NCBI GenBank assembly: GCA_039193195.1
Contig: JBCCWS010000001.1
Location: forward strand, 69,338 to 133,337
Reading direction: 5' to 3'
From: Pseudomonadota bacterium
GTDB taxonomy: Bacteria > Pseudomonadota > Gammaproteobacteria > Steroidobacterales > JBCBZW01
Length of the DNA: 64,000 bases
In this document: positions 1 through 64,000 of the stretch, one piece after another
Position numbering within the stretch: position 1 is the stretch's first letter
How the letters are laid out: every line of letters begins with the position of its first letter
Translations under genes and position numbers: made by a program
Notes under the pieces: model-generated
Databases searched by the model: none
Seen by the model: only the letters and a program-made list of their open reading frames with translations
Told to the model about the DNA's origin: nothing

Positions 1-30
1 CTGGCAGCCGCCGCTCCCGGTGGCTGCCAG
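1..30 (-). terminator. Possible terminator hairpin downstream of the S9 peptidase gene (9-bp stem ctggcagcc/ggctgccag, 12-nt loop), no U-tract
   Basis: Perfect inverted repeat read directly in the sequence, 24 nt past the stop at 54-56. The window edge truncates the context. Confidence 0.3.
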
Positions 31-53
31 AGCATCTGAGGGACCGGGCTTGA

Positions 54-2066
54 TCAGTGCCCAAGGCTCGCGGTGCGAGCACCACGGCCGAGGTGGCGAC
101 CGAGGAAGCTCTCTAGGGCTTGCAGCATCTCCAGGCGCGCGTTGCCGTTGAGCAGGCTGTGGCCCCCCTTCTCGATCTCCACGAAGGTCACATCGGCCCT
201 CGCGCGCTTGAGCGCGCCGGCCATGCCGCTGCCGTGGTCGAAGGGAACGCGGCCGTCGTCCTTAGCGTGCACGATGAGCACAGGAGAGCTGATCTTCTTG
301 GCCTGATCGACGGGCGAGTAGTCGGAGATGTTGACGCCCTTCAGGCCGATCAGCTCGTCGATCTGCCGCAGGCCACCGCGGGAGTAGCTGTACTCGCCGC
401 GCAGCTCCTTCAGGTCGCTGACGCCGTTGATGCTGGCCGCGCAGCGATACATCTGCGAGTTCTTGACGACCCCCATCAGTGCGGCGTAGCCGCCGTAGGA
501 CCAGCCCACGATGCAGATACGGCCACGGCTGGCGATGCCCTGCTCCACCATCCAGTTGACGCCGTCATCCAGATCGTCCTGCATTTTGCGACCCCACTCG
601 CCGTCACCCGCGTCCTCGAAGTCTCGACCCTGGTAGAGGGAGCCGCGGAAGTTCGGCTGAAGGACTGCATAGCCGCGACTGGCCACCATCTGCACGAGGA
701 AGTCGAAGCCCCAGGTATCTCTGCTCCAGGGCCCGCCGTGGGGCATGACTACCACGGGTAGGTTCTGGCGATCGGCACCTTTGGGAATCGTCAGGTAAGC
801 TGTGATCTCAAGGCCGTCGCGGGCCTTGTAGGTCACCTTCTCCATCGTGGAAAGTTGCTTTGGATCTAGGTCTGGGTAGTAGCGGCCTAGGGCGAAGATC
901 TTCGAGGCCTTTCGATCCCAGACGTAGATGGTGCCCGCGTCCACATCGCTGCGCGTGCGCACGAGCATCATGTTCTTGTCGTCGGTCCAGGACAGGATGC
1001 TCACCCTCTCATCAGGGAAAGTCGCGGAGAGCGAGTCGTACATCGCCTTCCACTTCTTGTCCGTGAGCACGAGTTCGTTGTCGCGAGCCGGTACGCCGTA
1101 GCCGATCAGTTTGCCCTCATCGAAGCGGGGGTAGATGTCGAAGTTCGGGTCTTCATGCAGGACCTCCAGGACCTTGTCATCCACGAGGTCTAGGCGGACG
1201 ATCGCCGTGCGGTCACTGTTCACCGGGCCTGCGGCGATGGCGTAGCGAGGGTCATCCTCGAAGCCGTAGGGGAAGATCTCGTTCTGCAGCCACTGCGTGT
1301 CGTTGACGTCGGTCCAGTCGCCGCCGGGCGGTCGGTAGGTGGCGAGAAGGCCGCCCTGTTCGTCACGGCCGTAGCCCACGCGAACCTCGTGCGCCTGGTC
1401 AGTCGCCCATTGAGAGATGCGGAAGCCGCCCTCGCGAAGCACCTTGAATTTTCCGTTCTTCAAGGAAACCTCGCGCACCTCGAAGTCGCCGTCGAGATCT
1501 GAGTCGAGTGCGGTCATGATGTGGTCTGGATCATCCGGCATCCAATCGATGACACGGTCTTGGAACAGCGGCTCTGGGCAACGATTGGCCACACGTGTCC
1601 CCGCGCCGCAACGACTTTCGGGCATCGCCAAGCGAACCGGACGCTTGCTGTCGGAGCCGTCGCGCTTGAAGGCGAATAGGCGTGATTGCTCCAAGTCCCC
1701 GCCGCCGAGCAGCGTTAGCTGGCCGAAGAAGCGCTGCGTTTGGGTGAAGCCGTAGGACACGACGACCTGCTTGTTGTTGCCCCAGCGAAACCACTTGACG
1801 TAAGACTCGGGGGACAGGGGCAGGATCGTGGGTTTGCTCGAGTCCGTGACCGGGTGGGCGATGACCACCTGACGTCCCTGCAAAGGATAGAGGTAAGCCA
1901 CCCAAGAGCCGTCCGGTGACAGTTTGATCTGCTGCAGGGAGCCGAGGGTGGCGAAAGACTCGAGCTTTGGGCCTGCTGCTAGGGCGAAGGTGGACCAAGC
2001 GGCCATCAGTACCGCGGCGACGCCAAACAAGCGACGGCGACTAGCCGTCGTCGGTGAATGATGCAT
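54..2066 (-). CDS. Secreted S9-family serine peptidase (prolyl oligopeptidase / dipeptidyl aminopeptidase-like, beta-propeller plus alpha/beta hydrolase)
   Basis: C-terminal GWSYGGYAA nucleophile elbow, with later DDGRVP and GGHSL triad-like motifs. Start moved to M45 (ATG 2066-2064), which is followed by signal peptide RRRLFGVAAVLMAAWSTFALA. The track's first 44 aa are Arg/Pro-rich and look non-coding. Confidence 0.85.
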   Translation of the reverse strand: MHHSPTTASRRRLFGVAAVLMAAWSTFALAAGPKLESFATLGSLQQIKLSPDGSWVAYLYPLQGRQVVIAHPVTDSSKPTILPLSPESYVKWFRWGNNKQVVVSYGFTQTQRFFGQLTLLGGGDLEQSRLFAFKRDGSDSKRPVRLAMPESRCGAGTRVANRCPEPLFQDRVIDWMPDDPDHIMTALDSDLDGDFEVREVSLKNGKFKVLREGGFRISQWATDQAHEVRVGYGRDEQGGLLATYRPPGGDWTDVNDTQWLQNEIFPYGFEDDPRYAIAAGPVNSDRTAIVRLDLVDDKVLEVLHEDPNFDIYPRFDEGKLIGYGVPARDNELVLTDKKWKAMYDSLSATFPDERVSILSWTDDKNMMLVRTRSDVDAGTIYVWDRKASKIFALGRYYPDLDPKQLSTMEKVTYKARDGLEITAYLTIPKGADRQNLPVVVMPHGGPWSRDTWGFDFLVQMVASRGYAVLQPNFRGSLYQGRDFEDAGDGEWGRKMQDDLDDGVNWMVEQGIASRGRICIVGWSYGGYAALMGVVKNSQMYRCAASINGVSDLKELRGEYSYSRGGLRQIDELIGLKGVNISDYSPVDQAKKISSPVLIVHAKDDGRVPFDHGSGMAGALKRARADVTFVEIEKGGHSLLNGNARLEMLQALESFLGRHLGRGARTASLGH

Positions 2067-2377
2067 TGCGTTGTTTCCCCTGTTCTTTTTCGATTTTCTC
2101 GGGGCCGCCCCACAGCGGGGAGGCCGACACGTCCGCCTCTTACCTGGGCGACTCGCGAGGCGTGAGCCTAACGCACTGGGCGCCGAGCTTCGAAACATCT
2201 GCCGCTCCGTGCCACAAGCTCCCCATGCAGGGGCTAGGCATGACCCCCTAGGCGGGGCGCATGAGTTTGTCGACGAGCAATCAGGGCGGGTCGACTGCCC
2301 CTAGGGAAGTGACCCACACGGCGGCCCTTTCGCATTTGTCCTTGCGGGACACCATTGCGCCAGGCCGTTAAGGTATC

Positions 2378-3406
2378 GTGGCGACCCGAATCCGCACGGC
2401 CCGAGAGAGGCACTCCGTGGAACGCGAGACCGAGAACGCCGTTCGCCGCGAGGCACTGGTCACCCTGCAGTCGCACATCCTCGCGGAGGAGGAACGCGCG
2501 CCGGTGGAGACCACCGGCACCTTATCCTGGATCATGTCGGCCATCTCCATCTCAGCGAAGATCATCGCCAGTCACCTGCGTCGCGCGCGCCTCGAGGACG
2601 TGCTGGGGGAAGCAGGTGAGGAGAACGTGCAAGGCGAGAAGCAACAGAAGCTGGACGTGATCGCCAACGAGACCCTGATCGCAATCCTCCGCGGCCGATC
2701 CGGTGTCGCCGCCATCGGCAGCGAGGAGGATGAAGAGCTGATTTTGGTCGACTCGACCGGGCGCCGCGGCCTGCGCCGCTACGCCGTCCTCTTCGACCCC
2801 TTGGACGGCTCTAGCAATATCGACATCGGTGGATCCACCGGCACGATCTTCTCGATCCTTCGCGTGGACGAGAACACCCCGGCGCTGCAGCCCGGCACGG
2901 CGCAGGTGGCGGCGGGCTACGTCCTCTATGGTTCGTCCACCATCATGGTGAGCAGTACGGGCAACGGCGTGAGCATGTTCGTGCTGGACCCCAACGTAGG
3001 CGCTTTCATGCGCGTGGCGGAGCACCTGCGCATTCCCGACCGAGGCAAGAGCTACTCGGTCAACGAGGCCAACGCCGACAGCTTCCCCCCGCAGTACGCG
3101 CGATTCCTCACCCGCTGTCGGCAGGCGGGATACTCCAGTCGCTACGTCGGCGCGATGGTGGCCGACGTGCACCGAGTGCTGCTCCAAGGCGGGGTCTTTC
3201 TCTATCCCCCCACGGCCAAGGCCCCGGCGGGCAAGCTGCGGCTCATGTACGAGTGCAACCCCCTGGCGTTCCTGATCACCCAGGCCGGGGGCATGGCGAC
3301 GACCGGAGAAGGCGACATCCTGAGCGTGCCGCCCACTGAATTGCATCAGCGCGTACCGATCGTTCTCGGCAGCCCCGAGGACGTGAAGGCCTTCCTCGAC
3401 AGCTAG
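2378..3406 (+). CDS. fbp: Fructose-1,6-bisphosphatase class 1
   Basis: FDPLDGSSNID metal-binding motif, plus GKLRLMYECNPLAFLITQAGG and YVGAMVADVHR, typical of class I FBPase. GTG start; the exact start is uncertain. Confidence 0.9.
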   Translation: MATRIRTARERHSVERETENAVRREALVTLQSHILAEEERAPVETTGTLSWIMSAISISAKIIASHLRRARLEDVLGEAGEENVQGEKQQKLDVIANETLIAILRGRSGVAAIGSEEDEELILVDSTGRRGLRRYAVLFDPLDGSSNIDIGGSTGTIFSILRVDENTPALQPGTAQVAAGYVLYGSSTIMVSSTGNGVSMFVLDPNVGAFMRVAEHLRIPDRGKSYSVNEANADSFPPQYARFLTRCRQAGYSSRYVGAMVADVHRVLLQGGVFLYPPTAKAPAGKLRLMYECNPLAFLITQAGGMATTGEGDILSVPPTELHQRVPIVLGSPEDVKAFLDS

Positions 3407-3413
3407 ACCTGCG

Positions 3414-3443
3414 AAATCGGGGCGCGCAACCGGGCGCCGATTT
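3414..3443 (+). terminator. Putative intrinsic terminator after fbp
   Basis: aaatc-(gg bulge)-ggcgc / loop gcaaccgg / gcgcc-gattt, 8 nt after the fbp stop. The 3' arm ends in TTT. Confidence 0.45.
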
Positions 3444-3503
3444 GCCTACAATGCCGCACCGCCGCGAACCGGCGCCCAGCCCTAGGGCCGGGCGGGCGCG
3501 TGC

Positions 3504-5351
3504 GTGCCTCCCAACTCCCACTTGCTACCTACGGTGTTCCCCGTGATCGACCGCCTTCGCAACATTGCCATCATCGCTCACGTCGACCACGGCAAGACCA
3601 CCCTCGTGGATCAGCTCCTACGCCAGTCAGGTACCCTCGATTCGCGCAAGGACACGGGCGATCGGGTGATGGACTCGAACGACCTCGAGCGCGAGCGCGG
3701 CATCACGATCCTGTCCAAGAACACGGCGATCAACTGGGGCAACTACCGCATCAACATCGTCGACACCCCGGGCCACGCCGATTTTGGCGGCGAGGTGGAG
3801 CGCGTCCTGTCCATGGTCGACGGCGTGCTGCTGCTGGTAGACGCGGTCGACGGCCCCATGCCGCAGACCCGCTTCGTCACCCAGAAGGCCTTTGCGCACG
3901 GCTTCTCACCCATTGTGGTGGTGAACAAGATCGACCGCGACGGCGCTCGGCCTGACTGGGTGATCGATCAAACCTTTGATCTCTTCGACCGCCTCGGCGC
4001 GAGCGACGAGCAGCTCGACTTCCCCATCGTCTACACCTCTGCCATCAACGGCATCTCCGGCCACGCGCCGGAGGACATGAGCGCAGACATGGAAGTGCTG
4101 TTCCAGACCATCGTCGATCGCTGCCCGCCCCCGCCAGTCGACCCGGACGGCCCCTTCCAGCTGCAGATCAGCGTGCTCGACTACTCCCAGTACGTGGGCG
4201 CCATCGGCATCGGGCGAATCGCTCGCGGTACCTTGAAGCGCAATGATCCGGTGACGGTGATCGACGACGACGGCAATCGCCGCAACGAGCGGGTGGGGCA
4301 GATCCTCGGCTTCATCGGTTTGGAACGGCACGAAGTACAGAGCGCCGGAGCCGGTGACATCGTCGCGGTGGCGGGTATCGAGGCGCCGCAGGTGTCCGAG
4401 ACGCTCTGCAGTCCGGAGGCGGTGCAGGCCCTCTCGCCCCTATCGGTGGACGAACCCACGATTCGCATGACCTTCGAGGCCAACACCTCGCCCTTCGCCG
4501 CCCGCGAAGGCAAGTACGTGACCTCACGGCAGGTTCGCGATCGGCTCATGCGCGAGGCCTCCTACAACGTGGCCCTGCGCGTGGAGGACACGGAAGATCC
4601 GGAGAAGCTCCAGGTCTGCGGACGCGGAGAGCTGCACCTGGCCGTGCTCCTCGAGACCATGCGTCGAGAGGGCTACGAGATTGCCGTCTCCCCGCCCCAG
4701 GTGGTGGTCAAGGAGGTGGATGGGCAGCGCCAGGAGCCCTTCGAGCAGCTTACGGTGGATATCGAGGAAGCGCACCAGGGCGCCGTGATGGAAGGTTTAG
4801 GCGAACGCGGCGGTGAACTGTCGAATATGATGCCGGACGGCAAGGGTCGGGTGCGCCTGGACTACATGATTCCTGCCCGCGGACTGATCGGCTTTCAAAC
4901 CGAGTTCCGCACGCTCACCTCGGGGACAGGTTTGCTTTATCACGTCTTCGATCACTACGGACCCGTACGCGACCGCGAGATTGCGCGCCGCGCAAACGGC
5001 GTGCTCATCGCCAACTCGAGCGGGAAGGCCTTGGCTTACGCGCTTGCCAACCTGCAGGAGCGTGGGCGCCTGTTCATTGGTCCTGGCGATGAGATCTATG
5101 AAGGCCAGATCGTGGGCATCCACACCCGCGATAACGATCTTGTGGTGAACCCGATGAAGGCGAAGCAGCTCACCAACGTGCGGGCCGCTGGCAAGGACGA
5201 GAACATCCTGCTCACCCCGGCCCTGCGCATGACCTTGGAGCAGGCGATGGAATTCATCGCCGAAGACGAACTAGTGGAGATCACGCCGCAGAGCCTGCGC
5301 GTACGTAAGCGGCTGCTCAAGGAGCACGAGCGCAAGCGCGCCTCGCGCTGA
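3504..5351 (+). CDS. typA: Translational GTPase TypA/BipA
   Basis: [20 protein letters not shown]1 motif, [13 protein letters not shown]3 motif, NKIDR G4 motif. About 600 aa with an EF-G-like domain order. Confidence 0.95.
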
Positions 5352-5362
5352 GCGGACGGTCT

Positions 5363-5410
5363 CGGGCGAATCCGCGCCCGGCGGGATCGCGTCGCCACGT
5401 TATGTGGCGA
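5363..5410 (+). terminator. Two short GC hairpins downstream of typA (cgggcg/cgcccg and tcgccac/gtggcga); weak terminator candidates
   Basis: Inverted repeats read directly. No U-tract. Confidence 0.25.
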
Positions 5411-5602
5411 GTGGGACCAAATGACTGCGAAGAAGTTCCCGGTGCCATCGTTCGATGGGCCGGGCTGTGAAGTGTGACACAGCCCTCAGACGACACTTTG
5501 GCACACTGCAAAATGTCAACGTGATTGTCGGCGGATAAGATCCGCCACTTAAGGGACTAGACTTCACGCTACCACTTCAGACAGTTACAAAGGGCCCACG
5601 CC

Positions 5603-6571
5603 ATGGCGTCACCCACACCGATCGACGAGGCCAGTCGCCTGCGCACGCTGCGCGCGCTTAACATCCTCGACACGCCCCGCGAGCGGCGCTACGACCGTTT
5701 CGTTTCCATCGCTACCCGCTTGTTCAATGCGCCCATCGCCGTGGTGAGCTTCATCGACGGTGACCGTCAATGGTTCAAGGCCGCCGCCGGTCTGGACGCT
5801 CGTCAGTTCCCACGGGGCGTGTCGCTCTGCGCCTATACGATCATGCAGGACGGCGCGCATGTGGTGGAGAACACCGCAGAGCATCCGGAGTTTGGCCACA
5901 ACCCCTCGGTCACCGGGCCGCTCGGCATCCGCTTCTACGCGGGGTGTGCCATCGAGGCGGAAGACGGCAGCCACGTAGGCACGCTCGCCGTCATGGACAC
6001 TCAGCCGCGCGCCTTCTCGCAAGCTGATCGAGTGATGTTGGAAGACCTAGCAGATTTGGTCTCCCGGGAGGTGTTTAGCCTAGGCGCGACGGCTCTCGAC
6101 CGCATCACCGGCCTGCCCACCCGTCGCGGCTTCGAGTCGGTGGCGCAGCAGGTGCTGGCGATAAGCCGTCGTCACGACCACTCCGCATCCTTGCTCCTCC
6201 TCGACATGGAGAATCTCTCGGATTTCGCCCAACAGCGTGGTTTGGAAGAGGCGGACGAGCTGCTCGCGGAAACCGGCGAGCTGCTCGGCTTCGCCTTCCG
6301 CCAGTCAGATGTCATCGCCCACCTCGGCAACGGTAAATTTTGCATCCTGCTCACCGGAGCAGGTGTCGATCAGGCGGAGCTGTGTCTGGAGCGCCTGCGC
6401 ACCGAGCTTCGCGGCCGCAACGCCGTGGCAGGGGCTCGCCACCGCATCAGCTATCGGTTGGGCTTTGCGGAGTTCCGCGACCCTGAGCACCGCTCGCTGG
6501 AAGATCTCATCGGAGAGGCCGAGCGCACGGCAACGCCCACGGACTTTACGGAGCAAGTCGCCCTCGCCTGA
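5603..6571 (+). CDS. GAF domain protein with a degenerate GGDEF domain (GNGKF in place of GGDEF, RxxD I-site retained)
   Basis: The N-terminal half matches the GAF pattern (RLFNAPIAVVSFIDGDRQWFKA). ITGLPTRRGF marks the GGDEF-domain entry. RQSD sits five residues upstream of GNGKF. Confidence 0.8.
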   Translation: MASPTPIDEASRLRTLRALNILDTPRERRYDRFVSIATRLFNAPIAVVSFIDGDRQWFKAAAGLDARQFPRGVSLCAYTIMQDGAHVVENTAEHPEFGHNPSVTGPLGIRFYAGCAIEAEDGSHVGTLAVMDTQPRAFSQADRVMLEDLADLVSREVFSLGATALDRITGLPTRRGFESVAQQVLAISRRHDHSASLLLLDMENLSDFAQQRGLEEADELLAETGELLGFAFRQSDVIAHLGNGKFCILLTGAGVDQAELCLERLRTELRGRNAVAGARHRISYRLGFAEFRDPEHRSLEDLIGEAERTATPTDFTEQVALA

Positions 6572-6583
6572 GGGCGTCCCAGC

Positions 6584-7291
6584 TTAGGCGCTCCGCGGCG
6601 TGGTGCCGTCGAAAGCCATCGGCGCGGCGGCGTCTGTCGCCGCGCTGCGCAGTGCCAGTCGCTGCTTCTGCCGCCAATGGCGGTATACCCGCCACCCCAG
6701 CAACACCGCCACCAGTACCGCGTACATGAGCGGGTTGGTGAGGTCCTTCTTTACCTGCCAGAAGTAGTGCCATAGGCCGAGCAGCACCACCACGTACACG
6801 AGACTGTGCAGCCTCTGCCAGTACTTACCCATGCGTCGGCGCAGGCCGTCGAACGACGTGATGGCAAGCGGAACGAGGAGCATCAGACCGGAGAAGCCGA
6901 TCGTGATATAGGGCCGCCTCAGCACGTCCTCCACGATCGTGTCGAACTCGAGGGCTCGGTCCAGGGTGAGGTAAACCGTGAGGTGCAGCGACAGGTAGAA
7001 GAAGGCGAAGAGCCCAAGCATTCGCCGTACTCGCCCGATCGCATGCCAGCCGGTGACTTGGCGCAGGGGCGTCACGCACAGGGTCAGTACGAGCAGGTTC
7101 AAGCCCCAGATGCCGGCGCGGTTGAGCAGCTCCTCCACCGGATTGGCGCCGAGGGAGGAACGCCCTAGGCCGAACAGTTCCATGCCGATCTCCGCCAACG
7201 CCTTGAGTAGCGGCGTGCAGGCCAGCAGAAACAGGGTCGGTTTGATCACCGGCCCCATGAGGCGATTGATGGTGAGGGCGGTGCTAGCCAT
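6584..7291 (-). CDS. msrQ: Protein-methionine-sulfoxide reductase heme-binding subunit MsrQ (YedZ)
   Basis: Polytopic membrane protein of about 235 aa directly downstream of msrP. Start moved to M30 (ATG 7291-7289) so that it no longer overlaps the msrP 3' end. Confidence 0.85.
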   Translation of the reverse strand: MASTALTINRLMGPVIKPTLFLLACTPLLKALAEIGMELFGLGRSSLGANPVEELLNRAGIWGLNLLVLTLCVTPLRQVTGWHAIGRVRRMLGLFAFFYLSLHLTVYLTLDRALEFDTIVEDVLRRPYITIGFSGLMLLVPLAITSFDGLRRRMGKYWQRLHSLVYVVVLLGLWHYFWQVKKDLTNPLMYAVLVAVLLGWRVYRHWRQKQRLALRSAATDAAAPMAFDGTTPRSA

Positions 7292-7322
7292 GACGTTGCT
7301 CGTTTCCGTAGGTAGTCGCGCG

Positions 7323-8291
<969 letters not shown>

Positions 8292-8633
8292 GTGCAAGTT
8301 AACTCCCTTGCGGTATTCAGTTGGCCACGCTAGCACACGGCTATCACGTGTTGCTCACGTCACCAAACGTTACGCCTCCAGAGAATTCGTCGCTGCCCAC
8401 GGGAGCGATTCTGAGATCTGGTCGTCCCCTCTAACTGACTGATGCTCTTGGCTTATGTGATCTTCCGGGGAGAAGTTCGCGGCTTGTGCCATGGCTCGGT
8501 TCTCGACCTTCAGGACCGAGGGCTAGGTCGCAGTGCCGCGCCCGGGTGCCGCCCTAGGATCGAAGGATCTGCGTGGTGCCCCGGTCCCTAGTGCCTGCCC
8601 CGCGTGCGATGACCATCTGCCGCGGGCCAACCC

Positions 8634-11099
8634 ATGTCACGTGCTTCTATCGCCGTCGTCCTCACTGTTGCGACCCTCCTGTGCGTGCCCGTTGCGGTTC
8701 GCGCGGACTCGGTGCTGGAGGCGGCACGACTGCAGCTCGATGGGTGGGCGCTGAGCGGAGCCGATCCCGCGGCGCAAGTGGTCGCGCACGGCAAGCAGGG
8801 TGCTGAGGCGCCGGGTCGCCTGCTGGTCCTGATCGTCGAGGGCCGGCGTTACGAGATCACCTTGTCGCCATCGCGCAGCGCGCTGGCGGGCTTGCCCGTA
8901 TCGCAGCGCCGTGCCTACGCGGATACTCAGCTGTACCGAGGAAGTATCGCCGGCATGCCCAACGGCTGGGCGCGGATCACCGTGGCTGGCGATAGGCTCT
9001 ACGCGCTGCTTTGGGACGGCACCGACTTCCTCGCCGTCGAACCGCAGGAAGCTGCACGAGTTGCGGGTTCCGCGAAGGCTGCTCGCGCGTTCGTCCACCA
9101 GGCTTACCGTCCCCTCGCCTACGAAGACCTTTCGTTCGAACAAGACACTCGTGCGGGGCACGACCACGCCCACCCGGTCGCACCGGCGTTGAAGGGGACA
9201 GTACCCTCCGCCGCTTTTGCGAAGGGTGAGGTCGGCGGCCGCATGCGGGTCGCGTGGATTGCCGATTCGCTTTTCAATACCCGCCACGGCGATGCTAGCC
9301 GGGAGGAGATGCTGGCGCGGATCAATATCGTCGCCGGCATCTTCCAGGAGCAGCTGGGCTTAGAGCTCGCCGTCGATGAGCTCACGATTCTCTCGCCGAG
9401 CGAAGATGGCTTCTCAACCAGCGACGCGGGGCGACTGCTGGATCAGGTGGAGCAGGCCAAACTCGCCACTGGCACGCGCCGTGCGGCAGGCGTTTTGCAC
9501 CTCATGACCGGTCGTGCCCTCGATGGCAACACGGTGGGGATCGCAGCGGTCGGGGCGGCCTGCAGTGCGCGCTTCGGGGTGTCGCTCACGGAAGCGCGCC
9601 GACCCGCGGCCGTCGACGCCCTCATCGCTGCACATGAGATTGGCCACAACTTCGATGCGCCGCACGACGGCGAGGGCGCCTGCGCCAGCGCGCCTGGTGG
9701 TTATCTGATGGCGCCGCGGCTGAGTCAGACCGATGAGTTTTCCCCCTGCAGCGTCGATGTGATGATCGACTTTCTGCAGCGCGCCAGCTGTGTGAGCGAG
9801 GTGCGGGCGAGTGACGTTGCGGTCAGTGGCGAGGCGCCGTCGGAGGTTCTGGTCGGTACTACCCATACGGTGGAGTACCTAATCGATTCACCTGGTGTGG
9901 GCGATGCGTACGACATCGCCGTGTCTCTGGCCTTCGCCGGCGCCGGTCTCGATCTGCGCAGCGTGACCCTGGAGGGGGGGATTTGCACCCGCGGGGAGCA
10001 GCGCATCGATTGCACGCTGCCCACCCTCGATGGTGGAGACGCCGCCCTGCTGCGCGCGACCTTCGTGGCGGTCGCGGTCGGCAGCTGGCCGTTCTCCGTC
10101 TCCGTGAGTGCTCCGGGTGATAGCAACCCCGATGACAATTTGAGCGAAGCGCTGGTCACCGTGCGCCCTGCGGCCGACCTCGCCGTCAGTTTCGCAGAAG
10201 CTGCCCTGGTTACCGCGCCAGGGGCTGCTCGCCGAGTGCCCTTCACCTTCCTCAACGCGGGTCCTCTCATCGCGCGCGACGTGGTACTGGAGTTCAGCGC
10301 TGATCGCAGCACTTTGCTAGCCGTCGAGCAGGTACAGGGCTGTCGGGCTGGCCCCGGCGAGCGCCAGTGGCGCTGCGATATTCCGAGCCTCGCCGTGGGC
10401 GAGCGTCGGCGCGGCGAGTTGTTGGCCGTGGCGAGCGCGGACGACGACGGCGAGGCGCGCCGTGAGGCGCTGCACGCCGAACTGCAGTCGGTCCTCACCG
10501 ATCCAGCGCCGGCCGACAACGTCGCGAGCAGCGACCTGATCGTCGCACGCACGGTCGCCGACCTGGCGGCTCGCCTGCTTAGCGCCGCGGTCGAGCTTGA
10601 GATTGGCCAGGCACGGTCCGTAGAGGTGGAGATCACCAACCATGGGCCGGACCCGGCGACCACAGTATCGCTAGAGGTGGCCTTCTCGCTGGGTACGGTC
10701 AGCGTCTTGGAGGCCACGCTGGCGAACGGTTCGCCCTGCACGGTCGAGGCCGCTGCAGTGCGTTGCCAACTAGAGGCGCTCGCGGTGGGCGAACGAGGCG
10801 TCGTGCGTCTGGTCCTGCAGGCCCTGTCGGGAGAGCGCCTGCGCCTCCTGTCGGCTGTGTCCGGGGCAGCCTACGACCCCGCTCGCGAGAACGACACGGT
10901 GACCAGCGACCTCGCCGTCGCTGAGAAGGCCGGGCCCGGAAGCGAGGATGCCGTGGCTCTACCCGCGCCGACGAACCCGGGCGCTGGGAGCGAGGCCTCT
11001 GGCGGCGGCGGCGCGTTCGATCCGACCGTGCTGGTGCTGCTCGCGCTGGCGGCCGTGAGCCGACGTTGGCGTCACCGGGTCCGTCGTGCGGGCAGGTAA
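8634..11099 (+). CDS. Secreted zinc metalloprotease (reprolysin/M12B-like HEIGHNFDAPHD) with repeated Ig-like/DUF11-type domains and a GlyGly-CTERM-like sorting tail
   Basis: Signal peptide MSRASIAVVLTVATLLCVPVAVRA. HExxHxxxxxH motif at 9633-9668. C-terminus SGGGGAFDPTVLVLLALAAVSRRWRHRVRR. Confidence 0.75.
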   Translation: MSRASIAVVLTVATLLCVPVAVRADSVLEAARLQLDGWALSGADPAAQVVAHGKQGAEAPGRLLVLIVEGRRYEITLSPSRSALAGLPVSQRRAYADTQLYRGSIAGMPNGWARITVAGDRLYALLWDGTDFLAVEPQEAARVAGSAKAARAFVHQAYRPLAYEDLSFEQDTRAGHDHAHPVAPALKGTVPSAAFAKGEVGGRMRVAWIADSLFNTRHGDASREEMLARINIVAGIFQEQLGLELAVDELTILSPSEDGFSTSDAGRLLDQVEQAKLATGTRRAAGVLHLMTGRALDGNTVGIAAVGAACSARFGVSLTEARRPAAVDALIAAHEIGHNFDAPHDGEGACASAPGGYLMAPRLSQTDEFSPCSVDVMIDFLQRASCVSEVRASDVAVSGEAPSEVLVGTTHTVEYLIDSPGVGDAYDIAVSLAFAGAGLDLRSVTLEGGICTRGEQRIDCTLPTLDGGDAALLRATFVAVAVGSWPFSVSVSAPGDSNPDDNLSEALVTVRPAADLAVSFAEAALVTAPGAARRVPFTFLNAGPLIARDVVLEFSADRSTLLAVEQVQGCRAGPGERQWRCDIPSLAVGERRRGELLAVASADDDGEARREALHAELQSVLTDPAPADNVASSDLIVARTVADLAARLLSAAVELEIGQARSVEVEITNHGPDPATTVSLEVAFSLGTVSVLEATLANGSPCTVEAAAVRCQLEALAVGERGVVRLVLQALSGERLRLLSAVSGAAYDPARENDTVTSDLAVAEKAGPGSEDAVALPAPTNPGAGSEASGGGGAFDPTVLVLLALAAVSRRWRHRVRRAGR

Positions 11100-11167
11100 A
11101 CCACTCGTCCCGCCATGACATCTAAATCCCCACGCGTACTTTTTGCTATTCCAGGGGGATATGCACC

Positions 11168-11983
11168 ATGACAGCTGATCCGCTTCGCTTCGCATCCCGC
11201 GTGCCGTTACTGCTCGCGCTGATAATGGGGATCACCTTCGCCAGCGGATCAGCCCAGGCCGACTGGTGGGGGGATGACTGCGAGGAGGAGACGCGCTTGG
11301 AGCGCGATGTGGATCTCGCCGGCATCCGCCTGGTGGCAATCGAAGCGGGGGCAGGCAGCCTCGAGGTGAACGGTCGCGCCGGCGTGGACCAGCTGGAGCT
11401 CATGGGGTTTGCCTGCGCTCGCACCTCAGAGCTGCTGCGGGAGGTGTCGCTGCAGGTGGAGCGCCGCGGTGACACGCTCGTGGTGGAGACCGTCTTGCCT
11501 CGCCGTCGCGACGAAAACGCTCGCTTGGACCTAGAAGTGGAGCTGCCACCTCACCTAGCGCTTCGCATCCGCGATTCCTCCGGCAGCTTGGAAGTGCGCG
11601 ATGTCGCCGCCCTAGAGCTGACCGACAGCTCCGGCTCGATCACCATCTCGCAAGTGCCGGGGGAGGTTTACATCGTGGCGGACTCGAGCGGCAGCATCGA
11701 TATCTCCGACGTCGGCGGCGTGCGGATCGACCAGGACTCGAGCGGAAGCATAGATGTGGCGCGCGCCGCGTCTGTCCATATCGAGCGCGACAGCTCTGGC
11801 TCGATTTCGGCCCGCGACGTGTTGGGCGATGTCTACGTGGGCAGCGACACCTCCGGCAGCATCGACGTCAACGATGTGGGAGGCAATTTCACCGTACGCC
11901 GCGATACGAGCGGCGGCGTTCGCCACCGCAACGTGGGCGGTGTGGTACAGATCGACGGCGAGCGCGGAGGCTCTCGCCGCTAG
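11168..11983 (+). CDS. Secreted repeat protein (DUF4097 / putative adhesin-like beta-helix) with about 7 DSSGSI repeats
   Basis: Signal peptide LLLALIMGITFASGSAQA. Repeats D(S/T)SGS(I/L) recur every 15-20 aa across 11573-11917. Confidence 0.6.
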   Translation: MTADPLRFASRVPLLLALIMGITFASGSAQADWWGDDCEEETRLERDVDLAGIRLVAIEAGAGSLEVNGRAGVDQLELMGFACARTSELLREVSLQVERRGDTLVVETVLPRRRDENARLDLEVELPPHLALRIRDSSGSLEVRDVAALELTDSSGSITISQVPGEVYIVADSSGSIDISDVGGVRIDQDSSGSIDVARAASVHIERDSSGSISARDVLGDVYVGSDTSGSIDVNDVGGNFTVRRDTSGGVRHRNVGGVVQIDGERGGSRR

Positions 11984-12012
11984 GTCCTACGCTTGGCGGG
12001 TACACTGGGGCC

Positions 12013-13122
12013 ATGCCACCCGCGCCCGTCCCCGGTGATCCGCCCTACGCAGAGCTCGTCGCTGCCTTCGGTTTCGCTGCCGCCGAGCCGCCGATTGCCT
12101 TCGGGCCCGGGCGCATCCACCGCAGCTTTCGCGTGGTCGATCGCGACGGAGCGTGGTTGCTGCAGCAGCTAAACACCCACGTGTTTCCGAACGTGTCTGC
12201 GCTGGCCGTAAATGTTGCCCGGGTCACCGCTCACCTCGCGGCGGCGTCCCGAAGCAGGCTTGAGGACGGGCGCCAGCGCCCGCAGCTAAGCCTGCGGGCC
12301 ACGGTCGATGGCGAGCCGCTGTACCAGGCAGAAGACGGCAGCTGGTGGCGGGCCTATCGGTTCATCGACGGCTGCGCGCCGAGCGAGCCCATCGATCTGG
12401 CTCAGGTCGAGCAAGCCGCCGCTTGCTTCGGCGAGTTCTTGCGCGCCTGCGCCGATCTGCCCGCCGACGGCTTGTTCCTGACCATCCCCGACTTTCACGA
12501 TACGGTGCGACGCTACGAGGTCTTCGCCAACGCCGTCGCAAGCGACGCTCTCGGCCGCGCCGCGGAGGCGAGCGAACTCATCGCTTTCGCCAAGGCGCGG
12601 GCGCCGCTCGCCGATCGACTCGAACGCCTCGCTCGTGACCATGGCATCCCCGAGCGCGTCGTACACAACGACTGCAAGCTGGACAACGTGCTGTTCGATG
12701 CGGATACGGGCGAAGCGTTGTGCGTGGTCGACCTGGACACGGTGATGCCGGGCTGGGCCTGGCATGACATCGGCGATCTGATCCGTTCGGCAGCTGCTAC
12801 TGGGGGCGAGGAGAGCGAGGCCCTGCGTATCGATGCCCAGCGCTTCGAAGCCGTGGTTAGGGGGTACCTGCGCGGCGTGGGCGATTTGCTGTCCCAGGCC
12901 GAAGTGGCCCATCTCACGGTGGCTGCTCAGGTGATTACCTATGAGCTCGGTTTGCGCTTCCTCGCAGATCATCTGAGCGGTGATCGCTACTTCCGAGTGC
13001 GGCAGGCGGGAGAGAACTTGCGCCGCGCGCAGCGGCAGTTCGCCCTGCTCAGCTCGATGGAGCGCCAGTCCAGAGTGCTGTCGGAGGTGGTCGACCGAGT
13101 GGTCATGGGTCTCGACGCCTAG
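12013..13122 (+). CDS. Aminoglycoside-phosphotransferase-fold kinase (APH/ChoK family; sugar or small-molecule kinase)
   Basis: Brenner-type catalytic loop HNDCKLDNVLFD and metal-binding VVDLDTVMPG. Confidence 0.7.
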   Translation: MPPAPVPGDPPYAELVAAFGFAAAEPPIAFGPGRIHRSFRVVDRDGAWLLQQLNTHVFPNVSALAVNVARVTAHLAAASRSRLEDGRQRPQLSLRATVDGEPLYQAEDGSWWRAYRFIDGCAPSEPIDLAQVEQAAACFGEFLRACADLPADGLFLTIPDFHDTVRRYEVFANAVASDALGRAAEASELIAFAKARAPLADRLERLARDHGIPERVVHNDCKLDNVLFDADTGEALCVVDLDTVMPGWAWHDIGDLIRSAAATGGEESEALRIDAQRFEAVVRGYLRGVGDLLSQAEVAHLTVAAQVITYELGLRFLADHLSGDRYFRVRQAGENLRRAQRQFALLSSMERQSRVLSEVVDRVVMGLDA

Positions 13123-13216
13123 GGCGGCGAAGCGAAGCAGCGTCACCTGGTTGCGCAGTAGCCGACCGACTTGGCATGCTGACAGACTGTCGTCTCCTGG
13201 GGTCACCTTCTCGCGC

Positions 13217-16200
13217 ATGTCGATTCGCCGAATCGCTCGCTGGCGTAGCGGCTGTGCTGCCACGCTCTCCTTCATCGCCCTGGTCTCGGTCGGCGCGGCA
13301 AACGGGCAGGAGGGACAACGACGAGAGGGTGCCGCCCTTAGCGTTGGCGTGCCCGTGCTCGGTGCCCCACTCTCCTACCGCGCTGAAGACGGAGAACCGG
13401 TCGGCGTGCTAGTCGACTACTGGCGCATGGCCCAGCGCGAGCTCGGCGCCCTGCGCGTGTCCCTATGTGCAGCGCCCGCCGATTGCTTGGCCGATCTGGA
13501 AGCCGGCATTCTCGACCTCGCCGGTCCGATGGCGGTCGTCGATGAGTCGCCAGCGGTGGCGTTTTCTTCCCCGATCCTAAGCCTGCCCATCGCGGCGGCC
13601 GTCCGCACCGCTCGCGAACGCGACGCGCGGTTGCTGAAGGGCGCACGCGTAGGCCTGCTGAAGGCGCAGGAAGACGCTGTGGCAGAGAGGTTTGGTGGCG
13701 GGCCCGAGGGGTGCCTCAGACACGGGGGCTGCGCGCCGATCGCCCGCTGGTCACCGGCGTCTGTGGTCACCGTCAGCGCAGACCGCGGTGCGGCCTCCCT
13801 GGGGACGATTTTGGGGACGGATGTCGATGTGTTGGTTGGCGCTCGAGCTAACCTTTCCTCAAGCCTAGGTGAGTCCTCTCGTGCGCAGCTAATCGACCTT
13901 TGGCGCCGCTGGCTGTACGTGGCGGCGCGGTCTGGTGATCGCGAGCGCTTGCAGGCGGTGCAGGGCGCGCTACTTGGGATATCGCCGACAGACCTTAGTG
14001 CGAACGCCGCGCTAGCGGAGGCCTTCGGTGGTGTCGAGGGCTTGGCCTTGCCGCTCGATGTGCCGCAGTTGAGCGATCGCGAGAAGCTGTTCATAGACCG
14101 CCATCCGGCGCTGCATCTCGCCGCGGCGGTATGGGAGCCGCTAACGGTGCTGGAGGGCCAACGTGCCACCGGCCTTGCGATCGATAGCGTGCGCTACCAC
14201 CTCGCCCGCCTTGGCGTCACCGCGGTGTTCGAGTTTGGCGATTGGTCGGCGGTTCGTGCCATGTCGGATGCGCGCCAGCTGGACGGCTTAGGGTACGTGG
14301 TCTCTAACCGACACCTGGAAGATGGGCAATACGTCCTGACCAACTCGGTGGTGGAGGCGCCGTTCGTCGTTGCCCTAGGGCCCGCGGCACCGTTCGTCGG
14401 CTCCGTGGATGAGATCGCCTCGCTGCCGGCAGTCATGGAACGCCGCTATCAGGGCTTTTTGCCGACGATCGAGGCAGCCTACCCAGGCCTAGATCCGAGA
14501 CTCGTGGCGAGCCCGCGGGAGGCAGTGGAGGCGCTGGCTCAAGGGCGCGCCCAGGTGTGGCTCGAGTTTCTGCCGATCGTGCGCTACACGATCGCTCAGT
14601 TCGGTGAGGATCGCGTGGGCGAGATTCGCACGATCGGCACACCGTTGTTCGAGCGTATGTCGACCGCCTTGGATCCTGAGCTGGCCCCCATGGTGACGCT
14701 GATTAATCGCTCGATCGACGCGGCGCCGGTGGGCCTGGCGGCGGTGCAGAGTCGTTGGCTTGAGTTGACTGTGGAACCGGAGCCCGGCGGGCGCAATCGC
14801 GGGGCCGGTCTCGGCCTCGGCGTATTGAGTCTGCTGCTAGCCGCCGGGTGCGCGCACTTGCTCCGCCAGCGGATGCTGCAGCGCGCGCGACTGCGTGCTA
14901 GTGAGGCAGCCCTGCGTCGCGCCCAGTTGCTGTCTGGCGTCGGTAGCTTGGAGGTGCCCCCACCCTACAACCGCGTGCTGCTGACCGGCGATACGGGCCA
15001 TTTACTCGGCCTGCCCCGGGGCACTGCCGAGCAGTCCTTGAGCGAGCACTTGGCGCTCTTTGGTAGGGAGGACGCCGCGCGTCTGGACCAGGCCTTAGAG
15101 TCGGCGTGGCGCGCCGGTTATGGCAACACGGTAGCGCTGTCGGCATCGGATCAGCGCCGCTTCTTGTATGAGTTCTCACCGCCTGAATCGACCGAACAGC
15201 AGACGGCTTCCGTGCTGGTCACCCTGCGCGACGTCACCGAGCAGACCCAGCGCGAAGAGCGAGAGCGCGCTCTGGAGCACGAAGTGATGGAGCGGCAGAA
15301 GCTCGATGCGGTCGGGCGCCTAGCCGCCAGTATTGCGCACGACTTCAACAACGTGCTGAGCGTGGTGTTGGGCAGCGCAGAGCTCGCCCTGCGCGATGTG
15401 CCTGAAGGACATCCTGCGCATAAACCGATCCAGCAGGTGCTGACCGCGGGCCTGCGCTCACGTGAGCTGATCGGTCAGATGCTCAACTCCGTGCGCCCTC
15501 CCGCGCGCGAGCGCCAGCGTTTCTCACTGCGGGCGGTGGTCTCCGACACCTTAGGACTGCTTAGCCACGGCATTCCCGCCACCGTTTCCCCTGCCATTGC
15601 CCTCGGACAGGATCCGCTCTACGTGGATGGCAACGACGTGCAGCTGCGACAGGTGGTGGGCAATCTGATCCGCAACGCCGTCGATGCCATGCCGCAGGGC
15701 GGTGAGCTCACAGTGGAGCTGAATAGTGAACAGACCTCGCTCGGTCCTCGGGCGCGCCTGCGCGTTGCCGACACCGGCGTGGGCATGAGCGAGGAGACCC
15801 TCGCCAACTGCTTCGAGTTCTTCTTCACCACTCGCGCGGAGGGAACCGGTCTGGGCTTGGCCATCGTGCGCAGCCTAGTCACCGCGCACCGTGGACGCGT
15901 GGAGGTGCGCTCGACGGTGGGCGAGGGCACTCAGTTCGACGTGTGGTTGCCCCTGGCGGAGGACCAACTAGATCCCCCGAGCCGCGATCGAGATGAGACC
16001 GCCTTGCAGCTCGTGTCCGACAACCCCGCGCAGAGGCCCGAGGAAGATCCTCCCACAGCATCTGCGGCGAGCGCTCTCGCCAGTAATCCACCGCACCTCC
16101 TGCTCGTAGATGACGAGCGCGAGATGCTAAGCGCCGTCTCCAGCGGCCTGCGGGCCCGTGGCTTTCGCGTGACGCCGGTGGTCGGCGCGGACGCTGCCCT

Positions 16201-16462
16201 GGCTGCCGTGGATCACCATCGCGCACTGTACGACATCGTGCTGACGGATCTGGCCATGCCGGGAATGTCCGGCCTCGATCTGGCCCGGGAGTTGAAGCGC
16301 CGCGAGCCGCGCCTGCCGGTCGTGCTGCTCGCCGCCGGCTCGGAAGATCCGAACGGCTTGGCGAGTTCGCGCCACATCGATCGGGTGCTCGACAAGCGAA
16401 TCAGTAATGACGATCTGTCCGGCGTCCTCGGTGAACTCGTCTACGGTTACGCGGCCTCCTGA
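13217..16462 (+). CDS. Hybrid sensor histidine kinase: two periplasmic solute-binding-like domains, TM, PAS, HisKA, HATPase, receiver
   Basis: H-box SIAHDFNNVLS, N-box LIRNAVDAM, G-boxes DTGVGM / GTGLGLAIV. C-terminal receiver LLLVDDERE ... DLAMPGMSG. Start moved to MSIRRIARW (ATG 13217) to remove the overlap with the upstream kinase. Confidence 0.85.
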   Translation: MSIRRIARWRSGCAATLSFIALVSVGAANGQEGQRREGAALSVGVPVLGAPLSYRAEDGEPVGVLVDYWRMAQRELGALRVSLCAAPADCLADLEAGILDLAGPMAVVDESPAVAFSSPILSLPIAAAVRTARERDARLLKGARVGLLKAQEDAVAERFGGGPEGCLRHGGCAPIARWSPASVVTVSADRGAASLGTILGTDVDVLVGARANLSSSLGESSRAQLIDLWRRWLYVAARSGDRERLQAVQGALLGISPTDLSANAALAEAFGGVEGLALPLDVPQLSDREKLFIDRHPALHLAAAVWEPLTVLEGQRATGLAIDSVRYHLARLGVTAVFEFGDWSAVRAMSDARQLDGLGYVVSNRHLEDGQYVLTNSVVEAPFVVALGPAAPFVGSVDEIASLPAVMERRYQGFLPTIEAAYPGLDPRLVASPREAVEALAQGRAQVWLEFLPIVRYTIAQFGEDRVGEIRTIGTPLFERMSTALDPELAPMVTLINRSIDAAPVGLAAVQSRWLELTVEPEPGGRNRGAGLGLGVLSLLLAAGCAHLLRQRMLQRARLRASEAALRRAQLLSGVGSLEVPPPYNRVLLTGDTGHLLGLPRGTAEQSLSEHLALFGREDAARLDQALESAWRAGYGNTVALSASDQRRFLYEFSPPESTEQQTASVLVTLRDVTEQTQREERERALEHEVMERQKLDAVGRLAASIAHDFNNVLSVVLGSAELALRDVPEGHPAHKPIQQVLTAGLRSRELIGQMLNSVRPPARERQRFSLRAVVSDTLGLLSHGIPATVSPAIALGQDPLYVDGNDVQLRQVVGNLIRNAVDAMPQGGELTVELNSEQTSLGPRARLRVADTGVGMSEETLANCFEFFFTTRAEGTGLGLAIVRSLVTAHRGRVEVRSTVGEGTQFDVWLPLAEDQLDPPSRDRDETALQLVSDNPAQRPEEDPPTASAASALASNPPHLLLVDDEREMLSAVSSGLRARGFRVTPVVGADAALAAVDHHRALYDIVLTDLAMPGMSGLDLARELKRREPRLPVVLLAAGSEDPNGLASSRHIDRVLDKRISNDDLSGVLGELVYGYAAS

Positions 16463-16542
16463 GGCGCCCTACGCGACGAGCAATGCGCAAAACCGCGCTC
16501 GGCGGTGGGCGCACGGCGGGGACTGCGGCACAATCCTGCGCC

Positions 16543-17553
16543 ATGTACTATGCAGCCGCCTGCCAGACCGATTTCCCCAGCCCAACCCACCGCCGGGAGA
16601 TCGCCGAGCGAACGAACCGTCAGTGCGAGATCATCACCCAGACCTTGAGCGGGTACGGGCCGTTCTTCGACGTGCGTTTGTTCGCGTTTCCGGAGTTCTC
16701 CCACGCGGCACCGGCCTACGAGCGCGTCGAAGACCTCCACTGTCACCTGGCGCTGCCAATACCGAACGAGCACACTGATCGCTATCAACGCCTGTGCCGC
16801 GAGCACGGCTGCTACCTGCAGACGGGCACCTTCCTCGAGCGCGATGACGATTGGCCGGGGCTTGTCTTCAACACGACGGTGTTGATCGGCCCCCACGGCA
16901 TCCTCTCCCGCTACCGCAAGGTGAACCCATGGTTGCCGTGGGAGGTACACACGAGCCCGCACGACCTGTTGCCCGACTACCCCGCCGATCCCTTTCCCGT
17001 CGTGGAAACGGAGCTCGGGCGCCTGGGCGCTGCCATCTGCTACGACTGGCTGTTCCCCGAGACCATTCGTGAACTCGCCTTTCGCGGCGCCGAGGTGCTT
17101 ATCCGTGTGTCCGCTTACATGGACCCTTGGGGCACGGCGCAGCCGATGGACTGGTGGACCTTGATCAATCGGACCCGTGCCCTGGAGAACACGGCCTACG
17201 TCGTAGCTGCTAATCAGGGTGCTAGCCTGCGGCACTACCCACCCTTCTCCTGGCCGGGTGGCAGCATGGTGGTCGACTACGACGGGCGTATCTTGGCTCA
17301 GGCCGAGGCAGGCGGTGGCGAGCGCGTGGTGGTGGCGCCGATCAACATCGAGACCCTACGCGCCGAGCGTGCGCGCCGCGCCGGCCACGACATGCGAAGT
17401 CACCTGCGCAGCGAAGTGCACGGCTATCTGCAGACGCCACGCCTTGCGCCTGGCGGCCGCGCCGCGCCGCAGGCCGGCGACATCGAGGCGCGAATTCGCG
17501 CCGCCAAAGCCACCTTGGGGCCGACCCCACCGACGTCAGAGAAGCAGGCGTGA
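16543..17553 (+). CDS. Carbon-nitrogen hydrolase (nitrilase superfamily) protein
   Basis: Glu-Lys-Cys triad context: FPEF, RYRKVNPW, AAICYDWLFPE. Start set at MYYAAACQTDF. The stop overlaps the next gene's start (GTGATG). Confidence 0.8.
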   Translation: MYYAAACQTDFPSPTHRREIAERTNRQCEIITQTLSGYGPFFDVRLFAFPEFSHAAPAYERVEDLHCHLALPIPNEHTDRYQRLCREHGCYLQTGTFLERDDDWPGLVFNTTVLIGPHGILSRYRKVNPWLPWEVHTSPHDLLPDYPADPFPVVETELGRLGAAICYDWLFPETIRELAFRGAEVLIRVSAYMDPWGTAQPMDWWTLINRTRALENTAYVVAANQGASLRHYPPFSWPGGSMVVDYDGRILAQAEAGGGERVVVAPINIETLRAERARRAGHDMRSHLRSEVHGYLQTPRLAPGGRAAPQAGDIEARIRAAKATLGPTPPTSEKQA

Positions 17554-20500
17554 TGCGTTACCGCGTGACCATTGCGACGGCCCTGCTGATGAGCGCATTC
17601 GCAGTCCTCCTTAGCGCCTGCGCCGGAGACGAGGGCAGGCAGGATAGCGGCTTGCCGAGTGAAGTTGTGGCCCTCAACAACCGCGGCGTAGGCCTGATGG
17701 GCTACTTCGACTACCCCGGCGCTCGAGAGGTGTTCGAGCAAGTCGTCGCCTCGCAGCCCGAGTGGATCGATGCCCGCGTGAATCTGGCGATCGCCACCTT
17801 GAACCGCCAGCAAGAGGGCGATGAGGCACGGGCCGACGCGATCCTGCAGGAGGTCCTCGCGCAGGCGCCGCAGCATCAGCGCGCGCACTTCGTGGCGGGT
17901 CTACTGCGCCTCTACGAAGGTGCGCAGAGCGCGGCCCTGATCCACTTCCAAAAGGTAGCGCAGGCTGATCCTGGCGATGCCTACGCCGCGTACTACACGG
18001 GGCAGCTGCTGGCCGTGGACTATCCGGAGCAGGCCCTCGATTGGTTCGAGCGCGCCATCGAGACTGACCCCTACCTACGCAGTGCTTACTACGGCGCCAG
18101 CATCGCCCTCAGGCGCTTGCGCCGGCGTGATGAGGCGGTGCGCATGCAGGAGCAGTACCTGCGCCTGGAGTCCAATCCGCGCGCTCGCTTGGCGGAGTTC
18201 AAGTACACCCGCATGGGACCCAAAGCCAACGCGCTGGCGGTGCCCGTACGAGGTCTGTCGCCTGCAGAGTCGACCACGGCGATTCCCGAGGGGGCCGCGT
18301 TCGCTGCCGCCGTGCCGGTCGCGCCGCAGTGGCAGTTACCCGAGTCGTCCACGCTGACCACGGCAGATCTCAATGGGGACGGTGAGCAGGATCTGTTCCT
18401 CAGCCGAGCGCGGACTAACGCGGCCCAAGCGTCCGCCAGCCTGGTGCTGCTCGCCGATGGCGATGGCTGGGGCGCCCTAGCCGATCATTCCCTAAGCGGT
18501 ATCGACGGCGTCGTGGCAGCGGCGTGGGCGGACTTCGACAACGATGGGGATGTCGACGCCTACCTGTGCCGCGCTGGAGTCGATCAGCTCTGGTATCGAG
18601 AAGGGGATAGCGAATGGCGGCTTCAGCCTGAGCAGCTGCTGGGACTTCGGCTGCCGGGCGACGATTGCCGCGACGTGGCCGCCTTCGATGCGGATCACGA
18701 CGGTGACGTCGACATCTTCGTGGTCGGGGAGCAAGCTAACGAACTGATCAACAATGATGGCGACGGCAGTTTTCGCGCCCTGGGGCAGTCCCAGGGACTG
18801 GCGGGATCGGGGGGAGGGCGTCAGGTGTTGGCCCTCGATATCGATGCTGACCGCGATACGGATATTGCCGTCCTGAACGCACAACCGCCCCACGCGCTGT
18901 TTCTCAACGATCGCCTGTGGCAGTACCGCACCCTGCAAACGCCCGCCTTCGCTGAGATCGGCGCGCGAGCGATGAGCGCCGGGGATGCGGATGCCGACGG
19001 CCAGGCTGAGCTGTACCTGCTGCAATCCGCCTCGGACGCGGTGACCGTGCTGGAGTGGGAGGGCGAGACGTTCACCGTTCAAGGCACGGCCGCCGTTGCT
19101 CCCGGCATGACCCAGCTCAGCCTGGGCGACTACGACGGCGATGGCGCGATGGAGCTGCTCGCGGCTGGCGAGGAAGGGGCCGTACGAATGGACGCGTCTA
19201 GTCTGCTCACCGATCGCCCGAGTGCGGGGCTGGCCGTGACCTCCTCCGCAGCCAGCACCCTCGTCCCTGTGCTCCGCGATGTGGCGGCAGGCCCGGGCTT
19301 GATGACCGTGGTCGACGGCGCTCTTCAGTGGCTCGGCCCCGGTGACGGACGTCATCCCTTCGCGTCGTTCGCCCTGGTGGGACGCGCGTCCGAGGCGGAT
19401 GCGATGCGCTCGAACGCCGCGGGGATCGGCACTCGCCTGGCCCTGCGTCGCGGTGAGTACTGGAGTGTGACCAGTACCTTCGACGGTGACTCTTCGCCCG
19501 GACAGAGCCTGCAGCCGGTGAGCCTCGGGCTCGGCGCCAGTGCCCAGGCGGACTTCGTGGCCATCGACTGGTCCGACGGGGTGTTCCAAACCGAGCTCGA
19601 CCTGCCTGCTGGCGCGCTGCATCGGATCGCCGAGACCCAACGCCAGCTGGCGAGCTGTCCAGTGTTGTTCGCGTGGAACGGTGAGGAATACGCCTTCGTA
19701 ACCGACCTGCTCGGTGTTGGTGGGATCGGCTTCCTTCTGGCACCGGGCGAGTACAGCACGCCGCGACCGTGGGAACGCATGCTCCTCAGCGAAGCGCAGC
19801 TGTCGCCGCGGCGCGGACGCCTGGCGCTCAAGCTCACCGAGCCGATGGAAGAGGTCGCCTACGTGGACCAGTTAGCGCTGCACGAGGTGCTAGTGCCGCC
19901 GGGCTGGCAGGTGATGCTGGATGAACGCCACAGCACGGATCCGCGGCGCCCACCGAGCGGCGAGCTGCGCTGGTATCGGGAATCGTTGCGGCCCCTAGGC
20001 GCACGCGATGGGCGAGGCCATGAGGTGCTGGCAGCCGTGCTCGATCGCGACGGTGTAGCAGTGCCGGTCGGGGTGCGTGACACGCGTTTCCTCGGCCGCC
20101 TGCAAGCGTCTCAGGTACTGACGATGGAGTTTGCCGCGGCCCTCGGCGAGCAGGACGGTAGAGCGCGCTGGCTGTTGGCCGATGGCTGGGTGGAGTACCC
20201 CTACTCGCAGACGCTATTCGCTGCCTGGCAGGCCGGTGTCACCTACGAACCGCCTTCGCTCGAGGTGAGTACCGACGGTGAGCATTGGCAGCTTGTTGCG
20301 GCGCGCTTCGGCTATCCCGCTGGGATGCCCCGGCAGATGGCCCTGCCGCTGCACGATCTTCCGCGAGGGGCCCGCTACCTGCGCCTGACAGGTAACTTGG
20401 AGATCTACTGGGATCGCTTGCGCGTGGCCCTGGTGGAGCCGGCGCCGACGCCGGCGCGGGTCACACCCCTGCCCCTGCAACGAGCGGTCTTGTCGCAGGT

Positions 20501-20894
20501 GGGTTTCCCCGTGCGCACGACCCATGCCCAGCGCCGCCCCCACTTCGATTATGGGCAACGCCAGACCTTCTGGGATACGCGCTACACGCGTGGTGCCTAT
20601 ACGGCCTTCGGTGACGTGCGCGAGCTGGTGGGTGAGCAGGATGACGCCCTTGCTCTGGTGGGTGCAGGGGAGGAGTTGCACGCTGAGTTTGCCGCGAGCG
20701 CCAGCTTCCCTGGCGAGGGCTGGTCGCGTCGCTATCTGTTGACCACCGCCGGCTGGGCCAAGGACATGGACCTGTACACACGCGACGGCGACTCGGTGGA
20801 CCCTATGCCCCATCGCAGCGACGAGCCCGGTGTTCTCGCCAGGCGCGACGCGCTGCACGCGCGCTTTCACACCCGCCCGCTCTCCGGAAAGTGA
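17550..20894 (+). CDS. Lipoprotein with N-terminal TPR repeats, FG-GAP/VCBS repeats, an ASPIC/UnbV-like segment and a roughly 480-aa uncharacterised C-terminal region
   Basis: Lipobox LLSAC. Repeated DxDxDGDxD calcium-loop motifs (DLNGDGEQDLFL, DFDNDGDVDAYL, DADHDGDVDIFV, DYDGDGAMELLA). UnbV-like GIGTRLALRRGEYWSV. Confidence 0.75.
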   Translation: MMRYRVTIATALLMSAFAVLLSACAGDEGRQDSGLPSEVVALNNRGVGLMGYFDYPGAREVFEQVVASQPEWIDARVNLAIATLNRQQEGDEARADAILQEVLAQAPQHQRAHFVAGLLRLYEGAQSAALIHFQKVAQADPGDAYAAYYTGQLLAVDYPEQALDWFERAIETDPYLRSAYYGASIALRRLRRRDEAVRMQEQYLRLESNPRARLAEFKYTRMGPKANALAVPVRGLSPAESTTAIPEGAAFAAAVPVAPQWQLPESSTLTTADLNGDGEQDLFLSRARTNAAQASASLVLLADGDGWGALADHSLSGIDGVVAAAWADFDNDGDVDAYLCRAGVDQLWYREGDSEWRLQPEQLLGLRLPGDDCRDVAAFDADHDGDVDIFVVGEQANELINNDGDGSFRALGQSQGLAGSGGGRQVLALDIDADRDTDIAVLNAQPPHALFLNDRLWQYRTLQTPAFAEIGARAMSAGDADADGQAELYLLQSASDAVTVLEWEGETFTVQGTAAVAPGMTQLSLGDYDGDGAMELLAAGEEGAVRMDASSLLTDRPSAGLAVTSSAASTLVPVLRDVAAGPGLMTVVDGALQWLGPGDGRHPFASFALVGRASEADAMRSNAAGIGTRLALRRGEYWSVTSTFDGDSSPGQSLQPVSLGLGASAQADFVAIDWSDGVFQTELDLPAGALHRIAETQRQLASCPVLFAWNGEEYAFVTDLLGVGGIGFLLAPGEYSTPRPWERMLLSEAQLSPRRGRLALKLTEPMEEVAYVDQLALHEVLVPPGWQVMLDERHSTDPRRPPSGELRWYRESLRPLGARDGRGHEVLAAVLDRDGVAVPVGVRDTRFLGRLQASQVLTMEFAAALGEQDGRARWLLADGWVEYPYSQTLFAAWQAGVTYEPPSLEVSTDGEHWQLVAARFGYPAGMPRQMALPLHDLPRGARYLRLTGNLEIYWDRLRVALVEPAPTPARVTPLPLQRAVLSQVGFPVRTTHAQRRPHFDYGQRQTFWDTRYTRGAYTAFGDVRELVGEQDDALALVGAGEELHAEFAASASFPGEGWSRRYLLTTAGWAKDMDLYTRDGDSVDPMPHRSDEPGVLARRDALHARFHTRPLSGK

Positions 20895-23656
20895 TGGCGA
20901 GATCGACTAGCAGGGCGCGGCCGCGCCCAGTGATCGGACCGCGCCTTCGCGTACTGCTGCAGGGCGTGTTCGTTCTGTTCGCGCTGCTGGTGGTCAACTC
21001 CGTGTACCTCGCAGGGACCTCCTTGCTCGAGTGGTTGAGTGGGGCCTCGTGGCAGGGCGCCGTGTTCCAGGTGATGTTTCTCGCCCACCTGGTGCTGGGT
21101 GTCGTGCTAATCGCACCGTTTCTGATCTACGCTGTAGTCCACGCGCGCAACGCGTGGCATCGGCCGAATCGCCGCGCCGTAGCCATGGGCCTGGTCTTAA
21201 CCGTGGCCGGCGGCGTTCTCCTGATTACTGGCCTTGTGCTAACCCGCGCCATACCCGGTTTGCCGTTGACCTCACCGGCCCTGCGTCAACCGCTCTACTG
21301 GGTGCACGCCTTGGTGCCGCTACTGGTCGTATGGGCCTTCGTGCTCCACCGTTTGGCAGGGCCTGCGATCGCTTGGCGCCGAGGTGCGGGGGCGTTCGCT
21401 GCGGCGCTGGCTGTCACGCTGGCAGTCGGTACGTGGAACTGGTGGTCCGCGCCGAGCGTCGGGGTGGCGACGGCCGACGATACTGATCGATACCACCTGA
21501 TGCCATCGTTGGCGAAGACTGCCGACGGTCAGCCGATAGGCGTCGAAGCGCTGGTCAACGATCAATACTGCGTCGACTGCCACGCCGACACCCATGAGCG
21601 CTGGGCCGCGAGCGCTCACCGCTTCGCGTCCTTCAACAATCCCGCCTACCGCTTCTCCGTGGCGAATACGCGGGCGGAGATGCTGGCGCGCGACGGCAAC
21701 GTAGAGGGCACGCGCTTCTGCGCTGGCTGTCACGACCCCGCGCCCCTGTTTAGCGGTGCCTTGGAGCAAGCCGACTTCGACCCCGATTCGGTCGCCGGTC
21801 AGGCGGGGATTACGTGCACCGCCTGTCACGCCATTACGAGCATCGACTCCCCGCGCGGCAACGCCGACTACACGATCGGCGCGCCAAGGCACTACCCGTT
21901 CGCGCGCAGCGAGGGTGGGCTCGGCAAGTGGGTCAATCACCTGCTCGTGCGTGCGAACCCGGAGTTTCACCGCCGCACGTTTCTGAAGCCTCTGCACAAG
22001 ACGCCGGAGTTTTGTGGTACCTGCCACAAGGTGCACCTACCCGAAGCGGTGAACGACTACAAGTGGCTGCGCGGGCAGAATCACTACGACACCTGGCTGC
22101 TGAGCGGCGTGTCGGGTCACGGTGTGTCGAGCTTCTACTACCCGCCCGCGGCCAAGCAGTGCAACGACTGCCACCTGGCCCCACTCCCCTCCGATGATTT
22201 CGGTGCGGTGGTGCGGGCCCCGGGCGAGCCGCCCACGGTGCACGATCACCTCATGGCGGCCGCTAACACGGCCTTAGGGCACTGGCTCGACTTCCCAGCG
22301 TGGAGTGAGCAAGCGACGAAAGACATGCTGGTGGGGTCCTTGCGTGCGGATATCTTTGCCGTGCGTGAGGGTGGTGATTTGACGGGCGCGCTGGTGGCGC
22401 CCCTGCGCCCCCAGGTGCCAACCCTGAAGGGCGGTGAGCGCTACCTCTTCGACGTTGTGTTGCGAACGCTAACGCTCGGCCATCCCTTCACCCAAGGCAC
22501 GGCCGACTCGAACCAGGTGTGGGTGGAGGTGCGGGCGAGCCTCGACGGCGTGCCGCTCGCCCACAGTGGCGCACGGGACCCGGGAAGCGGCGAGGTGGAT
22601 CCGGCCGCGCACTTCGTCAACGCCTTCGTCTTGGACCGCCAGGGCCAACGGATCGACGCACGCAACGCGGAAGACATCTTCACGGTGCTATACAACCACC
22701 AGATCCCGCCCGGTGCGGCCGATGTGGTGCACTATGCCCTCGCCCTACCCGAAGGCGCACACGGCACCTTGACCCTCGAGGTAGCGCTCAACTACCGCAA
22801 GTTCGACACTCGTTTCCTGGCCCTCATGAGGGACGACCCCGAGGTAGTGAACGCGCTCCCGATCACCGTCATCGCGCGAGATCAGTTGAGTTTCCCTGTC
22901 TCGGTTGAGGCCGGCGCTGCGCAGGCCCTTTCCGCGCCGGACATCCCGACCTGGCAACGGTGGAACGACTACGGCATCGGCCTGCTGCGCAAGCCCGGAG
23001 TTGGCGAGCTGCGTCAGGCGGAGCAGGCCTTCACTATGGTGGAGCGCCAGGGGCGGGGCGATGGCAGCCTCAACTTGGCACGGGTCTACTTGCGTGAAGG
23101 GCGCGTGGACGCCGCGGCGGACGCCCTGGTGCGCGCCGGGGGCAGCGCCGACGTGATGCCCTGGGTGGTGGCGTGGTTCAACGCGCAGGTCGATCGCCAG
23201 AACGGCTACCTCGATGAGGCGATCACTCAGCTCGAGGCCATCGTCGACACGCGCTTCACGCAGGCGCGTGAGCGCGGCTTCGACTTCGCCTCGGACTATC
23301 GCGTACTCAACGAACTTGCCCTCACCCACTACGAGCGCGCCCGATCACTGCGCGGCGAACGCCAACGGGATCGTCGCGGGGCGGATTTGGAGGCGGCTCG
23401 TCGTTGGTACACGGCCACGCTAGAGTTGGATCCGGAGAATCTAAGTGCGCACTACGGCCTAGCTCAGGTGTTCGCCGCCTTGGGCAAGATGTCTGAAGCC
23501 GACTATCATCGGGCGCAGCATGCGCGGTACAAACCCGACGACAACGCAGCGGACGTGGCCATCGCCGCCGCTCGCCGCGCCTACCCGCAAGCGGCGCGCG
23601 CCGCGGACGACACGGTGATCTACCCGCTGGTAGCGCCACGACAGTCGCGCCGATGA
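20891..23656 (+). CDS. Membrane-anchored multiheme c-type cytochrome (5 CXXCH) fused to C-terminal TPR repeats
   Basis: About 5 N-terminal TM helices carrying conserved His. CVDCH, CAGCH, CTACH, CGTCH and CNDCH lie between 21569 and 22174. TPR-like C-terminal third. Confidence 0.75.
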   Translation: MMARSTSRARPRPVIGPRLRVLLQGVFVLFALLVVNSVYLAGTSLLEWLSGASWQGAVFQVMFLAHLVLGVVLIAPFLIYAVVHARNAWHRPNRRAVAMGLVLTVAGGVLLITGLVLTRAIPGLPLTSPALRQPLYWVHALVPLLVVWAFVLHRLAGPAIAWRRGAGAFAAALAVTLAVGTWNWWSAPSVGVATADDTDRYHLMPSLAKTADGQPIGVEALVNDQYCVDCHADTHERWAASAHRFASFNNPAYRFSVANTRAEMLARDGNVEGTRFCAGCHDPAPLFSGALEQADFDPDSVAGQAGITCTACHAITSIDSPRGNADYTIGAPRHYPFARSEGGLGKWVNHLLVRANPEFHRRTFLKPLHKTPEFCGTCHKVHLPEAVNDYKWLRGQNHYDTWLLSGVSGHGVSSFYYPPAAKQCNDCHLAPLPSDDFGAVVRAPGEPPTVHDHLMAAANTALGHWLDFPAWSEQATKDMLVGSLRADIFAVREGGDLTGALVAPLRPQVPTLKGGERYLFDVVLRTLTLGHPFTQGTADSNQVWVEVRASLDGVPLAHSGARDPGSGEVDPAAHFVNAFVLDRQGQRIDARNAEDIFTVLYNHQIPPGAADVVHYALALPEGAHGTLTLEVALNYRKFDTRFLALMRDDPEVVNALPITVIARDQLSFPVSVEAGAAQALSAPDIPTWQRWNDYGIGLLRKPGVGELRQAEQAFTMVERQGRGDGSLNLARVYLREGRVDAAADALVRAGGSADVMPWVVAWFNAQVDRQNGYLDEAITQLEAIVDTRFTQARERGFDFASDYRVLNELALTHYERARSLRGERQRDRRGADLEAARRWYTATLELDPENLSAHYGLAQVFAALGKMSEADYHRAQHARYKPDDNAADVAIAAARRAYPQAARAADDTVIYPLVAPRQSRR

Positions 23657-25596
23657 GTGACCGACCCCGCCGGCCGAGCCCTAGCGAGGGCGATCGAGTC
23701 ATCGGTCGCGCCCTCAAGATCTCCCTGTTCTTCGCGATGGCCGGAGTTGTGCTTGTGGCGGCGGCTCTGTGGGTGCTGCGAACGCAGACGGGCGGCGACG
23801 TCCTGGTTGGTGATTCGAGTCCAACGCCCGCCCAGCCCGCGGTCGAGGAAACCCGCGCCTCCCGTCCTCGCTTCGTCGATGTCACTGAGGCTGCCGGCAT
23901 CGATGCCCCGCACGCGAGCGGCGCCGCCGGCGAGAGCCTGCTGCCCGAGACCATGGGCGGCGGCGTGGCTTTCTTTGATGCCGACAGCGACGGCGATCCA
24001 GACCTGCTGCTGGTCAACGGGGGCACGCTGCCCGGGGTGGCGCCGGCGTCAACTGCACCGGCACTCACCCTCTACCTAAACGACGGCACTGGGGCCTTCG
24101 CGGCCATGGCGCCTGAGGCGAGCGGACTGATCGGCAGCTTTTACGGCATGGGCGTGGCGACCGGCGACTACGATGGCGATGGACGCATCGACGTCTACGT
24201 GACCGCCGTAGGCCCGAATCGCCTCTACCGCAGTCTCGGCGAGGGGCGCTTCGAGGAAGTCACGGCCACCGCGCAGGTGACCGGCGCCGAAGATGCGTGG
24301 AGCAGCAGCGCGGTCTTCGTGGATATTGATCGTGACAACGACCTGGATTTGTTTGTCGTCAACTACGTGGCTTGGTCTCGGGAGATCGACTTCGAGGTGG
24401 ACTACCGCCTGGCAGGTATCGGCCGCGCCTACGGCCCGCCGACCAACTACCCCGGCAGCGCCAGCTATCTGTTCCGCAACGAAGGTGACGGCAGCTTTAC
24501 CGACGTCTCCGAGGAGGCCGGAGTGGTGGTGCGCAATCCGGCCACCGATGCGCCCAGTGGTAAGGGCCTCGCCGTGCTCGCCATGGACGTCAACGAGGAC
24601 GGCTGGGTCGATCTGCTCGTGGCCAACGACACAGTGGGCAACTACCTGCTCCTCGGCGATGGCGATGGCACCTTTACTGAAGTCGGCACCACGGCAGGGT
24701 TGGCCTTCGACAACACGGGCACGGCAACGGGCGCTATGGGCATGGACGTGGCCTGGTACGACGATGGCCAGACCCTTGGTGTGGCAGTGGGCAATTTCGC
24801 CAACGAGATGTCCTCCTACTATGTGACGGAACTTGCCGCAGCGGCGGCCGGTTCCGCCGAGGTGCACCCAGTGCCCGTGTTCACTGACGAGGCGGCGATC
24901 AGCGGGATCGGCGCGCCGAGTCGGCGTGCCCTCACTTTTGGCCTGCTGTTCTTCGACTATGACCTCGATGGTCACCAGGACCTGCTCCAAGTGAACGGCC
25001 ATGTGGAGGATGAGATCAATGTGGTTCAGCCCAGTCAGCAGTACGCCCAGGCCGCCCAGCTCTTCTGGCGCTGCGCGGCCAGCGACTGCGCGCGGCCTTT
25101 CGTCGCCTTGGAGACGGCGGACCTCGGCGCCCTCGCCCAACCGCGGGTGGGGCGAGGCGCCGCTCATGCCGACATTGACGGGGACGGCGATCTCGACCTT
25201 CTGCTGACGGCGATCGACGATCGCCCACTGCTTCTGCGCAATGACACACCGGGGCCCGATGAGCATTGGCTGCGTGTGCGCCTGCGCGATGAACGCGAGG
25301 GGAGCCAGAATCGCTTCGGCCTAGGAGCCACGGTCACGGTGGTGCTCGAAGACGGCAGTCTGCGTAGGCGCTTGTTGAGTCCCGCGAGATCCTACCTCTC
25401 GCAGGTGGAGACGGTGGCGAGCTTCGGCCTTGGGACAGCCGCGATCGTCAAGTCCGTACAGGTGCGCTGGCCCGATGGTAAAGAGCAGCGTATCGGGCCC
25501 CTAGCGGTGGATGGCGTCTGGGAGATTCGTCGTGGGGACAGCGCCCCTACACGCTACCCAAGCACGGCGGCGGAGGCAGAGTCCGCCACGCCCTAG
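23653..25596 (+). CDS. CRTAC1-family protein (FG-GAP/VCBS repeats plus ASPIC/UnbV domain), N-terminal membrane anchor
   Basis: FDADSDGDPDLLLV, DYDGDGRIDVYV, DIDRDNDLDLFV, DVNEDGWVDLLV, DIDGDGDLDLLL. UnbV-like GLGATVTVVLEDGSLRRRLL...VQVRWPDG. ATGA overlap with the upstream gene. Confidence 0.8.
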   Translation: MSDRPRRPSPSEGDRVIGRALKISLFFAMAGVVLVAAALWVLRTQTGGDVLVGDSSPTPAQPAVEETRASRPRFVDVTEAAGIDAPHASGAAGESLLPETMGGGVAFFDADSDGDPDLLLVNGGTLPGVAPASTAPALTLYLNDGTGAFAAMAPEASGLIGSFYGMGVATGDYDGDGRIDVYVTAVGPNRLYRSLGEGRFEEVTATAQVTGAEDAWSSSAVFVDIDRDNDLDLFVVNYVAWSREIDFEVDYRLAGIGRAYGPPTNYPGSASYLFRNEGDGSFTDVSEEAGVVVRNPATDAPSGKGLAVLAMDVNEDGWVDLLVANDTVGNYLLLGDGDGTFTEVGTTAGLAFDNTGTATGAMGMDVAWYDDGQTLGVAVGNFANEMSSYYVTELAAAAAGSAEVHPVPVFTDEAAISGIGAPSRRALTFGLLFFDYDLDGHQDLLQVNGHVEDEINVVQPSQQYAQAAQLFWRCAASDCARPFVALETADLGALAQPRVGRGAAHADIDGDGDLDLLLTAIDDRPLLLRNDTPGPDEHWLRVRLRDEREGSQNRFGLGATVTVVLEDGSLRRRLLSPARSYLSQVETVASFGLGTAAIVKSVQVRWPDGKEQRIGPLAVDGVWEIRRGDSAPTRYPSTAAEAESATP

Positions 25597-25604
25597 CCCA
25601 AGGC

Positions 25605-27044
25605 TCAGCCGGTAACTGCCTTGAGTGCCGATAGCGCTCGCTCGCGCGCCACTTTGTGCGCCACTACCGGCGCCGGGTAATCCCGCCCCAGCTTCACGCC
25701 TACGCTCTCCAGCACCGTTGTGGGTGCGGCGGCGGGCTCGTGGATGTACTTGTCGGGCACCGCCGCGATCTCAGGTACCCAACGGCGCACATAGGTTCCC
25801 TTAGCATCGAACTTCTTGCCCTGAAGCGTAGGGTTGAAGATCCGGAAGTAGGGCGCCGCGTCCGCTCCGGACCCTGCGGCCCACTGCCAACCGCCCGCGT
25901 TGTTCGCGAGATCCGCATCCACCAGCGTGTCCCAGAACCAATCCTCGCCGAGACGCCAGGGCAGCAAGAGATGTTTGACCAGGAATGAGCCGACGATCAT
26001 GCGCACGCGGTTGTGCATCCAGCCCGTGGTCCAGAGTTCGCGCATACCCGCGTCGACGATGGGGTAGCCGGTCTGGCCCTGCTGCCAGGCGCGCAGGCCC
26101 GGCAGGTCCTCGCGCCAGGGGAAGGCGTCGTAGGCGGGCTTGAAGGCCTGCTCGCCGATCGTCGGATAGGCGAGCAGGAGGTGACTGTTGAAGTCGCGCC
26201 AGCCAAGTTCGCGCAGATACGCTTCGGCGCGCGGGTCGGCGAGATTGCCGCCCACCTCGTTGGCCACCAGGTGCCAGATTTGACGCGGGCTGATTTCGCC
26301 GAAGCGAAGGTGGGCGGAGAGGCGCGACGTACCGCGCTCACCGGGGATGTCCCGCGCCTCGTGGTAGTCCGCCAGGCTGGTCTCCAGGAACCGCTCCAGG
26401 GCGGCTATGGCGCCACCTTCGCCCGGGCTCCACTGATCGGCAAAGCCTCCGGACCAGTCTGGCTTGGTGGGCAGTAGTCGCCAGTCGCTCAGCGAGTCGC
26501 TCGCCGGGGAGGATGCACAGGGCGTGAGCCTGCCTGGCGCGGGTACCGGCGCCTTCGGTGGATCGGCGCGCAGGCAAGCGCGCCAGAAGGGCGTAAAGAC
26601 CTTGTAGGTGTCGCCGCCGCCGGTGAGGATCCGTCCCGGTTCGAACAAAAGGCGCCCCGCGAAGCGCTTGACTGAGGCGCCCTGCGCGCTTAGCGCGTCG
26701 TTCAGCCGCTGTTCGGTCTCCACCACCCAGGGTTCGTAGCCGCGGCAGCAGTACAGCGCGTCGGCGCCGGTCTCCTCGACCAGGCGCGTGAGCACATCCT
26801 CGAAGCCACCGCGACGTAGCGTGAGGGGGATGGCGAGTTGCGCCAGTGATTGCTCGAGGCAGGTAAGGCTGTGATGCAACCACCAACGGCTAGCGCCGCC
26901 GAGTGTCCAGGCGCCTGGCGAGTGATCGTCTAGCACGTAGACCGCGATTACCGGTTGCCCGCTCTGGGCGGCGGCGTGCAGGGCTGGTTGGTCGGTGACG
27001 CGCAGATCGTCGCGGAACCAGACGACGATGGGTGAGGCACTCAT
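25605..27044 (-). CDS. phrB: Deoxyribodipyrimidine (CPD) photolyase, class I
   Basis: IVVWFRDDLRVTDQPAL N-terminus. FAD-binding region TGYPIVDAGMRELWTTGWMHNRVRMIVGSFLVKHL. Confidence 0.9.
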   Translation of the reverse strand: MSASPIVVWFRDDLRVTDQPALHAAAQSGQPVIAVYVLDDHSPGAWTLGGASRWWLHHSLTCLEQSLAQLAIPLTLRRGGFEDVLTRLVEETGADALYCCRGYEPWVVETEQRLNDALSAQGASVKRFAGRLLFEPGRILTGGGDTYKVFTPFWRACLRADPPKAPVPAPGRLTPCASSPASDSLSDWRLLPTKPDWSGGFADQWSPGEGGAIAALERFLETSLADYHEARDIPGERGTSRLSAHLRFGEISPRQIWHLVANEVGGNLADPRAEAYLRELGWRDFNSHLLLAYPTIGEQAFKPAYDAFPWREDLPGLRAWQQGQTGYPIVDAGMRELWTTGWMHNRVRMIVGSFLVKHLLLPWRLGEDWFWDTLVDADLANNAGGWQWAAGSGADAAPYFRIFNPTLQGKKFDAKGTYVRRWVPEIAAVPDKYIHEPAAAPTTVLESVGVKLGRDYPAPVVAHKVARERALSALKAVTG

Positions 27045-27694
27045 GGCTTCTCCGGTGGTAAGTCAGCGGCGGCGCTATCGAGGATGCGCGTGCGTACATC
27101 GCGATGCAGCTGGGGATGGTTGAGGATGCACTGATGGCACATCGAGTCGATACGTACGTTCGTGCCGATGGGTAAGGTGGAGCTTATCGCCGGCACGATG
27201 ACGAGATCGAAAGGCGTCCAGTAGCACGTAAGAGGGCGTTGGGTCAGGGTGTCTAGATCGTCGTTCAGGCGGGTCAGGAAGGCGCTGCCAGGGCGCATTT
27301 GCCGCATGGCGGGCAACGGGCCGAGCCAGGACCAGTGGGTGCCGCGGTGAGGGGCGCAAACGGAGATGAACTGGGCCGTACGCGCGATACCGCCGAGGGT
27401 TTGCAGGTAGTAGCGAGCGACGATGGCGCCCATGCTGAAGCCGAGCAGATGCACGGAGCGATGCGCAGGAACATGCTCCTCGACGTGCTCGGCGAGCTGT
27501 GCTGCCAGCACTTCCAGGGGTGCTGCTCCATGGTTAGGGACCAGGTTTGGTGCACTGCTGGCGATCCCAGCGTCAGCGAGCACACTCTGCAAAGGGCGGA
27601 AGATGCGCCCGCGATCCATGATGCCGTGGACGAGCACTGCAAGGGGGCCTTCTCCCGATGCTGGCGCCGCGTGCCTGCCGCTCAGCTCGCTCAC
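27041..27694 (-). CDS. Alpha/beta hydrolase (lipase/esterase-like), about 217 aa
   Basis: VLVHGIMD oxyanion region and GFSMGA (GxSxG) nucleophile elbow. GTG start at 27694-27692 overlaps the upstream stop (GTGA), and the stop overlaps the phrB ATG (ATGA). The track ORF to 28057 is an out-of-frame extension into the upstream gene. Confidence 0.7.
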   Translation of the reverse strand: MSELSGRHAAPASGEGPLAVLVHGIMDRGRIFRPLQSVLADAGIASSAPNLVPNHGAAPLEVLAAQLAEHVEEHVPAHRSVHLLGFSMGAIVARYYLQTLGGIARTAQFISVCAPHRGTHWSWLGPLPAMRQMRPGSAFLTRLNDDLDTLTQRPLTCYWTPFDLVIVPAISSTLPIGTNVRIDSMCHQCILNHPQLHRDVRTRILDSAAADLPPEKP

Positions 27695-29217
27695 GCCGCT
27701 TGCGTCTTCGCCTCGAGGAAGGCCTCGGCGGCGGCGAAGATCATCTCGCGTCGAGTGTCCTTCATTTTGTCCAGGGTGCGCGTCATCATCGATAGGCGGG
27801 GATTGCTCGCAAATTGCTTGCGGTGGCGCGCGATGAATCGCCAGTACAGGCCGTCCACTACATCGCACCACTCGCCCTTGCGATAGTCGCTCATCTTCAG
27901 CAGGTAATTCGAGCCGCAGATGTAGGGTTTGGTGGCAAATATGCCGCCGTCGCTGAAGATGCCCATGCCGTAGACGTTGGGGCCCATCACCCACTCGGAC
28001 GAGTCGACAAACATCTCCATGAACCAATCGTGCACGCGATGGGGATGGATCTCGCACAAGGTCATCAGATTGCCGAAGACCATCAGGCGCGGAATGTGGT
28101 GCACCCAGCCGAGCCGCTGCAGGTCGCGGATCGAGTCGTCCAGGGGCGGGATTCCGGTGGTGCCCTCGTACCAGTCAGCAGTAAAGGTGCGCGTGTGATT
28201 CCAGTGGTTGCGCTCTGCTTGGGTCTCACCGTGATAGCGGTAGATGCCGCGGATGAACTCGCGCCAGCCGATGAGTTGGCGAATGAACCCCTCGATGCTC
28301 TGCAATGGTAGCTGGGGATCGTCTCGGTAGGCTTGCTGCACCCGTTCGAGCGCGTCGCGCGGGGTGATCAAGCCGAGGTTCAGCATGGGCGTCAGCACGC
28401 TGTGGAACACGGTGGGCGAGCGGGTGGTAAGAGCGTCCTGATAGGGGCCGAACAGGGCCAGGCGCTCATCGATGAAGCGCTTGAGCCAGCTGAGGGCTTG
28501 GCGGCGGGTCACGGGGAACCAGAACCGGTGGGCATCTCCTGGGTGATCGGCGAACTCCTTGGCCACCAGTTCGATCACCGCCTGGGTGATCTCATCGAGG
28601 CGCCGTCCGGGCACCTCGGGAATGCTCTGGGCTGCCGGCAGCTTGCGCCGGTTGTCCGCATCGAAGCTCCACTGGCCGCCGACGGGACTCTCGCCATCGT
28701 CCTCCATGAGCACGCCAAGTCGCTTGCGTTCCTGTTTGTAGAACTCGGCCATGAAGGGGCGGCGGGCACCCTCGAGGTAGTCGGCGAAGCGCGCACGTGG
28801 GCATAGGAACATGGGGTTCTCCAGCACCTCGACGGCGAGATTTTGGTCCTCGGCGAAGCGTTGCAGCCGCTGCTCGAAGGGCTTGTCCTCCACCTCGAAG
28901 TGGACGAGGGCGGTCGCCTTCGCCCGCTGCAAGCAGGCGGCGAGCTTATCCTCGTAGGGGGTATCGCCATCCACTTCCAGGGTGTGGTACTCCACGGCGT
29001 AGCCCGCTTCGCGCAGCGCTTGCGCGTGGTGACGCATGGCGGCGAGGAAGAGCACAATCTTCTGCTGGTGATGGCGAACGTAGGTGCACAGGTGACGGTC
29101 CTCGGCCATGAAGATCAGCACCGAATCGACCGCGGGCAGCGCACTGGGTGCGAACAGGTGGTTGCCGAGCAGCGGCATCACGCGGCGAGCGGACGTTGAG
29201 GCGTTGCGCTTGGTCAC
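27691..29217 (-). CDS. Cryptochrome/photolyase-family protein of the COG3046 type (related to prokaryotic (6-4) photolyase / FeS-BCP)
   Basis: About 500 aa. Motifs WREFIRGIY, HIPRLMVFGN and KPYICGSNYLLKMSDY are typical of the photolyase-related family. The start could be M1 (29217) or M14 (29178). Confidence 0.75.
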   Translation of the reverse strand: MTKRNASTSARRVMPLLGNHLFAPSALPAVDSVLIFMAEDRHLCTYVRHHQQKIVLFLAAMRHHAQALREAGYAVEYHTLEVDGDTPYEDKLAACLQRAKATALVHFEVEDKPFEQRLQRFAEDQNLAVEVLENPMFLCPRARFADYLEGARRPFMAEFYKQERKRLGVLMEDDGESPVGGQWSFDADNRRKLPAAQSIPEVPGRRLDEITQAVIELVAKEFADHPGDAHRFWFPVTRRQALSWLKRFIDERLALFGPYQDALTTRSPTVFHSVLTPMLNLGLITPRDALERVQQAYRDDPQLPLQSIEGFIRQLIGWREFIRGIYRYHGETQAERNHWNHTRTFTADWYEGTTGIPPLDDSIRDLQRLGWVHHIPRLMVFGNLMTLCEIHPHRVHDWFMEMFVDSSEWVMGPNVYGMGIFSDGGIFATKPYICGSNYLLKMSDYRKGEWCDVVDGLYWRFIARHRKQFASNPRLSMMTRTLDKMKDTRREMIFAAAEAFLEAKTQAA

Positions 29218-29315
29218 TGGGGCTCCTCGAGGTGGCCGCGCTCGCGCGGGCGCTGATGACTATACAATTTCGTCCTGGGGCGCTGGCCCGTTGCATCGAA
29301 GTGGGGGTAGCCAAC

Positions 29316-30143
29316 ATGCCTTGTTATCGCGTACGCGCAAGCACCAGTCGCTGGCTTCAGATCGTCATTGGCAGTGCTCTCGGAGTCCTGTGGGCCCAGC
29401 CGATGACGGGGGTAGCTGCGGCCGCGGATGCGTCGCCGCCCAGCGCCTCCCGCGAGGCGCGCCCAGCGGCAAGGTTGGACGCGGTGCAGACGCACCTCGT
29501 CGTACGCGCGCGAGCCCGCGGCGCAAACTACGTCACCACCGATATGGGCGTGAAGGTGACGCTCAAAGACACGGCCAACGGCGCGATCCTGGCAGAGGGT
29601 CTCACGATCGGCAACGTAGCGGGAACGGACCCGGAGCTGACGGCGGCGTTCCGTACCACCCTCTCGCTGACCGGTCCGACGCGAATCGAGGCAAGCCTCC
29701 GCGCCCCTCTCAGCTACCCCCACGCGAGCGTCAGCGTCAGCAGCACCGCGTGGGTGCTGCCGGGCAAGCACATCACGGGCGAGGGTTGGGTCCTCGAGCT
29801 GCCCGGGTTCGTCGTCACCCTGTTGGAGGTTCCACGCGAGATTGCGCTGGCTGAAGGCGCTGAGCAGACCGTAGAGGTGCTGGCCAAGGTGGTGATGATG
29901 TGCGGGTGCCCCACGGAGCCGGGCGGTCGGTGGGACTCGGACGGCTACGAGCTGCGCGCTTCCCTCGTCCAGTCGGGAGTCACCGTGCACGAAGCCGCGC
30001 TTGCCTACGCCGGGGAGAAGAGCACCTATGGCACTCGATTACCAGTGCCGGAGGCAGCGGGCCACTACGAGCTGCTGGTCACGGCCTTCGATCCAGCCAC
30101 CGGCAATGTCGGTGTAGCGAGCGCTCCCCTCGACGTCCTCTGA
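29316..30143 (+). CDS. Hypothetical secreted protein (about 275 aa)
   Basis: ATG 29316 followed by signal-like WLQIVIGSALGVLWAQPMTGVAAAADA. GC3-rich frame. I recognise no family motif. Confidence 0.5.
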   Translation: MPCYRVRASTSRWLQIVIGSALGVLWAQPMTGVAAAADASPPSASREARPAARLDAVQTHLVVRARARGANYVTTDMGVKVTLKDTANGAILAEGLTIGNVAGTDPELTAAFRTTLSLTGPTRIEASLRAPLSYPHASVSVSSTAWVLPGKHITGEGWVLELPGFVVTLLEVPREIALAEGAEQTVEVLAKVVMMCGCPTEPGGRWDSDGYELRASLVQSGVTVHEAALAYAGEKSTYGTRLPVPEAAGHYELLVTAFDPATGNVGVASAPLDVL

Positions 30144-30342
30144 CCTAGAGAAATCCTAGGTTGACGCCGTTATTGATCCGCCAGCGAGCTGCCGCCGCAG
30201 GTGAACCCCGCGTCCAGAAACATCATTGAGCGCTAGCTAGCGGCTGCTCTTGTTGGGGCGGTGTCGGTCGCGCTGCTCTCGGGCGCCGCCAGGTTCAGTG
30301 CCCAGGCGCTGGTGGGGGTCCTGGGCGCAGCCTCCGGGCCGA

Positions 30343-30364
30343 AACGCCAGGTCACCCTGGCGTT
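30343..30364 (-). terminator. Hairpin (9-bp stem aacgccagg/cctggcgtt, loop tcac) 31 nt downstream of the ompA-like stop
   Basis: Perfect inverted repeat in a convergent intergenic region. No U-tract. Confidence 0.4.
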
Positions 30365-30394
30365 CGACTGGTGCGGAGGCCGCGCTTGGATCCT

Positions 30395-31690
30395 CTACTG
30401 GATGACCTTGAGGGTCACCCGACGGTTGGCGGCGCGGCCTTCGGCCGTCTCGTTCGAGGCGATAGGCTGGCTCTCGCCGTAGCCGCGTGCGCTCAAGCGA
30501 TCACCGTCTATGCCGCGGCCTTCGAGGTAGTCACAGACCGCCACAGCGCGACGCTGGGACAGGTTCTGGTTGTACTCGGCGGCGCCACGCGAGTCCGTGT
30601 GGCCGTCGCACTCCACCACCAGGTCGGCGTAGCGACGCAGGGTGTCTACCGCACCGTTCAAGGTGCGGACGGAGCTCGGCAGGAGGATGTCCGAGTTGTT
30701 CTCGAAGTTCACACCCGGGAGGCTGATCTCATCGCGGATCTCGCAGCCGCGGAAGTCGACGCGCACGCCCGCAGGAGTGTTCGGGCAATCGTCGTTGACG
30801 TTGAGCACGCCGTCGCCGTCATCGTCGAGGGAGCAGCCGTCCTCGCCGACGGGGGTGCCAGGGGGCGTGTTCGGGCAGCGGTCGCGATAGTCGGGCACGC
30901 CGTCACCATCGCTGTCGAGGGCGCAGCCATTGCTGTCGACTTCGACGCCACGAGTCGTGCCGGGGCAGCGGTCGATGCGATCGGGCACCCCGTCGCCGTC
31001 GCTGTCGAGCTCACAGCCGGTGGAGTCGACGATAGCGCCGAGCGGGGAATTCGGGCAGCGGTCGATGTCGTCGGTGACGCCGTCGCCGTCGCTGTCTGCG
31101 GGGATCGCAGCGCTGACCTTACCGAACGGGAACATCATGCCGGCGGAGACAAGGATGTCCGTCAGGTTGGCGCCGTCGATCTGGTCGTTGCGCACGCGCA
31201 CTTCCGTGCGCAGCTTGCCGGGGAAGCTGCCGAGGTTGTACAGCGCACCACCGCCTAGGGAGAGGCTAAGGTTGTCCGTGTCCTCGACGCGAGGAGAGTT
31301 GGGCGCCTCGGCGATGTTGGAGTTCAGCAAGCCCACGCCGAACACGGCATAGGGGGCGACAGTGCGTTGCGTATCGCCGATAGCCAGCAGGTCGATGTTG
31401 ATGCCGAACTGTCCAGTCTCGTTGAAGCCGGTGATGCGCCCGCCGTTGACGTTCAGCTCCATGCCGATGTGATCACCGAGCATGTGGCCGATACCGAACT
31501 GGCCGCCCCAGCCGCTGTCTCCGACGCGGTCCGTGTCCGGCTCAATGAATGTGGCCATGGGCGAGACCCACCACTGGCCCTTCTCGATGATCGCATCGTC
31601 GGACTGCGCGAGCAGTGCGGGGGAGGCGCCCATCAGCAGTGCCGCCATGCCGGCAGCACACACAAGTTTGTTGACGGAGGAAACGAACAT
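30395..31690 (-). CDS. OmpA-family outer-membrane protein: N-terminal beta-barrel, four thrombospondin type-3-like calcium-binding repeats, C-terminal OmpA peptidoglycan-binding domain
   Basis: Signal peptide AAGMAALLMGASPALLA. Repeats DSDGDGV(P/T)D..DRCPN x4 (30740-31099). C-terminal GHTDSRGAAEYNQNLSQRRA and NRRV. Confidence 0.85.
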   Translation of the reverse strand: MFVSSVNKLVCAAGMAALLMGASPALLAQSDDAIIEKGQWWVSPMATFIEPDTDRVGDSGWGGQFGIGHMLGDHIGMELNVNGGRITGFNETGQFGINIDLLAIGDTQRTVAPYAVFGVGLLNSNIAEAPNSPRVEDTDNLSLSLGGGALYNLGSFPGKLRTEVRVRNDQIDGANLTDILVSAGMMFPFGKVSAAIPADSDGDGVTDDIDRCPNSPLGAIVDSTGCELDSDGDGVPDRIDRCPGTTRGVEVDSNGCALDSDGDGVPDYRDRCPNTPPGTPVGEDGCSLDDDGDGVLNVNDDCPNTPAGVRVDFRGCEIRDEISLPGVNFENNSDILLPSSVRTLNGAVDTLRRYADLVVECDGHTDSRGAAEYNQNLSQRRAVAVCDYLEGRGIDGDRLSARGYGESQPIASNETAEGRAANRRVTLKVIQ

Positions 31691-31784
31691 AGTGCGTGGC
31701 TCCTGTTTTCTAGTTGCCTATCCGTGCCGGGAACTTTTTTGCAGCGCGCAAGGATAAGGCCTGACCCGTCTGTTTTCCAGGGTT

Positions 31785-32717
31785 TTACGATTCTTTGCGC
31801 CGACGGGCAGCGAGGGCCGTGAGTGCCGAACCGATCACGAGGATCACGGCCCCGGACAGGCTTAGGGCGTCCAGCGGCTCGCGCCCAAGGCGCTCCGGCG
31901 TGATCCAGGCCAGGACCTGCATCAGGCCGATGGTCAGCAGGGGAGTGATGGCCAGCACGGCGCTCACTCGGGAGGCCTCCCAATGGGCTAGCGCCTCGGC
32001 AAAGCAGCCGTAGGCGACTACCGTATTGAGGCTTGCGAAGATCAGCAGGGCTAGCGTGGCGCCGTCCAGAGCAAACAGCCGCACAGGCTCGGCAAGGGGC
32101 AGGAACAGGAGGACCGCGGCGGCGTAGACGCACCACATGATCGCGTCCGAACGCCAGTGATTGAGCAACTGCTTTTGGGCCAGTGCGTAGGTCGCCCAGC
32201 TGGCCGCGGCACCGACCACGATGAGCACCCCGTGACCGAACTCGTCGAAGCGAACGATCTCGCCAAGGCGAGCGTGAAAGTAGAGCCCGAGGCCGCCAAT
32301 CACGAGCGCGAAGCCAATCCACTGCATGGTGCTGAAGCGTTCGCGAAAGAGCGCTAGGCCGCCGAGTGCGAGGAACAGGGGAGCGAGCTGAATGACCACT
32401 TGAGCTGCGCTCGGCGTCACGCGCTCCAGGCCAAGGAGGTAGAGGATGTAGTTGCCGCACAAGCCGAGCACCACCAGCAGCAGGAGCACCCGGTCGCCTC
32501 CGCGAAGCTCCCAGGGGACTGGCAGCCGCCCGCGCCAGGCAAGCCAGGCACCTACCAGCAGGGCGGATACGGCGAAGCGCAGCCACGTCAGGGTGTAGGC
32601 GTCGATGCGCTCTAGCAGTAACTTCAACGCGATGGGCAGGGACCCCCATAGGGTCACCGTGACCAGCGTCAGGGCGAGCCCGAGCTGCCAACGTCCGGAA
32701 GTCACGTGCTTGGCCAT
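31785..32717 (-). CDS. DMT-superfamily (EamA-like) transporter, about 10 TM
   Basis: Hydrophobic repeat architecture with two EamA-like halves. Start moved to MAKHVTSGRW (ATG 32717), because the 136 upstream codons of the track ORF look non-coding. Confidence 0.8.
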   Translation of the reverse strand: MAKHVTSGRWQLGLALTLVTVTLWGSLPIALKLLLERIDAYTLTWLRFAVSALLVGAWLAWRGRLPVPWELRGGDRVLLLLVVLGLCGNYILYLLGLERVTPSAAQVVIQLAPLFLALGGLALFRERFSTMQWIGFALVIGGLGLYFHARLGEIVRFDEFGHGVLIVVGAAASWATYALAQKQLLNHWRSDAIMWCVYAAAVLLFLPLAEPVRLFALDGATLALLIFASLNTVVAYGCFAEALAHWEASRVSAVLAITPLLTIGLMQVLAWITPERLGREPLDALSLSGAVILVIGSALTALAARRRKES

Positions 32718-32885
32718 GGGAGGTACCGATAAGGGGGCTGGAGACGGAGCAGCGCGATTGTACAGGCCGCTCGCTGGGGGTGCCCTGCGTACGCTGCAAC
32801 CGATGTCGGCTCGGTGGTGGTTTGCTTTAGGGTCGCTTACCATGATCGGCCAGTGGAGTGATCCTGGGACGAGGCAGCGAGCGGA

Positions 32886-34148
32886 ATGAGCGAAGAGATC
32901 AGCGGCCGTTACGTCAGCCGCCTTACGCGAGAGACCCTTGCCTTGGTACTCGCCGGCGGTCGCGGCAGCCGCCTCAAGCACCTCACGATCAACCGAGCCA
33001 AACCGGCCACGCCCTTCGGTGGTAAGTTCCGGATCATCGATTTTCCGCTTTCCAACTGCGTTAACTCTGGGATTAGGCGTATCGGCGTGCTCACGCAGTA
33101 CAAGGCGCATCCCTTGATTCAGCATCTCCAGCGAGGTTGGAGCTTCCTGCGCGGCGAATTCGGTGAGTACCTCGAGCTACTCCCCGCACAGCAGCGCGTG
33201 GACGGATCCTGGTATCAGGGGACGGCCGATGCGGTCTACCAAAACCTGGATATCATTCGCGCGCACAGGCCTACTCACGTGCTCGTGCTGGCCGGCGATC
33301 ACATCTACAAGATGGATTACGGTCCGATGATCGCCCAGCATGTCGAGCGCGAGGCGAAGATCACCGTGGGCTGTATTGAGGTCTCCCTAGAGGAGGCGCG
33401 CGAGTTCGGCGTCATGTCCGTAGACGATGAGCTACGGGTGAAGGCTTTCACGGAGAAGCCCGCGCAGCCGGATCCGATCCCAGGGCGCACGGACACGGCG
33501 CTCGCCTCCATGGGAATCTACGTGTTCGACGCCGATTTCCTCGCGCAGGAGCTGACGGCGGACGCTAAGAACTTCGAGTCCAGCCACGATTTCGGCAAGG
33601 ACATCGTGCCGCGCAACGTGCCCGACGGCACCGTGTGGGCCTACCCCTTCCGTGACGTGAAGACCCGCGCCCAGCACTACTGGCGCGACGTGGGAAATGT
33701 GGATGCGTTCTTCGAAGCCAACCTCGAACTTGTTGGCGTGAACCCGGAGTTGAACCTCTACGATGAGGCTTGGCCCATCTGGACCGAGCAGCGCCAGTCA
33801 CCACCTGCCAAATTTGTGCTCAACGATCCTGAGCGCCAAGGCGTCGCGCTCAACTCGATGGTCTCCGGTGGTTGCATCATCTCCGGCGCGCGCATCGAGC
33901 AGTCCCTGCTGTTCTGGGATGTGCGCGTGGAGTCCTACAGTCGCATCCACCGAGCAGTCATCTTGCCCGGCGTGCGCATCCGTCGGCACTGCCGCCTGAG
34001 CAACTGCGTGATCGACGAGAACGTACAGCTGCCGGAAGGCACGGTGATTGGCGAGGACCCGGAGGCGGATCGCGAGCGGTTCTTCGTCACCAACAAGGGT
34101 GTCGTACTGGTCACGCCGGACATGCTCGGCGACGAACCAAGCGTCTGA
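32886..34148 (+). CDS. glgC: Glucose-1-phosphate adenylyltransferase
   Basis: [42 protein letters not shown]-terminal signature, and a C-terminal left-handed beta-helix region. Confidence 0.95.
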
Positions 34149-34151
34149 GGA

Positions 34152-35258
34152 GTGCTACCGGGCGGGTTCATCCGCAAGCAGCTGCCAGCTGACATTCGTC
34201 GCTGGACGCTTCGGTTCTACGGGCGCCTTCGCAGTCTCACCTGGTGGCTGTTGCTGGTCTTGGTGGTCCTGCACTTCTCCGTCTGCTACGTCCTGCTCAC
34301 CGGCCTGGGTGAGCACTCACTCGCCGATCTCGATGTCTTTTGGTACTTCTACGTTACTACTGCCACAACGGTCGGCTATGGAGACTATTCGCCGCAGACT
34401 GTCGGTGGTCGCTACGTCACCACCTTGCTGCTCATGCCGGGTGGCATCCTGTTGTTCACTTCCGCCCTGGCCAAGCTCGCCCAGGCCTTCATCGATCAGT
34501 GGAGGAGCCGCATGAAGGGCTACGCAGATCTGCAGCACCTGCAGGATCATATCGTCATCGTGGGCTGGCACGGTCGCCGGTCCCAGCGCATGTTCGAGTT
34601 GCTCAAGGCGGACCCGAGCGAGGAACGAGCGATCGTCATCCTCGCCAACCTGCCGGAAAACCCTCAGCCCGAGGCGGCCTACTTCGTGGCGAGCAGCTTG
34701 CTGAGCGACCCCGAATCCATGCGACGAACGGGCATTGCGCGCGCCGCACTAGTGATCGTCGTCGGGCGCGATGACAACGAGACCTTGGGCGCGTCCCTGG
34801 CAGCGGGAGCGCTCAACAGTCGGGCGCATCTGGTGTCTTACTTTATCGACCCGGCGCCCGCCAACATCCTGCGCCTGCACTGCCCGCAGGCCGAGTGCAT
34901 CGTCTCTATGTCGATCGAGAACACGGTGCGCGCCGCGCAGGACCCTGGAGCCTCGAGGTTGGTGCGCCAGCTCCTGTCATCGCTAGAAGGCAATGCCAAC
35001 GTTTATCGCATGGCTGTGCCCGGGGGAGCGCATGAGACCACCTACTGGCAGCTATTGGTGCATCTGAAGGAGGAGCACGACGCCACGCTGATCGCCATGG
35101 ATCATGGCAGCGACGCAGATGGGGTGTTGCTCAACCCAGCTGGCGATACACCGATTCGCGGCGGTGATGAGGTGTTTCTCATCGCGGCTCAGCGCCTCGG
35201 GGCCGATCAGGTGCGGTGGGAGTCAGTACTGCGCCCGTCGGTGCCGCGCGACGCCTAG
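34152..35258 (+). CDS. Two-TM potassium channel with a cytoplasmic RCK/TrkA-N domain
   Basis: Selectivity filter TTVGYGD. Rossmann-like IVIVGWHGRRSQ after the pore. GTG start 4 nt after the glgC stop; the exact start is uncertain. Confidence 0.8.
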   Translation: MLPGGFIRKQLPADIRRWTLRFYGRLRSLTWWLLLVLVVLHFSVCYVLLTGLGEHSLADLDVFWYFYVTTATTVGYGDYSPQTVGGRYVTTLLLMPGGILLFTSALAKLAQAFIDQWRSRMKGYADLQHLQDHIVIVGWHGRRSQRMFELLKADPSEERAIVILANLPENPQPEAAYFVASSLLSDPESMRRTGIARAALVIVVGRDDNETLGASLAAGALNSRAHLVSYFIDPAPANILRLHCPQAECIVSMSIENTVRAAQDPGASRLVRQLLSSLEGNANVYRMAVPGGAHETTYWQLLVHLKEEHDATLIAMDHGSDADGVLLNPAGDTPIRGGDEVFLIAAQRLGADQVRWESVLRPSVPRDA

Positions 35259-35269
35259 GGAGTCGGGAT

Positions 35270-35295
35270 GCCTCGGGCAGCGTACTGCCCGAGGC
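35270..35295. terminator. Bidirectional terminator-like hairpin (11-bp perfect stem gcctcgggcag/ctgcccgaggc, loop cgta) between convergent genes
   Basis: Read directly. Lies 12 nt after the channel stop and 10 nt after the small minus-strand ORF stop. No U-tract. Confidence 0.5.
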
Positions 35296-35304
35296 GCGGT
35301 GGCC

Positions 35305-35565
35305 TCAGAGCGAGCGCGCCGCCTCTTCGATGGGGCGTACGCCCTCAGCAGTCGAGATGACGATCGACTCGACAGGCTGCTCCTTGCGAGCGTTGACGTA
35401 GTCGTTGATGGACCAGGCGCCTGAGCCGGCAGCTGGGGCGCCAGACACCACCCTGCTTGAGGTCTCCCGGGGTAGCGCAGAGCTGAAGTCGTCAGCCCAG
35501 GCGTCGCCGAGGGCGGCAAAGAAGGCAACAGAAGCGAGAGCTGCAGGTCCAACGTAGTTCGTCAT
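35305..35565 (-). CDS. Small secreted hypothetical protein (86 aa)
   Basis: Strong SD (aggaga) 8 nt upstream of the ATG. Signal peptide AALASVAFFAALGDAWA. Confidence 0.5.
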   Translation of the reverse strand: MTNYVGPAALASVAFFAALGDAWADDFSSALPRETSSRVVSGAPAAGSGAWSINDYVNARKEQPVESIVISTAEGVRPIEEAARSL

Positions 35566-35777
35566 GAGGTATCTCCTAGGGCGTTTGGGGCGGGCGCGCC
35601 GCCTCGATGTGCCTAGGATCAGCTGGATTGAGTCTAAGTGAAAATCGATTGTTTTTATCGATGCGATATCCCCTGGCTATCAGTCACTTCGCTCGCCGGC
35701 GCGATTCGCGAAATGCACTTGTTGGGTGGCGGCGGCCGTCGTGCTCTCCCAGGCCCTGCGGGTCTGGCACTGGGTGC

Positions 35778-36328
35778 TCAGCCATGCACCGAACTATCTT
35801 CATAGGTACCGTCGTGCTCCATGGCGTCGCTGATAGACTGCTCTTCGGGTGCAGCGAACTCGTAGATATCGGCGCCGGATAGAACGCTGTCGAGCATCGG
35901 GTTGTTGGCCCCCCTCCCCTTGCTCCAGCCGTTCGATACTGCTTGCCACGTAGGCGTCTGCAGGATCCGCGTGTCGGATCTCCGTTTCGATTTCCATGTC
36001 CGCGCGGAGGGCAGCCTCAGACGCTGGCCGCACGCTCTCCACCACGGCGAGGGTGCCGGGCTGTGCGCTCGACCGCCTGGGCGATCTCCAGCGCCTTGCC
36101 GAGCTTGTCGATAGTGTCGAAGTGCTTGCCGATGGCTTCGGTCTTCTGTGCGAGATCGGCGTAGTGCTCAAGGCGGTGGACCGCGTCGATGGCCATGTCC
36201 CAGTCCTTCGCCTTGGCCGCTGACACCAGTGTCTGAAGAGACTAGCTCTGTCCGTGTTTGGCCGCCCACGCCGCCAGATCGTTGAAGGTCTTCGCTTCGC
36301 TTGGGACTTCAGGGGGATCGCCAGCCAT
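35778..36328 (-). pseudogene. Possible decayed gene for an acidic helical protein: SD plus ATG, in-frame TAG after 28 codons, then two apparent frame changes
   Basis: AGGAG-N6-ATG at 36328. TAG at 36244-36242 is in frame with the GTG ORF at 36226. Protein-like translation passes through three frames, with one switch at a C6 homopolymer (35909-35914). Confidence 0.3.
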
Positions 36329-36472
36329 CTCATGCTCCTGGGTGGCGTTGCGCGTACCTGATTGGGCGCTGAACGGGTGGCAAGCGGCTCACCGAGGCTG
36401 CCCGCCATCGACCGTGAGCCAAGCTGGCGTCCGATCACGCCTGAACAGGCAAGGACCCTAGGAGGCCGTTCT

Positions 36473-36937
36473 ATGTCTGCAGCCCAATCCCCTCGCGCCG
36501 GGGCACCGTCCATCGTGTATCGCTACGGGGCCCTCGCTTGGGTCTGGCGCGCCCTGATCGCTGTGGCCTTCTCCCTGACCGGTGCGGCCCTGCTCCTGTC
36601 CTTCAAGATTGGAGATTGGGGTCTCGTCTACGTGGCTTTGCCTATGTTCATACCGGCCGCCGTCGGCGGCTGGGTCACCGTGACGCGCATCGAGGTCCCC
36701 GCTGGCGAGCGCAGCGTGCTCCAGGTCAGTAACCTCCTGGGCGTGCCGAGGCGAATCGAGCGCCGGCGCCTGCGGGGCACATGGAAGCGGGACACGGTCT
36801 ACGGCACCTATGGGCAGCCGATTCCCGCACCGCGCCTTTGGGTCTGGGTGCGTGGAGGCATGCCCCTGTACCTCGATCTCTTAGCGCCGCTCGTCGATCG
36901 CAGCGCCCTCCAGTGCCTGATCAGCACCGGTTCCTGA
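36473..36937 (+). CDS. Membrane protein with two TM helices and a small beta-rich C-terminal domain (bacterial PH-like?)
   Basis: SD ggagg 8 nt upstream of ATG 36473. TM helices LAWVWRALIAVAFSLTGAALLL and LVYVALPMFIPAAVGGWV. Confidence 0.55.
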   Translation: MSAAQSPRAGAPSIVYRYGALAWVWRALIAVAFSLTGAALLLSFKIGDWGLVYVALPMFIPAAVGGWVTVTRIEVPAGERSVLQVSNLLGVPRRIERRRLRGTWKRDTVYGTYGQPIPAPRLWVWVRGGMPLYLDLLAPLVDRSALQCLISTGS

Positions 36938-36997
36938 GCCGATTTCGAGTTCCCCCACGCCTGAAGGAACAACCCTCACACGAATCGACGGAGCTAG

Positions 36998-37882
36998 ATG
37001 ATGGCTGATGGCAAGACCCCGGATCAGGAACAGGACACCGCCACCGAGCTCGGTCCGAACATGTGGTTCACCGAGTACGGCATGCCTTTCACGACCATGA
37101 TCCTCGAGGCGGAGGCGGCCGAGCGAAACAACCCGGACACGCCGCCGCAAGAGGAACGCAGCGAACTCGCCCAGTTCATCATCGATCAGGAAACGGCGGT
37201 TGCGCGCGATTACCACGCAGGGCTCATTGGCAAGGAGGAGTTCGAGGGCTACAAGGCGGATGCCCAGGACCGCTTCGACAACATGGTCGACAAGCTGAGC
37301 ACGGAGATCGAGGAGTTTGGTGATGATTTCGAGGACTGGGGCAAGGACTTTGAAGTCTCCGTGAAGGACTTCGCCAACGAGCACGGCGGGGAGATCGAGT
37401 CCATCGTAGACCTTGCCAAGACGCGTGAGCTCGAGGCCAAGGACGTCTCCCTGCACCTGATGGCAGATGCCATGGGACTCGGTGTGGACGGCGTGGACGA
37501 TCTGCTCGAGCGTATGCCGCCTCACCTGCACGATATCGTTGAGACCTTAGGTGAAGAGACTGTGGGCGTAGCCCACCACCTGCTCGATGCGCGCGAAGAA
37601 CTTAGCTCCGCCGAGGAACACGATCTCAGCCGGGACGAGGCGCGTCTGGAGGCGATCGAACCTGTATTCGAGGCGCAGATTGACGAGGCGCACGAGGGTA
37701 TCGACCAGGACTTCGACCGCATCGACAACGACCTCGGCATCGTCCAGGACTACGTCGAGGCCGCCAAGGATCACGGTGAACTCAATCCGCAGCTCACGGT
37801 GGAGCACATGCCCTACCGCACCACGGAAGACTACGACCTGCCGGAGCAGGTCGAAGATAACACCGGCATCACGGACGCCTAG
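36998..37882 (+). CDS. Highly acidic cytoplasmic hypothetical protein (294 aa)
   Basis: Long GC3-biased ORF with no TM helices. D/E-rich helical sequence. 13 nt upstream of the FHA gene. Confidence 0.6.
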   Translation: MMADGKTPDQEQDTATELGPNMWFTEYGMPFTTMILEAEAAERNNPDTPPQEERSELAQFIIDQETAVARDYHAGLIGKEEFEGYKADAQDRFDNMVDKLSTEIEEFGDDFEDWGKDFEVSVKDFANEHGGEIESIVDLAKTRELEAKDVSLHLMADAMGLGVDGVDDLLERMPPHLHDIVETLGEETVGVAHHLLDAREELSSAEEHDLSRDEARLEAIEPVFEAQIDEAHEGIDQDFDRIDNDLGIVQDYVEAAKDHGELNPQLTVEHMPYRTTEDYDLPEQVEDNTGITDA

Positions 37883-37894
37883 GCACCCATACCC

Positions 37895-38518
37895 ATGAGC
37901 GCTGTAGACTCCACCGTTCACGGCGGCGTAGGTACACGGGTCCTGCGTACTACGAGCTTGTACACCGTGGCCGCTTGGTGCGCCGCGCTCGGTGCCCCAG
38001 AGCTGCTGCCAAGCTTCGGCCTCGAGGGCGATGTGTACGTGCGCTGGATTGCGCTCGGTGCTGCCGCCAGCGTGCCGATCGTGGCGCTTAGCGCCTGGTG
38101 CTGGGAGCGTGCTTGGCACCGTACTTGCGCAGGCCCAGCGCCGTCGCCCGCTCAGTCACCGACGATCGCCATGGAGCCTACCGTCGCGACCATCGGCAAG
38201 GCGGCCATCTCCATGCAATGGCGAGGCGAGCTGCATCACTTCGACCAAGACCTCGTCATCGGGCGTGCCCCGAGCTGCTCCCTGCACCTGGACGACCCGC
38301 AGATCTCCCGCCGCCATGCAGCCATCGAGTATCGCCGCGGCCGCTGGGTACTGAAGGATCTCGGTTCGCGCAACGGAACACGCCTCGATGGGCAGTTGAT
38401 CGACGGCCAGGTGGTGCTCGGTGCTAAGGGCCGGATCGACTTCTACGAAGGCGGTGTGCCCTTAGTCGTGCACACGGGGCTCGGCGGCGCGACAACTGTC
38501 AGCGACAGTACTGATTGA
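37895..38518 (+). CDS. Membrane-anchored FHA-domain protein
   Basis: Two N-terminal TM segments. FHA core LVIGRAPSCSLHLDDPQISRRHAAIEYRRGRWVLKDLGSRNGTRLDG. Confidence 0.8.
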   Translation: MSAVDSTVHGGVGTRVLRTTSLYTVAAWCAALGAPELLPSFGLEGDVYVRWIALGAAASVPIVALSAWCWERAWHRTCAGPAPSPAQSPTIAMEPTVATIGKAAISMQWRGELHHFDQDLVIGRAPSCSLHLDDPQISRRHAAIEYRRGRWVLKDLGSRNGTRLDGQLIDGQVVLGAKGRIDFYEGGVPLVVHTGLGGATTVSDSTD

Positions 38519-40982
38519 GTCGCTCCTCCACAGGTTCCAGACCGCCGGCAACATCGGCTGCAGACAGGGTTGCCCCCGCCCGTTGTAGTCCTCGGTAGAG
38601 GGTTTGCGCGTGACGGTAGTAGGGGCAGCCATCGGCCGCCACCCCGTCGGCCGCTGCAATGTCACCGAAATCGGTCAGGGCGATCGCCTGGTCGCGGATC
38701 AGCGCGTCGTTTTCCTCCTCATCCTCCGCCAGCTTGCGGAACGTGGCTACGGCGGTGTCGATGCTGCTGCGCGCCTCCTTATGTCGCTCGAGACCGGAAA
38801 GCGCCTTGGCGACCTGTTGGTGGGTGAGGCCTAGGTTGCGTCGGTTCTGCGCATCGCCCGGCTCCGCGATGACGAGCGTCTGGGCTGCCGTGCGGCTAGC
38901 GATGCCGTAGCGCAGCGCCTCGTCGAATTGCTCGAGGGAGGCGTGCAAGTTGCCTAAGTTGTGATTGAAGCGGATCAGTTGCACTAGGAACTGAACGTTC
39001 TCCGGCTCCTCGGCGGCGCGTTCCTCGTAGAAATGTAGGGCCTCGAGGTAGTCAGGGATCGCGGCTTGAGCGTTGCCTGCGTCGGCGTAGGTCTCCCCGC
39101 GCAGGCCGTAGGCGTAGGCGCGCTTGCCAGCCCAGTTGCGCAAGTTCTCCCGCCAGTCGGATTGCTCCAGCTGAGGCAAGTACTCGCCAAGCAACCCTAG
39201 TGCGTCGTCGAAGTTGCGCGCCCATACGAGCACCTTCACCAGGTCGATGCGAAGGTTCCAGCGTCGACTCTGGAGCGTCCAGTCCGCGTCGCCCAGCCGT
39301 GCTAGGGTGCGATCGGCCAGGGTCAGGCCTTCGCGCGCATGTGCCTGCGCCACGTCGGTATCCATGTCGTAGTGGAGCGTGTGGTTGGTGGCGAGCCGCT
39401 TGACCCAAACCATCTCTGCCACCGCTTGGGCGTTGTTGGGTTCGAGCGTAATCAGCTTCTCGAGGGCCAGCTCTGCCTTCTCCAGTTGCTCCAAGCCCTT
39501 CTGGTTCTGTCCTAGGCTGGAGACCCCGAGCCCAGCGAATACATCGTATAGGCGAGAGTAGTTCGAGCCAATGTCCAGCAGTAGATCCGGTGGTGCGGAA
39601 GGGTCGGCTGCGAGCTCATCTAGGAAGCGCTCACCTGTAGCGGCAAGCTGCTCCCGGGCCGGGAGCGTGCCCTGCACATGGGACATGCGATCGTACACGT
39701 CGTACAGCACCTCGCGAGCTAGCTGCCGCGCCTGGCCGAAGCGCGCTTCGGCTCGTTGCTGTGCTTCGGTGGCTGCTTGGTATTGCACTAGGGTGACGGC
39801 GTAGGCCACGGCGAGCGCCGTGCCCGCAAGCACAGCGCTGGCCACTGCTAGGCGTCGGCGGCGAATGAACTTTCCCAACCGATAGGTAAGCGAATCACCC
39901 TTGGCGTGCACCGGGAACCCACTGAGGTAGCGGCGAAGATCATCAGCGAAGGCGGCGACGGAGGGGTAGCGCCTGCTAGGTTCCTTCGCCATCGCCTTTA
40001 GCACGATGGCGTCGAGATCACCACGTAGGCGTCCCCAGTCGGGCAGATCGCGCCGGCGTGCCCGCTGGCTAGGGGCATCTGGGCGCCGCTGGGTAATCAC
40101 CTGCTCGTACTGTGCTGGCGAGAGGCTCTCGGTCTCGAAGGGGCGTTCGCCCGTCAGCATTTGGTAGAGAGCAACCCCCAGCGAGTAGACATCCGTGGCG
40201 GTGGTAAGGGGCTCGCCGCTGACCTGTTCGGGGCTTGCGTAGGCGGGCGTCAAGAGCATGGCCACCGTCTCCTCGCCAGTTTCCTTCGGCAGCAGTGAAC
40301 GTGCGATACCGAAGTCTAGGAGTTTAGGTTCGCCGCCCGCGCTCACCAGCACGTTGCTCGGCTTGATGTCGCGGTGGATCACCAGTGCTCGGTGGGCGTG
40401 TTCGACGGCCGAGCAGACTTTCAGGAACAGCTCGATGCGCTCTGGGATGCTCGAGGGATGAGCGCGCAGGTAGACATCGAGGGGATCGCCGTCGATGTAC
40501 TCCATTACCACGAAGGGCAAGCCATCTTCGGTGGTGCCACCGTCGAGGAGAATGGCGATTCCCGGATGGCGCATGTCCGAGAGAATTTGGCGCTCGCGCT
40601 CGAACTGAGCGACGGCCCGGCTGCCGATGGCGGAAGCGCGGATCACCTTGACGGCCACCTTGGCGTCGAAGGCACCGTCGTCGCGCTGGGCGAGGTACAC
40701 CTGACCCATTCCACCTTCGCCGATGAGCTCGAGCACTCGATAGGGGCCGATGCGCTTGCCCGTGAGCTGTTGCTCGGCGCAGCGCACCATCAGTGTGATC
40801 TCCTCCTCCCCCATACCGGTCTCCTGAGCGGCGGCGCTGATCAGGCGATCGGCGCGTGAGCGCAGGAGTGCCGGGCAGTGCGCATCTAGCCAGTTGCCGC
40901 GTCGGGCCTCTGGAACATCGAGGGCGCTCTCCACCAACCTCAGCAGTTGTTTTCCCGTGTCATGGGAGTCGGGTTTTGTCAT
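38499..40982 (-). CDS. Ser/Thr protein kinase with one TM helix and a long TPR-repeat C-terminal region
   Basis: GEGGMGQVYLA glycine loop, VAVKVI, HRDIKPSNVL catalytic loop, DFGIA, PAYASPEQ. TM LAVASAVLAGTALAVAYAV. TPR-like repeats to the C-terminus. Confidence 0.9.
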   Translation of the reverse strand: MTKPDSHDTGKQLLRLVESALDVPEARRGNWLDAHCPALLRSRADRLISAAAQETGMGEEEITLMVRCAEQQLTGKRIGPYRVLELIGEGGMGQVYLAQRDDGAFDAKVAVKVIRASAIGSRAVAQFERERQILSDMRHPGIAILLDGGTTEDGLPFVVMEYIDGDPLDVYLRAHPSSIPERIELFLKVCSAVEHAHRALVIHRDIKPSNVLVSAGGEPKLLDFGIARSLLPKETGEETVAMLLTPAYASPEQVSGEPLTTATDVYSLGVALYQMLTGERPFETESLSPAQYEQVITQRRPDAPSQRARRRDLPDWGRLRGDLDAIVLKAMAKEPSRRYPSVAAFADDLRRYLSGFPVHAKGDSLTYRLGKFIRRRRLAVASAVLAGTALAVAYAVTLVQYQAATEAQQRAEARFGQARQLAREVLYDVYDRMSHVQGTLPAREQLAATGERFLDELAADPSAPPDLLLDIGSNYSRLYDVFAGLGVSSLGQNQKGLEQLEKAELALEKLITLEPNNAQAVAEMVWVKRLATNHTLHYDMDTDVAQAHAREGLTLADRTLARLGDADWTLQSRRWNLRIDLVKVLVWARNFDDALGLLGEYLPQLEQSDWRENLRNWAGKRAYAYGLRGETYADAGNAQAAIPDYLEALHFYEERAAEEPENVQFLVQLIRFNHNLGNLHASLEQFDEALRYGIASRTAAQTLVIAEPGDAQNRRNLGLTHQQVAKALSGLERHKEARSSIDTAVATFRKLAEDEEENDALIRDQAIALTDFGDIAAADGVAADGCPYYRHAQTLYRGLQRAGATLSAADVAGGLEPVEERLNQYCR

Positions 40983-41064
40983 CGTTGATCTACTTCTGCA
41001 AGACTGCTTGTAAGGTCGGCGCTGGTTTGCGACAGGCAGTCATTGGAAAAGAGCTTCACAGGCC
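40983..41064. promoter_or_regulatory. Divergent promoter region between the STK and ECF sigma genes
   Basis: 82-bp, relatively AT-richer spacer between divergent starts. I could not identify specific -35/-10 elements with confidence. Confidence 0.4.
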
Positions 41065-41619
41065 ATGAGTGACATCACCCAAGTGCTCCAGAACTGGTCG
41101 CAGGAGTCGTCGGAGGAGCGTGGTCGCGTGGTGGCGGCCATGTACGATGAGCTGCGGCGAAACGCCGTATCCCATCTGCGCAACGAGCGCCACGGAGATC
41201 TGCAACCCACTTCGTTGGTCAACGAAGCATTCATGCGGCTAATCAACATAACGCGCATCGACCTGAAGGGGCGAAACCACTTCCTAGGCCTCGCCGGGCG
41301 GATCATGCGCGAGATTCTGGTAGACGAAGCTCGCAAGCTGCGTGCCGCCAAGCGCGACCATGGCCTGCAGACCCGCTTCACGGGCGAGCACATGGGCGGC
41401 GACATGCCGGTGAGCGACTTGCTCGAACTTGATGAGCTGCTCAACGGGTTGGAGGCGATCGACCCCGTCTATGTGAAGCTCTTCGAAGCTCGCGCCTTCG
41501 CCGGCATGACGATCGAAGAAGCAGCCGAGGTGCTGGAGATGTCCCCGGCCACGGTGAAGCGCAAGTGGAAGGTCGCCATGGCCTGGGTGCGCGAACATAT
41601 GGGCGAGCCTACTGAATGA
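41065..41619 (+). CDS. ECF sigma factor of the TIGR02999 / ECF43-like (kinase-associated) type
   Basis: N-terminus MSDITQVLQNW..., YDELRRNAVSHL, LQPTSLVNEAFMRL (region 2), and region 4 FAGMTIEEAAEVLEMSPATVKRKWKVAMAWV. Divergent STK neighbour, with no anti-sigma gene adjacent. Confidence 0.9.
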   Translation: MSDITQVLQNWSQESSEERGRVVAAMYDELRRNAVSHLRNERHGDLQPTSLVNEAFMRLINITRIDLKGRNHFLGLAGRIMREILVDEARKLRAAKRDHGLQTRFTGEHMGGDMPVSDLLELDELLNGLEAIDPVYVKLFEARAFAGMTIEEAAEVLEMSPATVKRKWKVAMAWVREHMGEPTE

Positions 41620-42253
41620 CGATGGCCTGCTCCCAGATCTGAGCGATCTGCGAGAAGGGGACAGGTTGCGTGTAGTACGCCATCGGATCGTTGATGATCA
41701 GCATCGGCTCCATGGTGCCAAAGGGTGTCGGCATCCACGCCATACCGCGCAACACCACCACGTGCCCGGAGAACGGTGAGCTTTTTACGGCCATGATGAT
41801 CGCCTTACCCGCCGCAAGCGTCTGATACAGAGTCATCGGATCCGTAGGGTGTTGCACCGAGGAGTGCCTGCCGCCGTACTCGGCGATCAGGCCCTGAATC
41901 TGAGGTAGCTGTCCGGTGACCGTGCAGTTGGCTGGATTGGCGCAGCAGGTGTTGGGGTGCTGGCCGTAGGCGCGGGCCACTAAGGCGCACTGGGGCGGCG
42001 TCGCCTGGGGACCGTGCGTGGCCAGGATGATCTGCTGTGCCACCGCCGCCCAGCACCAGACTTGAGTCTCCTGCGGGATGTTCTGGATCGGCAGGTCAAC
42101 GGGGGGCGGAGGCTGCTGCGCTTGAGTCGGCCCCCAGCCCGGCGTGTGGCCAGGCTGGGAGTAGGGGGGTTGCGCCAGGGTGAGGCTGCTCGCTAGCAGT
42201 AGCACAAGGGCGGTGCAACGCGCGATGCTGCGCACGGCCGTGGTGCCCGTCAT
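41609..42253 (-). CDS. Secreted papain-fold cysteine peptidase (C39-like / C70 AvrRpt2-like)
   Basis: Signal peptide CTALVLLLASSLTLA. Q....WCWAAVAQQI candidate nucleophile context and downstream SGHVVVLRG candidate His. Start set at M9 (42253). Confidence 0.6.
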   Translation of the reverse strand: MTGTTAVRSIARCTALVLLLASSLTLAQPPYSQPGHTPGWGPTQAQQPPPPVDLPIQNIPQETQVWCWAAVAQQIILATHGPQATPPQCALVARAYGQHPNTCCANPANCTVTGQLPQIQGLIAEYGGRHSSVQHPTDPMTLYQTLAAGKAIIMAVKSSPFSGHVVVLRGMAWMPTPFGTMEPMLIINDPMAYYTQPVPFSQIAQIWEQAIVIQ

Positions 42254-42270
42254 CACACGGTGATGGCAGC

Positions 42271-42810
42271 TCACCACTCCCCGTCCGCTTCGTTACCGTC
42301 GATGACCACTTCAACGGCCTGATTCCAGCCCGTGTTCGGGCCCTGCGGGCCGTAGCCAGGTGCCTGGGGCCCGTAGCCCGGCGTCTGGGGTCCGTACCCG
42401 GGCGCCTGCGGACCTTGCGGGCCGTAGCCCGGCGTTTGGGGCCCGTAGCCCGGGGCGTGAGGGCCTTGCGGGCCGTAGCCTGGAGTCTGAGGCCCGTAGC
42501 CGGGTCCTTGCGGGCCGTACCCAGGACCTTGAGGGCCATAGGGAGCGGGCTGCGGGCCGGCGGGACCATAGCCTGGCCCGTTGCTAGGCACGGCGGCGCA
42601 GCCGCCGTTGCTGCCCGGTCCCGCCGTGGGGAGCATGCCCGGTGGGCACTGAGAGTAGGCCTGCTGGTTGCCCCAGGGCTGATTGGCGTACGGATCGCCG
42701 AGCATCCCCTGCTGCTCCGCCCAAAAGTATCCGCCCATACCCACCGCGATGGCGGCGATGAGGACGATTCGCTGTTGGCCGGTGAGTGTCTTTAGCTTAT
42801 TTAGGTCCAT
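42271..42810 (-). CDS. N-terminally membrane-anchored low-complexity protein with about 11 tandem PGYGPQ repeats
   Basis: TM IVLIAAIAVGMGGYFWA. Repeats (G/A/T)PGYGPQ span aa 77-160 (nt 42331-42582). Confidence 0.6.
   Translation of the reverse strand: MDLNKLKTLTGQQRIVLIAAIAVGMGGYFWAEQQGMLGDPYANQPWGNQQAYSQCPPGMLPTAGPGSNGGCAAVPSNGPGYGPAGPQPAPYGPQGPGYGPQGPGYGPQTPGYGPQGPHAPGYGPQTPGYGPQGPQAPGYGPQTPGYGPQAPGYGPQGPNTGWNQAVEVVIDGNEADGEW
42331..42582 (-). repeat. Coding tandem repeat (degenerate 18-27-nt units, core GGGCCGTAGCCNGG on the plus strand) encoding PGYGPQ units
   Basis: Repeated core seen directly about 11 times on the plus strand. Confidence 0.8.
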
Positions 42811-42883
42811 TGTTTTCGCTCCGGTGTGATGCCCGTTTCCCTAGGCGCACGAGGGGCGCCGATCGGCTCATGGGCAGATCGCG

Positions 42884-43297
42884 TTAGAGGTTGCCCTGGT
42901 AGTAATCCGGGTCGGGGTTCACGTAGCCAGGCTGCGGATACATGGCGCTGTCCATGCCTGGCGATAGGGCGGGGTAGGCGCCGGACTGCCCCGTCGGGCC
43001 GGGATAGCCGGGTTGGGGATAGCCGTTCGCTGGGTAACCCTGCTGGGGGTAGCCCGGCTGTGGGTAGTAGGCGGCGCCGGGGCCCTGCTGCATCAGGCCG
43101 TTCATTTGCTGCATCTCGAGCATCATCTGCTGCTGCTGCTGTTCGAGTTGCTGCTGCATCCAGGTTGCGGACTCCTGGGCCTGCTGCTGCATGGCCGCGT
43201 TCTGCGCCGCCACGCTGAGGGGGCCGGCCAGCTTGGCCAAGACGATCAGGCCGATGATGCCGAGGAGGAAGAGTTTTGGGAGGACGCTGCTGTTCAT
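42884..43297 (-). CDS. Signal/anchor-bearing low-complexity protein: Gln-rich coiled segment followed by a (Q)PGYP Tyr/Pro/Gly-rich tail
   Basis: ATG 43297. LFLLGIIGLIVLAKLAG, then MQQQAQESATWMQQQLEQQQQQMMLEMQQMNGLMQQ, then YYPQPGYPQQGYPANGYPQPGYPGP. Confidence 0.55.
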   Translation of the reverse strand: MNSSVLPKLFLLGIIGLIVLAKLAGPLSVAAQNAAMQQQAQESATWMQQQLEQQQQQMMLEMQQMNGLMQQGPGAAYYPQPGYPQQGYPANGYPQPGYPGPTGQSGAYPALSPGMDSAMYPQPGYVNPDPDYYQGNL

Positions 43298-43453
43298 GGC
43301 CTGGTGGCTCCGGTGGTCTGGGGGCTGTATCGGTCTAGGCGCGAGCGCGGGGGATTTCGGCTCACGCAGCGTGTGGCGATGGTGCGTGAGCTGATTCGCG
43401 CCTGCTCCGCGCCTAAGGGAGCAACCCATCCCCAAGAACGAGCGGAGCCGATC

Positions 43454-44299
43454 ATGACTGCCACCGAACCCACCATCGCCTGTCCCAAGTGCGCAAACCC
43501 AAATCCGCTCGGCGCCAAGTTCTGCAGCAGCTGCCGGGCTCCCCTGGGCGTCGCCACTGCGCCTCCGGGCCCTGCCGCCGCGCCGCCCCCGCGTCCCGCC
43601 GCGGGCCTCGCCGGCATGGTGGGTGCGGGCGCCGGCAAGAGTGAGACTCGCCAGCTACAGGCGGACGCGGCATCCGTCTTCGAGCACCTCTCCAACGGCC
43701 TGCGCAACCGCGGCGGCCAGGTGCAGCAGGAGATGCCGATGCAGTTGAATATCAAAGTGCCTTACAAGAGCTTCTGGCTCACGTTGGGCGCGGTGATCCA
43801 GGTCGATACCGCCATGCAGGTGGTGCCGACAGCGGCCGGCCAATGTCAGGCCACGCTCACCACCAAGACCGATGGCAGCAGTTTGAACAACGTGTGGACG
43901 TGGTTCGCCGTGTCTTTCACGATCCTGCTCTTCTTGAACCTCTACATCTTCCCTATCATCATTCTGCTGGGAGCGGTCAGCGCCTTCTTCAACCACCGCC
44001 AGCTCAACAGCCAGCCTGGCGCAAAGATCACCGAAGAGCTCTTCGCCGATCTCAACAACAACCTATCGTCCTTGACAGCCAGTGCGGATCAAGCCACTCA
44101 ACCCGCGCCTGGACCTAGCCTCCAACCAGAGCCGCAACCCGCGCCACAGGCCAGCAACTGCGCAAGCGAAGAGAAGCAGGGACTCGAGCAGGAAGAGGTC
44201 TTTGACCGCTTGGCTAAGCTCGCCAAGCTGCGCGAGATGGGCGCGGTGACGGAGGAGGAGTTCGACGCCAAGAAGGCTGAACTTCTCAAGCGCATCTAG
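43454..44299 (+). CDS. Zinc-ribbon / TM / SHOCT-domain protein
   Basis: N-terminal CPKCANPNPLGAKFCSSC. TM region VWTWFAVSFTILLFLNLYIFPIIILLGAVSAFF. C-terminal SHOCT-like EEVFDRLAKLAKLREMGAVTEEEFDAKKAELLKRI. The track's N-terminal extension is antisense to the previous gene. Confidence 0.65.
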   Translation: MTATEPTIACPKCANPNPLGAKFCSSCRAPLGVATAPPGPAAAPPPRPAAGLAGMVGAGAGKSETRQLQADAASVFEHLSNGLRNRGGQVQQEMPMQLNIKVPYKSFWLTLGAVIQVDTAMQVVPTAAGQCQATLTTKTDGSSLNNVWTWFAVSFTILLFLNLYIFPIIILLGAVSAFFNHRQLNSQPGAKITEELFADLNNNLSSLTASADQATQPAPGPSLQPEPQPAPQASNCASEEKQGLEQEEVFDRLAKLAKLREMGAVTEEEFDAKKAELLKRI

Positions 44300-45798
44300 T
44301 GGCGAGCGAAGCGGTCGCGCAGTACTGCGTCGCCTGCGGTCATACCCTGCAGGTCGGCGCCAGCTTTTGCACCGAGTGCGGGCACGAGATCGGCAAGGTG
44401 CCGGCGGCAACCGGCAGTTGGCAGGCGCCGCAGATGCTCGGCGGCACCTGCACGACCTGCGGCGGCGACGGCTCCCTGCTCGAGGCAAGCCAGGTCTACT
44501 GCCCAAGCTGCCGCTGGCTGCGCCCCCTAGGCGAGGACTACTTCGTCGACCTCGACGCCTTCATTTGGCAAATGGACGCTCAGGCCATGCAGGCGCTCAA
44601 CAGCACGGGCGCCGTTGCGAGCGCAGCGCACTCCATCGCCGAGCGCTACGGTCGTCCGGTCTTCGAGGCGGCGACCAATGGTATACGCCTCTCCGAGCGG
44701 CAAATGCCAGAGATCTTCGACATTGCGATCCGCGCGGCGCGTTTGCTGTCGCTATCGCACATGCCGGAGGTGTACATCTCCGGCCAGCGCATGTGGGACG
44801 TCTACTCGCTCGGGGGCTTCAGCGGCAGCTTCGTCTCGATAGGCAGCGTCTTGATTAACTTCAAGCCGAAGGACCTGTTGTTCCTGATCGCCCGGGAGAT
44901 GGGCCACGTGCGGGCGGGCCACGTGTACTGGTCCACCGCGATGCAGTTTCTCATGGGGCAGTCCAAGGGCCAGGGGACGATCCTTGGGGAGGGTGTGTTT
45001 CAGTTCTTAAACCCCACCAAGATCATCGAGTCTGCGATAGAAGCGCCGATGATGCGCTGGGCCCGTCACTCGCAGATCACGGCGGATCGTGCCGCGGCGC
45101 TGGTGACTGGGGACATCGACACGGCACGCCGGGTGTTGACCCAATGGGCCATGAAGTCCTTCCCGGTCGCGGGCAAGATGAATCTCGACGCCTGGCTTGA
45201 GCAGGAAGCGGCGGCCGACGATCCCTACCTCAAGCTGTCCGAGTGGACGATGTCCACCGAGCCCTATCTGGCGCCACGGTTGAAGTCCCTGAACGCGTTC
45301 GTGCACTCGCAGGCCTTCCTCGAGTGGTTCGCGTACATCCAACACTGGAGCGAGCAAGCAGGCCTTCCCTCGTTTGACGATGGTGCCGCGAAGAAAGCCA
45401 AGCGCGCTAAGCCCGCGCCATCGCCGCCGCCGAACACGGAGAGGATCGAGTGTCGGGCCTGCGGTGAGGCCATGCGCGTGCCCACCCACATCCTGGAGGG
45501 CGACAAGCCCGTCAACGTGCGCTGCCCGAACAAGGCCTGTCGCAAGGTACTGCGGGTCAAGCCGAGGAAGAGGCGGACGGCGAGCGAGGAGTCCCCACGA
45601 ACCCGTCGTGCGCGCGAAAAGGTCAAGCTCAACTGCGCTGCCTGTGGGGAGGCGATGATGGTGAACCGGGCGGATCTGGCGGGAGATGAACCCGTCAACG
45701 TGCGCTGCCCGAACGCCGCGTGCGGCGAGATTCTCACGATCAAACCGAAGAGGCGCGATGACGCATCGACCAATCGACCGGATCTGATGGCGGACTAG
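44299..45798 (+). CDS. Double zinc-ribbon protein with an M48-like peptidase domain carrying a degenerate HExxH (REMGH) and two C-terminal zinc-ribbon repeats
   Basis: CVACGH..CTECGH and CTTCGG..CPSC. FLIAREMGHVRAGH at 44893-44907. Duplicated C(R/A)ACGEAM...PVNVRCPN(K/A)AC modules. The GTG start overlaps the upstream TAG by 1 nt. Confidence 0.65.
   Translation: MASEAVAQYCVACGHTLQVGASFCTECGHEIGKVPAATGSWQAPQMLGGTCTTCGGDGSLLEASQVYCPSCRWLRPLGEDYFVDLDAFIWQMDAQAMQALNSTGAVASAAHSIAERYGRPVFEAATNGIRLSERQMPEIFDIAIRAARLLSLSHMPEVYISGQRMWDVYSLGGFSGSFVSIGSVLINFKPKDLLFLIAREMGHVRAGHVYWSTAMQFLMGQSKGQGTILGEGVFQFLNPTKIIESAIEAPMMRWARHSQITADRAAALVTGDIDTARRVLTQWAMKSFPVAGKMNLDAWLEQEAAADDPYLKLSEWTMSTEPYLAPRLKSLNAFVHSQAFLEWFAYIQHWSEQAGLPSFDDGAAKKAKRAKPAPSPPPNTERIECRACGEAMRVPTHILEGDKPVNVRCPNKACRKVLRVKPRKRRTASEESPRTRRAREKVKLNCAACGEAMMVNRADLAGDEPVNVRCPNAACGEILTIKPKRRDDASTNRPDLMAD
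45508..45714 (+). repeat. Intragenic duplication: 24-bp perfect copies (cccgtcaacgtgcgctgcccgaac) at 45508-45531 and 45691-45714, within two 61-aa-spaced zinc-ribbon modules
   Basis: Identical 24-mers read directly. The flanking protein sequence is similar but diverged. Confidence 0.85.
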
Positions 45799-45811
45799 GG
45801 GAGGCCGATCG

Positions 45812-46315
45812 ATGAGCGAAAGAGAGCCACCGCAGGAGTTTGAAGTCTACCTCGCTGAGGATGGGCATCAGGAAGTGCCGGCGGAGGGTTTCGTCCCGCA
45901 AGAGGGTGTTGTTGTGGAGCGCGCTGCCTCCGCGCGCGACAGCGTTGCCCCGAGCGCTCAGGGCGCTGCGAATTCCGCCCAGAGTCAAGCGCAGGCATTT
46001 CAGGCTGCTCAAGCCAATGCCCAGGTTCAGCAGAGCCTAGCCGAGAGTGAGGTGGCTGCGGCCGATCTGCTCGCTGAGGAGCAGGCGCGGGAGCGCGAGG
46101 AAGAGCACCGACTCGAGGTGGAGATCGCTGAGGATCAGCGCCAGGAAGCCCTCGAAGCGCAAGCCGATGCCGAGGCGGAGCGCCTGGAGGCGCAGGAGGA
46201 GCGCGCCCGAGAAGAGCAGGCGCGTGAGCGGGAGGAAGCAGAGGCCCGCGAGCGGGAAGAGCAAGAAGAGGACGAGGACGACGCGCAAGACGACGGATCG
46301 GACCTCTACGTTTGA
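45812..46315 (+). CDS. Glu/Arg/Ala/Gln-rich coiled-coil-like acidic protein (167 aa)
   Basis: SD ggggagg upstream. EEQAREREEEH / EERAREEQAREREEAEAREREEQEEDEDD low-complexity tail. 13 nt after the previous stop. Confidence 0.5.
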   Translation: MSEREPPQEFEVYLAEDGHQEVPAEGFVPQEGVVVERAASARDSVAPSAQGAANSAQSQAQAFQAAQANAQVQQSLAESEVAAADLLAEEQAREREEEHRLEVEIAEDQRQEALEAQADAEAERLEAQEERAREEQAREREEAEAREREEQEEDEDDAQDDGSDLYV

Positions 46316-46377
46316 GCCAATCCGCCGGTCGTGCACGCCTAGGCAGATAGGCACCCGAACCAACCGAGGAACGTCCC

Positions 46378-46959
46378 ATGGCCGAATTACGTTTCACTGA
46401 CATCGATCGCCCTGAACCCGGCACCGCCGAGGCCGTCGAAGCGGAGTACGAAGTCGAGCTCGCCGGTCTGAACGACAACGAGAGCGCTCAGGTAAAGGAG
46501 GCCATCAGTGAGGCCGAGTTCAACAACGAGCTCGATCAGTTGGACGTGAGCGAAGAGCTGCAGCAGGCCCAGTTTGCCGAAGAGGACCGAGCCGCCGCGG
46601 AGACCTTGCGTGAGGAGCAAGTGGAAGCCGCTGACGTTGGCAACTACGACGCGGCGCGCGAACGCGCTGAACAGGTTCGCGAAGAGCTACGCGAATCCAG
46701 CGACGAACACGGCGGGCAACTCGACGCGGCGCTGGCAGAGAACGCGCACGACGTGGAAGTGCTGAGCGAAGCGGACTTCCAGCAGGAGAACGCCGAGTTC
46801 TTCGAGAATGCGGTAGTGGATATGCCGAGTGCCGAGGGCGTCGATGGGGCCGTGGACGACGCTTGGGATGCGCAGGATGCTGCGGACGACGCGGCTGCGG
46901 ACAGCACGGATTTCGCCGACACGGGCGGCGATAGCTCTATCTACACCGACGTTAGCTAG
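46378..46959 (+). CDS. Highly acidic hypothetical protein (193 aa)
   Basis: SD gagga upstream. D/E/A-rich, with no TM. Confidence 0.5.
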   Translation: MAELRFTDIDRPEPGTAEAVEAEYEVELAGLNDNESAQVKEAISEAEFNNELDQLDVSEELQQAQFAEEDRAAAETLREEQVEAADVGNYDAARERAEQVREELRESSDEHGGQLDAALAENAHDVEVLSEADFQQENAEFFENAVVDMPSAEGVDGAVDDAWDAQDAADDAAADSTDFADTGGDSSIYTDVS

Positions 46960-46964
46960 GCCCC

Positions 46965-47270
46965 ATGAGCAGGCAGCGCAGCGGGCGTTGGATCGAGGCC
47001 GTCCCGGCGAATACGGCGCGCGCCGAACAGCGTCGCGCCCAGGTCACAACGCCGCCTGCGCACTCAATACCCGGCGACGGCAACCCGCCGTTAGGGGGTG
47101 AGGATGTGCAGCCACCGCCAGTGCAGGGCGAGCGCCTCATCGAGGCCAAACCCTCGGACGCCGGCGCAGACGATCACCCCGTAGATGAAGACGGCTCAGC
47201 GAGCGACCTAGACGATCAGGCGCAGGGCCATTCCCCTGACGTCCTCTGCGACCCTTCCGACGAAGATTAG
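46965..47270 (+). CDS. Small acidic/Pro-rich hypothetical protein (101 aa)
   Basis: ATG 5 nt after the previous stop suggests coupling. The composition is weakly protein-like. Confidence 0.35.
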   Translation: MSRQRSGRWIEAVPANTARAEQRRAQVTTPPAHSIPGDGNPPLGGEDVQPPPVQGERLIEAKPSDAGADDHPVDEDGSASDLDDQAQGHSPDVLCDPSDED

Positions 47271-47277
47271 TGTCACC

Positions 47278-48180
47278 TCAGGCCCTGCGGGCGGATGCCC
47301 CGAAGTTTGGATCGTAGGGTCCGCCATCGCCGAGCGCGAGATGGCGTGCTCGCACCAGGGGCTTGCGCTGCTCCTTGCGCTCGTTGAGGGACCTGTCCGC
47401 TCGGGTCAGCGCGATGGAGATGTCTTCCTCCTCCTCGAGCCAGGTCGTGCCGATACTGCAGCGGACCGCGGTAGGGCCCGTGCCCGACCTGCGCGGGGCG
47501 GACAAGGTCAGTGAGGTGCACTGCGTTTGTAACGCGTGTTCGAGGCACTGTGCTTCGCCATGCGCGGCGCTGACGACGAAAGCGAACTCATCGCCGCCGA
47601 GACGACCGACTATCCCGTAGTCGCCGATGAGGGCTTCGAGCGCCTCGCTCACGCGCACCAGCGCGCTGTCGCCGACTTCGTAACCGAATCTGTCGTTTAG
47701 TGCCTTAAAATGATCAATATCGACCATGCCAATCAAGCAGCTTTGCGTGGAGCGGCGCTCGCTATGTAGGCGCGCGACGGCGGTAAAGAAACCTCGTCGG
47801 TTATAGGTACCGGTGAGTGGATCGGTGGTCGATAGGTGAAGCGCCAGGGCCAGCGTGTTGTCCAGATGCCCCAACAGGCGCACGATCAGCAGCGTGGCCG
47901 CGGGTGCTACCACCGCCGGTATCAGACCGGCTAGGGCGAAGGCGAAGCGGGTATCTTGTGTGGTGAAGGCCCCGGCACGAATCTGGGCAGCGAGGCCCAC
48001 CGCCGTAAGGGCCTCGGACATCACGATCGAGAAGACCGTCACGCAGGCGATGATGCCGCCGCCGCCAACATCGCGGTACACGCTCAGGAGGCGGCTATTC
48101 AGCCTATCGAGGGTCAGTTCGTGGTCTTCTTGGGTCACGCTACTCTCCACCCCGTAAGTCGCGAGGCGAGAGGCTGGCAC
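47278..48180 (-). CDS. Membrane-anchored diguanylate cyclase (intact GGDEF, no RxxD I-site)
   Basis: N-terminal TM helices. LTGTYNRRGFF and GRLGGDEFAFVV. Confidence 0.85.
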   Translation of the reverse strand: MPASRLATYGVESSVTQEDHELTLDRLNSRLLSVYRDVGGGGIIACVTVFSIVMSEALTAVGLAAQIRAGAFTTQDTRFAFALAGLIPAVVAPAATLLIVRLLGHLDNTLALALHLSTTDPLTGTYNRRGFFTAVARLHSERRSTQSCLIGMVDIDHFKALNDRFGYEVGDSALVRVSEALEALIGDYGIVGRLGGDEFAFVVSAAHGEAQCLEHALQTQCTSLTLSAPRRSGTGPTAVRCSIGTTWLEEEEDISIALTRADRSLNERKEQRKPLVRARHLALGDGGPYDPNFGASARRA

Positions 48181-48367
48181 TACCGACGGCTGAGCGAAAC
48201 GCGGTAGATCGCAGTCTTGGATTAGGCCGCGAGCGATCGCAGGGTTCGATGCCCGAAGTGTGACGGTAGTCGGTAGCGTAGCGGCGCAGCGAGATCGTGA
48301 TTTTCTGTAAAGCGAATTATTCTGTTAGCCTTACAGTAGGCGATTCGTGCCAGCCGGGCGGCTAGGG

Positions 48368-49588
48368 TCAGGATGCGCAAACCTGCACGGTCTCGCCGAT
48401 GTCGTTGAGGATATGTCGCAGGTGGTCGTAGTCCGGATGGCGAACGCGCATCCAGGCGCCGGCCATGTAGCCACCCTCGACGGAACCTGCGGGCGCTCCG
48501 GGGCTCGGGATGTTCGCGGCCACAATGTCGTTATGGTAGCGCTTGCCGATTTCATCGAGACCCTCCACGTGGGTGACGCGGCCGTCGCGGTCGGCGCGCA
48601 GGGCGATCATGCCGCAGGCGAAGCGACGCGAGGGTCGCTGTACGGTGCGCCCGTGACAGACGGCCATGGCCCAGTCGCGGTACAGATCGATGTCGTTGCC
48701 CGCGTTGTACACATCCCACTGACACACGCCCGGTGGCCGGCAGCCGATCTCTGAGAACTTAAGCCCCTTCGGCCCGATGAACCACTCCATGTGGGTGGCG
48801 GCCGTGGGGATGCCGAGCACGTCGATGACCTTTTGCGCCATCGCTTTGACCTCACTGTACCCCTCCGCGTCCACTCGGTTGGTGGCCACCATCTGGGGTG
48901 AGATCCAGCGCGTGCGCATGGCCTCGAGCACGTTCGGGTAGTAGTGGGTGATGAACTCGTAGGCGATCTGACCGTTCACGGTGATGGTGTCGAGGAAGCC
49001 CTCGTGGCCTTCGATGAACTCTTCTACCGCTGTCGGCGCGCCGCGGTCGACGCCGCTCTCGCTGATCGCCACCTTGAGCTCTTCATTGGTACGGGCCTTC
49101 CAGGTGCCGGCCGCGCCGGCCGCGGCACGCGGCTTCAGGATCACCGGCAGGCCGACCTCGTCGACGAAGTCACGCACTTCCTCGGCGGAGCTGGCGCCGG
49201 TGGAGAGGGCGCAGGGCACGCCGGCAGCCCGCAGCACTTCCTTCATCGCGGGCTTATCGCGGCAGAGGTAAGCGGTGCGCGCGGAGACGCCCGGGATGCC
49301 GCAGCGTTCACGGACGTTCGCCGCGGCCTCCACGTGGGCTTCCACGGTCGCTTCCAAGCGATCGACCCAGAGGCGACTCTGCACGTTGCGCACCGCCTCC
49401 TCGAGCTGACGCTCGTTCACTACCGAGCCGATCTGCACGTAATCGAACAGCCAGCTCGAGAGCTGCGGATCGAGCCAGTCTCGCGGACGTTCGCCGATGC
49501 CGATCACCGTGGCGCCGGCGGCGTGCAGGCCGCGCACGAACTCGCGCTGGTTGGCAGGGAAACAGGGTTCGACGAAGATCACGTTCAT
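48368..49588 (-). CDS. ATP-grasp domain ligase (carboxylate-amine/thiol ligase superfamily)
   Basis: Pre-ATP-grasp Rossmann-like N-terminus. Central CRDKPAMKEVLRAAGVPCA...LPVILKPRAAAGAAG...VEEFIEG...EIGCRPPG pattern typical of ATP-grasp enzymes. Confidence 0.8.
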   Translation of the reverse strand: MNVIFVEPCFPANQREFVRGLHAAGATVIGIGERPRDWLDPQLSSWLFDYVQIGSVVNERQLEEAVRNVQSRLWVDRLEATVEAHVEAAANVRERCGIPGVSARTAYLCRDKPAMKEVLRAAGVPCALSTGASSAEEVRDFVDEVGLPVILKPRAAAGAAGTWKARTNEELKVAISESGVDRGAPTAVEEFIEGHEGFLDTITVNGQIAYEFITHYYPNVLEAMRTRWISPQMVATNRVDAEGYSEVKAMAQKVIDVLGIPTAATHMEWFIGPKGLKFSEIGCRPPGVCQWDVYNAGNDIDLYRDWAMAVCHGRTVQRPSRRFACGMIALRADRDGRVTHVEGLDEIGKRYHNDIVAANIPSPGAPAGSVEGGYMAGAWMRVRHPDYDHLRHILNDIGETVQVCAS

Positions 49589-49626
49589 GGCGTCACCACA
49601 GCGGATGCTGATTGAGTTAGCGGAAG

Positions 49627-51120
49627 TTATAGGTTGCGCATGCGCGCGTAGACGTGGAGGTACTCGCGGGCGCGGCGGGGCCAGCTGAAGTCAGCGCGCA
49701 TGCCGTTGTCCATCATCTTGCGCCAGTGGTTGGGCTGGCGCCAAAGGCTCAGGGCCCGCTCGATGGCCCAGATCACGCCCCCCGAGTCGAAGTGGTCGAA
49801 GACGATGCCGTTGCCTTCGCCGGAGCCGGTGTCGTACTGCTCCACCGTGTCGGCGAGCCCGCCCGTGCGCCGCACGATGGGGATGGTGCCGTAGTTCAGG
49901 CTGTACATCTGGTTCAGGCCGCAGGGCTCGTAGCGCGAGGGCATGAGGAACATGTCGGCCCCCGCCTCGATGAGGTGGGCGAGGCGCTCGTTGTAGCCTC
50001 GGTAGAAGCAGACGCGGCCTGGGTAACGGCTTTGGAGGCTCGCGAAGAACTCCTCGTACTTGCCCTCGCCGCTGCCGAGCACGGTCACCTTCATCGGGTG
50101 GCGCTCCAGCAGGTGGGGCAGGGAATCGAAGAGGATCTCGAGGCCTTTCTGGTAGGTGAGGCGCGTGACCATGCCGAGCACGGGGGTCTTCTCATCCACC
50201 GTCGGGTTGCCGCTGCTGATGCCGAGCGCTTGCAGCAGCGCTACCTTGTTGTCGGCCTTGCCGGCGGGTGCGTCCGCGGAGTAGGGCTGCTCGAGGTGCT
50301 CGTCTTCCTCCGGGCTCCACACCTCCGTATCGATACCGTTCAGGATGCCGACGAAGGTGGCGTGGCGCGCGCGCAGCATATCGTCGAGGCCTTCGCCATG
50401 CTCGGGCGTTTGTACCTCCCGGGCGTAGGTCGGGCTCACCGTCGTGAGTGCGTGGGCGTGCAAGACGCCGGTCTTCAGGAAGGACATGACCCCGCGCCCC
50501 AGGTCCTCCTGATGCACCTGGTTTCGGTGTTCGCTCAGCCCGACGTCTACCACTGCCTGCTCGCCGAACCAGCCCTGGTAGGCCATGTTATGGATCGTGA
50601 GCAGGGAGCGTGTCCGATAGAACAGGCTGTCCCAAGCGAACAATGTTCTCAGGTAGAGCGGGATTAGGCCGGTCTGCCAGTCGTGGCAGTGGACCACGTC
50701 CGGGTCGAAGCCCATGCGTTGGCAGCACTGCAGCGCCACGTGCGAGAGCACGGCGAAGCGCAGGTGCTCGTCGACGTCGTTGGTGTACAGGGCGCCGCGG
50801 TGGTAGAGCACGGGGCAGTCGATCAGGTAGATCCACAGGCCTGAGCCCGGCAGGGGCACCGTGTACACGTTGCAGATGTAGTCGTGGGGGCCGAGTTGCA
50901 CGCGCAGGTTTTGCAAGAACTCCACTGGCACGAAGTAGGCCTGGCTACGATCGATCGTGTCGTACAGCGGCATGAAGATGCGCTGCTCGACACCTAGGTC
51001 GTGTAGGTGCCGCGGCAGGGCCGCCGCCACATCGCCGAGCCCGCCCGCCTTGGCAAAGGGGGCGAGCTCAGAGGTGACGTGAACGACGCGCAAGGTGGCG
51101 TCGCGGTTCTCCTCGCTCAT
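49627..51120 (-). CDS. glgA: Glycogen synthase (ADP-glucose type, GT5)
   Basis: VVHVTSELAPFAKAGGLGDVAAALP N-terminal signature and C-terminal LMPSRYEPCGLNQMYSLNYGTIPIVRRTGGLADTV. Confidence 0.95.
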   Translation of the reverse strand: MSEENRDATLRVVHVTSELAPFAKAGGLGDVAAALPRHLHDLGVEQRIFMPLYDTIDRSQAYFVPVEFLQNLRVQLGPHDYICNVYTVPLPGSGLWIYLIDCPVLYHRGALYTNDVDEHLRFAVLSHVALQCCQRMGFDPDVVHCHDWQTGLIPLYLRTLFAWDSLFYRTRSLLTIHNMAYQGWFGEQAVVDVGLSEHRNQVHQEDLGRGVMSFLKTGVLHAHALTTVSPTYAREVQTPEHGEGLDDMLRARHATFVGILNGIDTEVWSPEEDEHLEQPYSADAPAGKADNKVALLQALGISSGNPTVDEKTPVLGMVTRLTYQKGLEILFDSLPHLLERHPMKVTVLGSGEGKYEEFFASLQSRYPGRVCFYRGYNERLAHLIEAGADMFLMPSRYEPCGLNQMYSLNYGTIPIVRRTGGLADTVEQYDTGSGEGNGIVFDHFDSGGVIWAIERALSLWRQPNHWRKMMDNGMRADFSWPRRAREYLHVYARMRNL

Positions 51121-51124
51121 CGCG

Positions 51125-52366
51125 TCAGGCCGCGCCGCCTTCCTCGGCGAGGTAGTGCTGGATGCGGTTCCAGAACAGCTCCGTGAACTCCTCGTGCTCG
51201 TGCTCGGGGAACAGGGCCTTCACCTTCTGGTTCACCGCGTCCCGCGCCATCGGCGAGGAGAAGAACTCGGCCGCCACTTCATCTAGGTGGGAAAGGTGCT
51301 TGTCGCAGAATTCCTCGAAGCGGTCGGTTTCGAAGCGCAGGCGGGCAATCTTGGCGTAGGCGCGCAGGCGCTCGCGGTAGGGCAGATCCTGCTCGGCGAT
51401 CTTGTAGTAGGGATCGAAGTTCAGGTTCGAGTGAAAGCGACGATCCGTCGCCGCGCAGAAGATCGACCAGCGAAGGTTGGCCTTGATCAGCCACGGGAAG
51501 TGGTAGTGCAGGGAGGTGACCTGCGAGTCCGGGCAGGCGTTGGCGTAGTCGATCGGATGCCACACGGTGCCCTGGCGCAGGGCCTCGCAGCTGTTGAAGT
51601 CCCAGCCAAAGAAGCTGTTGATCGTGAGCGTCATGTCTTCGAGGAGCGAGGCGTCCTCGGCGCTCAGGAAGTCGTGATCCATCGTGTAGCGGTCGTGCAG
51701 GGGAGCACTCGGCGCGTAGTTCACCAGGCGGATCTGCGGCCCCAGGCCCACGGCGCGGATGTAGAAGTCATGCGGGAGCACGGCCTTTTGCACGTTCATC
51801 ACCGTCTTGCCGCTCGCGTCGTAGGCGGCCCGCAGCTGCTCCGAGTTGTCGGCCTTGGTCACGCCCACCCAGCCGCCGCCGTGGTACGGCTTCATGAAGA
51901 CGGGGTAGCCGATTTGCTCGCCGATCTCATCGAGGTCGAAAAGCTTGGCGTAGCGTCCCAGGGTGACGTCCAGGTCTGCCGAGGATTCGTACTCCTTAGC
52001 CGGGATCATCCAGGTACGGGGCACGGGGAGCCCTAAGCGCATCATGGCGCAGTAGGTGGTCTGCTTCTCCATCGACTGCAGCGACCAGGGATTGTTGTAT
52101 ACGTAGAGGTCATCGAGGATCACGGACTTCTTGATCCACTCGCGGGTGGGCGAATACCAGTGCGTGAGGCGATCGATCACTACCTCATACCTGCAGGGCT
52201 GCTGCAGATCGAAGGGTTCGATGGTCACCCGCTCGCTCTCGAAGCGCAGCGTGTCGCCCCCCATGGGCACGCGCAGGTCGAGGCGCTGCAGAATCTCCTC
52301 GTAGCAAATCGGCCAGCACACGTCGGCCCCGAGCGAGAGCCCAATCAGTCTCGTTACCTCAGCCAC
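51125..52366 (-). CDS. ATP-grasp-like protein (RimK/glutathione-synthetase-like fold, divergent) with a C-terminal helical extension
   Basis: EKQTTYCAMMRLGLPVPRTW...GYPVFMKPYHGGGWVGV...NVQKAV resembles the ATP-grasp central/ATP-binding segments. 4 nt upstream of glgA. The family assignment is tentative. Confidence 0.6.
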   Translation of the reverse strand: MAEVTRLIGLSLGADVCWPICYEEILQRLDLRVPMGGDTLRFESERVTIEPFDLQQPCRYEVVIDRLTHWYSPTREWIKKSVILDDLYVYNNPWSLQSMEKQTTYCAMMRLGLPVPRTWMIPAKEYESSADLDVTLGRYAKLFDLDEIGEQIGYPVFMKPYHGGGWVGVTKADNSEQLRAAYDASGKTVMNVQKAVLPHDFYIRAVGLGPQIRLVNYAPSAPLHDRYTMDHDFLSAEDASLLEDMTLTINSFFGWDFNSCEALRQGTVWHPIDYANACPDSQVTSLHYHFPWLIKANLRWSIFCAATDRRFHSNLNFDPYYKIAEQDLPYRERLRAYAKIARLRFETDRFEEFCDKHLSHLDEVAAEFFSSPMARDAVNQKVKALFPEHEHEEFTELFWNRIQHYLAEEGGAA

Positions 52367-52430
52367 GTTCGTCTCCCCATAGCCATTGATGCCGGCGCCG
52401 CAGTCCCCCGCGTGCGCCGCGAAGTGTCCG

Positions 52431-53594
52431 TTACTCGTAGGTCATCCAGAGGGGCCCGGGGAACAGCCAGCTGAGCGCGTCCTGCAGGCGGTCGCGCCAG
52501 TTCTCCCAGTTGTGGCCGTCTCGCACCTCACGGTAGCGGATGTCCGGCCCCTTGTCCTGCAAGAACGCGATCATGGCGCGGTTCTCGCGGATCAGAGATT
52601 CGTAGACCCCACAACTGATGAACATGCGGTCGGCCGGCAGCCCTGGGGCCGCGCGCCACTCGTTCATGAAGCGGACCACAGGGTCGAACACTTCGCCGCG
52701 ATCGTGGTGGCCGATGTCCGTAAAGGCGAAGGAGCCCGACTGCAGCAGCAAGTTGCCGAAGACGCCGGGGTGGCGCCATGCGCAGTAGAGCGAGGCCACG
52801 CCGCCGAAGCTCGCGCCCATCAGCGCGCGGGCGTTGGGCGTATCGCGCAGGGGCAGGCGTGAGGTGAGCGTCGGCACGAGTTCCTCGGCGACGAAGCGTG
52901 CGTGGCGGTCGTCAGCAGCGTACTCGCGCAGGCGATCTGGCGAATGGGTCAGCGCCACAATCATCGGCTCGATCTCGAGGCGATGGGTCAGGTTATCGAG
53001 CACCGCGTGCAGATCGGCAAAGCGCAGAAAGTCATCGCCGTCGTGCACCACCAGCAGCGGGTACTGGCGGCTGCGCCGAAAGCGTGCCGGCAGGTAGAGG
53101 CGGACGCGACGGGTGTCGCCGAAGGCGCCGGAGGCGATGCCGATCTCCTCCAACGAGCCGTGGCGAGACTCGGCGTTGGGAATGGACCAGTCGGGCCGCT
53201 CGTAGCCGTGCGCCTGGCAAACCGAGTTGGCGCCGAACGGGTCTTCGGCCAGCCGCGGGTTCAGCGGATCGAGGATCCAGCGCGTGCCGCCCTCTTCCTG
53301 CTCGAGTTCGATCTTGTACTCGACGCGTGAGCCCGGGGGCAGGTCCATTCGCACCCACCAAAGCTCCGTGCCATCGATTGCGTGCAGGGGCTCCGCATGC
53401 GGGAGACCGAAGCCGAAGTGGCGCAGACGCACGGCCTTGGCGCGACCTCGGAAGAGGAAGGTGACGCCGAGGGGGTCGCTGACCGGCCATTCGTGCTCGG
53501 CGATGAAGGCGTCGAGGCGCTCGGGACTTGGGTTGCCATCGGCCAGTAAGGGCACGAGGAAGTCAGGCGGGGCCACCGCGTCCGATGGGCTCAT
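52431..53594 (-). CDS. Esterase (esterase D / enterochelin-esterase-type alpha/beta hydrolase) with an N-terminal E-set/CBM48-like domain
   Basis: N-domain pattern VTFLFRGRAKAVRLRHFGF...GTELWWVRMDLPPGSRVEYKIEL...WILDPLNP. Catalytic domain YPLLVVHDG, GASFGG nucleophile elbow, and a C-terminal DGHNW His context. Confidence 0.75.
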   Translation of the reverse strand: MSPSDAVAPPDFLVPLLADGNPSPERLDAFIAEHEWPVSDPLGVTFLFRGRAKAVRLRHFGFGLPHAEPLHAIDGTELWWVRMDLPPGSRVEYKIELEQEEGGTRWILDPLNPRLAEDPFGANSVCQAHGYERPDWSIPNAESRHGSLEEIGIASGAFGDTRRVRLYLPARFRRSRQYPLLVVHDGDDFLRFADLHAVLDNLTHRLEIEPMIVALTHSPDRLREYAADDRHARFVAEELVPTLTSRLPLRDTPNARALMGASFGGVASLYCAWRHPGVFGNLLLQSGSFAFTDIGHHDRGEVFDPVVRFMNEWRAAPGLPADRMFISCGVYESLIRENRAMIAFLQDKGPDIRYREVRDGHNWENWRDRLQDALSWLFPGPLWMTYE

Positions 53595-54529
53595 GCGGGC
53601 GTCTCCATCGTGGCGGTAGTGAGCGTGCCCCGCGCGTGCAGTCGCTGGCAGGCGTCGATCGACTGCCAGCCGTCGTCGTTGCCGAGGATGCGCGAGCCGG
53701 CATCCAGGGTGATGGCCGGATCCGGACCGAAGCGGCGCGCCATTAGGGCTACGCGTTCTGGGTCGTTCAAGCGCAGGCGCTCGCGCGCGTGAGGTAGGGG
53801 CAGCAGCGCGGGCAGCAGGTCTAGGCCGGCGTCGAGCACTTCGGCGTAGCCTGGACCTTGGGGAGGCGAGTCATGGAATAGCACGATGCGTCGCGAGAGC
53901 GCCATGGCGCCCGCAGACCACGCGATGATCGGCTTGCGGGCGATGATCTCGCCGAGGCCGAACAGGCGCAGTCGGCCGATGAGCGTGCTGACGTGACCGC
54001 CGGCCACGAGTACCGCCGCGGCGCGATCGACCTGTTCGGCGACTCGCTCGCGGACAGGAGCCAAGCTTGGGTGGCGACCGGGAGCCCAGGTCTGATCGAA
54101 GGCTGCATGAACGTCTTTGATGTGCCGCAGGTGTTGGCGGTCTAGGGTGCGCAGCGAGTTGATCGCCGCACGCCGTTCGCGTTGCACGATTTGTGCGTCG
54201 CCCTTGGCGCCGAGCATCTCCACTGCGGCGGCGGCGGCGTGGTTCAGCCGTCTGCGGTAGAGCGCCTGCAGCAGCCGAAGCTTGTCTTGACGGGCGCGGT
54301 GCGCGCGGAACAGCTCGGGATCGGCGCTGAACGCGTCGTTGACGGCCTTGTACAGACCAAGATCGGTGCAGGGTCGACCGATATGGCCGACCAAGTCGTC
54401 CAACTCTCCCTCGCGCTCCTGCCAGCCGGCGGTCACCGCGCACACGGCCCCGTCGATGGCGAGGACATCGAGAGTCTCAGCCAAGTTGGGTACGTGTCTT
54501 TGGGGGCCGAGTACGGCGATAGGGGGCAT
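53591..54529 (-). CDS. Peptidase S51-like (PepE/cyanophycinase-type, type-1 glutamine-amidotransferase-like fold) hydrolase with a roughly 100-aa helical insert
   Basis: VLVAGGHVSTLIGRL ... PIIAWSAGAMAL (GxSAG nucleophile context) ... LLPLPHA. ATGA overlap with the esterase gene. Confidence 0.65.
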   Translation of the reverse strand: MPPIAVLGPQRHVPNLAETLDVLAIDGAVCAVTAGWQEREGELDDLVGHIGRPCTDLGLYKAVNDAFSADPELFRAHRARQDKLRLLQALYRRRLNHAAAAAVEMLGAKGDAQIVQRERRAAINSLRTLDRQHLRHIKDVHAAFDQTWAPGRHPSLAPVRERVAEQVDRAAAVLVAGGHVSTLIGRLRLFGLGEIIARKPIIAWSAGAMALSRRIVLFHDSPPQGPGYAEVLDAGLDLLPALLPLPHARERLRLNDPERVALMARRFGPDPAITLDAGSRILGNDDGWQSIDACQRLHARGTLTTATMETPA

Positions 54530-54717
54530 GGCGAGGCGGCGATTTTAGCGATGAAAGGGAGGCGAGGCTGGCTCGCCACAAACCGGGCAGGCGCGATGGT
54601 AGGGGCGAGCTCGGGCAGCGGTCAAACCGCCGTCGAGGCCATGGCATACTCGCCCTCCCGTGGCTTCTCGGTGCTCGAGTGCAGCCGCGCTGAACCGCCG
54701 TCGCCTGGAGCCGACCC

Positions 54718-56028
54718 TTGAACCTAGCAACCCTATTGTCTCGCGCCGTAGTCATCCTGCTGGGCGTTCTGCTCTGCGCCGATCCTGCTCGCGCCTGTGA
54801 CGCCGACAACGGTGGTATCGCCCTGCCCGAGGGCTTTTGCGCCACGGTCTTCGCCGATGAGGCGGGACGCGCCCGGCGTCTGGTCGCAGCACCGAACGGC
54901 GTGGTTTACGTGGCCAATCAGAGCCGCGATGGCGATGGGATCATTGCGCTGCAAGACGTCGACGGCGACGGTAGGGCAGACCGGCGCGCGAGCTTCGCGG
55001 CTCCCGGTGGCGGTGGCTTAGGACTGCGCGGAGACTGGCTGTACTACGGTCTGGACGATCGCATCGTACGCTACGCCCTGCCGCCGGCCGGGGAGCTGGT
55101 GCCCGAAGCCAAGGCAGAGGTGGTCGTTAGTGGCTTTCCGAGCCAGCGTCAGCACGCCACCAAGACGTTCGCCTTCGACGGCGAAGGAAATCTCTTCGTC
55201 AATGTTGGGGCGCCCTCCAACGCATGCCAGCGCGAAATGCGCGAGGCCGGGTCGCCGGGGCTAGATCCCTGCCCTCAGTTGGCGCGCCAAGGCGGTGTCT
55301 GGCGCTTCAACGCGGATCGGCTGGGTCAAACTCAGGAGCGGCACGGCGAGCGCTACGCGAGCGGCATTCGAAACGCCGTGGCGATCACATGGGACGGTGT
55401 GGGCGATCGCCTCTACGTGGTCCAACACGGGCGCGACCAGCTCGCCGAGCTATGGCCGCAGAGGTTCACCGACGCGCAGCGCGCTGAGCTCCCCGCCGAG
55501 GAGCTATTCGCCGTCAAGCGCGGCGATGACTTCGGTTGGCCCTATTGCTACTACGACCCGATGGCGCAAGCTAAGCGCTTAGCGCCAGAGTACGGGGGGG
55601 ATGGGAAAGCGGTGGGTCGCTGCGAGGAGGCTGAGGCACCGGTCGTCGCTTTCCCGGCGCATTGGGCGCCAAACGACATCGTGTTCTACCACGGCGATCA
55701 ATTTCCGCCTGCCTACCGAGGGGGAGCTTTCGTCGCGTTTCACGGTTCCTGGAATCGCCAGCCCTTCGCGCAGCAGGGCTTCCGCGTGACCTTCGTGGCC
55801 GCCGACGAGGTTGGCCTGGCATCGTCTTACGATGACTTTGCCACCGGCTTCATCGGGCGCGAGGGCATCACCTCCCCGGGGCAAGCCCGCCATCGTCCAG
55901 CCGGCTTGGCGATCGACCGGGATGGCGCGCTATACATTGCCGATTCGACGGGAGGGCGCATTTGGCGCGTTACCTACAGCGCCAGTGCGAAGGCAGCCCT
56001 TCGCGGCCACGGCGAGGGCCGCCAGTGA
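54718..56028 (+). CDS. Periplasmic PQQ-dependent sugar (glucose/sorbosone) dehydrogenase-like beta-propeller protein
   Basis: Signal peptide with a TTG start. Motifs FVNVGAPSNAC, GIRNAVAITWD, GDDFGWPYCYYD and HRPAGLAIDRDGALYIADS are typical of soluble aldose sugar dehydrogenases. Confidence 0.75.
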   Translation: MNLATLLSRAVVILLGVLLCADPARACDADNGGIALPEGFCATVFADEAGRARRLVAAPNGVVYVANQSRDGDGIIALQDVDGDGRADRRASFAAPGGGGLGLRGDWLYYGLDDRIVRYALPPAGELVPEAKAEVVVSGFPSQRQHATKTFAFDGEGNLFVNVGAPSNACQREMREAGSPGLDPCPQLARQGGVWRFNADRLGQTQERHGERYASGIRNAVAITWDGVGDRLYVVQHGRDQLAELWPQRFTDAQRAELPAEELFAVKRGDDFGWPYCYYDPMAQAKRLAPEYGGDGKAVGRCEEAEAPVVAFPAHWAPNDIVFYHGDQFPPAYRGGAFVAFHGSWNRQPFAQQGFRVTFVAADEVGLASSYDDFATGFIGREGITSPGQARHRPAGLAIDRDGALYIADSTGGRIWRVTYSASAKAALRGHGEGRQ

Positions 56029-57077
56029 CCGCCGTTGGCAGCTTCTTCAGCGATAACGAGGCCACGGTGGCTGCGCCGATCATGCAGGCACTGCAGGCGG
56101 TAAACGCAGATGCCGTGCACTCCTACGGCGATGATCCCACCACCGCCGCCCTCGAGGCACGCCTGCGCGAGTGGTTCGAACGTGACGATCTGCAGGTGTT
56201 CCCGGTGGTCACGGGCACTGCCGCGAACTCCCTCGCTGCCGCTCAGCTGGTACCTCCCTACGGCGCGCTCTACTGCCAGCAGCACGCGCACGTCAATACG
56301 GACGAGTGCGGTGCGCCGGAGTTCTTTACGGCGGGCGCCAAGCTCATCGGGATCGAAGGCGAGCACGGCAAGATCGACGCTGGCGCCTTCGCTCGCGTCC
56401 TGTCGACGGCGGGCGACCTTGGCGTTCACGAGGTGCGGCCTTGTGCCCTCACCCTGACGCAGGGCACGGAGCTCGGCACCGTGTACACGCGCCAAGAGGT
56501 GCAGGCTCTGGCCGACCTGGCCCACGACCGCGACCTCAGCGTTCACATGGACGGGGCACGCTTCGCCAACGCCTTGGTGCACCTGGGTTGCAAGCCCGCG
56601 GACATCACCTGGCGCGCCGGCATCGACATGCTGTCCCTTGGCGCCACTAAAAACGGTGCCATGGCGGCGGAGGCGCTGATCACCTTCGGCAGCGAACAAC
56701 ATGGTGAGGCGCTCGCCTTCCGTCGCAAGCGTGCGGGGCACCTACTGTCTAAGCAACGCTACGTATCCGCCCAGTTGCTGGCTTGGCTGGAAAACGACCT
56801 GTGGCGAGATTTGGCGGGGCGTGCCAACCGTGGTGCCCAGCGCCTAAGTGCGGGCCTGCAGCGCCTCGCGCAGGTCGAGGTGGCCCACCCGACCCAGATC
56901 AACGAGGTCTTCGTGGTGATGCCCCCGGCGCTCGTGGCGGGGCTGCACGAGCAGGGCTTCGGCTTTTACGACTGGCCGGGTGGTCTAGCGAATCTGCACC
57001 GCCTGGTGGTGCGGTGGGATACGCCCGACGAGCATATCGAGGCGCTACTCGACAGCGCGCGGCGGCTCACGAACTGA
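56025..57077 (+). CDS. ltaE: Low-specificity L-threonine aldolase (PLP-dependent beta-eliminating lyase family)
   Basis: FFSDNEATVAAPIMQAL, YGDDPTT, VTGTAANSLA, DGARFANAL, and SLGATKNGAMAAEA (PLP Lys context). The GTG start overlaps the upstream TGA (GTGA). Confidence 0.85.
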   Translation: MTAVGSFFSDNEATVAAPIMQALQAVNADAVHSYGDDPTTAALEARLREWFERDDLQVFPVVTGTAANSLAAAQLVPPYGALYCQQHAHVNTDECGAPEFFTAGAKLIGIEGEHGKIDAGAFARVLSTAGDLGVHEVRPCALTLTQGTELGTVYTRQEVQALADLAHDRDLSVHMDGARFANALVHLGCKPADITWRAGIDMLSLGATKNGAMAAEALITFGSEQHGEALAFRRKRAGHLLSKQRYVSAQLLAWLENDLWRDLAGRANRGAQRLSAGLQRLAQVEVAHPTQINEVFVVMPPALVAGLHEQGFGFYDWPGGLANLHRLVVRWDTPDEHIEALLDSARRLTN

Positions 57078-57127
57078 CCCGATAGGGCACTAGGGTAGAG
57101 ACCGATTCAAGACAAGGAAAAGGAGCT

Positions 57128-57955
57128 TTGATGAACGAGCAAACAACGTGTGCCGTCGGCGCCGTGGCTGTGGCAATGGCGTCCCTGCTCATGGCGGGAC
57201 CGGCCAGCGCCGAGCACCTCGAGGGACTGGCAGTGGCCACCTGGGGGGATCACCGCGCGGAGGGAAACCGCGAGCGCAACCGCTACCGGCATCCGATCGA
57301 GACCCTCACCTTCTTCGGGGTGGCACCGAATATGACGGTGGCCGAGGTCAGTCCTGGGGGCGGGTGGTACACGGAGATTCTCGCGCCGTACCTCCGCGAG
57401 CAAGGCAAGCTCTACGCCGCCGCCTACGATCCCGAGAGCGAAGGTGAGTACTACCGCAACAGCGCCAAGCGCTTCCGCGACAAGCTGGCGGCTCATCCGC
57501 AGGTCTACGACAAGGTGGAGCTCGCAGTTTTCGAGCCACCGGGCAAGCTCGAGGTGGCACCGGCGGGTAGCGCGGATGTGGTGCTGACTTTCCGTAACAT
57601 GCACGGCTGGCTGAGGAACGATACGGCGCGCGCCGCGGTGGACGCCATGCACCGCGCCCTCAAGCCCGGTGGCGTGCTCGGCGTGGTGCAGCATCGCGGC
57701 GATCCTGCAAACCCAGCCCATCGCACCGGCGATGAGGGCTACATAGACGAGAATTACGTCATCGGCTTCATCGAAGCGGCCGGTTTCGAGCTGGTCGATA
57801 GCAGCGAGATCAATGCAAATCCCGCCGATCCGGGCGATCATGCCGTCGGCGTGTGGGCCCTGCCGCCCTCCCTGGAGCTCGGGGAGCAGGATCGGGAGCG
57901 CTACCTGCGCATCGGCGAGAGCGATCGCATGACGCTGAAGTTCGTCAAGCGCTGA
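57128..57955 (+). CDS. Signal-peptide-bearing class I SAM-dependent methyltransferase (COG4798-like)
   Basis: SD aaggag upstream. Signal AVAVAMASLLMAGPASA. SAM motif VAEVSPGGGWYTEIL, then LKPGGVLGVVQH. Confidence 0.75.
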   Translation: MMNEQTTCAVGAVAVAMASLLMAGPASAEHLEGLAVATWGDHRAEGNRERNRYRHPIETLTFFGVAPNMTVAEVSPGGGWYTEILAPYLREQGKLYAAAYDPESEGEYYRNSAKRFRDKLAAHPQVYDKVELAVFEPPGKLEVAPAGSADVVLTFRNMHGWLRNDTARAAVDAMHRALKPGGVLGVVQHRGDPANPAHRTGDEGYIDENYVIGFIEAAGFELVDSSEINANPADPGDHAVGVWALPPSLELGEQDRERYLRIGESDRMTLKFVKR

Positions 57956-58057
57956 GACCGGCGGCAGCCCGGTGCTGACGAACGGTCGGCACCTGGCACG
58001 CTTGTCGGCACGCCCCAGCAGTTGCTTAGTTTTCGGAAATACGCGAATCTGCGGCCC

Positions 58058-59455
58058 ATGAGCACGGATCCACACCTTGAACACTTCGGCCTGAGTGAGC
58101 CGCCCTTCCTGCTTGCTCCGGATCCGGAATTTCTGCATCTGAGCACGCAGCATTCGCTCGCTCAGGCGTACCTGAGCTACGCCCTGCTCAACCGCGACAG
58201 CTTCGTCATGCTCACCGGCGAGACCGGCACGGGCAAGACCACCCTGATCAACAAGCTGATCGCGTCAGCCGGGCAGAAGGTGGTGATCGCCCGCATCGCG
58301 CACTCCCAGCTCACGCCGCTCGAGTTACTGCAGTCCGTGCTCCTCGGCTTTGGCATTCGCGCCTTCGACAAGCAGAAGGTCGAGCTGCTGACCATGCTTG
58401 AGGACTACATCAACGAGCAGTACCAACAGAAGCGTCAGGTGCTAATCGTCGTCGATGACGCCCACAACCTCGGCGTCGACGTGCTGGAGGAGATCCGCCT
58501 GGTCACCCAACTGGTGACGCGTAAGGACGCGGCGGTCAACTTGATCTTGAGCGGTAGGCCGTCGCTTCGCGACGTGCTGGAGCTACCCGTCTTGGAGCAG
58601 CTGCGCCAACGAATTCGCTTCAACTTCCAGCTCAAGCCCCTCTCCGGGCAAGAGACGGCGGAGTACATCACGCGTCGCCTGCAGGTAGCGGGCGCGGAGC
58701 GAGAGCTCTTCTCCGACGAGTGTGTAGAAACTATTTACGAGTACACGGGTGGCATTCCGCGCCTGATCAACATCCTGTGCGACACGGCACTGATGTCTGC
58801 TTACACGGAGGGTTCGCCGGACGTGCAGGCCGTTACGCTGCGTACGGCGATCGAGGAACTAGACTGGCATCCCGTGCAGGGACTTGGCGATCGGGACGAC
58901 GTGGACACCACAGGATTCGATCACGAAGTCGCAGAGCCCCTCGACCTGCCGCTACCGGGCGATGACGTGGAGTTAGCGGAGGACATCGATCGTTCCATCG
59001 CGAGCTTGGCGAGCCTTCGCGGTGGTAGCTCACAAGAGGCGCGCGCTGCCGCCGCAAATAGCGCCCCACGCACGGAGACAAGGGCGTCCTTTCAGTTGTT
59101 TCTCGACAATGATGCCGTGGCCGAGCATCGCCTAACGAGCGAACGCCTCACGATTGGTAGAGACCAGGACAACGACATCCAAATCAACGCTGAGTACGTA
59201 AGCCGTCACCACGCCCAGGTAAGCTGGCTGCGCGGTGGGTGCTGGATAGCCGACCTGAACAGCACTAACGGGACCTTCGTCAACGGACTGCGCGTGCGCC
59301 GACGGCTGCTTCGTGACGGCGATGAGATTCAGTTCGGACGCCACCGTTTGCGCGTGCACTGCGCGTCACCCTCAGCCGAGGCCGTGGAAGTAGATAACGA
59401 CGATCGATGGCGCGAGACCTTGGTGATATCCGAGGAACAAGCGCAAAAAGCCTGA
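58058..59455 (+). CDS. ExeA/MshM-like AAA ATPase fused to a C-terminal FHA domain
   Basis: FGLSEPPF N-terminus. Walker A GETGTGKT, Walker B VLIVVDDAH. FHA core LTIGRDQDNDIQINAEYVSRHHAQV...DLNSTNGTFVNG (about 59147-59358). Confidence 0.8.
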   Translation: MSTDPHLEHFGLSEPPFLLAPDPEFLHLSTQHSLAQAYLSYALLNRDSFVMLTGETGTGKTTLINKLIASAGQKVVIARIAHSQLTPLELLQSVLLGFGIRAFDKQKVELLTMLEDYINEQYQQKRQVLIVVDDAHNLGVDVLEEIRLVTQLVTRKDAAVNLILSGRPSLRDVLELPVLEQLRQRIRFNFQLKPLSGQETAEYITRRLQVAGAERELFSDECVETIYEYTGGIPRLINILCDTALMSAYTEGSPDVQAVTLRTAIEELDWHPVQGLGDRDDVDTTGFDHEVAEPLDLPLPGDDVELAEDIDRSIASLASLRGGSSQEARAAAANSAPRTETRASFQLFLDNDAVAEHRLTSERLTIGRDQDNDIQINAEYVSRHHAQVSWLRGGCWIADLNSTNGTFVNGLRVRRRLLRDGDEIQFGRHRLRVHCASPSAEAVEVDNDDRWRETLVISEEQAQKA

Positions 59456-59507
59456 GTCTTCTTAATGCCTCGGGCGTAGGCCCTGATCGTGGTGGTAGCG
59501 GGTGGTG

Positions 59508-60575
59508 TCAACCTTCGCCGGCCAACCGTGTGAGGTGGTGGAAGGTGACCTCGGCGGGACAATTCAAACGCAATCGCAGCGGCGTCGCGCCACACCCCGC
59601 AGACGTGTAGCCGCTCATCTGGCCATGGCGCCAGCTTCCCCTAGACACCTTGAAGGGCGCTCTCCCCGTGTGTACAAGCGGCTTGCCATTGGGCAAGCAT
59701 AGCTGGCCGCCGTGCGTGTGGCCGCAGAGCATCGCGTGGAAGCATGCGCCTGCGGCGCGCCGGTAGATCTCCGGCGAGTGTGCCAGCAGTACGGTGGTCG
59801 CGCCGGCGGGTATGCACTGCTGCGCCGCCTCCACATCGTCCGCCTTGAAGTAGGCCGGATCGTCAACGCCGGCCAGGTACAGGCGATCCTCTCCGTAGCT
59901 CAAGGCCACGCTCTCGTTCACGAGCACGCGAAGGCCGATCTGCTCGAGCCGTGGCACCGCCCACAGAGAGTCCTCGTCACCGAGCACGGCGAAGGCCGGG
60001 CCGCCGTGTTGCTCGAGCACCCGGGAAAGGGCGTCTAGGGCGGCGCCAGCGCGGGCCGGTGCCAGGGCGCTGGTGAACAGGTCACCGGTGATTACCAGGG
60101 CGTCGCTCGCTTCGGAGCTTGCCGCCGCCGCAAGCGCCCCCACGCGGGGACCCGCGCAGAGGTCTAGGTGAAGATCAGAGATATGAGCGAGCGTCAGACC
60201 CTCGAGGGAGGCGGGGAGACCGCGCATCTCTAAGTTGTGATGTACCACCCGTGGCGGTCGCCGGTCGGTCGCGTTGCCGAGGCCCGCCAGCCGCGCGAGG
60301 CGGGCGATCAGAGCGATGGGCGCCAAGCCCGTGCCCGTGTGGCCCCATCCGTCGCGCACGATGCCCGGTTCCACCGCTTGGCGCTTGGCTTCCAGGCTGA
60401 GCCGGTAGCGTGCATGCAGAGAACCAACGCGGTTCTCAAGGCTGTTATCTCGAGTCTCCCGCCTCCAGAGCGGCAGGCCGGCGACCTCATCGGCCCACAG
60501 CATCGCCGCCACGTCACCGGAGCTGGTCGCAAGGCGCTCCGCTCGACGCTGTTCTCCTCGCACCGAATCAGGCAT
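59508..60575 (-). CDS. Calcineurin-like metallophosphoesterase
   Basis: LAHISDLHLD, ITGDLF, LGDED and CGHTHGGQ motifs. Confidence 0.8.
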   Translation of the reverse strand: MPDSVRGEQRRAERLATSSGDVAAMLWADEVAGLPLWRRETRDNSLENRVGSLHARYRLSLEAKRQAVEPGIVRDGWGHTGTGLAPIALIARLARLAGLGNATDRRPPRVVHHNLEMRGLPASLEGLTLAHISDLHLDLCAGPRVGALAAAASSEASDALVITGDLFTSALAPARAGAALDALSRVLEQHGGPAFAVLGDEDSLWAVPRLEQIGLRVLVNESVALSYGEDRLYLAGVDDPAYFKADDVEAAQQCIPAGATTVLLAHSPEIYRRAAGACFHAMLCGHTHGGQLCLPNGKPLVHTGRAPFKVSRGSWRHGQMSGYTSAGCGATPLRLRLNCPAEVTFHHLTRLAGEG

Positions 60576-60690
60576 TTAAATCACTGATTTATTTGTATAT
60601 TTCCCAGGCTTCTTGTGTGCCCGGGCTACCCCTCAAAGGTAGGTCGTTATCCTGCCGTAAAGCGGGTGTCGAGGGAAACTTTTTTCCGAA

Positions 60691-60856
60691 CTAGTGGCCT
60701 GTCCCAGCAGTTTCGAAAGTGCTGAGCGAGCCCTTCATCGACGATCTGCGCGTTGCACTTCCTCGCAATGGCTCAGGCCATTACTCGTCAGCGCGCTTCA
60801 TCTCGCCGACGAATGACTCGCTCATCACTCCCGAAACTGCTGGGACAGGCTACTAG
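60691..60856. repeat. 166-bp imperfect palindromic element: 50-bp arms (43/50 complementary) at 60691-60740 and 60807-60856, with a central mini-hairpin aatggc-tcag-gccatt (60767-60782)
   Basis: Arms aligned base by base from the sequence. The right arm overlaps the stop codon of the deacetylase gene (60853-60855). Confidence 0.75.
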
Positions 60857-61785
60857 GCGTCGAGCAATGCCGCTACGTGGGCGCAAGCGCTGCTGGCTAG
60901 CGCCTGCAGGTCGTAGCCCCCTTCGAGCGCGGAGACGATCCCCTTGGACTCGCTCTCTTGGCAAACACTCGCCATGGCATTGGTCAACCACCGGTAGTCG
61001 CTCTCCTGGAGGGCTAGGCCGCCCAGGGGATCGCGCGCGTGGGCGTCGAAGCCGGCTGAGATCAGGATCAGCTCAGGTGCGTGGGCGCGAAGAGCCGGGG
61101 CCCAGTCTCGTTCCCAAGCCTCGCGCAGCGCGGCTCCGCCAGCACCGGGCCGCAGCGGCACATTGACCATGCGTCCGGGCACGTTGGCGGCCACTTGGTA
61201 GGGGTAGAGTGGGGATTGGTAGAGGGAGCACATGAGTACCTCCAGATCCTCGAAGCCCGCGAGGATGTGCTCCGTCCCATTGCCGTGATGGACGTCGAAG
61301 TCGAACACCGCCACCCGGCTCAGGCCGTGGACCTGCAGGGCGTGCAGCGCCGCCACGGCGATGTTATTGAACAAGCAAAAACCCATCGCCCGGGCGCGCT
61401 CAGCGTGGTGTCCGGGGGGGCGCACGTTGCAGAACGCCGCGTCAGCACCGCCGGCGACTACCTCGTCCACGGCGGTGACCGCGGCCCCCGCGGCGTGCAG
61501 GGCTGCGGCGAGCGTGTGAGGAGTCATCGATGTGTCGCCGTCGAGGTGCACTCGGCCGTTTGCCGGAGCTGCGGCGAAAATTGCCTCGATATGCGCCGAG
61601 TCGTGCGCTCGTTCCAACTGGTCGCGAGTGGCCCTGGGGGCGCTTAGGCGCTCGCTCACTCGATCCATCAAGCCCTGCTTGGTCGCGGCCGCTTCGATGA
61701 CCTCCAGGCGCGCTGGAACCTCCGGGTTGCCGACTTCGTTTTCGTGCTCGATGCACGCTGGATGGGTGATCCATAGGGTCTGCAC
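60853..61785 (-). CDS. Histone deacetylase-family (class II HDAC-like / acetylpolyamine amidohydrolase-like) zinc hydrolase
   Basis: RPPGHHA, DFDVHHGNGT and SAGFDAH motifs. Start set at the GTG (VQTLWITHP) preceded by gagg. The track's upstream 36 codons are doubtful. Confidence 0.85.
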   Translation of the reverse strand: MQTLWITHPACIEHENEVGNPEVPARLEVIEAAATKQGLMDRVSERLSAPRATRDQLERAHDSAHIEAIFAAAPANGRVHLDGDTSMTPHTLAAALHAAGAAVTAVDEVVAGGADAAFCNVRPPGHHAERARAMGFCLFNNIAVAALHALQVHGLSRVAVFDFDVHHGNGTEHILAGFEDLEVLMCSLYQSPLYPYQVAANVPGRMVNVPLRPGAGGAALREAWERDWAPALRAHAPELILISAGFDAHARDPLGGLALQESDYRWLTNAMASVCQESESKGIVSALEGGYDLQALASSACAHVAALLDA

Positions 61786-62021
61786 CGTACTTACCTCGCT
61801 CGGTGAATCGCCGTATTTTTCATGGGTGTTTAGGCCCGCCGAGCAGGGGCGAAAGTCTGCCGATTTCGGCGCCCAGAGGGCCAGTCGACGCATTTGCGAA
61901 CCAGTCGGCGGGCTGGTTGCTCTGGCGCCGTTCCACTACACTGACGCACTGCACTGCGTGGGTTGCGTCGGACCCGCGTCCCGCGCGCGATCCCCGCGTC
62001 GGATTTGTCAGAGGGCTTTGA

Positions 62022-63308
62022 ATGACTGAAATGGTAACGGTGAAGCTGGCCGACGGCAGGGAAGTTCAACTCCCGGTACGCCACGGCACGTCCGGCGCAC
62101 CGGTCATTGACATCTCCCGCTTGCCTGCGGAATCGGGTCACTTCACGTTGGATCCGGGGTTCGTGGCAACGGCAAGTTGCGAAAGCGCCATTACCTACCT
62201 CGATGGCGCAGCCGGCGAGCTGCTCTACCGTGGCTACCCGATCGAGCAGCTCGCAGAGCGATGCTCCTATCTCGAGGTCTGCTACCTGCTGCTATACGGG
62301 GAATTGCCCGATCGTGCTCAGCACGCGGACTTCGTTGATCTCATCACCCACCACACGATGATCAACGAAGGCGTTCGTCGATTCCTCGACGGATTTCGCT
62401 ACGACGCCCACCCAATGGCAATGATGACTGCCAGTGTCGCCTCACTCTCCGCCTTCTATCATGACACGCTGGACATCAACAATCCGCAGCATCGAAAGAT
62501 CACTGCTCACCGCCTGATCGCGAAGATGCCGACCATCGCCGCCGCGGCGTATAAGCACAGTATCAGTGAGCCTGTGATGTACCCGCGTAACGACCTAAGC
62601 TACTGCGGCAATATGCTCTACATGATGTACGCGCGCCCGCCGCTCAGTTACGAAGTGGATCCGGTGGCCGAGAAGGCGATGGACGTGTTGTTCATTCTCC
62701 ACGCGGACCACGAGCAGAATGCATCCACCTCCACGGTGCGCTTGGCAGGCTCATCTGAGGCAAACCCGTACGGTGCGATTGCCGCGGGGCTCGCGAGCCT
62801 GTGGGGGCCGGCCCACGGCGGTGCCAACGAAGCCGTTCTGCGCATGCTCAACGAGATTGGGGACGTCAGCAATATCGATAAGTACGTCGCCAAGGCTAAG
62901 GATCGCGACGATCCGTTCCGACTCATGGGCTTCGGTCATCGCGTGTACAAGAACTACGATCCACGGGCCAAGATCATCCGCAAGATCGCCCACGAGGTAC
63001 TCGCCAAGTACGGGAACGATCCCCGCATGGAGCTGGCGATGCGTTTGGAGGAGATCGCGCTCAAGGATGAGTTCTTCATCGAGCGCAAGCTCTACCCGAA
63101 CGTCGACTTCTACAGTGGCATCATCTACCAGGCCTTGGGTGTGCCCGTAAGCATGTTTACGGTCATGTTCGCGATCGGTCGTACGGTGGGGTGGATGGCC
63201 CACTGGATGGAGATGATCTCGGACCCGAAGCGCAAGATCGGCCGTCCGCGCCAGCTGTACACTGGCGCCGGAGCGCGTGCCGTGACGGCCATGGACGAGC
63301 GCGGCTAA
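62022..63308 (+). CDS. gltA: Citrate synthase (type II, hexameric Gram-negative type)
   Basis: About 428 aa. [24 protein letters not shown] and [15 protein letters not shown] signatures. Confidence 0.95.
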
Positions 63309-63347
63309 GGCCAAGTGGGTCGGCGCGCGAAGCCGCAAGGCGCGCCC

Positions 63348-64000
63348 ATGATGACCTGCCAAAGGCCTCGGGCCCGGTGGGTGGGCCTCGCACTGCTCGT
63401 CGCCGCCGCCAGCCTCGCTGCTGGCTCGGCCGCTGCGCGCGTGCTCGAAATCGAGATTGACACCACCTGGGAGGTGCCTCGAGTTCCCGGGGCTACCCAT
63501 CCTGATTACGTCGTAGACGTCGGCCGCGTGCAGTTCGGCGTCGATCCTAACTTGCCCGCTAACCGCGCGGTCATCGATATCGATCGGGCTCCGCGCGATG
63601 CAGACGGTCTGGTTCGGTCCACCGCAGACCTCGTGATCCTTCGCCCCCGTGATCCCGAAGAGGGTGCGCGTAGCTGCCTGATGGAGGTCAGCAACCGCGG
63701 CGGCAAGGCCCTGCTGCGTTACTTCAATGCGGGCGCCCGCGGCCCCATCTCGCCCGACTCTCCCGAGATCTTCGGCGACGGTCTACTCATGGAGCTCGGC
63801 TTCACCATCATCTGGGTGGGATGGCAGGCTGATGTGCCGCGAGAGCCCGGCAGGCTGCGCCTCGACGTGCCTGTCGCCACCGAGAACGGCCGGCCGATCG
63901 GTGGCCTGGTGCGCACGGACTGGGTGGTGGATCAGCGCGTCGATAGACTCGCCCTAGGGCATCGCGGTCACGTCGCCTATCCCGTGGTAGAGCCGGACGA
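63348..64000 (+). CDS. Partial (3'-truncated by the window) secreted hypothetical protein, possibly an alpha/beta-hydrolase-domain family member
   Basis: Not in the ORF track because it has no stop in the window. I translated it by hand: ATGATG at 63348, signal WVGLALLVAAASLAAGSAAA, open to 64000 with GC3 bias, and contains the EVSNRGGK motif. Confidence 0.5.
   Translation, partial: MMTCQRPRARWVGLALLVAAASLAAGSAAARVLEIEIDTTWEVPRVPGATHPDYVVDVGRVQFGVDPNLPANRAVIDIDRAPRDADGLVRSTADLVILRPRDPEEGARSCLMEVSNRGGKALLRYFNAGARGPISPDSPEIFGDGLLMELGFTIIWVGWQADVPREPGRLRLDVPVATENGRPIGGLVRTDWVVDQRVDRLALGHRGHVAYPVVEPD

Follow-up and report, generated by a model that had tools for sequence, protein, structure and literature searches.

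A conserved gene module of zinc-ribbon, SHOCT, M48-like and acidic proteins that looks like a kinase- and sigma-factor-controlled response system

What function is served by five closely spaced plus-strand genes (g1–g5) lying between positions 43454 and 47270 of the 64 kb window, the whole stretch of DNA analysed here? The first-pass annotation read them as a single operon, and its coordinates hold, as do the one-base overlap between the g1 TAG stop and the g2 GTG start at 44299 and the gaps of 13 nt (g2–g3), 62 nt (g3–g4) and 5 nt (g4–g5). The SD-like runs it placed before each gene are clear at g1 (GGAG), g3 (GGGGAGG) and g4 (GAGGAA) but weak at g2 and g5. G1 (43454..44299) has a zinc ribbon (C10, C13, C24, C27) and a small domain in its centre; a hydrophobic hairpin (residues 147–181) and a Pro/Ala linker then lead to a SHOCT domain at 251–278. 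In g2 (44299..45798) a double zinc ribbon is followed by a pseudo-peptidase core of M48 fold, which has R199-E-M-G-H203 and, as third-ligand residue, Q259; two further ribbons with basic linkers lie at the C-terminus. The remaining products are acidic. G3 (45812..46315) carries the motifs EFEV-LA (N-terminal) and DG.D.Y (C-terminal) as well as an E/R-rich repeat; g4 (46378..46959) is a predicted helical bundle whose family is absent from Pfam; g5 (46965..47270) is small and Pro-rich, and the motif W-[IV]-E-A-x-P-A ... A-x-V-x-T-P is conserved in it.

All five are real genes. Comparison with orthologues at two other loci (L085 and L086) gives dN/dS values of 0.04–0.29, indicative of purifying selection, and substitutions pile up at the third position of sense-strand codons, with counts for positions 1, 2 and 3 of 9/11/79 in g4 and 28/26/79 in g3. 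The genes are therefore coding on the plus strand, and the same evidence rules out antisense shadows or non-coding sequence for all five. A 227-aa open reading frame on the minus strand at 45795–46478 has a GC3 of 0.40.

The arrangement is widespread. Synteny was followed in 86 loci from Gamma- and Alphaproteobacteria, Gemmatimonadota, Acidobacteriota, and Planctomycetota. The g1 family lies adjacent to and upstream of a g2 homologue in 60 of 75 loci, so the co-occurrence of this pair extends well beyond the window, and a member of the g4 family lies downstream of the g2 homologue in 78 of 82. G1, g2, and the g4-family acidic protein, the third conserved component, form a core triad that is a conserved unit across Pseudomonadota, Gemmatimonadota, Acidobacteriota, and Planctomycetota. 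G3 and g5, which occur in Pseudomonadales relatives alone, are accessories. An 8–14 nt overlap between the acidic gene and the stop codon of the M48 gene in Acidobacteria and Planctomycetes suggests that the two are translationally coupled.

G1 has the features of a membrane anchor. Its SHOCT match scores 34.8 bits (cut-off 27), and a hydropathy scan defines the hairpin as 35 residues long; the transmembrane and SHOCT parts of the earlier description thus stand, while its double ribbon is a single CxxC..CxxC ribbon that falls under Pfam thresholds. SHOCT-like domains have been argued to anchor proteins at the inner leaflet, and the order of TM segments followed by SHOCT, as in g1, was proposed to localise diverse cytoplasmic activities there (PMC11237479). 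The same survey notes a gene context of metallopeptidase and SHOCT-like genes. G1 shares its C-terminal SHOCT after TM segments with the membrane-proximal assemblies around PSP described there; the present locus differs in having other partner proteins and no PspA, PspC or Toastrack component.

G2 was called a pseudo-M48 protein that begins with a DZR-type zinc ribbon and has two further ribbons, and this description is borne out. Matches to Peptidase_M48 (35.8 bits, cut-off 20.3) and DZR (29.0 bits, cut-off 27.3) exceed their thresholds, 16 cysteines account for four ribbons, two at each end, and the fold matches ZMPSTE24/Ste24 with a Foldseek probability of 1.0. The HExxH position reads R-E-M-G-H, and Arg replaces the first His in all 120 homologues checked (REMGH or REMGR in 114, REMGH..HH or RQMGH in the other six), for which reason we regard g2 as a pseudo-peptidase; on its sequence, it is without the canonical zinc ligands of M48. 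Likeness to true M48 metallopeptidases such as Ste24/ZMPSTE24 and HtpX is nevertheless clear, most directly with a soluble M48 protein from a Thermus thermophilus plasmid (WP_244348179.1), which is 34% identical to g2 over the core, shares the subfamily motifs xExGHxxAGH and xxTADRA, and retains HEFGH...E at the aligned positions. In contrast to these enzymes, the g2 family has RExxH, a variable residue (Q in g2) in place of the third-ligand Glu, and acidic partner proteins, and g2 itself lacks TM helices and surrounds its core with four zinc ribbons. Degenerate metallopeptidase domains serve as adaptors or activators in the LytM-type proteins EnvC and NlpD. Like them, g2 is a protease fold devoid of its metal ligands and still under selection, presumably for binding and not catalysis; they differ in being M23 domains of the periplasm, whereas g2 is an M48 domain predicted to be cytoplasmic, with no known partner enzyme. 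Its C-terminal ribbon weakly resembles Zn_ribbon_4 and the AgmX/GltJ ribbon (7zok, E 0.044). In the membrane-associated proteins ZitP and GltJ (AgmX), a short cytoplasmic CxxC..CxxC ribbon of this class is a protein-binding module, with the scaffold protein PopZ as the partner of the ZitP ribbon (PMC5182065). The g2 matches are under the family thresholds (E 0.02–0.09), making this an analogy only, and g3–g5 have no homology to PopZ.

The acidity of g3, g4, and g5 is extreme, as first reported, with net charges of −36, −49, and −13 and pI values of 4.05–4.28, and the hydropathy scan finds no TM segment in any of them. The claim that all three are disordered is not supported for g4, which is predicted to fold as a helical bundle (pLDDT 75.5, pTM 0.63) and whose family shows position-specific conservation. 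G3 and g4 have in common an N-terminal strand-like motif, [FY]-E-[VI]-[ED]-[LI]-A, and a C-terminal motif, G-x-D-x-x-Y-(T)-D. None of g1–g5 has a signal peptide; given also the g1 hairpin, the zinc ribbons, and the SHOCT domain, all five products are predicted to be cytoplasmic.

G1–g5 are part of a compact, roughly 10-kb island (36.9–47.3 kb). Its left end encodes a fourth acidic cytoplasmic protein, a0 (36998..37882, plus strand; 294 aa, net charge −60, WFTEYGMPFTT motif), with homologues near the module in eight loci, Gemmatimonas included. Directly downstream lies an FHA-domain protein with one TM-like segment (37895..38518, plus strand). A Hanks-type Ser/Thr kinase follows on the minus strand (38499..40982), with a kinase domain and C-terminal TPR repeats recognised by Pfam; a by-eye reading of the translation suggests that the two are separated by a TM segment, in which case the TPR region would be periplasmic. 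The next gene encodes an ECF sigma factor (41065..41619, plus strand; PF07638, TIGR02999) with QPTS in σ2.2 where other ECFs have DAED, the hallmark of ECF43. Three minus-strand genes complete the island: a papain-like Cys peptidase (41609..42277; Peptidase_C70, C39_2 in relatives) whose N-terminus carries a signal or anchor sequence; the PGY protein (42271..42810), in which an N-terminal hydrophobic stretch, read by us as TM from the translation and below the pass level of the hydropathy scan, precedes a GYGPQ-repeat tail; and the QQ protein (42884..43297), a TM segment followed by a Q/P/G/Y-rich tail.

The σ factor and kinase are adjacent genes, as in EcfP-PknT of Vibrio parahaemolyticus and EcfK-PknS of Xanthomonas citri, and the DAED motif is likewise replaced by an uncharged motif (QPTS) with a putative phospho-acceptor Thr. 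The corresponding motif is phosphorylated in EcfP and EcfK (PMC8999054, PMC13147305). As in those pairs, no anti-σ gene could be recognised nearby in the island. Outputs of ECF43 factors vary by species: polymyxin resistance for EcfP/PknT and the T6SS in Xanthomonas, as against a zinc-ribbon, SHOCT, pseudo-M48, and acidic-protein module as the putative output of the island. The pair and the papain-like peptidase recur beside the module in several phyla, with an ECF43-like σ factor or kinase within 6 kb in 25–28 of the 86 loci.

A bipartite ECF-type promoter motif, GAGCYGA-N15-CGCCTA, precedes g1, g4, QQ, and PGY. It reads GAGCTGA-N15-CGCCTA 38 nt before the g1 ATG (43388..43415, plus strand), GAGCCAA-N15-CGCCTA 36 nt before the g4 ATG (46314..46341, plus), and GAGCCGA-N15-CGCCTA 38 nt before the QQ start codon (43336..43363, minus) and 31 nt before that of PGY (42842..42869, minus). 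A copy with one mismatch, GAGCCGATTTCGAGTTCCCCCACGCCTG, lies 34 nt before the a0 start codon (36936..36963, plus). At least four or five putative promoters of the island carry this one motif. Its exact form occurs at three sites against 0.08 expected, and the generalised form at exactly four in the 64 kb window, all within the cluster, against 0.47 expected by chance. In 931 kb of module loci there are 41 sites, whereas shuffled sequence gives 6.2. Most of the 41 lie a short way ahead of g1, g4, or nearby genes of the cluster, in several classes and also in Gemmatimonas. The earlier suggestion that 41.6–47.3 kb forms one regulon gains support from the shared motif and from the ECF43-like σ factor and Hanks kinase in mid-island; its limits were drawn too narrowly, as the regulon would reach 36.9 kb with a0 and the FHA protein. 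From adjacency only, we infer that the ECF43-like factor reads the motif. No copy lies upstream of the ECF gene itself.

Several readings of the module compete. The initial one, a single five-gene operon of disordered acidic products with an envelope or extracellular matrix function, is now very improbable. In its favour, all five genes point the same way and are closely spaced, and the g3–g4 gap contains no intrinsic terminator. This 62-nt gap does, however, hold the g4 motif, which has a perfect counterpart at the orthologous site of both L085 and L086 and recurs before g4 in Alphaproteobacteria, so g1–g5 are probably not one operon. Neighbouring proteins have N-terminal TM or signal-like segments, from which the bulk of them may be placed in the envelope; g4, however, is predicted to be folded, g3–g5 have neither signal peptides nor TM segments, and their partners carry cytoplasmic zinc ribbons. 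The predicted cytoplasmic location therefore makes a matrix or other extracellular role unlikely. We also consider it improbable that g2 has rebuilt its catalytic centre (E200 with H203, H208, and D263) and is an active peptidase, with the acidic proteins its pro-proteins or substrates and the module a proteolytic maturation system, not a scaffold. In a 22-sequence alignment E200, H208, and D263 are invariant and H203 nearly so, the M48 fold and groove are kept, and tight genetic coupling to acidic proteins whose terminal motifs are conserved is also what an enzyme and its substrate might show. Against this stand the universal Arg for the first His, Arg for the second in 15 of 120 homologues, Gln for the catalytic Glu in three homologues outside the alignment (RQMGH), and a third-ligand position that varies among E, A, Q, and D, with A or Q in 44 of 120. 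The intact Thermus enzyme also has the AGH motif, so H208 characterises the subfamily and does not stand in for a lost ligand.

Somewhat less improbable, though still unlikely, is that a0, g3, g4, and g5 (net charge −13 to −60) are themselves the effectors, inducible cytoplasmic polyanion sponges against cationic peptides, polyamines, or metal ions, which g1 and g2 merely position or stabilise at the membrane. One promoter motif over four hyper-acidic proteins would suit this role, no partner of the M48-like gene is more constant than the acidic proteins, and EcfP/PknT, a characterised ECF43 pair, responds to polymyxin and confers resistance (PMC8999054). A simple charge sponge would not need the position-specific conservation and predicted fold of g4, and the T6SS output in Xanthomonas (PMC13147305) shows how far ECF43 outputs differ among species. 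There is also a slim chance that the module feeds back on signalling, with g1, g2, and g4 binding the kinase, FHA protein, or σ factor to tune or end the response. ECF43 factors are without an anti-σ factor; an ECF regulon as a rule includes genes for its own regulators (PMC7826278); the module lies beside ECF43-like/STK pairs in four phyla; and the g1 ribbon gives a weak match, under the cut-off (E 1e-4), to the '4-Cys prefix' domain that kinases carry in NCBIfam. Yet most module-bearing loci have no ECF/STK pair within 6 kb, profile searches gave no similarity to known anti-σ domains, and the idea is a conjecture from context only.

The explanation we favour, with a little less than even confidence in it and its mechanism, is a scaffold tethered to the membrane, with acidic proteins as its clients, under ECF43-like and kinase control. 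An envelope signal sensed by the TPR domain would activate the kinase, which, by analogy with EcfP/PknT and EcfK/PknS, would phosphorylate the conserved Thr in σ2.2, and the phosphorylated σ factor would transcribe all island units. With its hairpin and SHOCT domain, g1 may serve as an oligomerising anchor at the inner membrane, on the cytoplasmic side. G2 would be a catalytically dead adaptor, capturing the acidic proteins with its retained peptide-binding groove and basic zinc-ribbon arms, and the terminal motifs common to g3 and g4 are candidate docking motifs. So strongly acidic an assembly close to an anionic membrane is electrostatically awkward unless bridged by cations or by the basic arms of g2. 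The outcome would be a polyanionic, membrane-tethered assembly that may buffer polycations, organise other proteins, or feed back on the pathway. Across the phyla that carry it, the triad and its neighbours look like a conserved, uncharacterised response module controlled by a kinase and a σ factor.

The five + strand genes studied here, g1 to g5, follow one another closely, and their previously reported positions were reproduced exactly. The first, g1 (43454-44299), ends in a TAG stop that shares one base with the GTG start of g2 (44299-45798); g3 (45812-46315), g4 (46378-46959) and g5 (46965-47270) follow after gaps of 13, 62 and 5 nt. The first-pass annotation had placed an SD-like run at each junction; such runs are clear 5' of g1, g3 and g4 and weak 5' of g2 and g5. 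Base composition is ambiguous as to the coding strand of the acidic ORFs because GC3 is even higher in antisense, as in g3, where it is 0.69 in the sense frame and 0.88 in the direct antisense frame. The coding strand was tested by counting substitutions per codon position against the orthologues in two close relatives with the same gene order, L085 and L086, whose M48-like proteins are 91% and 86% identical to g2, respectively. Substitutions at codon positions 1/2/3 were distributed as 9/11/79 in g4 and 28/26/79 in g3, a sense-strand excess at position 3 was found in all five genes, and dN/dS ranged from 0.04 to 0.29 across them. The position-3 excess and the dN/dS values therefore identify g1-g5 as protein-coding on the + strand, and the minus-strand ORFs are shadows. 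The same substitution patterns rule out the opposite arrangement, raised earlier, in which g3-g5 would be antisense shadows of genes on the other strand.

The g2 protein lacks a transmembrane (TM) segment and contains 16 cysteines that make up four zinc ribbons, two N-terminal and two C-terminal, the latter flanked by basic linkers. The consecutive N-terminal ribbons match the Double zinc ribbon profile (DZR, PF12773) at 29.0 bits (cut-off 27.3), and the Cys pairs 10/13/24/27 and 51/54/68/71 are conserved. The C-terminal ribbons bear a weak, below-cut-off likeness to the MJ0042-type class (Zn_ribbon_4/5; ZitP, GltJ), with E-values of 0.019-0.05 and 15.3 and 14.0 bits for Zn_ribbon_4 (cut-off 30.3); other weak matches are to Zn_ribbon_5 (E 0.087) and the AgmX ribbon 7zok (E 0.044). 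Residues 138-333 match Peptidase_M48 (PF01435) at 35.8 bits (cut-off 20.3), in agreement with the M48-like core described earlier. The AF2 model of g2 (pLDDT 77) has ZMPSTE24 and Ste24 as its top Foldseek matches in the PDB, followed by abylysin; the first two have a probability of 1.0 and an E-value of about 1e-3, at a TM-score of just 0.28-0.33. The g2 core is thus predicted to have the gluzincin M48 fold.

The canonical M48 zinc and catalytic ligands were sought in g2, and both the HExxH motif and the third-ligand Glu are missing. The HExxH position reads R199-E-M-G-H203, and Q259 occupies the position of the Glu of ExxAD. The first His of HExxH is absent in all 120 homologues compared, which justifies the name pseudo-M48 given to g2 at first reading; the second His is replaced by Arg in 15 of the 120, the Glu is replaced by Gln in some (RQMGH), and the third-ligand position is E in 74, A in 28, Q in 16 and D in 2. 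An M48 protein from a Thermus thermophilus plasmid, 34% identical to g2 over the core, has HEFGH and a third-ligand Glu aligned exactly to R199-H203 and Q259, and shares with g2 the AGH and TADRA motifs downstream of the HExxH position. The aligned intact ligands and the shared motifs indicate that the g2 family arose from an M48 subfamily with its zinc site intact and that the whole family has lost this site. The plasmid gene (L087, 4562-6780) is the nearest catalytically intact M48 relative. It is flanked by an HNH endonuclease gene and a hypothetical gene that apparently encodes a membrane protein, and toxin-antitoxin genes abound in the island around it, a context that differs from that of g2 and is possibly defence-related.

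The g1 protein is built from a zinc ribbon, a small central domain, a hydrophobic stretch, a Pro/Ala-rich linker and a C-terminal SHOCT domain, in this order. The ribbon is a single CxxC..CxxC unit (C10, C13, C24, C27) that stays under the Pfam cut-offs and covers half of the DZR profile at 20.3 bits (cut-off 27.3), so the notion that g1 and g2 both start with DZR-type ribbons fails for g1. The SHOCT domain (PF09851, residues 251-278) scores 34.8 bits against a cut-off of 27 and is also recorded in g1 orthologues. The hydrophobic stretch spans 35 residues with a Pro in the middle and is read as a putative helical hairpin, which would leave both ends of g1 on the cytoplasmic side. A proposed role of SHOCT-like domains is to place proteins at the inner leaflet (PMC11237479). 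A link to gas vesicles was considered and rejected: the matches of g1 to GvpG (E 3e-5) and of g4 to GvpL/F (E 0.1) are both under cut-off, the GvpG match falls on the helix pair already assigned to SHOCT, and gvp genes were not recognised nearby. In Asticcacaulis biprosthecium C19 (L081, 8992-10004), two additional genes of 178 and 159 aa lie between g1 and g2. Their products have a small domain and a hydrophobic hairpin like the middle of g1, with neither ribbon nor SHOCT, and look like paralogues of the g1 core.

The products of g3, g4 and g5 are strongly acidic, as first described, with net charges of -36, -49 and -13. The g4 protein is no low-complexity filler: in a comparison of 16 relatives, identities run from 53 to 89% and many positions do not vary. 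Its profile retrieved 59 clusters from 1.84 billion representative proteins, which either measure about 190-220 aa or are longer acidic proteins that end in this domain, and no Pfam or NCBIfam model covers it; NCBIfam likewise has no model for any of g2-g5. The only NCBI labels of the proteins are 'M48 family metalloprotease' and 'hypothetical protein'. The original label 'disordered' is wrong for g4 because AF2 predicts a helical bundle (pLDDT 75.5, pTM 0.63), with helices across residues 17-177. A Foldseek comparison of this model with the PDB returned generic or designed helical bundles only and no informative neighbour. The g3 protein has an N-terminal EFEV-LA motif, an E/R-rich low-complexity repeat stretch and a C-terminal DG.D.Y; related motifs in g4 read YEVELAGL and GD.SIYTD, and g5 has a conserved motif of its own, W-[IV]-E-A-x-P-A ... 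A-x-V-x-T-P.

The pairing of g1 and g2 recurs far beyond the close relatives. A synteny scan with one genome per species yielded 249 loci with a g2 relative, of which 80 were kept. These belong to Pseudomonadales and other Gammaproteobacteria, to Alphaproteobacteria (Caulobacterales, Hyphomonadaceae, Sphingomonadales and others) and, outside Pseudomonadota, to Gemmatimonadota, Acidobacteriota (Pyrinomonadaceae, Blastocatellia) and Planctomycetota. Iterative HMM searches covering every ORF of 86 loci placed a g1-family gene immediately upstream of the g2 relative in 60 of the 75 loci that have upstream DNA, which answers in the affirmative the question of whether the pair co-occurs elsewhere, and a member of the g4 family downstream of it in 78 of 82. 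Acidobacteria and Planctomycetes carry the g4 domain as the C-terminal part of one acidic protein of ~320-450 aa, whose gene start overlaps the M48 stop by 8-14 nt. Relatives of g3 and g5 were found in the Pseudomonadales group only (10 and 9 of the 86 loci searched), and Terricaulis has small acidic ORFs with a similar N-terminal motif at the same place. Within 6 kb, in several phyla, 25 of the 86 loci have a same-type ECF sigma factor, 28 a Hanks kinase and 19 a papain-like Cys peptidase. In the A. biprosthecium locus, the peptidase gene, g1, both hairpin paralogues and g2 run in one direction, followed in that direction by four more genes, of which three encode acidic proteins; A. biprosthecium C19 is also the sole carrier of the module found here whose genome is not a MAG. 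In two Pseudomonadales relatives (L002, 8572-9339; L009, 2234-2971), g3 and g4 are separated by genes for a membrane protein of 173 aa and an HTH-like protein of 69-79 aa, and the promoter motif described below still lies directly 5' of g4 despite the insertion. Recurrent in alphaproteobacterial clusters is a lipoprotein (L081, 12991-13677; L083, 7730-8401) that combines a low-complexity region rich in Q and P with a conserved domain at its C-terminus and may correspond to the QQ and PGY proteins encoded upstream of g1.

Alignment of the regions 5' of g1 revealed a bipartite motif, GAGCYGA-N15-CGCCTA, of which copies were then seen on the opposite strand too. The 64 kb window contains exactly 3 copies, where 0.08 would be expected. 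They stand 38 nt 5' of the ATG of g1, 38 nt 5' of the start codon of the QQ gene (42884..43297, -) and 31 nt 5' of that of the PGY gene (42271..42810, -). The g3-g4 gap contains a further site with one mismatch (46314-46341), with 36 nt between it and the g4 ATG; at this place L085 and L086 match perfectly, and the motif is kept before g4 in L085, L086, L001, L002, L006, L026, L042 and L045. The fifth copy, also with one mismatch, lies 34 nt before a0, the ORF at 36998-37882. The generalised form GASCYR-N16-CGCYTW has 4 sites in the window, all within the cluster, against 0.47 expected, and none of 100 window shuffles reached four. Over 931 kb of related loci it has 41 sites against 6.2 in shuffles, mostly just 5' of g1, g4, or QQ-, PGY-, peptidase- and a0-like genes, and this placement before cluster genes extends to Gammaproteobacteria, Alphaproteobacteria and Gemmatimonas. 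Motif-like sites ~2.6 kb upstream of the M48 gene in Terricaulis (L030, L039, L040, L049) lie beside unrelated genes and were left uncounted. The architecture is ECF-like, with GA(G/C)CCG as the -35 region and CGCCT(A/T) as the -10 region. At 43357-43394, the -35 elements of the divergent promoters stand back to back in an inverted repeat, GGCTCAC...GTGAGCT, 24 nt apart, which could serve as an operator for a dimeric regulator as well.

The distribution of the motif bears on how the genes are transcribed. A single five-gene operon, as first proposed, is consistent with the common strand, the short gaps and the lack of an internal terminator among g1-g5, but not with the motif inside the g3-g4 gap; two units, g1-g2-g3 and g4-g5, appear more likely. 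Read-through from the first into the second is possible because no terminator was seen between them. Predictions of sigma-70 promoters and of intrinsic terminators never rose above chance. The wider proposal of one regulon gains weight from the common motif before g1, g4, QQ and PGY and from the enrichment of its generalised form. The motif copy before a0 supports a regulon that would reach a0 and the FHA-protein gene downstream of it, at 36.9-38.5 kb. The a0 product is a fourth acidic protein, hyper-acidic over 294 aa (net charge -60) with a WFTEYGMPFTT motif, and in 8 loci, among them those of Gemmatimonas (L010) and of other Gammaproteobacteria, a homologue of a0 is encoded close to the module; the FHA protein has a TM-like segment.

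The ECF sigma factor gene of the island (41065-41619) matches PF07638 and TIGR02999 and is divergent from a Hanks kinase gene (38499-40982). The kinase has C-terminal TPR repeats, preceded by what we read from the translation as a probable TM segment, and an N-terminal extension of ~75 aa without a domain match lies ahead of its catalytic domain. Thr residues conserved in TRYTD and SIYTD of g4, and proteins that partner the FHA protein, are candidate substrates of this kinase. No anti-sigma domain was found among the island neighbours. In sigma2.2, QPTS replaces the acidic DAED of other ECFs, and the sequence reads ...GDLQPTSLVNEAF... The hallmark of ECF43 is an uncharged, Thr-bearing motif in this part of sigma2.2, and such factors are inactive until the kinase encoded next to them phosphorylates the Thr (PMC8999054, PMC13147305). 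The island pair resembles ECF43 with its Hanks kinase in gene adjacency, in the lack of a detected anti-sigma domain and in the Thr-bearing QPTS, an assignment made by inspection against the motif descriptions in those two papers and not with ECF group HMMs. Adjacency suggests that this sigma factor reads the motif, which is absent 5' of the sigma gene itself. The sigma gene (+) is convergent with the papain-like peptidase gene (-), and their 3' ends share 11 nt (41609-41619).

These features can be arranged into a putative mechanism, the likeliest of those considered. An envelope signal would activate the kinase, the kinase would phosphorylate the sigma factor, and the sigma factor would drive transcription of the island. 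The periplasmic arm would comprise the Cys peptidase and anchored proteins with P/G/Y/Q-rich tails. On the cytoplasmic side, g1 would provide the membrane anchor and drive oligomerisation, and g2 would be an adaptor made from a dead protease, whose groove and basic ribbons would hold the acidic proteins through their common terminal motifs, [FY]E[VI][ED][LI]A and GxDxxY(T)D. The ZitP-PopZ pair provides a precedent for ribbon-mediated recruitment (PMC5182065), an analogy for g2 tempered by the weak resemblance of its C-terminal ribbons to the ZitP ribbon class. At a confidence well short of even, we propose that g1, g2 and g4 form a widespread, unrecognised membrane-tethered scaffold, in which a dead M48 fold and its ribbons recruit a new hyper-acidic helical family into a polyanionic sub-membrane assembly that is switched on by sigma phosphorylation, as a new effector class of ECF43/Hanks-kinase pairs. 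Such a scaffold might be analogous to organising hubs of the zinc-ribbon/PopZ type.

Other explanations account for parts of the same evidence. The M48 core of g2 could belong to an active, non-canonical protease, which would have to work with the first His gone from every homologue. The acidic proteins might buffer polycations, a role to be weighed with their net charges on one side and the invariant positions and predicted fold of g4 on the other. The module might also exert feedback control on the signalling pathway encoded beside it. A defence system or mobile element was rejected: PADLOC models match none of g1-g5 and match the kinase alone, through generic kinase models; there is no phage match, and the plasmid matches are only to distant, catalytically intact M48 genes in another context. 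A structured RNA was discarded as well, with no Rfam family found in 36-48.5 kb. Beyond g5, a GGDEF gene convergent with it ends 8 nt from the g5 stop codon (region 47278-52366), followed by an ATP-grasp/glycosyltransferase/D-Ala-D-Ala-ligase-like cluster that has the same order in L085; no motif sites were found in 47278-52366.

The ECF43/STK pairs, the M48 fold, SHOCT and zinc ribbons are known component classes; the acidic families are the exception. Our literature search turned up no account of the module, the g4 family or the promoter motif, nor of an M48 subfamily that is degenerate throughout. We see in the island a regulon and an effector module that are new for ECF43-type signalling. 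Phosphorylation-activated ECF43 sigma factors are widespread, but the outputs known for them number two, resistance to polymyxin and a T6SS. Several features here lend themselves to testing: the regulon is compact and its promoter motif conserved; the effector module, with every part uncharacterised, is conserved in at least five phyla; the zinc site is gone throughout an M48 subfamily; a family of acidic helical proteins is new and absent from Pfam; and the candidate membrane anchor carries a zinc ribbon and SHOCT. Its interest rests on cross-phylum conservation and direct testability, and it provides a concrete system in which to probe the role of a bacterial pseudo-metalloprotease and the purpose of hyper-acidic cytoplasmic proteins.

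Follow-up and report, generated by a model that had tools for sequence, protein, structure and literature searches.

What is a glycogen synthase gene doing between two ATP-grasp ligase genes, in an operon that also encodes two hydrolases? The question is raised by the minus-strand interval 48368-54529 of the 64,000-nucleotide stretch of DNA analysed here (the window), in which all five reading frames proposed by a first-pass annotation are present. In the order of transcription they encode an S51-like hydrolase (312 aa; 53591..54529), a Fes/feruloyl-esterase-type α/β-hydrolase of family PF00756 (387 aa; 52431..53594), a divergent ATP-grasp protein with a GTG start that we call AG1 (413 aa; 51125..52366), the ADP-glucose-type glycogen/starch synthase GlgA of family GT5 (497 aa; 49627..51120) and, as the final gene, AG2, an ATP-grasp protein of the L-amino-acid-ligase/PurK-like group (406 aa; 48368..49588). 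The stop of the S51-like gene and the start of the esterase gene overlap as ATGA and 4 nt separate AG1 from glgA, both read directly from the sequence, while the gaps of 64 nt (esterase to AG1) and 38 nt (glgA to AG2) agree with the ORF coordinates; the family assignments of all five products are upheld by domain searches against Pfam and NCBIfam. The same compact five-gene order is retained in relatives with 85% and 77% AG1 identity, and the five genes are supported as a genuine operon-like unit. A weak sigma-70-like match (TTGACC-18-TACCAT, 9/12 positions; 54596..54625, minus strand), located 67 nt upstream of the S51 start, is a possible promoter of this operon, though only suggestive, since one site was seen where 0.9 are expected by chance. 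Inspection of the N-termini by eye revealed no obvious signal sequences, and the gene products are probably cytoplasmic.

To judge from its sequence, GlgA is a canonical, intact glycogen synthase. It scores 530 bits against TIGR02095 (cut-off 328) and 242.8 bits against Glyco_transf_5, and its alignment with E. coli GlgA (330 bits) covers the full length and shows the KxGGL, HxHDW, RLTxQKG and EPCGL motifs retained. The GlgA catalytic residues are invariant. Its setting is unlike that of the glycogen operons glgBXCAP and glgC-glgA: as first described, the canonical partners glgC, glgB, glgP and glgX are all missing from the operon, and glgA instead lies between the two ATP-grasp genes, with the esterase and S51-like hydrolase genes upstream. 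The glgC gene (ADP-glucose pyrophosphorylase; 32886..34148, plus strand), which is 70% identical by tblastn to a cluster-adjacent GlgC in another genome (L008), is in the same window about 15.5 kb away and unlinked to the operon, and is directly followed by an Ion_trans_2 channel gene (34152-35258), the K+ channel beside which it had been placed. The substrate of GlgA is likely to come from GlgC, whose gene directly flanks the cluster in four other loci (L022, L024, L045 and L164). No GH13 or glycogen-phosphorylase domain occurs in the eight of nine window ORFs of at least 600 aa that were scanned, in keeping with the reported absence of glgB, glgP and glgX from the window. The ORF at 3504-5351 encodes a BipA-type GTPase, and every long ORF that was checked proved to have no relation to glycogen.

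Both of the flanking ligases appear to be intact ATP-grasp enzymes. AG2 matches the Pfam ATP-grasp family PF02222 (41.9 bits, cut-off 27), and the PDB sequences that it matches best are those of BacD (E 1.6e-10) and further L-amino-acid ligases. The best 120 homologues of AG2 are 406-425 aa long, nearly all exactly 406, and bear generic names only. K112 and K152 are found in 108/108 sequences that are not gapped there; with paralogues counted, none of 113 sequences departs from H266, E268, E280 and R284. In AG1, an ATP-grasp part of about 310 residues is followed by about 100 residues that form a C-terminal helical domain; the sole Pfam match of AG1 is Dala_Dala_lig_C (40 residues, 25.6 bits vs 24), and it has no dedicated model in Pfam or NCBIfam. 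By hhalign, AG1 is related to the AG2 family with a probability of 94.6%, and K159, E261 and D273 align with the ATP-binding Lys and Mg-ligand positions of AG2; we infer that N276 is the motif Asn. These four residues and K101 are invariant in 78/78 sequences. The segment at residues 68-99 is also invariant and is modelled with low confidence. The AG1 model (pLDDT 78) has RimK, Ddl, VanA, ArgX/LysX, synapsin and MdnC as Foldseek neighbours. A homologue search with AG1 returned 7937 proteins, and at 63-70% identity across phyla AG1 is more conserved than GlgA.

The esterase matches Pfam Esterase PF00756 (89.3 bits), and its best PDB sequence match is the enterochelin esterase 2b20 (E 3e-19). 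It shares with Fes/IroD and the feruloyl esterases (PF00756, COG2382) a two-domain layout, an N-terminal β-sandwich at about residues 40-135 followed by the α/β-hydrolase, as well as the GxSxG, acid and His triad; all 67 of 67 orthologues keep G260-x-S262-x-G264, E332 and H361, and the predicted Ser-Glu-His triad is therefore regarded as intact. The proposal that the N-terminal domain is CBM48-like and binds glycogen lacks statistical backing: in Pfam it does not match CBM_48, reaches only a non-significant E of 0.04 with CBM_20, and scores 19.9-22.6 bits (E 2e-4, below the cut-off) with Enterochelin_N, and its in-register hhalign alignment with a genuine CBM48 is not significant. GlgA excepted, none of the five proteins has a significant carbohydrate-binding module. 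The S51-like protein is predicted to have the S51 fold: Peptidase_S51 is matched at residues 159-288 (30.7 bits, cut-off 23.9), the AlphaFold model (pLDDT 92) is class-I glutamine-amidotransferase-like, with a helical hairpin of about 80 residues inserted at 71-148, and all 18 of its best Foldseek matches in the PDB (E < 0.01) are S51 proteins, among them dipeptidase E, cyanophycinase and pseudo-CphB. Ser205 is retained in 58/60 orthologues and His219 in 59/60, while the canonical S51 histidine, His247, is present in this protein and in just 35/60 orthologues. No cyanophycinase model in NCBIfam is matched.

The neighbourhood is widely shared. With AG1 as the seed we retrieved 80 genome loci, which come from seven phyla; 43 of these loci have at least 6 kb of flank on each side. 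The S51-esterase-AG1 set is near-universal, and the conserved cluster has AG1 as its signature gene: in the full-flank loci the esterase gene is found in 42/43, the S51-like gene in 39/43, an AG2 orthologue in 33/43, and glgA within 10 kb in 27/43. Only one of 80 control loci seeded on GlgA contains the cluster (ATP-grasp genes), and because of this disparity the association of glgA with the cluster is far beyond chance. The glgA gene leads directly into AG2 in 29/37 loci, with a spacing of 0-253 nt and in several lineages a stop-start overlap (ATGA or GTGA); glgA and AG2 are thus often translationally coupled. The cluster-linked GlgAs of all phyla, including that of the window, form one clade in a neighbour-joining tree. 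In one Planctomycetota locus (L061) and one Holophagae locus (L072), the gene after AG2 encodes another type of GT5 synthase (27-28% identity with the GlgA of the window), and the former locus has a branching-enzyme-like gene (CBM48 + α-amylase) as well. A GT5 synthase thus appears to have been recruited to the cluster independently, more than once. The first-pass annotation held that its reading would fall if the neighbourhood were peculiar to this genome or if the two ATP-grasp proteins lacked ATP-binding and catalytic residues; the cluster recurs in at least seven phyla and both proteins retain the ATP- and Mg-binding residues, so neither computational objection refutes it.

The contents of the cluster vary around its core. 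In some genomes glgC and glgA stand on either side of the ligase and hydrolase genes, in L046 and L055 AG1 stands beside glgA-glgC without the hydrolases, and in L081 a four-gene core (S51, esterase, AG1 and a small esterase) stands alone. Any α-glucan synthesis gene (glgA, glgC, the second GT5 type or branching-enzyme-like genes) is found in 29/43 full-flank loci; the core occurs without one in the other 14, and also in L081 and L163. Since glgA is missing within 10 kb in about one-third of loci and L081 has the core alone, the core chemistry needs no adjacent dedicated synthase. The description of an enzyme set wrapped around an α-glucan synthase needs changing on this point: glgA is a frequent accessory and not an invariant centre. 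Only the biosynthetic genes glgA, glgC and branching enzyme are recruited, and glgP and glgX are never present in the AG1-seeded loci, a lack of degradative glycogen genes that again sets the cluster apart from a glycogen operon and makes the synthase look dedicated to the pathway rather than generally co-regulated. Most genomes have a second, smaller single-domain esterase paralogue and up to four further amino-acid-type ligases, giving up to five ligases per locus. Accessory genes elsewhere include ATP-grasp paralogues, GCS2-CBS, a BesA-like ligase of 516 aa that matches the BesA (144 bits) and PGM1 models, and an AstE-like hydrolase. Compared with these loci, the window operon looks like a reduced, compact version of a larger system. 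Clustering of the ORFs of at least 100 aa found no further conserved family in the 80 loci.

We tentatively propose, at somewhat less than an even chance, that the operon is the compact form of a widespread, uncharacterised ligase and hydrolase cluster tied to ADP-glucose-dependent α-glucan synthesis, which builds and removes a glucan conjugate. GlgC and GlgA would build the α-1,4-glucan. AG2, the L-amino-acid-ligase-like partner of GlgA, and the RimK/Ddl/VanA-like AG1 would convert a carboxylate to an acyl-phosphate; the accessory enzymes of other genomes suggest that the activated group is either a short peptide or an amino acid, the latter probably acidic (Asp or Glu type). The ligases would then esterify the glucan, or a primer bound to it, with this group, which may be lengthened through amide bonds. 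The Fes/feruloyl-esterase-type esterase, together with its smaller paralogue in most genomes, would take off the ester-linked groups, and the S51-like hydrolase would cut the amide-linked part. In this way a glucan conjugate holding both carbon and nitrogen would be built and removed in a cycle. By analogy, it would fit this cycle that both of the best-conserved hydrolases belong to the PF00756 esterases: the substrates of characterised relatives are O-esters or thioesters (enterobactin seryl esters, feruloyl-sugars, mycolyl-trehalose, S-formylglutathione), and we know of none that acts on peptides. The AG1 model likewise has the ester-forming ATP-grasp enzymes VanA and MdnC among its neighbours. 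The conservation of the cluster and its compact order, the coupling of synthase and AG2, the independent recruitment of GT5 synthases and the GlgA control also count in favour. On the other side, most structural neighbours of the AG1 model are amide-forming and some (RimK, LysX) act on proteins, the canonical S51 histidine is lost in 25/60 orthologues, no protein but GlgA has a significant carbohydrate-binding module, and to our knowledge ester-linked amino acids have not been reported on glycogen, nor did we find such a report.

A precedent for an ester-decorated intracellular α-1,4-glucan exists in mycobacterial methylglucose lipopolysaccharide (MGLP), a cytoplasmic α-1,4-glucan with ester-linked acyl groups that has its own gene cluster and a dedicated GlgA-like transferase. 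It carries short fatty acids or succinate, not amino acids, and it is made by a GT4 transferase, methyltransferases and CoA-dependent acyltransferases, with no ATP-grasp ligases; these GT4, methyltransferase and acyltransferase families were not found in the present cluster. The cyanophycin system (CphA + CphB) resembles the cluster in pairing an ATP-grasp ligase with an S51 hydrolase for cytoplasmic build-up and degradation of a reserve material. Among the structures matched by the S51-like model are the cyanophycinases 3en0 and 7uqw, and in AG2 and its paralogues the ATP-grasp core matches CphA models weakly and locally. The suggestion of a split cyanophycin-like machinery survives at this superfamily level and no further, as the cluster has neither a Mur-ligase (M) domain nor a single large synthetase, the CphA models score 27-31 bits in the NCBIfam scan of the operon and 27-37 bits with the paralogues counted, against cut-offs of 850-877, and the S51-like protein departs from cyanophycinase in its helical insertion and its variable catalytic histidine. 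We know of no cyanophycin cluster with a glycogen synthase or PF00756 esterases. In PMC4431377, several ATP-grasp/COOH-NH2 ligases are linked to AstE/M14-like peptidases (Iyer et al. 2009, cited therein), and amidoligase and peptidase neighbourhoods are predicted to make or trim peptide tails, metabolites and storage polypeptides. These follow the same general ligase-plus-peptidase logic, but we found no description of such a neighbourhood with a glycogen synthase or with PF00756 esterases in a pair.

A second explanation, which we consider only slightly less likely than the first, is that the cluster makes a separate product co-regulated with glycogen, such as a free Asp/Glu-rich peptide, a poly-amino acid or a peptide osmolyte. 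GCS2-CBS and BesA-like ligases would contribute where present, the S51-like, AstE-like and α/β-hydrolase enzymes would recycle the product, and the adjacency of glgA and glgC would reflect a need for carbon/nitrogen reserves or stress solutes under the same conditions, with no covalent link to the glucan. Two observations that weigh against the glucan conjugate speak for this alternative: the cores without a glucan gene, and the accessory BesA/PGM1-like and GCS2-type ligases and AstE/aspartoacylase-like hydrolases, which typify free peptide and amino-acid chemistry. The hydrolases other than the esterases belong to Asp/Glu-directed families, and up to five ligases per locus fits a defined peptide that is built up step by step. 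In fold, in size and in the conserved Lys and Glu/Arg, AG2 and its paralogues agree with the L-amino-acid ligases BacD/YwfE, RizA and TabS. These enzymes, and the stand-alone peptide ligases PGM1 and BesA, come from antibiotic or secondary-metabolite clusters of narrow distribution, whereas the present ligases are joined to a glycogen synthase in a cluster whose conservation spans phyla (57-70% identity), and all their scores are far under the equivalog cut-offs (BacD, 37.5 bits vs 850). A separate product also leaves unexplained why the best-conserved hydrolases are two esterases, why the synthase alone and no whole glg operon is recruited and coupled to AG2, why two unrelated GT5 lineages were recruited independently, and why the cluster-linked GlgAs form a clade of their own.

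Much less likely is a protein modification, in which AG1 and/or AG2 would add amino-acid tails to GlgA or a granule protein, much as RimK modifies S6, LysX modifies LysW and TTLL enzymes modify tubulin, and the tails would be removed again by the S51-like and AstE-like hydrolases, so that glycogen synthesis is regulated. AG1 is structurally closest to RimK and Ddl, complexes of RimK with RpsF and of ArgX with LysW are among its best matches, its high conservation fits a macromolecular partner, and the invariant segment 68-99 could be a docking loop. Yet the GlgA C-terminus is neither acidic nor conserved like the RimK or LysX substrates, the esterases are given no role, and the ORF clustering provides no candidate substrate of at least 100 aa, smaller carrier or substrate genes falling outside that range. 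Least probable of all is salvage of a siderophore-like or other depsipeptide nutrient, with glgA nearby by historical accident: the closest characterised relative of the esterase is an enterochelin esterase and one locus has a FUR gene near the core, but the esterase scores 118 bits against an enterochelin-esterase equivalog cut-off of 222, lacks a siderophore context, and belongs to a cluster with no conserved siderophore synthesis, receptor or transport genes in 80 loci and a very strong enrichment of glgA, glgC and branching enzyme of more than one origin.

The evidence thus favours a genuine functional link to α-glucan synthesis, although it does not separate covalent decoration of the glucan from a distinct compound made alongside it. 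We found no paper describing this cluster or such a system, in agreement with the first-pass annotation, which knew of no characterised system of this composition. The occurrence of this combination of genes in at least seven phyla suggests an unknown chemistry linked to glycogen storage.

Five consecutive genes are tightly packed on the minus strand, and the ORF listing agrees on this with the first-pass annotation. In the order of transcription they encode an S51-like hydrolase (53591–54529), an esterase (52431–53594), the ATP-grasp-like protein AG1 (51125–52366), GlgA (49627–51120) and a second ATP-grasp protein, AG2 (48368–49588). An ATGA overlap joins the stop codon of the S51-like gene to the start codon of the esterase gene, AG1 and glgA are separated by 4 nt, and the remaining gaps are 64 and 38 nt. 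The glgC gene lies apart from the operon at 32886–34148, followed by an ion-channel gene, and the described absence of other glycogen partners agrees with the long ORFs scanned in the window, in which no GH13 or phosphorylase domain was found. Because the gene layout, the gaps, the placement of glgC and the domain scan all agree, the earlier description of the sequence is accurate.

The genes that adjoin the operon, a GGDEF protein gene downstream on the same strand and a glucose/sorbosone-dehydrogenase-like gene upstream on the opposite strand, are unrelated to it. The plus-strand genes at 54718–59455 (GSDH-like dehydrogenase, beta-eliminating lyase, methyltransferase, and a protein with AAA_22 and FHA domains) are partly syntenic in the two closest relatives, L164 and L165, and the whole region is therefore locally conserved; these genes fall outside the cross-phylum cluster. 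A weak sigma-70-like site is found 67 nt upstream of the S51-like gene, in a region where about one such site is expected by chance, and a search upstream for riboswitches and other Rfam RNAs at E up to 1 gave nothing except one chance lncRNA match. On inspection by eye, all five proteins lack an obvious signal sequence at the N-terminus.

Several other features of the window were recorded. Two adjacent plus-strand ORFs (45812–46315 and 46378–46959) encode very acidic, low-complexity proteins rich in Glu, Ala, Asp and Gln, without a Pfam match, and sit between an M48 peptidase gene and the GGDEF gene. The plus-strand stretch 43451–45798 contains a gene for a zinc-ribbon/SHOCT-domain protein, whose stop codon abuts the start of a second gene encoding double zinc ribbons, a Peptidase_M48 domain and C-terminal Cys-rich repeats. 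At 17550–25596 (plus strand), a protein with an MtrC/MtrF-like multihaem cytochrome domain (20891–23656) lies between two large FG-GAP/ASPIC-UnbV repeat proteins.

The cluster is conserved well beyond this genome. In a survey of one genome per species, seeded on AG1, the best 80 of 240 loci were examined; they span Gamma- and Alphaproteobacteria, Myxococcota, Acidobacteriota, Planctomycetota, Actinomycetota, Chloroflexota and Eisenbacteria, so that the neighborhood is found in at least seven phyla. From Gammaproteobacteria to Acidobacteriota, Myxococcota, Planctomycetota, Actinomycetota and Chloroflexota, the cluster proteins are 50–70% identical. Full loci, those in which AG1 is flanked by 6 kb or more on either side, number 43; of these, the esterase is present in 42, the S51-like gene in 39, an AG2 orthologue in 33 and glgA in 27. 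AG2 paralogues of 30–36% identity occur in 27 of the 43, and further partners are a ligase with GCS2 and CBS domains (17/43), an AstE/aspartoacylase-like hydrolase (11/43), a PGM1/BesA-like ATP-grasp protein (9/43) and glgC (6/43). Relatives whose AG1 is 85% and 77% identical have the same compact arrangement as the window (S51, esterase, AG1, glgA, AG2), and one of them has glgC immediately after it. A four-gene core lacking both glgA and AG2 also occurs. A search for plasmid-borne copies of the cluster found none.

A second, single-domain PF00756 esterase of about 240 aa directly follows AG1 in 35 of the 43 full loci (for example, L004 2515–3240). This small esterase is missing from the window (1–64000), where glgA holds its position; its gene seems to have been lost or relocated in the lineage of the window, as also in L164 and L165. 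In L163, from a 7.2-Mb genome, positions 5349–11221 encode, in this order, an amidase (PF01425), the esterase, AG1, the small esterase and AG2, without the S51-like gene or glgA. The amidase may be a replacement amidohydrolase; it was not counted as evidence because the other S51-less loci checked do not contain it. In some Myxococcota, genes are inserted between the esterase and AG1, and in others between the small esterase and the next ligase. The inserted genes resemble a methyltransferase, a citrate-synthase-like protein, a PhoD-like phosphatase, a YheO-like regulator and secreted FG-GAP proteins, and inspection of their sequences led us to reject them as cluster members, being lineage-specific and unrelated.

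The link to glycogen is real and is seen in several independent observations. The glgA gene is directly followed by AG2 in 29 of 37 cases, with overlapping stop and start codons in several lineages. In some Gammaproteobacteria, glgC and glgA bracket the ligase and hydrolase genes, while two Acidobacteria have AG1 beside glgA-glgC and two AG2 paralogues, without hydrolases. In one planctomycete and one holophagal locus, AG2 is followed by a different GT5 synthase, only 27–28% identical to the GlgA of the window; the planctomycete locus (L061) also contains a branching-enzyme-like gene with CBM48 and α-amylase domains, and GH13 genes lie at the edge of four other loci. Altogether, an α-glucan synthesis gene of some kind is present in 29 of the 43 full loci. 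The recruited glucan genes are biosynthetic only, glgP and glgX never being found at the examined loci. Chance adjacency is ruled out by the cross-phylum conservation together with a control, in which the cluster was found in only 1 of 80 metagenome loci seeded on GlgA.

The GlgA of the window is predicted to be a canonical ADP-glucose-type glycogen synthase (GT5, TIGR02095). It scores 530.4 bits against TIGR02095 (cut-off 328.45), 481 bits against the equivalog NF001899 (cut-off 459) and 242.8 bits against Pfam Glyco_transf_5, and aligns end to end with E. coli GlgA at 330 bits (structures 3d1j/2qzs); a GT4-conflict Pfam match is weak and below its cut-off. Measured against the E. coli reference motifs (K15 in KTGGL, H161 in HDW, R300/K305 in RLTxQKG and E377 in EPCGL), the corresponding motifs are intact: KAGGL (K24), HCHDW (H146), TRLTYQKG (R320/K325) and YEPCGL (E398). 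Both K24 and E398 are kept in 38 of 40 cluster-linked GlgAs. The presence of glgC in the window is consistent with the use of ADP-glucose by this enzyme to extend an α-1,4-glucan. In a neighbor-joining tree without bootstrap support and drawn from a biased sample, the cluster-linked GlgAs of all phyla and seven GlgA-seeded sequences form one clade, which stands apart from the other glycogen synthases sampled.

AG2 is assigned to the ATP-grasp superfamily by a match to PF02222 of 41.9 bits (cut-off 27). In an alignment of 113 sequences, paralogues included, the ATP- and metal-binding positions K112, K152, E189–E190, H266, E268, E280 and R284 are conserved wherever a sequence has a residue in the column, which bears out the earlier assignment. 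In a phmmer search of the PDB, AG2 matches L-amino-acid ligases best, BacD among them (E 1.6e-10, residues 60–269 only). Against the BacD model it reaches 37.5 bits versus 850; AG2 resembles the BacD-type L-amino-acid ligases without belonging to them.

AG1, the signature protein of the cluster, is more divergent. Its Pfam match is a stretch of about 40 residues around the glycine-rich loop, barely above the cut-off. An AlphaFold model (pLDDT 78, pTM 0.82) predicts an ATP-grasp fold, to which some 100 residues at the C-terminus add a helical domain, and a Foldseek search with this model gave 288 matches at E < 1e-3, with target-normalised TM-scores of 0.5–0.6 for the leading ones, namely RimK, Ddl, VanA, ArgX/LysX and synapsin; MdnC is also among the neighbors. 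Alignment of AG1 to the AG2 family with hhalign (probability 94.6%, E 7e-8) pairs K159 with AG2 K152, E261 with E268 and D273 with E280, the positions of the ATP-binding Lys and Mg ligands, and N276, near D273, would be the motif Asn. All four residues (K159, E261, D273 and N276) are invariant in 78 of 78 orthologues, so the ATP- and Mg-binding positions K159, E261 and D273 are retained in AG1 in their canonical places. Residues 68–99 contain many invariant positions (DRLTHWY…REWIKK…YVxNNPW) and have a model pLDDT of 25–37; this segment could be a loop that becomes ordered only on binding of a substrate or partner.

No dedicated family model exists for AG1. It has at least 7937 homologues. Their identity to the query is typically 63–70%, even where they come from another phylum, and their annotations go no further than "hypothetical" or a generic ATP-grasp name. 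A 50%-identity library of 1.84 billion proteins contains 314 representatives at E up to 1e-30, comprising one main full-length representative, fragments and a few divergent members. Two proteins combine AG1 with a PF00756 esterase, in the order esterase–AG1 in P0480 (616 aa) and AG1–esterase in P0509 (503 aa). These may be true fusions or merged gene calls, and they were given no weight because each is a single representative and possibly a gene-calling artefact.

The esterase of the operon is a predicted Fes-like α/β-hydrolase of family PF00756 (89.3 bits, cut-off 22), with S262 (in GxSxG), E332 and H361 invariant in 67 of 67 orthologues. Of the hydrolases in the cluster, the esterases are the best conserved. 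Characterized PF00756 relatives act on O-esters or thioesters, by cleavage or transfer, and the hydroxyl concerned is often that of a sugar or a serine. The nearest solved structure is enterochelin esterase (E 3e-19), yet the protein falls far below the enterochelin-esterase equivalog (117.9 bits versus 222), and a siderophore-esterase context was rejected, siderophore genes not being conserved at the examined loci. The N-terminal β-sandwich had been read as CBM48-like, a reading that the sequence comparisons do not support: it matches Enterochelin_N at E 2e-4, under the cut-off of that profile, and CBM_20 at E 0.04, the CBM_48 profile gave no match even at E up to 10, and hhalign against the CBM48 of the L061 branching enzyme returned a probability of 0.8%.

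The S51-like protein is placed in peptidase family S51 by both profile and predicted fold. Its PF03575 match (30.7 bits, cut-off 23.9) covers profile positions 72–203 only; the structural model (pLDDT 92) has a long helical-hairpin insertion, and all of its Foldseek matches at E < 0.01 are S51 proteins (dipeptidase E, cyanophycinase and pseudo-CphB). Ser205 and His247 align with the Ser and His of PepE. The nucleophile Ser205 is kept in 58 of 60 orthologues and is alanine in two Myxococcota. The canonical His247 is kept in 35 and replaced by D, N, A, E, S or G in the other 25, and His219, in an LFHD motif, is kept in 59. The loss of His247 alongside a near-invariant His219 suggests a relocated general base or some non-catalytic members. 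In the public record (P0121) the protein has 297 aa, starting 15 codons downstream of the ATG at 54529 (54485–54529); the longer start seems right because the shorter one would leave out the conserved N-terminal LGPQ motif.

The cluster was compared with known systems. Its likeness to cyanophycin metabolism is the pairing of ATP-grasp chemistry with an S51 hydrolase and nothing more. CphA is defined by an ATP-grasp G domain and a Mur-ligase-like M domain in one protein of about 900 aa that scores above the TIGR02068 cut-off; AG2 reaches 27–31 bits versus 850–877 over only about 90 residues, and domain scans found no Mur-ligase domain in any cluster protein. Cyanophycinase membership is likewise ruled out on model scores and domain content, and the split cyanophycin-like machinery proposed earlier is not supported beyond the superfamily level. 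Esterified cytoplasmic α-glucans have a precedent in the mycobacterial MGLP, whose enzyme families differ from those of this cluster. The GlgA of the window is an ordinary member of its family, yet the surrounding operon is not a classical glg operon; AG2 and the esterase resemble L-amino-acid ligases and Fes, respectively, but lie far below the equivalog cut-offs. A RiPP/graspetide system was rejected, no additional conserved ORF family being found among ORFs of at least 100 aa, and so was anti-phage defense, PADLOC giving no match for any of the five proteins. Amidoligase-plus-peptidase neighborhoods are known as a general kind (Iyer et al. 2009, as cited in PMC4431377). Full-text literature searches for ATP-grasp enzymes together with a glycogen synthase (glgA), an esterase, S51 or cyanophycin returned nothing relevant. 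We rate the system as an amidoligase/hydrolase cluster of known superfamilies in an undescribed, widely conserved combination with a glycogen synthase, with a signature enzyme for which there is no family model.

Judged by conserved residues and profile matches, the glycogen synthase, both ATP-grasp enzymes and the serine esterase of the operon appear competent; the fifth protein is a hydrolase of the S51 fold, and all five are inherited together. The first-pass interpretation of a build-and-remove enzyme set around an α-glucan synthase is partly supported: in the co-inherited ligases, hydrolases and synthase, but not in its CBM48 and cyanophycin-like parts. What is said here of substrates we infer. 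ATP-grasp enzymes activate a carboxylate as an acyl-phosphate, which is then passed to an amine, hydroxyl or thiol. The acyl donors would be acidic amino acids or short peptides, given the accessory enzymes of other genomes: a γ-glutamyl-type BesA-like ligase, GCS2, the S51 family, which is Asp-directed, and the AstE/aspartoacylase-like hydrolase. In the model that we tentatively prefer, and consider quite possible, GlgA would produce an α-1,4-glucan, AG2 and AG1 would join amino acids or peptides to this glucan through ester bonds and might lengthen them through amide bonds, the esterase or esterases would strip these groups off, and the S51-like hydrolase would cleave the amide-linked part.

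An alternative that we consider nearly as likely is that the ligases have a product of their own, an Asp/Glu-rich peptide, polymer or osmolyte, made at the same time as glycogen but not linked to it. The peptide-type accessory enzymes and the loci without glgA fit such a product, but it leaves the esterases, the coupling of glgA to AG2 and the repeated recruitment of a synthase unexplained. A protein-tailing system, or an ester-salvage pathway unrelated to glycogen, is less likely.

The ester-decorated glucan model can be taken further, to a proposal that we regard as rather unlikely in its full form: that in at least seven phyla, bacteria of soil and sediment produce an unrecognized intracellular reserve or stress polymer, an α-1,4-glucan with ester-linked amino acids or short Asp/Glu-type peptides on its hydroxyls, put on by ATP-grasp ligases working with a dedicated glycogen synthase and taken off by dedicated Fes-type esterases and an S51-like amidohydrolase. 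If this were true, the decorated glucan would store carbon and nitrogen together and would differ in its chemistry from glycogen as well as from cyanophycin. Bacterial glycogen is generally seen as a carbon store of plain chemistry, and among polymers dedicated to nitrogen cyanophycin is, to our knowledge, the only one that is well known. A glycogen synthase lineage tied across phyla to at least two ATP-grasp ligases and to ester and amide hydrolases thus points to an undescribed modified glucan or a coupled carbon/nitrogen reserve. The groups that carry the cluster, such as Woeseiaceae, Kofleriaceae and Acidobacteriota, are abundant in marine sediment and soil. Once the substrate of AG1 is known, thousands of "hypothetical proteins" would be annotated, and new ATP-grasp chemistry on carbohydrates could be revealed. 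The system would be categorically new if the glucan is decorated, and even if the more ordinary reading holds, of a peptide reserve or osmolyte made together with glycogen, the pathway would be new and widespread.

Follow-up and report, generated by a model that had tools for sequence, protein, structure and literature searches.

Introduction

The enterochelin esterase Fes (PDB 2B20, 3C87, and 3MGA) consists of an N-terminal E-set sandwich followed by an α/β-hydrolase domain of family PF00756. The CBM48-CE1 feruloyl and acetyl-xylan esterases, which include DmCE1B (7B5V/7B6B), wtsFae1A/B (6RZO/6RZN), and Bacint_01039 (6NE9), likewise have a compact CBM48-type sandwich, which immediately precedes an esterase of the same superfamily. 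When the CBM48 domains of CE1 esterases were made separately, they bound neither starch nor ten other glycans; in the whole enzymes these domains are packed onto the catalytic domain, where they line the groove of the active site, and they provide the contact between monomers in the dimers of DmCE1B and its homologues (PMC8040265).

The same fold is found in glucan-binding modules, namely the CBM48 of AMPK-β (1Z0M and 4YEE) and the CBM20 of Aspergillus niger glucoamylase (1AC0). The sugar contacts of AMPK-β1 are W100, K126, W133, L146, and T148, and glycogen binding fell markedly when any one of them was changed to Gly or Ala (PMC2642990). In CBM20, site 1 is formed by Trp543, Lys578, and Trp590, and site 2 includes Trp563 (PMC9920598).

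Here we describe an esterase with an N-terminal module of this fold, encoded in the same run of genes as glgA in a stretch of 64,000 nucleotides from a Pseudomonadota bacterium (hereafter, the window). The esterase shares with Fes and with the CBM48-CE1 enzymes the order of sandwich and hydrolase domain. We compared its N-domain with those of the described systems, determined the conservation of the sugar-binding positions among orthologs, and mapped the gene neighbourhood in relatives from four phyla.

Results

Esterase gene and operon in the window

The features of the locus are summarized in Table 1. An identical protein is present in an NCBI MAG, where it is annotated as "alpha/beta hydrolase-fold protein". 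Residues 155–376 matched PF00756 with 89.3 bits against a cut-off of 22 (E = 4.4e-25). The nucleophile motif G-A-S262-F-G (GASFG, of the G-x-S-x-G type) and His361 were invariant in 85 orthologs. With the profile, the nucleophile motif, and the catalytic His all present, the protein is predicted to be a serine esterase of PF00756. We take it to be cytoplasmic because its N-terminus, read by eye, contains no obvious signal peptide.

Five minus-strand genes, encoding an S51-like hydrolase, the esterase, the ATP-grasp ligase AG1, GlgA, and a second ATP-grasp enzyme, AG2 (48368–54529), appear to form an operon. No terminator-like site was found on the operon strand within the five genes. The S51-like hydrolase aligned to peptidase E, including the SAG nucleophile and the PHA His. 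AG1 was 60–86% identical across phyla, and its profile gave only generic ATP-grasp matches among PDB sequences, over residues ~140–230 (D-Ala-D-Ala ligase, VanA, and a cyanophycin synthetase 2-like enzyme). The window also contains glgC, 14 kb away at 32886–34148, and the scanned genes flanking the operon were unrelated to siderophores or glycogen.

Table 1. Features of the esterase locus, in window coordinates.
Feature	Position	Strand	Evidence and remarks
Promoter match, sigma-70-like, upstream of the S51-like gene	54596..54625	−	Only one on the operon strand; weak (1 found, 0.8 expected)
S51-like (type 1 glutamine amidotransferase-like) hydrolase	53591..54529	−	PF03575, E = 3e-7; stop overlaps the esterase start by 4 bp
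Esterase ORF, 387 aa	52431..53594	−	
Two short N-terminal helices before the sandwich, residues 11–32	53499..53564	−	DSSP on both AF2 models
E-set (CBM48/Fes-N-like) β-sandwich, residues 38–127	53214..53483	−	AF2, Foldseek, Pfam, hhalign
Leu64, aligned to AMPK-β1 W100 (first site-1 stacking Trp; W543 in CBM20)	53403..53405	−	Leu in 83/85 orthologs; hhalign, ortholog table
Trp79, aligned to glucoamylase Trp563 (CBM20 site 2)	53358..53360	−	Invariant in 85 orthologs; also Trp in Fes
Lys94 of the invariant S-R-x-E-Y-K strand, aligned to AMPK K126 and glucoamylase K578	53313..53315	−	Invariant in 85 orthologs; Cys in Fes
Trp106, aligned to AMPK W133 and glucoamylase W590	53277..53279	−	Trp in 49, Leu in 35, and Tyr in 1 of the orthologs; Ala in Fes
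Invariant D-P-x-N (Asn112) and D-P-F-G-x-N-S (Asn123) segment closing the domain	53226..53261	−	
α/β-Hydrolase catalytic domain (PF00756), residues ~145–387	52434..53162	−	Pfam, alignment to Fes, ortholog invariance, Foldseek match to Fes
AG1, divergent ATP-grasp ligase, 413 aa	51125..52366	−	
glgA, ADP-glucose-type glycogen synthase	49627..51120	−	TIGR02095, 530 bits (cut-off 328); NF001899, 481 bits (cut-off 459)
AG2, BacD/L-amino-acid-ligase-type ATP-grasp enzyme, directly after glgA	48368..49588	−	PDB matches BacD and L-amino acid ligase

Fold and family of the N-domain

An earlier note on this DNA had placed an E-set/CBM48-like domain at 53205–53477 of the minus strand. This range corresponds exactly to esterase residues 40–130, and the strings quoted there, VTFLFRGRAKAVRLRHFGF, DGTELWWVRMDLPPGSRVEYKIEL, and WILDPLNP, are all found in the translation. 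The AF2 models of the full-length esterase and of residues 1–140 had pLDDT values of 90.2 and 90.4, respectively, and both contained a β-sandwich at residues 38–127 of the E-set/starch-binding-domain type that characterizes the CBM48 fold.

In a Foldseek search of the PDB, the N-domain model matched the cyclodextrin-bound CBM48 of AMPK-β2 (4YEE) with E = 5.7e-5, a TM-score on the target of 0.75–0.81, and an rmsd of 2.1 Å over 85 columns. The Fes N-domain followed with E = 8.6e-5 and a TM-score on the query of 0.62–0.64 over ~150 columns; the Fes matches cover more of the query and may take in the N-terminal helices (residues 11–32). The next matches were the CBM48 domains of SEX4, of branching enzyme, and of CE1 esterases. 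On the predicted structure, AMPK-β CBM48 and the Fes N-domain tie, and the search cannot tell them apart.

We examined the family assignment with Pfam. Enterochelin_N (PF11806) matched residues 44–132 of the full esterase with 19.9 bits (E = 1.2e-3) and the isolated N-domain with 22.1 bits (E = 2.7e-4), both below the gathering score of 27.1. It matched 20 of 20 orthologous N-domains and was the top family in each (best E, 1.3e-7), and about half of the relatives carry it as a precomputed annotation. CBM_20 (PF00686) also matched all 20 (best E, 1.8e-3), and CBM_48 (PF02922) matched eight of them (best E, 3e-3), in every case below the gathering threshold; the window esterase itself gave no CBM_48 match even at E ≤ 10. 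At the curated threshold, the N-domain is outside the CBM48 family profile. Its match to CBM20 was partial as well, with 14.2 bits in Pfam against a cut-off of 23.3 and a local hhalign alignment that left the W543 region unaligned.

When the N-domain profile was searched against all PDB sequences, the only match was the starch-binding domain of Aspergillus niger glucoamylase (E = 0.0037), with LW..LP.G..EYKF..W..DP in register. Pairwise comparison with hhalign gave a probability of 82.5% (E = 1e-5) over 78 columns for the Fes N-domain, 34.7% (E = 4e-4) over 64 columns for AMPK-β1 CBM48, and 95.3% (E = 2e-8) over only 37 columns for the glucoamylase domain. The AMPK-β1 and Fes references were exact PDB chains, and that of glucoamylase was confirmed only over residues 52–91, which cover the aligned stretch. 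The resemblance of the N-domain to CBM48, Fes-N, and CBM20 modules is well above chance, and over the whole domain its sequence profile places it closest to the Fes N-domain. The domain also lies directly N-terminal to the PF00756 domain, in a Fes-like placement. It is compact and rich in motifs like a starch-binding domain, and its whole-domain profile and packing are Fes-like.

Because of these Pfam, hhalign, AF2, and Foldseek results, we regard the N-domain as a real E-set module that is homologous to the Fes N-domain and to CBM48/CBM20 and is intermediate between them in sequence. The fold call of the earlier note thus agrees with the AF2 model, Foldseek, and hhalign, and its caveat that the Fes N-domain shares the fold was well placed, as the nearly equal Foldseek E values for AMPK-β2 and Fes show.

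Conservation of the sugar-binding positions

We compared the residues of the N-domain at the positions of known sugar contacts with those of 85 orthologs (Table 1). The Trp79 equivalent is not diagnostic, since Fes has Trp there too. At the site-1 positions of CBM48, which correspond to W100, W133, and K126, Lys94 was invariant and neither Trp position was. The loop of residues 60–65 has lower model confidence and an uncertain alignment, so that the pairing of Leu64 with W100 may be shifted. Position 60 lies in the same loop and was always Trp or Phe among the orthologs; with another register of the loop alignment, this aromatic residue could stand in for the absent Trp.

Position 106 was Leu in 23, Trp in 9, and Tyr in 1 of the 33 glgA-positive loci, and Trp in 40 and Leu in 12 of the glgA-negative loci. 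We rejected the idea that Trp106 tracks glgA linkage, as the opposite was found, Leu being commoner in the glgA-linked loci, in a comparison confounded by phylogeny. The split at this position gives no support to a Trp retained for glucan stacking.

Gene neighbourhood across relatives

Neighbours of the esterase were mapped by tblastn in 80 species-level loci from four phyla, with esterase orthologs 57–64% identical. The loci came from Steroidobacteraceae, Woeseiaceae, other Gammaproteobacteria, Myxococcota, Planctomycetota, and Acidobacteriota. The linkage counts cover ±10 kb; half of the loci stop at contig ends, and 40 have full 10-kb flanks.

The S51-like hydrolase gene was directly upstream of the esterase gene in all 72 loci with upstream DNA. 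AG1 was present in 65 of 69 loci, immediately downstream of the esterase gene in 57. A second PF00756 esterase of 243 aa that lacks the N-domain, EST2, was found in 54 of the 80 loci and gave no match in the PDB or NCBIfam; one apparent AG1-EST2 fusion, on a single long-read MAG contig (L001 = L007), is unconfirmed. Among the 40 loci with full flanks, AG2 was present in 25 and its paralogue AG3 in 26. Because of these neighbour frequencies, we regard the S51-like hydrolase and the ATP-grasp ligases as the obligate partners of the esterase. Woeseiaceae-type loci carry an additional BesA/PGM1-like ATP-grasp gene, X515.

We found glgA in 22 of the 40 full-flank loci (55%), against a chance expectation of ~0.5% within 10 kb, which is an estimate for a single-copy gene in a 4–5 Mb genome. 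The glgA-linked loci belonged to Gammaproteobacteria, Planctomycetota, and a "Deltaproteobacteria" MAG and differed in gene order. In 22 of 25 testable loci, glgA was directly followed by AG2, including a Planctomycetota locus in which the order is inverted (L022), and one locus, L053, has the order glgA-AG2-X515-malQ-glgC. In Myxococcota and several other loci, AG2/AG3 were found beside the genes for the S51-like hydrolase, the esterase, and AG1, with no glgA in the fetched flanks. These results indicate that glgA often accompanies the esterase, far more than chance would predict, without doing so in every locus.

No family of ent/fep/iro, TonB-receptor, NRPS, or catecholate-synthesis genes was matched among the scanned window genes on either side of the operon. 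Siderophore genes were likewise absent from the called genes of five related loci; the 80 loci were screened only for genes of the module and of glycogen metabolism.

Discussion

A PF00756 esterase headed by an E-set/CBM48-like module has precedents in Fes and in the CBM48-CE1 esterases, and the N-domain described here is ordinary in this respect. In the CE1 cases tested, the fused CBM48 domains showed no starch binding and border the groove of the active site. Such a fold is therefore the default architecture for an esterase of the PF00756 lineage, and by itself it is no evidence that the enzyme targets glycogen or another glucan.

We favour, with moderate confidence, the explanation that the N-domain is the standard E-set cleft-wall module of this lineage and that the enzyme acts on a product or intermediate of the neighbouring ATP-grasp ligases by hydrolyzing an ester in it. 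Residues ~38–127 would be the ancestral N-terminal module of the Fes/CBM48-CE1 branch of PF00756 esterases. As in the solved relatives, this module is most likely fixed against the α/β-hydrolase domain and forms one wall of the substrate cleft, where the invariant polar strand (R90, E92, Y93, and K94) and the DP-x-N/DPFG-x-NS segment may help to hold the substrate; it is probably no autonomous glycogen anchor. Because the esterase belongs to a conserved module of S51-like hydrolase, AG1, often EST2, and ATP-grasp enzymes of the amino-acid-ligase type, its substrate, attacked by a cytoplasmic serine esterase with Ser262 and His361, is most likely an ester product or intermediate of the ligases in this module. 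The S51-like hydrolase and EST2 may act on the same compound. In favour of this explanation count the superposition of the two-domain model on Fes, the Enterochelin_N and hhalign matches of the N-domain, the poor conservation of the site-1 Trp pair, the behaviour of the CBM48 domains on CE1 esterases, the linkage to the S51-like hydrolase, AG1, and EST2, and the lack of an obvious signal peptide. One point speaks against a cleft-wall role: the N-domain is more like a starch module than the Fes N-domain is, with no ~30-residue insert, with Lys94, Asn112, and Asn123 in all orthologs, and with Trp106 in 58% of them. The glucoamylase domain as the only PDB match of the profile, the glgA linkage, the gene order of L053, and the aromatic residue at position 60 also count against it.

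In a different explanation, the N-domain is a working α-glucan-binding module that docks the esterase on glycogen for the removal of ester-linked substituents, such as aminoacyl or peptidyl groups installed by the ligases. The top Foldseek matches are structures of AMPK-β2 CBM48 with bound cyclodextrin, the LW..LP.G..EYK..W..DP pattern is shared with the glucoamylase starch-binding domain (hhalign E = 2e-8), no ortholog lacks Lys94 or Asn123, and the window esterase has Trp106. The occurrence of glgA within 10 kb in 55% of the full-flank loci, against ~0.5% expected and in differing gene orders, and the glgA-AG2-X515-malQ-glgC order of L053 argue in the same direction. In addition, ATP-grasp enzymes can form esters, and VanA-type D-Ala-D-lactate ligases are among the nearest PDB matches of AG1. 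However, the W100 equivalent is Leu in 98% of the orthologs and the W133 equivalent is Leu in 41% of them, including 23 of the 33 glgA-linked loci. The CBM48-esterase fusions tested so far bind no starch (PMC8040265), and in many genomes, e.g., those of Myxococcota, the trio of S51-like hydrolase, esterase, and AG1 is found with AG2/AG3 and with no glgA within 10 kb. To our knowledge, no ester-decorated bacterial glycogen has been described, and we found none in the literature. On balance, we consider glucan docking unlikely.

The earlier note had proposed the conserved aromatic sugar-binding residues as a means to separate CBM48 from the Fes N-domain. The polar part of the site holds, Lys94 and the Asn residues being invariant, but the W100 equivalent is Leu in 83 of 85 orthologs and the W133 equivalent is Trp in only 49 of 85. 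Its premise of a glgA operon holds only in part: glgA lies in the same run of genes and is linked far above chance, but the partners that the esterase keeps are first of all the S51-like hydrolase and the ATP-grasp enzymes, and glgA is missing from some loci. Its preference for a glucan-targeting esterase as the more parsimonious reading keeps some probability because the glgA linkage is far above chance; the residues give it no support. In the most extended form of this idea, a glycogen esterified with amino acids or short peptides by the three to five ATP-grasp ligases would be made and recycled by these enzymes, the S51-like hydrolase, and both esterases, along with glgA and in some genomes malQ/glgC, and the esterase would be guided to the polymer by its N-domain to strip these groups off. 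We regard this proposal as very unlikely; if true, it would represent a previously undescribed type of reserve that stores carbon together with nitrogen.

The N-domain may instead serve mainly as a protein-protein or oligomerization surface that docks the esterase to the S51-like hydrolase or AG1. The translational coupling of the S51-like and esterase genes, which overlap by 4 bp, and their adjacency in 72 of 72 loci are consistent with such a surface, as are the CBM48 domains that clasp each other in the CE1 dimers of DmCE1B and its homologues (PMC8040265) and the many invariant charged residues on one strand (R90, E92, and K94). Substrate binding explains the invariant polar residues equally well, however, and we judge a docking role to be quite unlikely. 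The possibility that the esterase is a true siderophore (enterobactin-type) esterase, a Fes/IroD orthologue whose N-domain has the function of that in Fes, is suggested by Fes being the best PDB match in both sequence (E = 3.3e-19) and structure and by the label "enterochelin esterase family" that JGI gives to relatives. Nevertheless, the NCBIfam model for enterochelin esterase, NF007758, scored 117.9 bits against an equivalog cut-off of 222 and matched only residues 107–378, the identity to Fes is 24%, and the genes that regularly accompany the esterase are those of the S51-like hydrolase and the ATP-grasp enzymes. We rejected this identity, which is highly improbable with an equivalog score below the cut-off and no siderophore genes among the scanned window genes or in the five related loci.

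The gene context is a more valuable lead than the N-domain. The esterase marks a widespread cytoplasmic module of an S51-like hydrolase, two esterases, and several ATP-grasp enzymes of the amino-acid-ligase type, which is present in soil and sediment Gammaproteobacteria, Myxococcota, Planctomycetota, and Acidobacteriota, with glgA physically linked to it in roughly half of the fully sampled genomes. We found no description in the literature of a module that combines the S51-like hydrolase, the esterases, the ATP-grasp enzymes, and glgA, and it is apparently undescribed. Its product may define a new pathway to peptides or depsipeptides; a modified storage polysaccharide is the less likely outcome.

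Comparison with known systems

Among the described systems, the AMPK-β and glucoamylase modules share with the N-domain the pattern LW..LP.G..EYK..W..DP, and the Lys, one site-1 Trp, and the CBM20 site-2 Trp are in register. They differ from it at AMPK W100/glucoamylase W543, which is Leu in the N-domain, and the second site-1 Trp is variable among the orthologs.

The CBM48-CE1 esterases resemble the window esterase in architecture, with Foldseek E values of ~1e-22 for the full-length model, and their CBM48 domains match the N-domain model as well. Unlike the window esterase, they are secreted, encoded in polysaccharide-utilization loci, and active on xylan; they are 18–21% identical to it and have another domain orientation. 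The TM-scores of the full-length model were 0.54–0.57 against these enzymes and 0.68–0.74 over ~390 columns against Fes, with 24% identity. In the predicted structure, the two-domain unit superposes better on Fes than on the CBM48-CE1 esterases.

Fes, the best PDB match to the esterase by sequence, has the DPLNP motif and the Trp79 equivalent in common with it, and Fes is cytoplasmic, as the esterase probably is. The Fes N-domain carries an insert of ~30 residues that the esterase N-domain lacks, and Fes has Cys and Ala at the positions where the esterase has the Lys94 of EYK and the Trp106 of W-x-x-DP, respectively.

Organization of the esterase gene module

The cytoplasmic gene module around the 387-aa PF00756 esterase was conserved across four phyla (window and loci L006–L085) and is apparently undescribed to date. 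The usual order was (AG4), the S51-like hydrolase gene, the esterase, AG1 (a divergent ATP-grasp ligase), EST2 (a second, 243-aa PF00756 esterase without the N-domain), (AG3, an AG2 paralogue on the opposite strand), glgA, AG2 (an L-amino-acid-ligase-type ATP-grasp enzyme), (X515, a BesA/PGM1-like ATP-grasp gene), and (malQ/glgC). EST2, AG3, and X515 were all missing from the window copy. The positions of the window features are summarized in the table.

Features in and around the window copy of the module
Feature	Window position	Strand	Remark
FG-GAP/ASPIC-repeat proteins	17550-25596	+	run of large proteins flanking a 921-aa protein
glgC	32886-34148	+	14 kb from glgA
GGDEF diguanylate cyclase gene	47278-48180	-	fills, in the window, the place that glgC has in L003 and L005
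Esterase gene module	48368-54529		
Trp106 codon of esterase	53277-53279		aligned to AMPK W133
S51-like hydrolase gene	53591-54529		
Glucose/sorbosone dehydrogenase-like protein	54718-56028	+	mechanical ORF call
Beta-eliminating lyase	55962-57077	+	mechanical ORF call

In L003 and L005, the two nearest relatives, glgC was directly convergent with AG2, and malQ was convergent with AG2 in several Steroidobacteraceae loci. The ATP-grasp ligase genes AG2 and X515 were found within or immediately adjoining glycogen genes in L053, L008, L014, L015, and L021; the gene run in L053 (14430–21122) was glgA-AG2-X515-malQ-glgC.

Storage-polymer genes other than those for glycogen adjoined the module in some genomes. 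An S9 peptidase gene divergent from the S51-like gene was adjoined by phaR in L001 and L004 (upstream 0–7 kb) and additionally by phaE and a phaC-like hydrolase gene in L004, and a polyphosphate kinase was located near the module in L002 (17078–17137).

In L001 (14275–16269; L007 is the same contig), AG1 and EST2 were covered by a single 664-aa ORF that would encode a fused ligase and esterase. The ORF was confined to one long-read MAG; in 44 other loci, AG1 and EST2 each formed a gene of its own. In L001, the esterase was separated from AG1 by a group II intron reverse transcriptase and a DDE transposase.

Other genes in the window

The mechanical ORFs of the dehydrogenase-like protein and the lyase overlapped by 67 bp, and the true start of the lyase is probably further downstream. 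The same lyase family occurred upstream of the module in L003. The 921-aa protein resembled MtrC/MtrF-like and cytochrome c554 families only faintly, with scores below threshold.

Comparison with peptidase E and AMPK

The nucleophile motif A-W-S-A-G-A of the S51-like hydrolase was conserved. Some orthologs had lost the His aligned to the catalytic His of peptidase E (LPHA), with FPDP at this site in L045 and LPAA in L032, and judging from these replacements not all S51-like copies may be active peptidases. Where the esterase aligns with AMPK W133, its orthologs were dimorphic for Trp and Leu: Leu was the prevailing residue in glgA-carrying Woeseiaceae-type loci, and Trp prevailed where glgA was not nearby.
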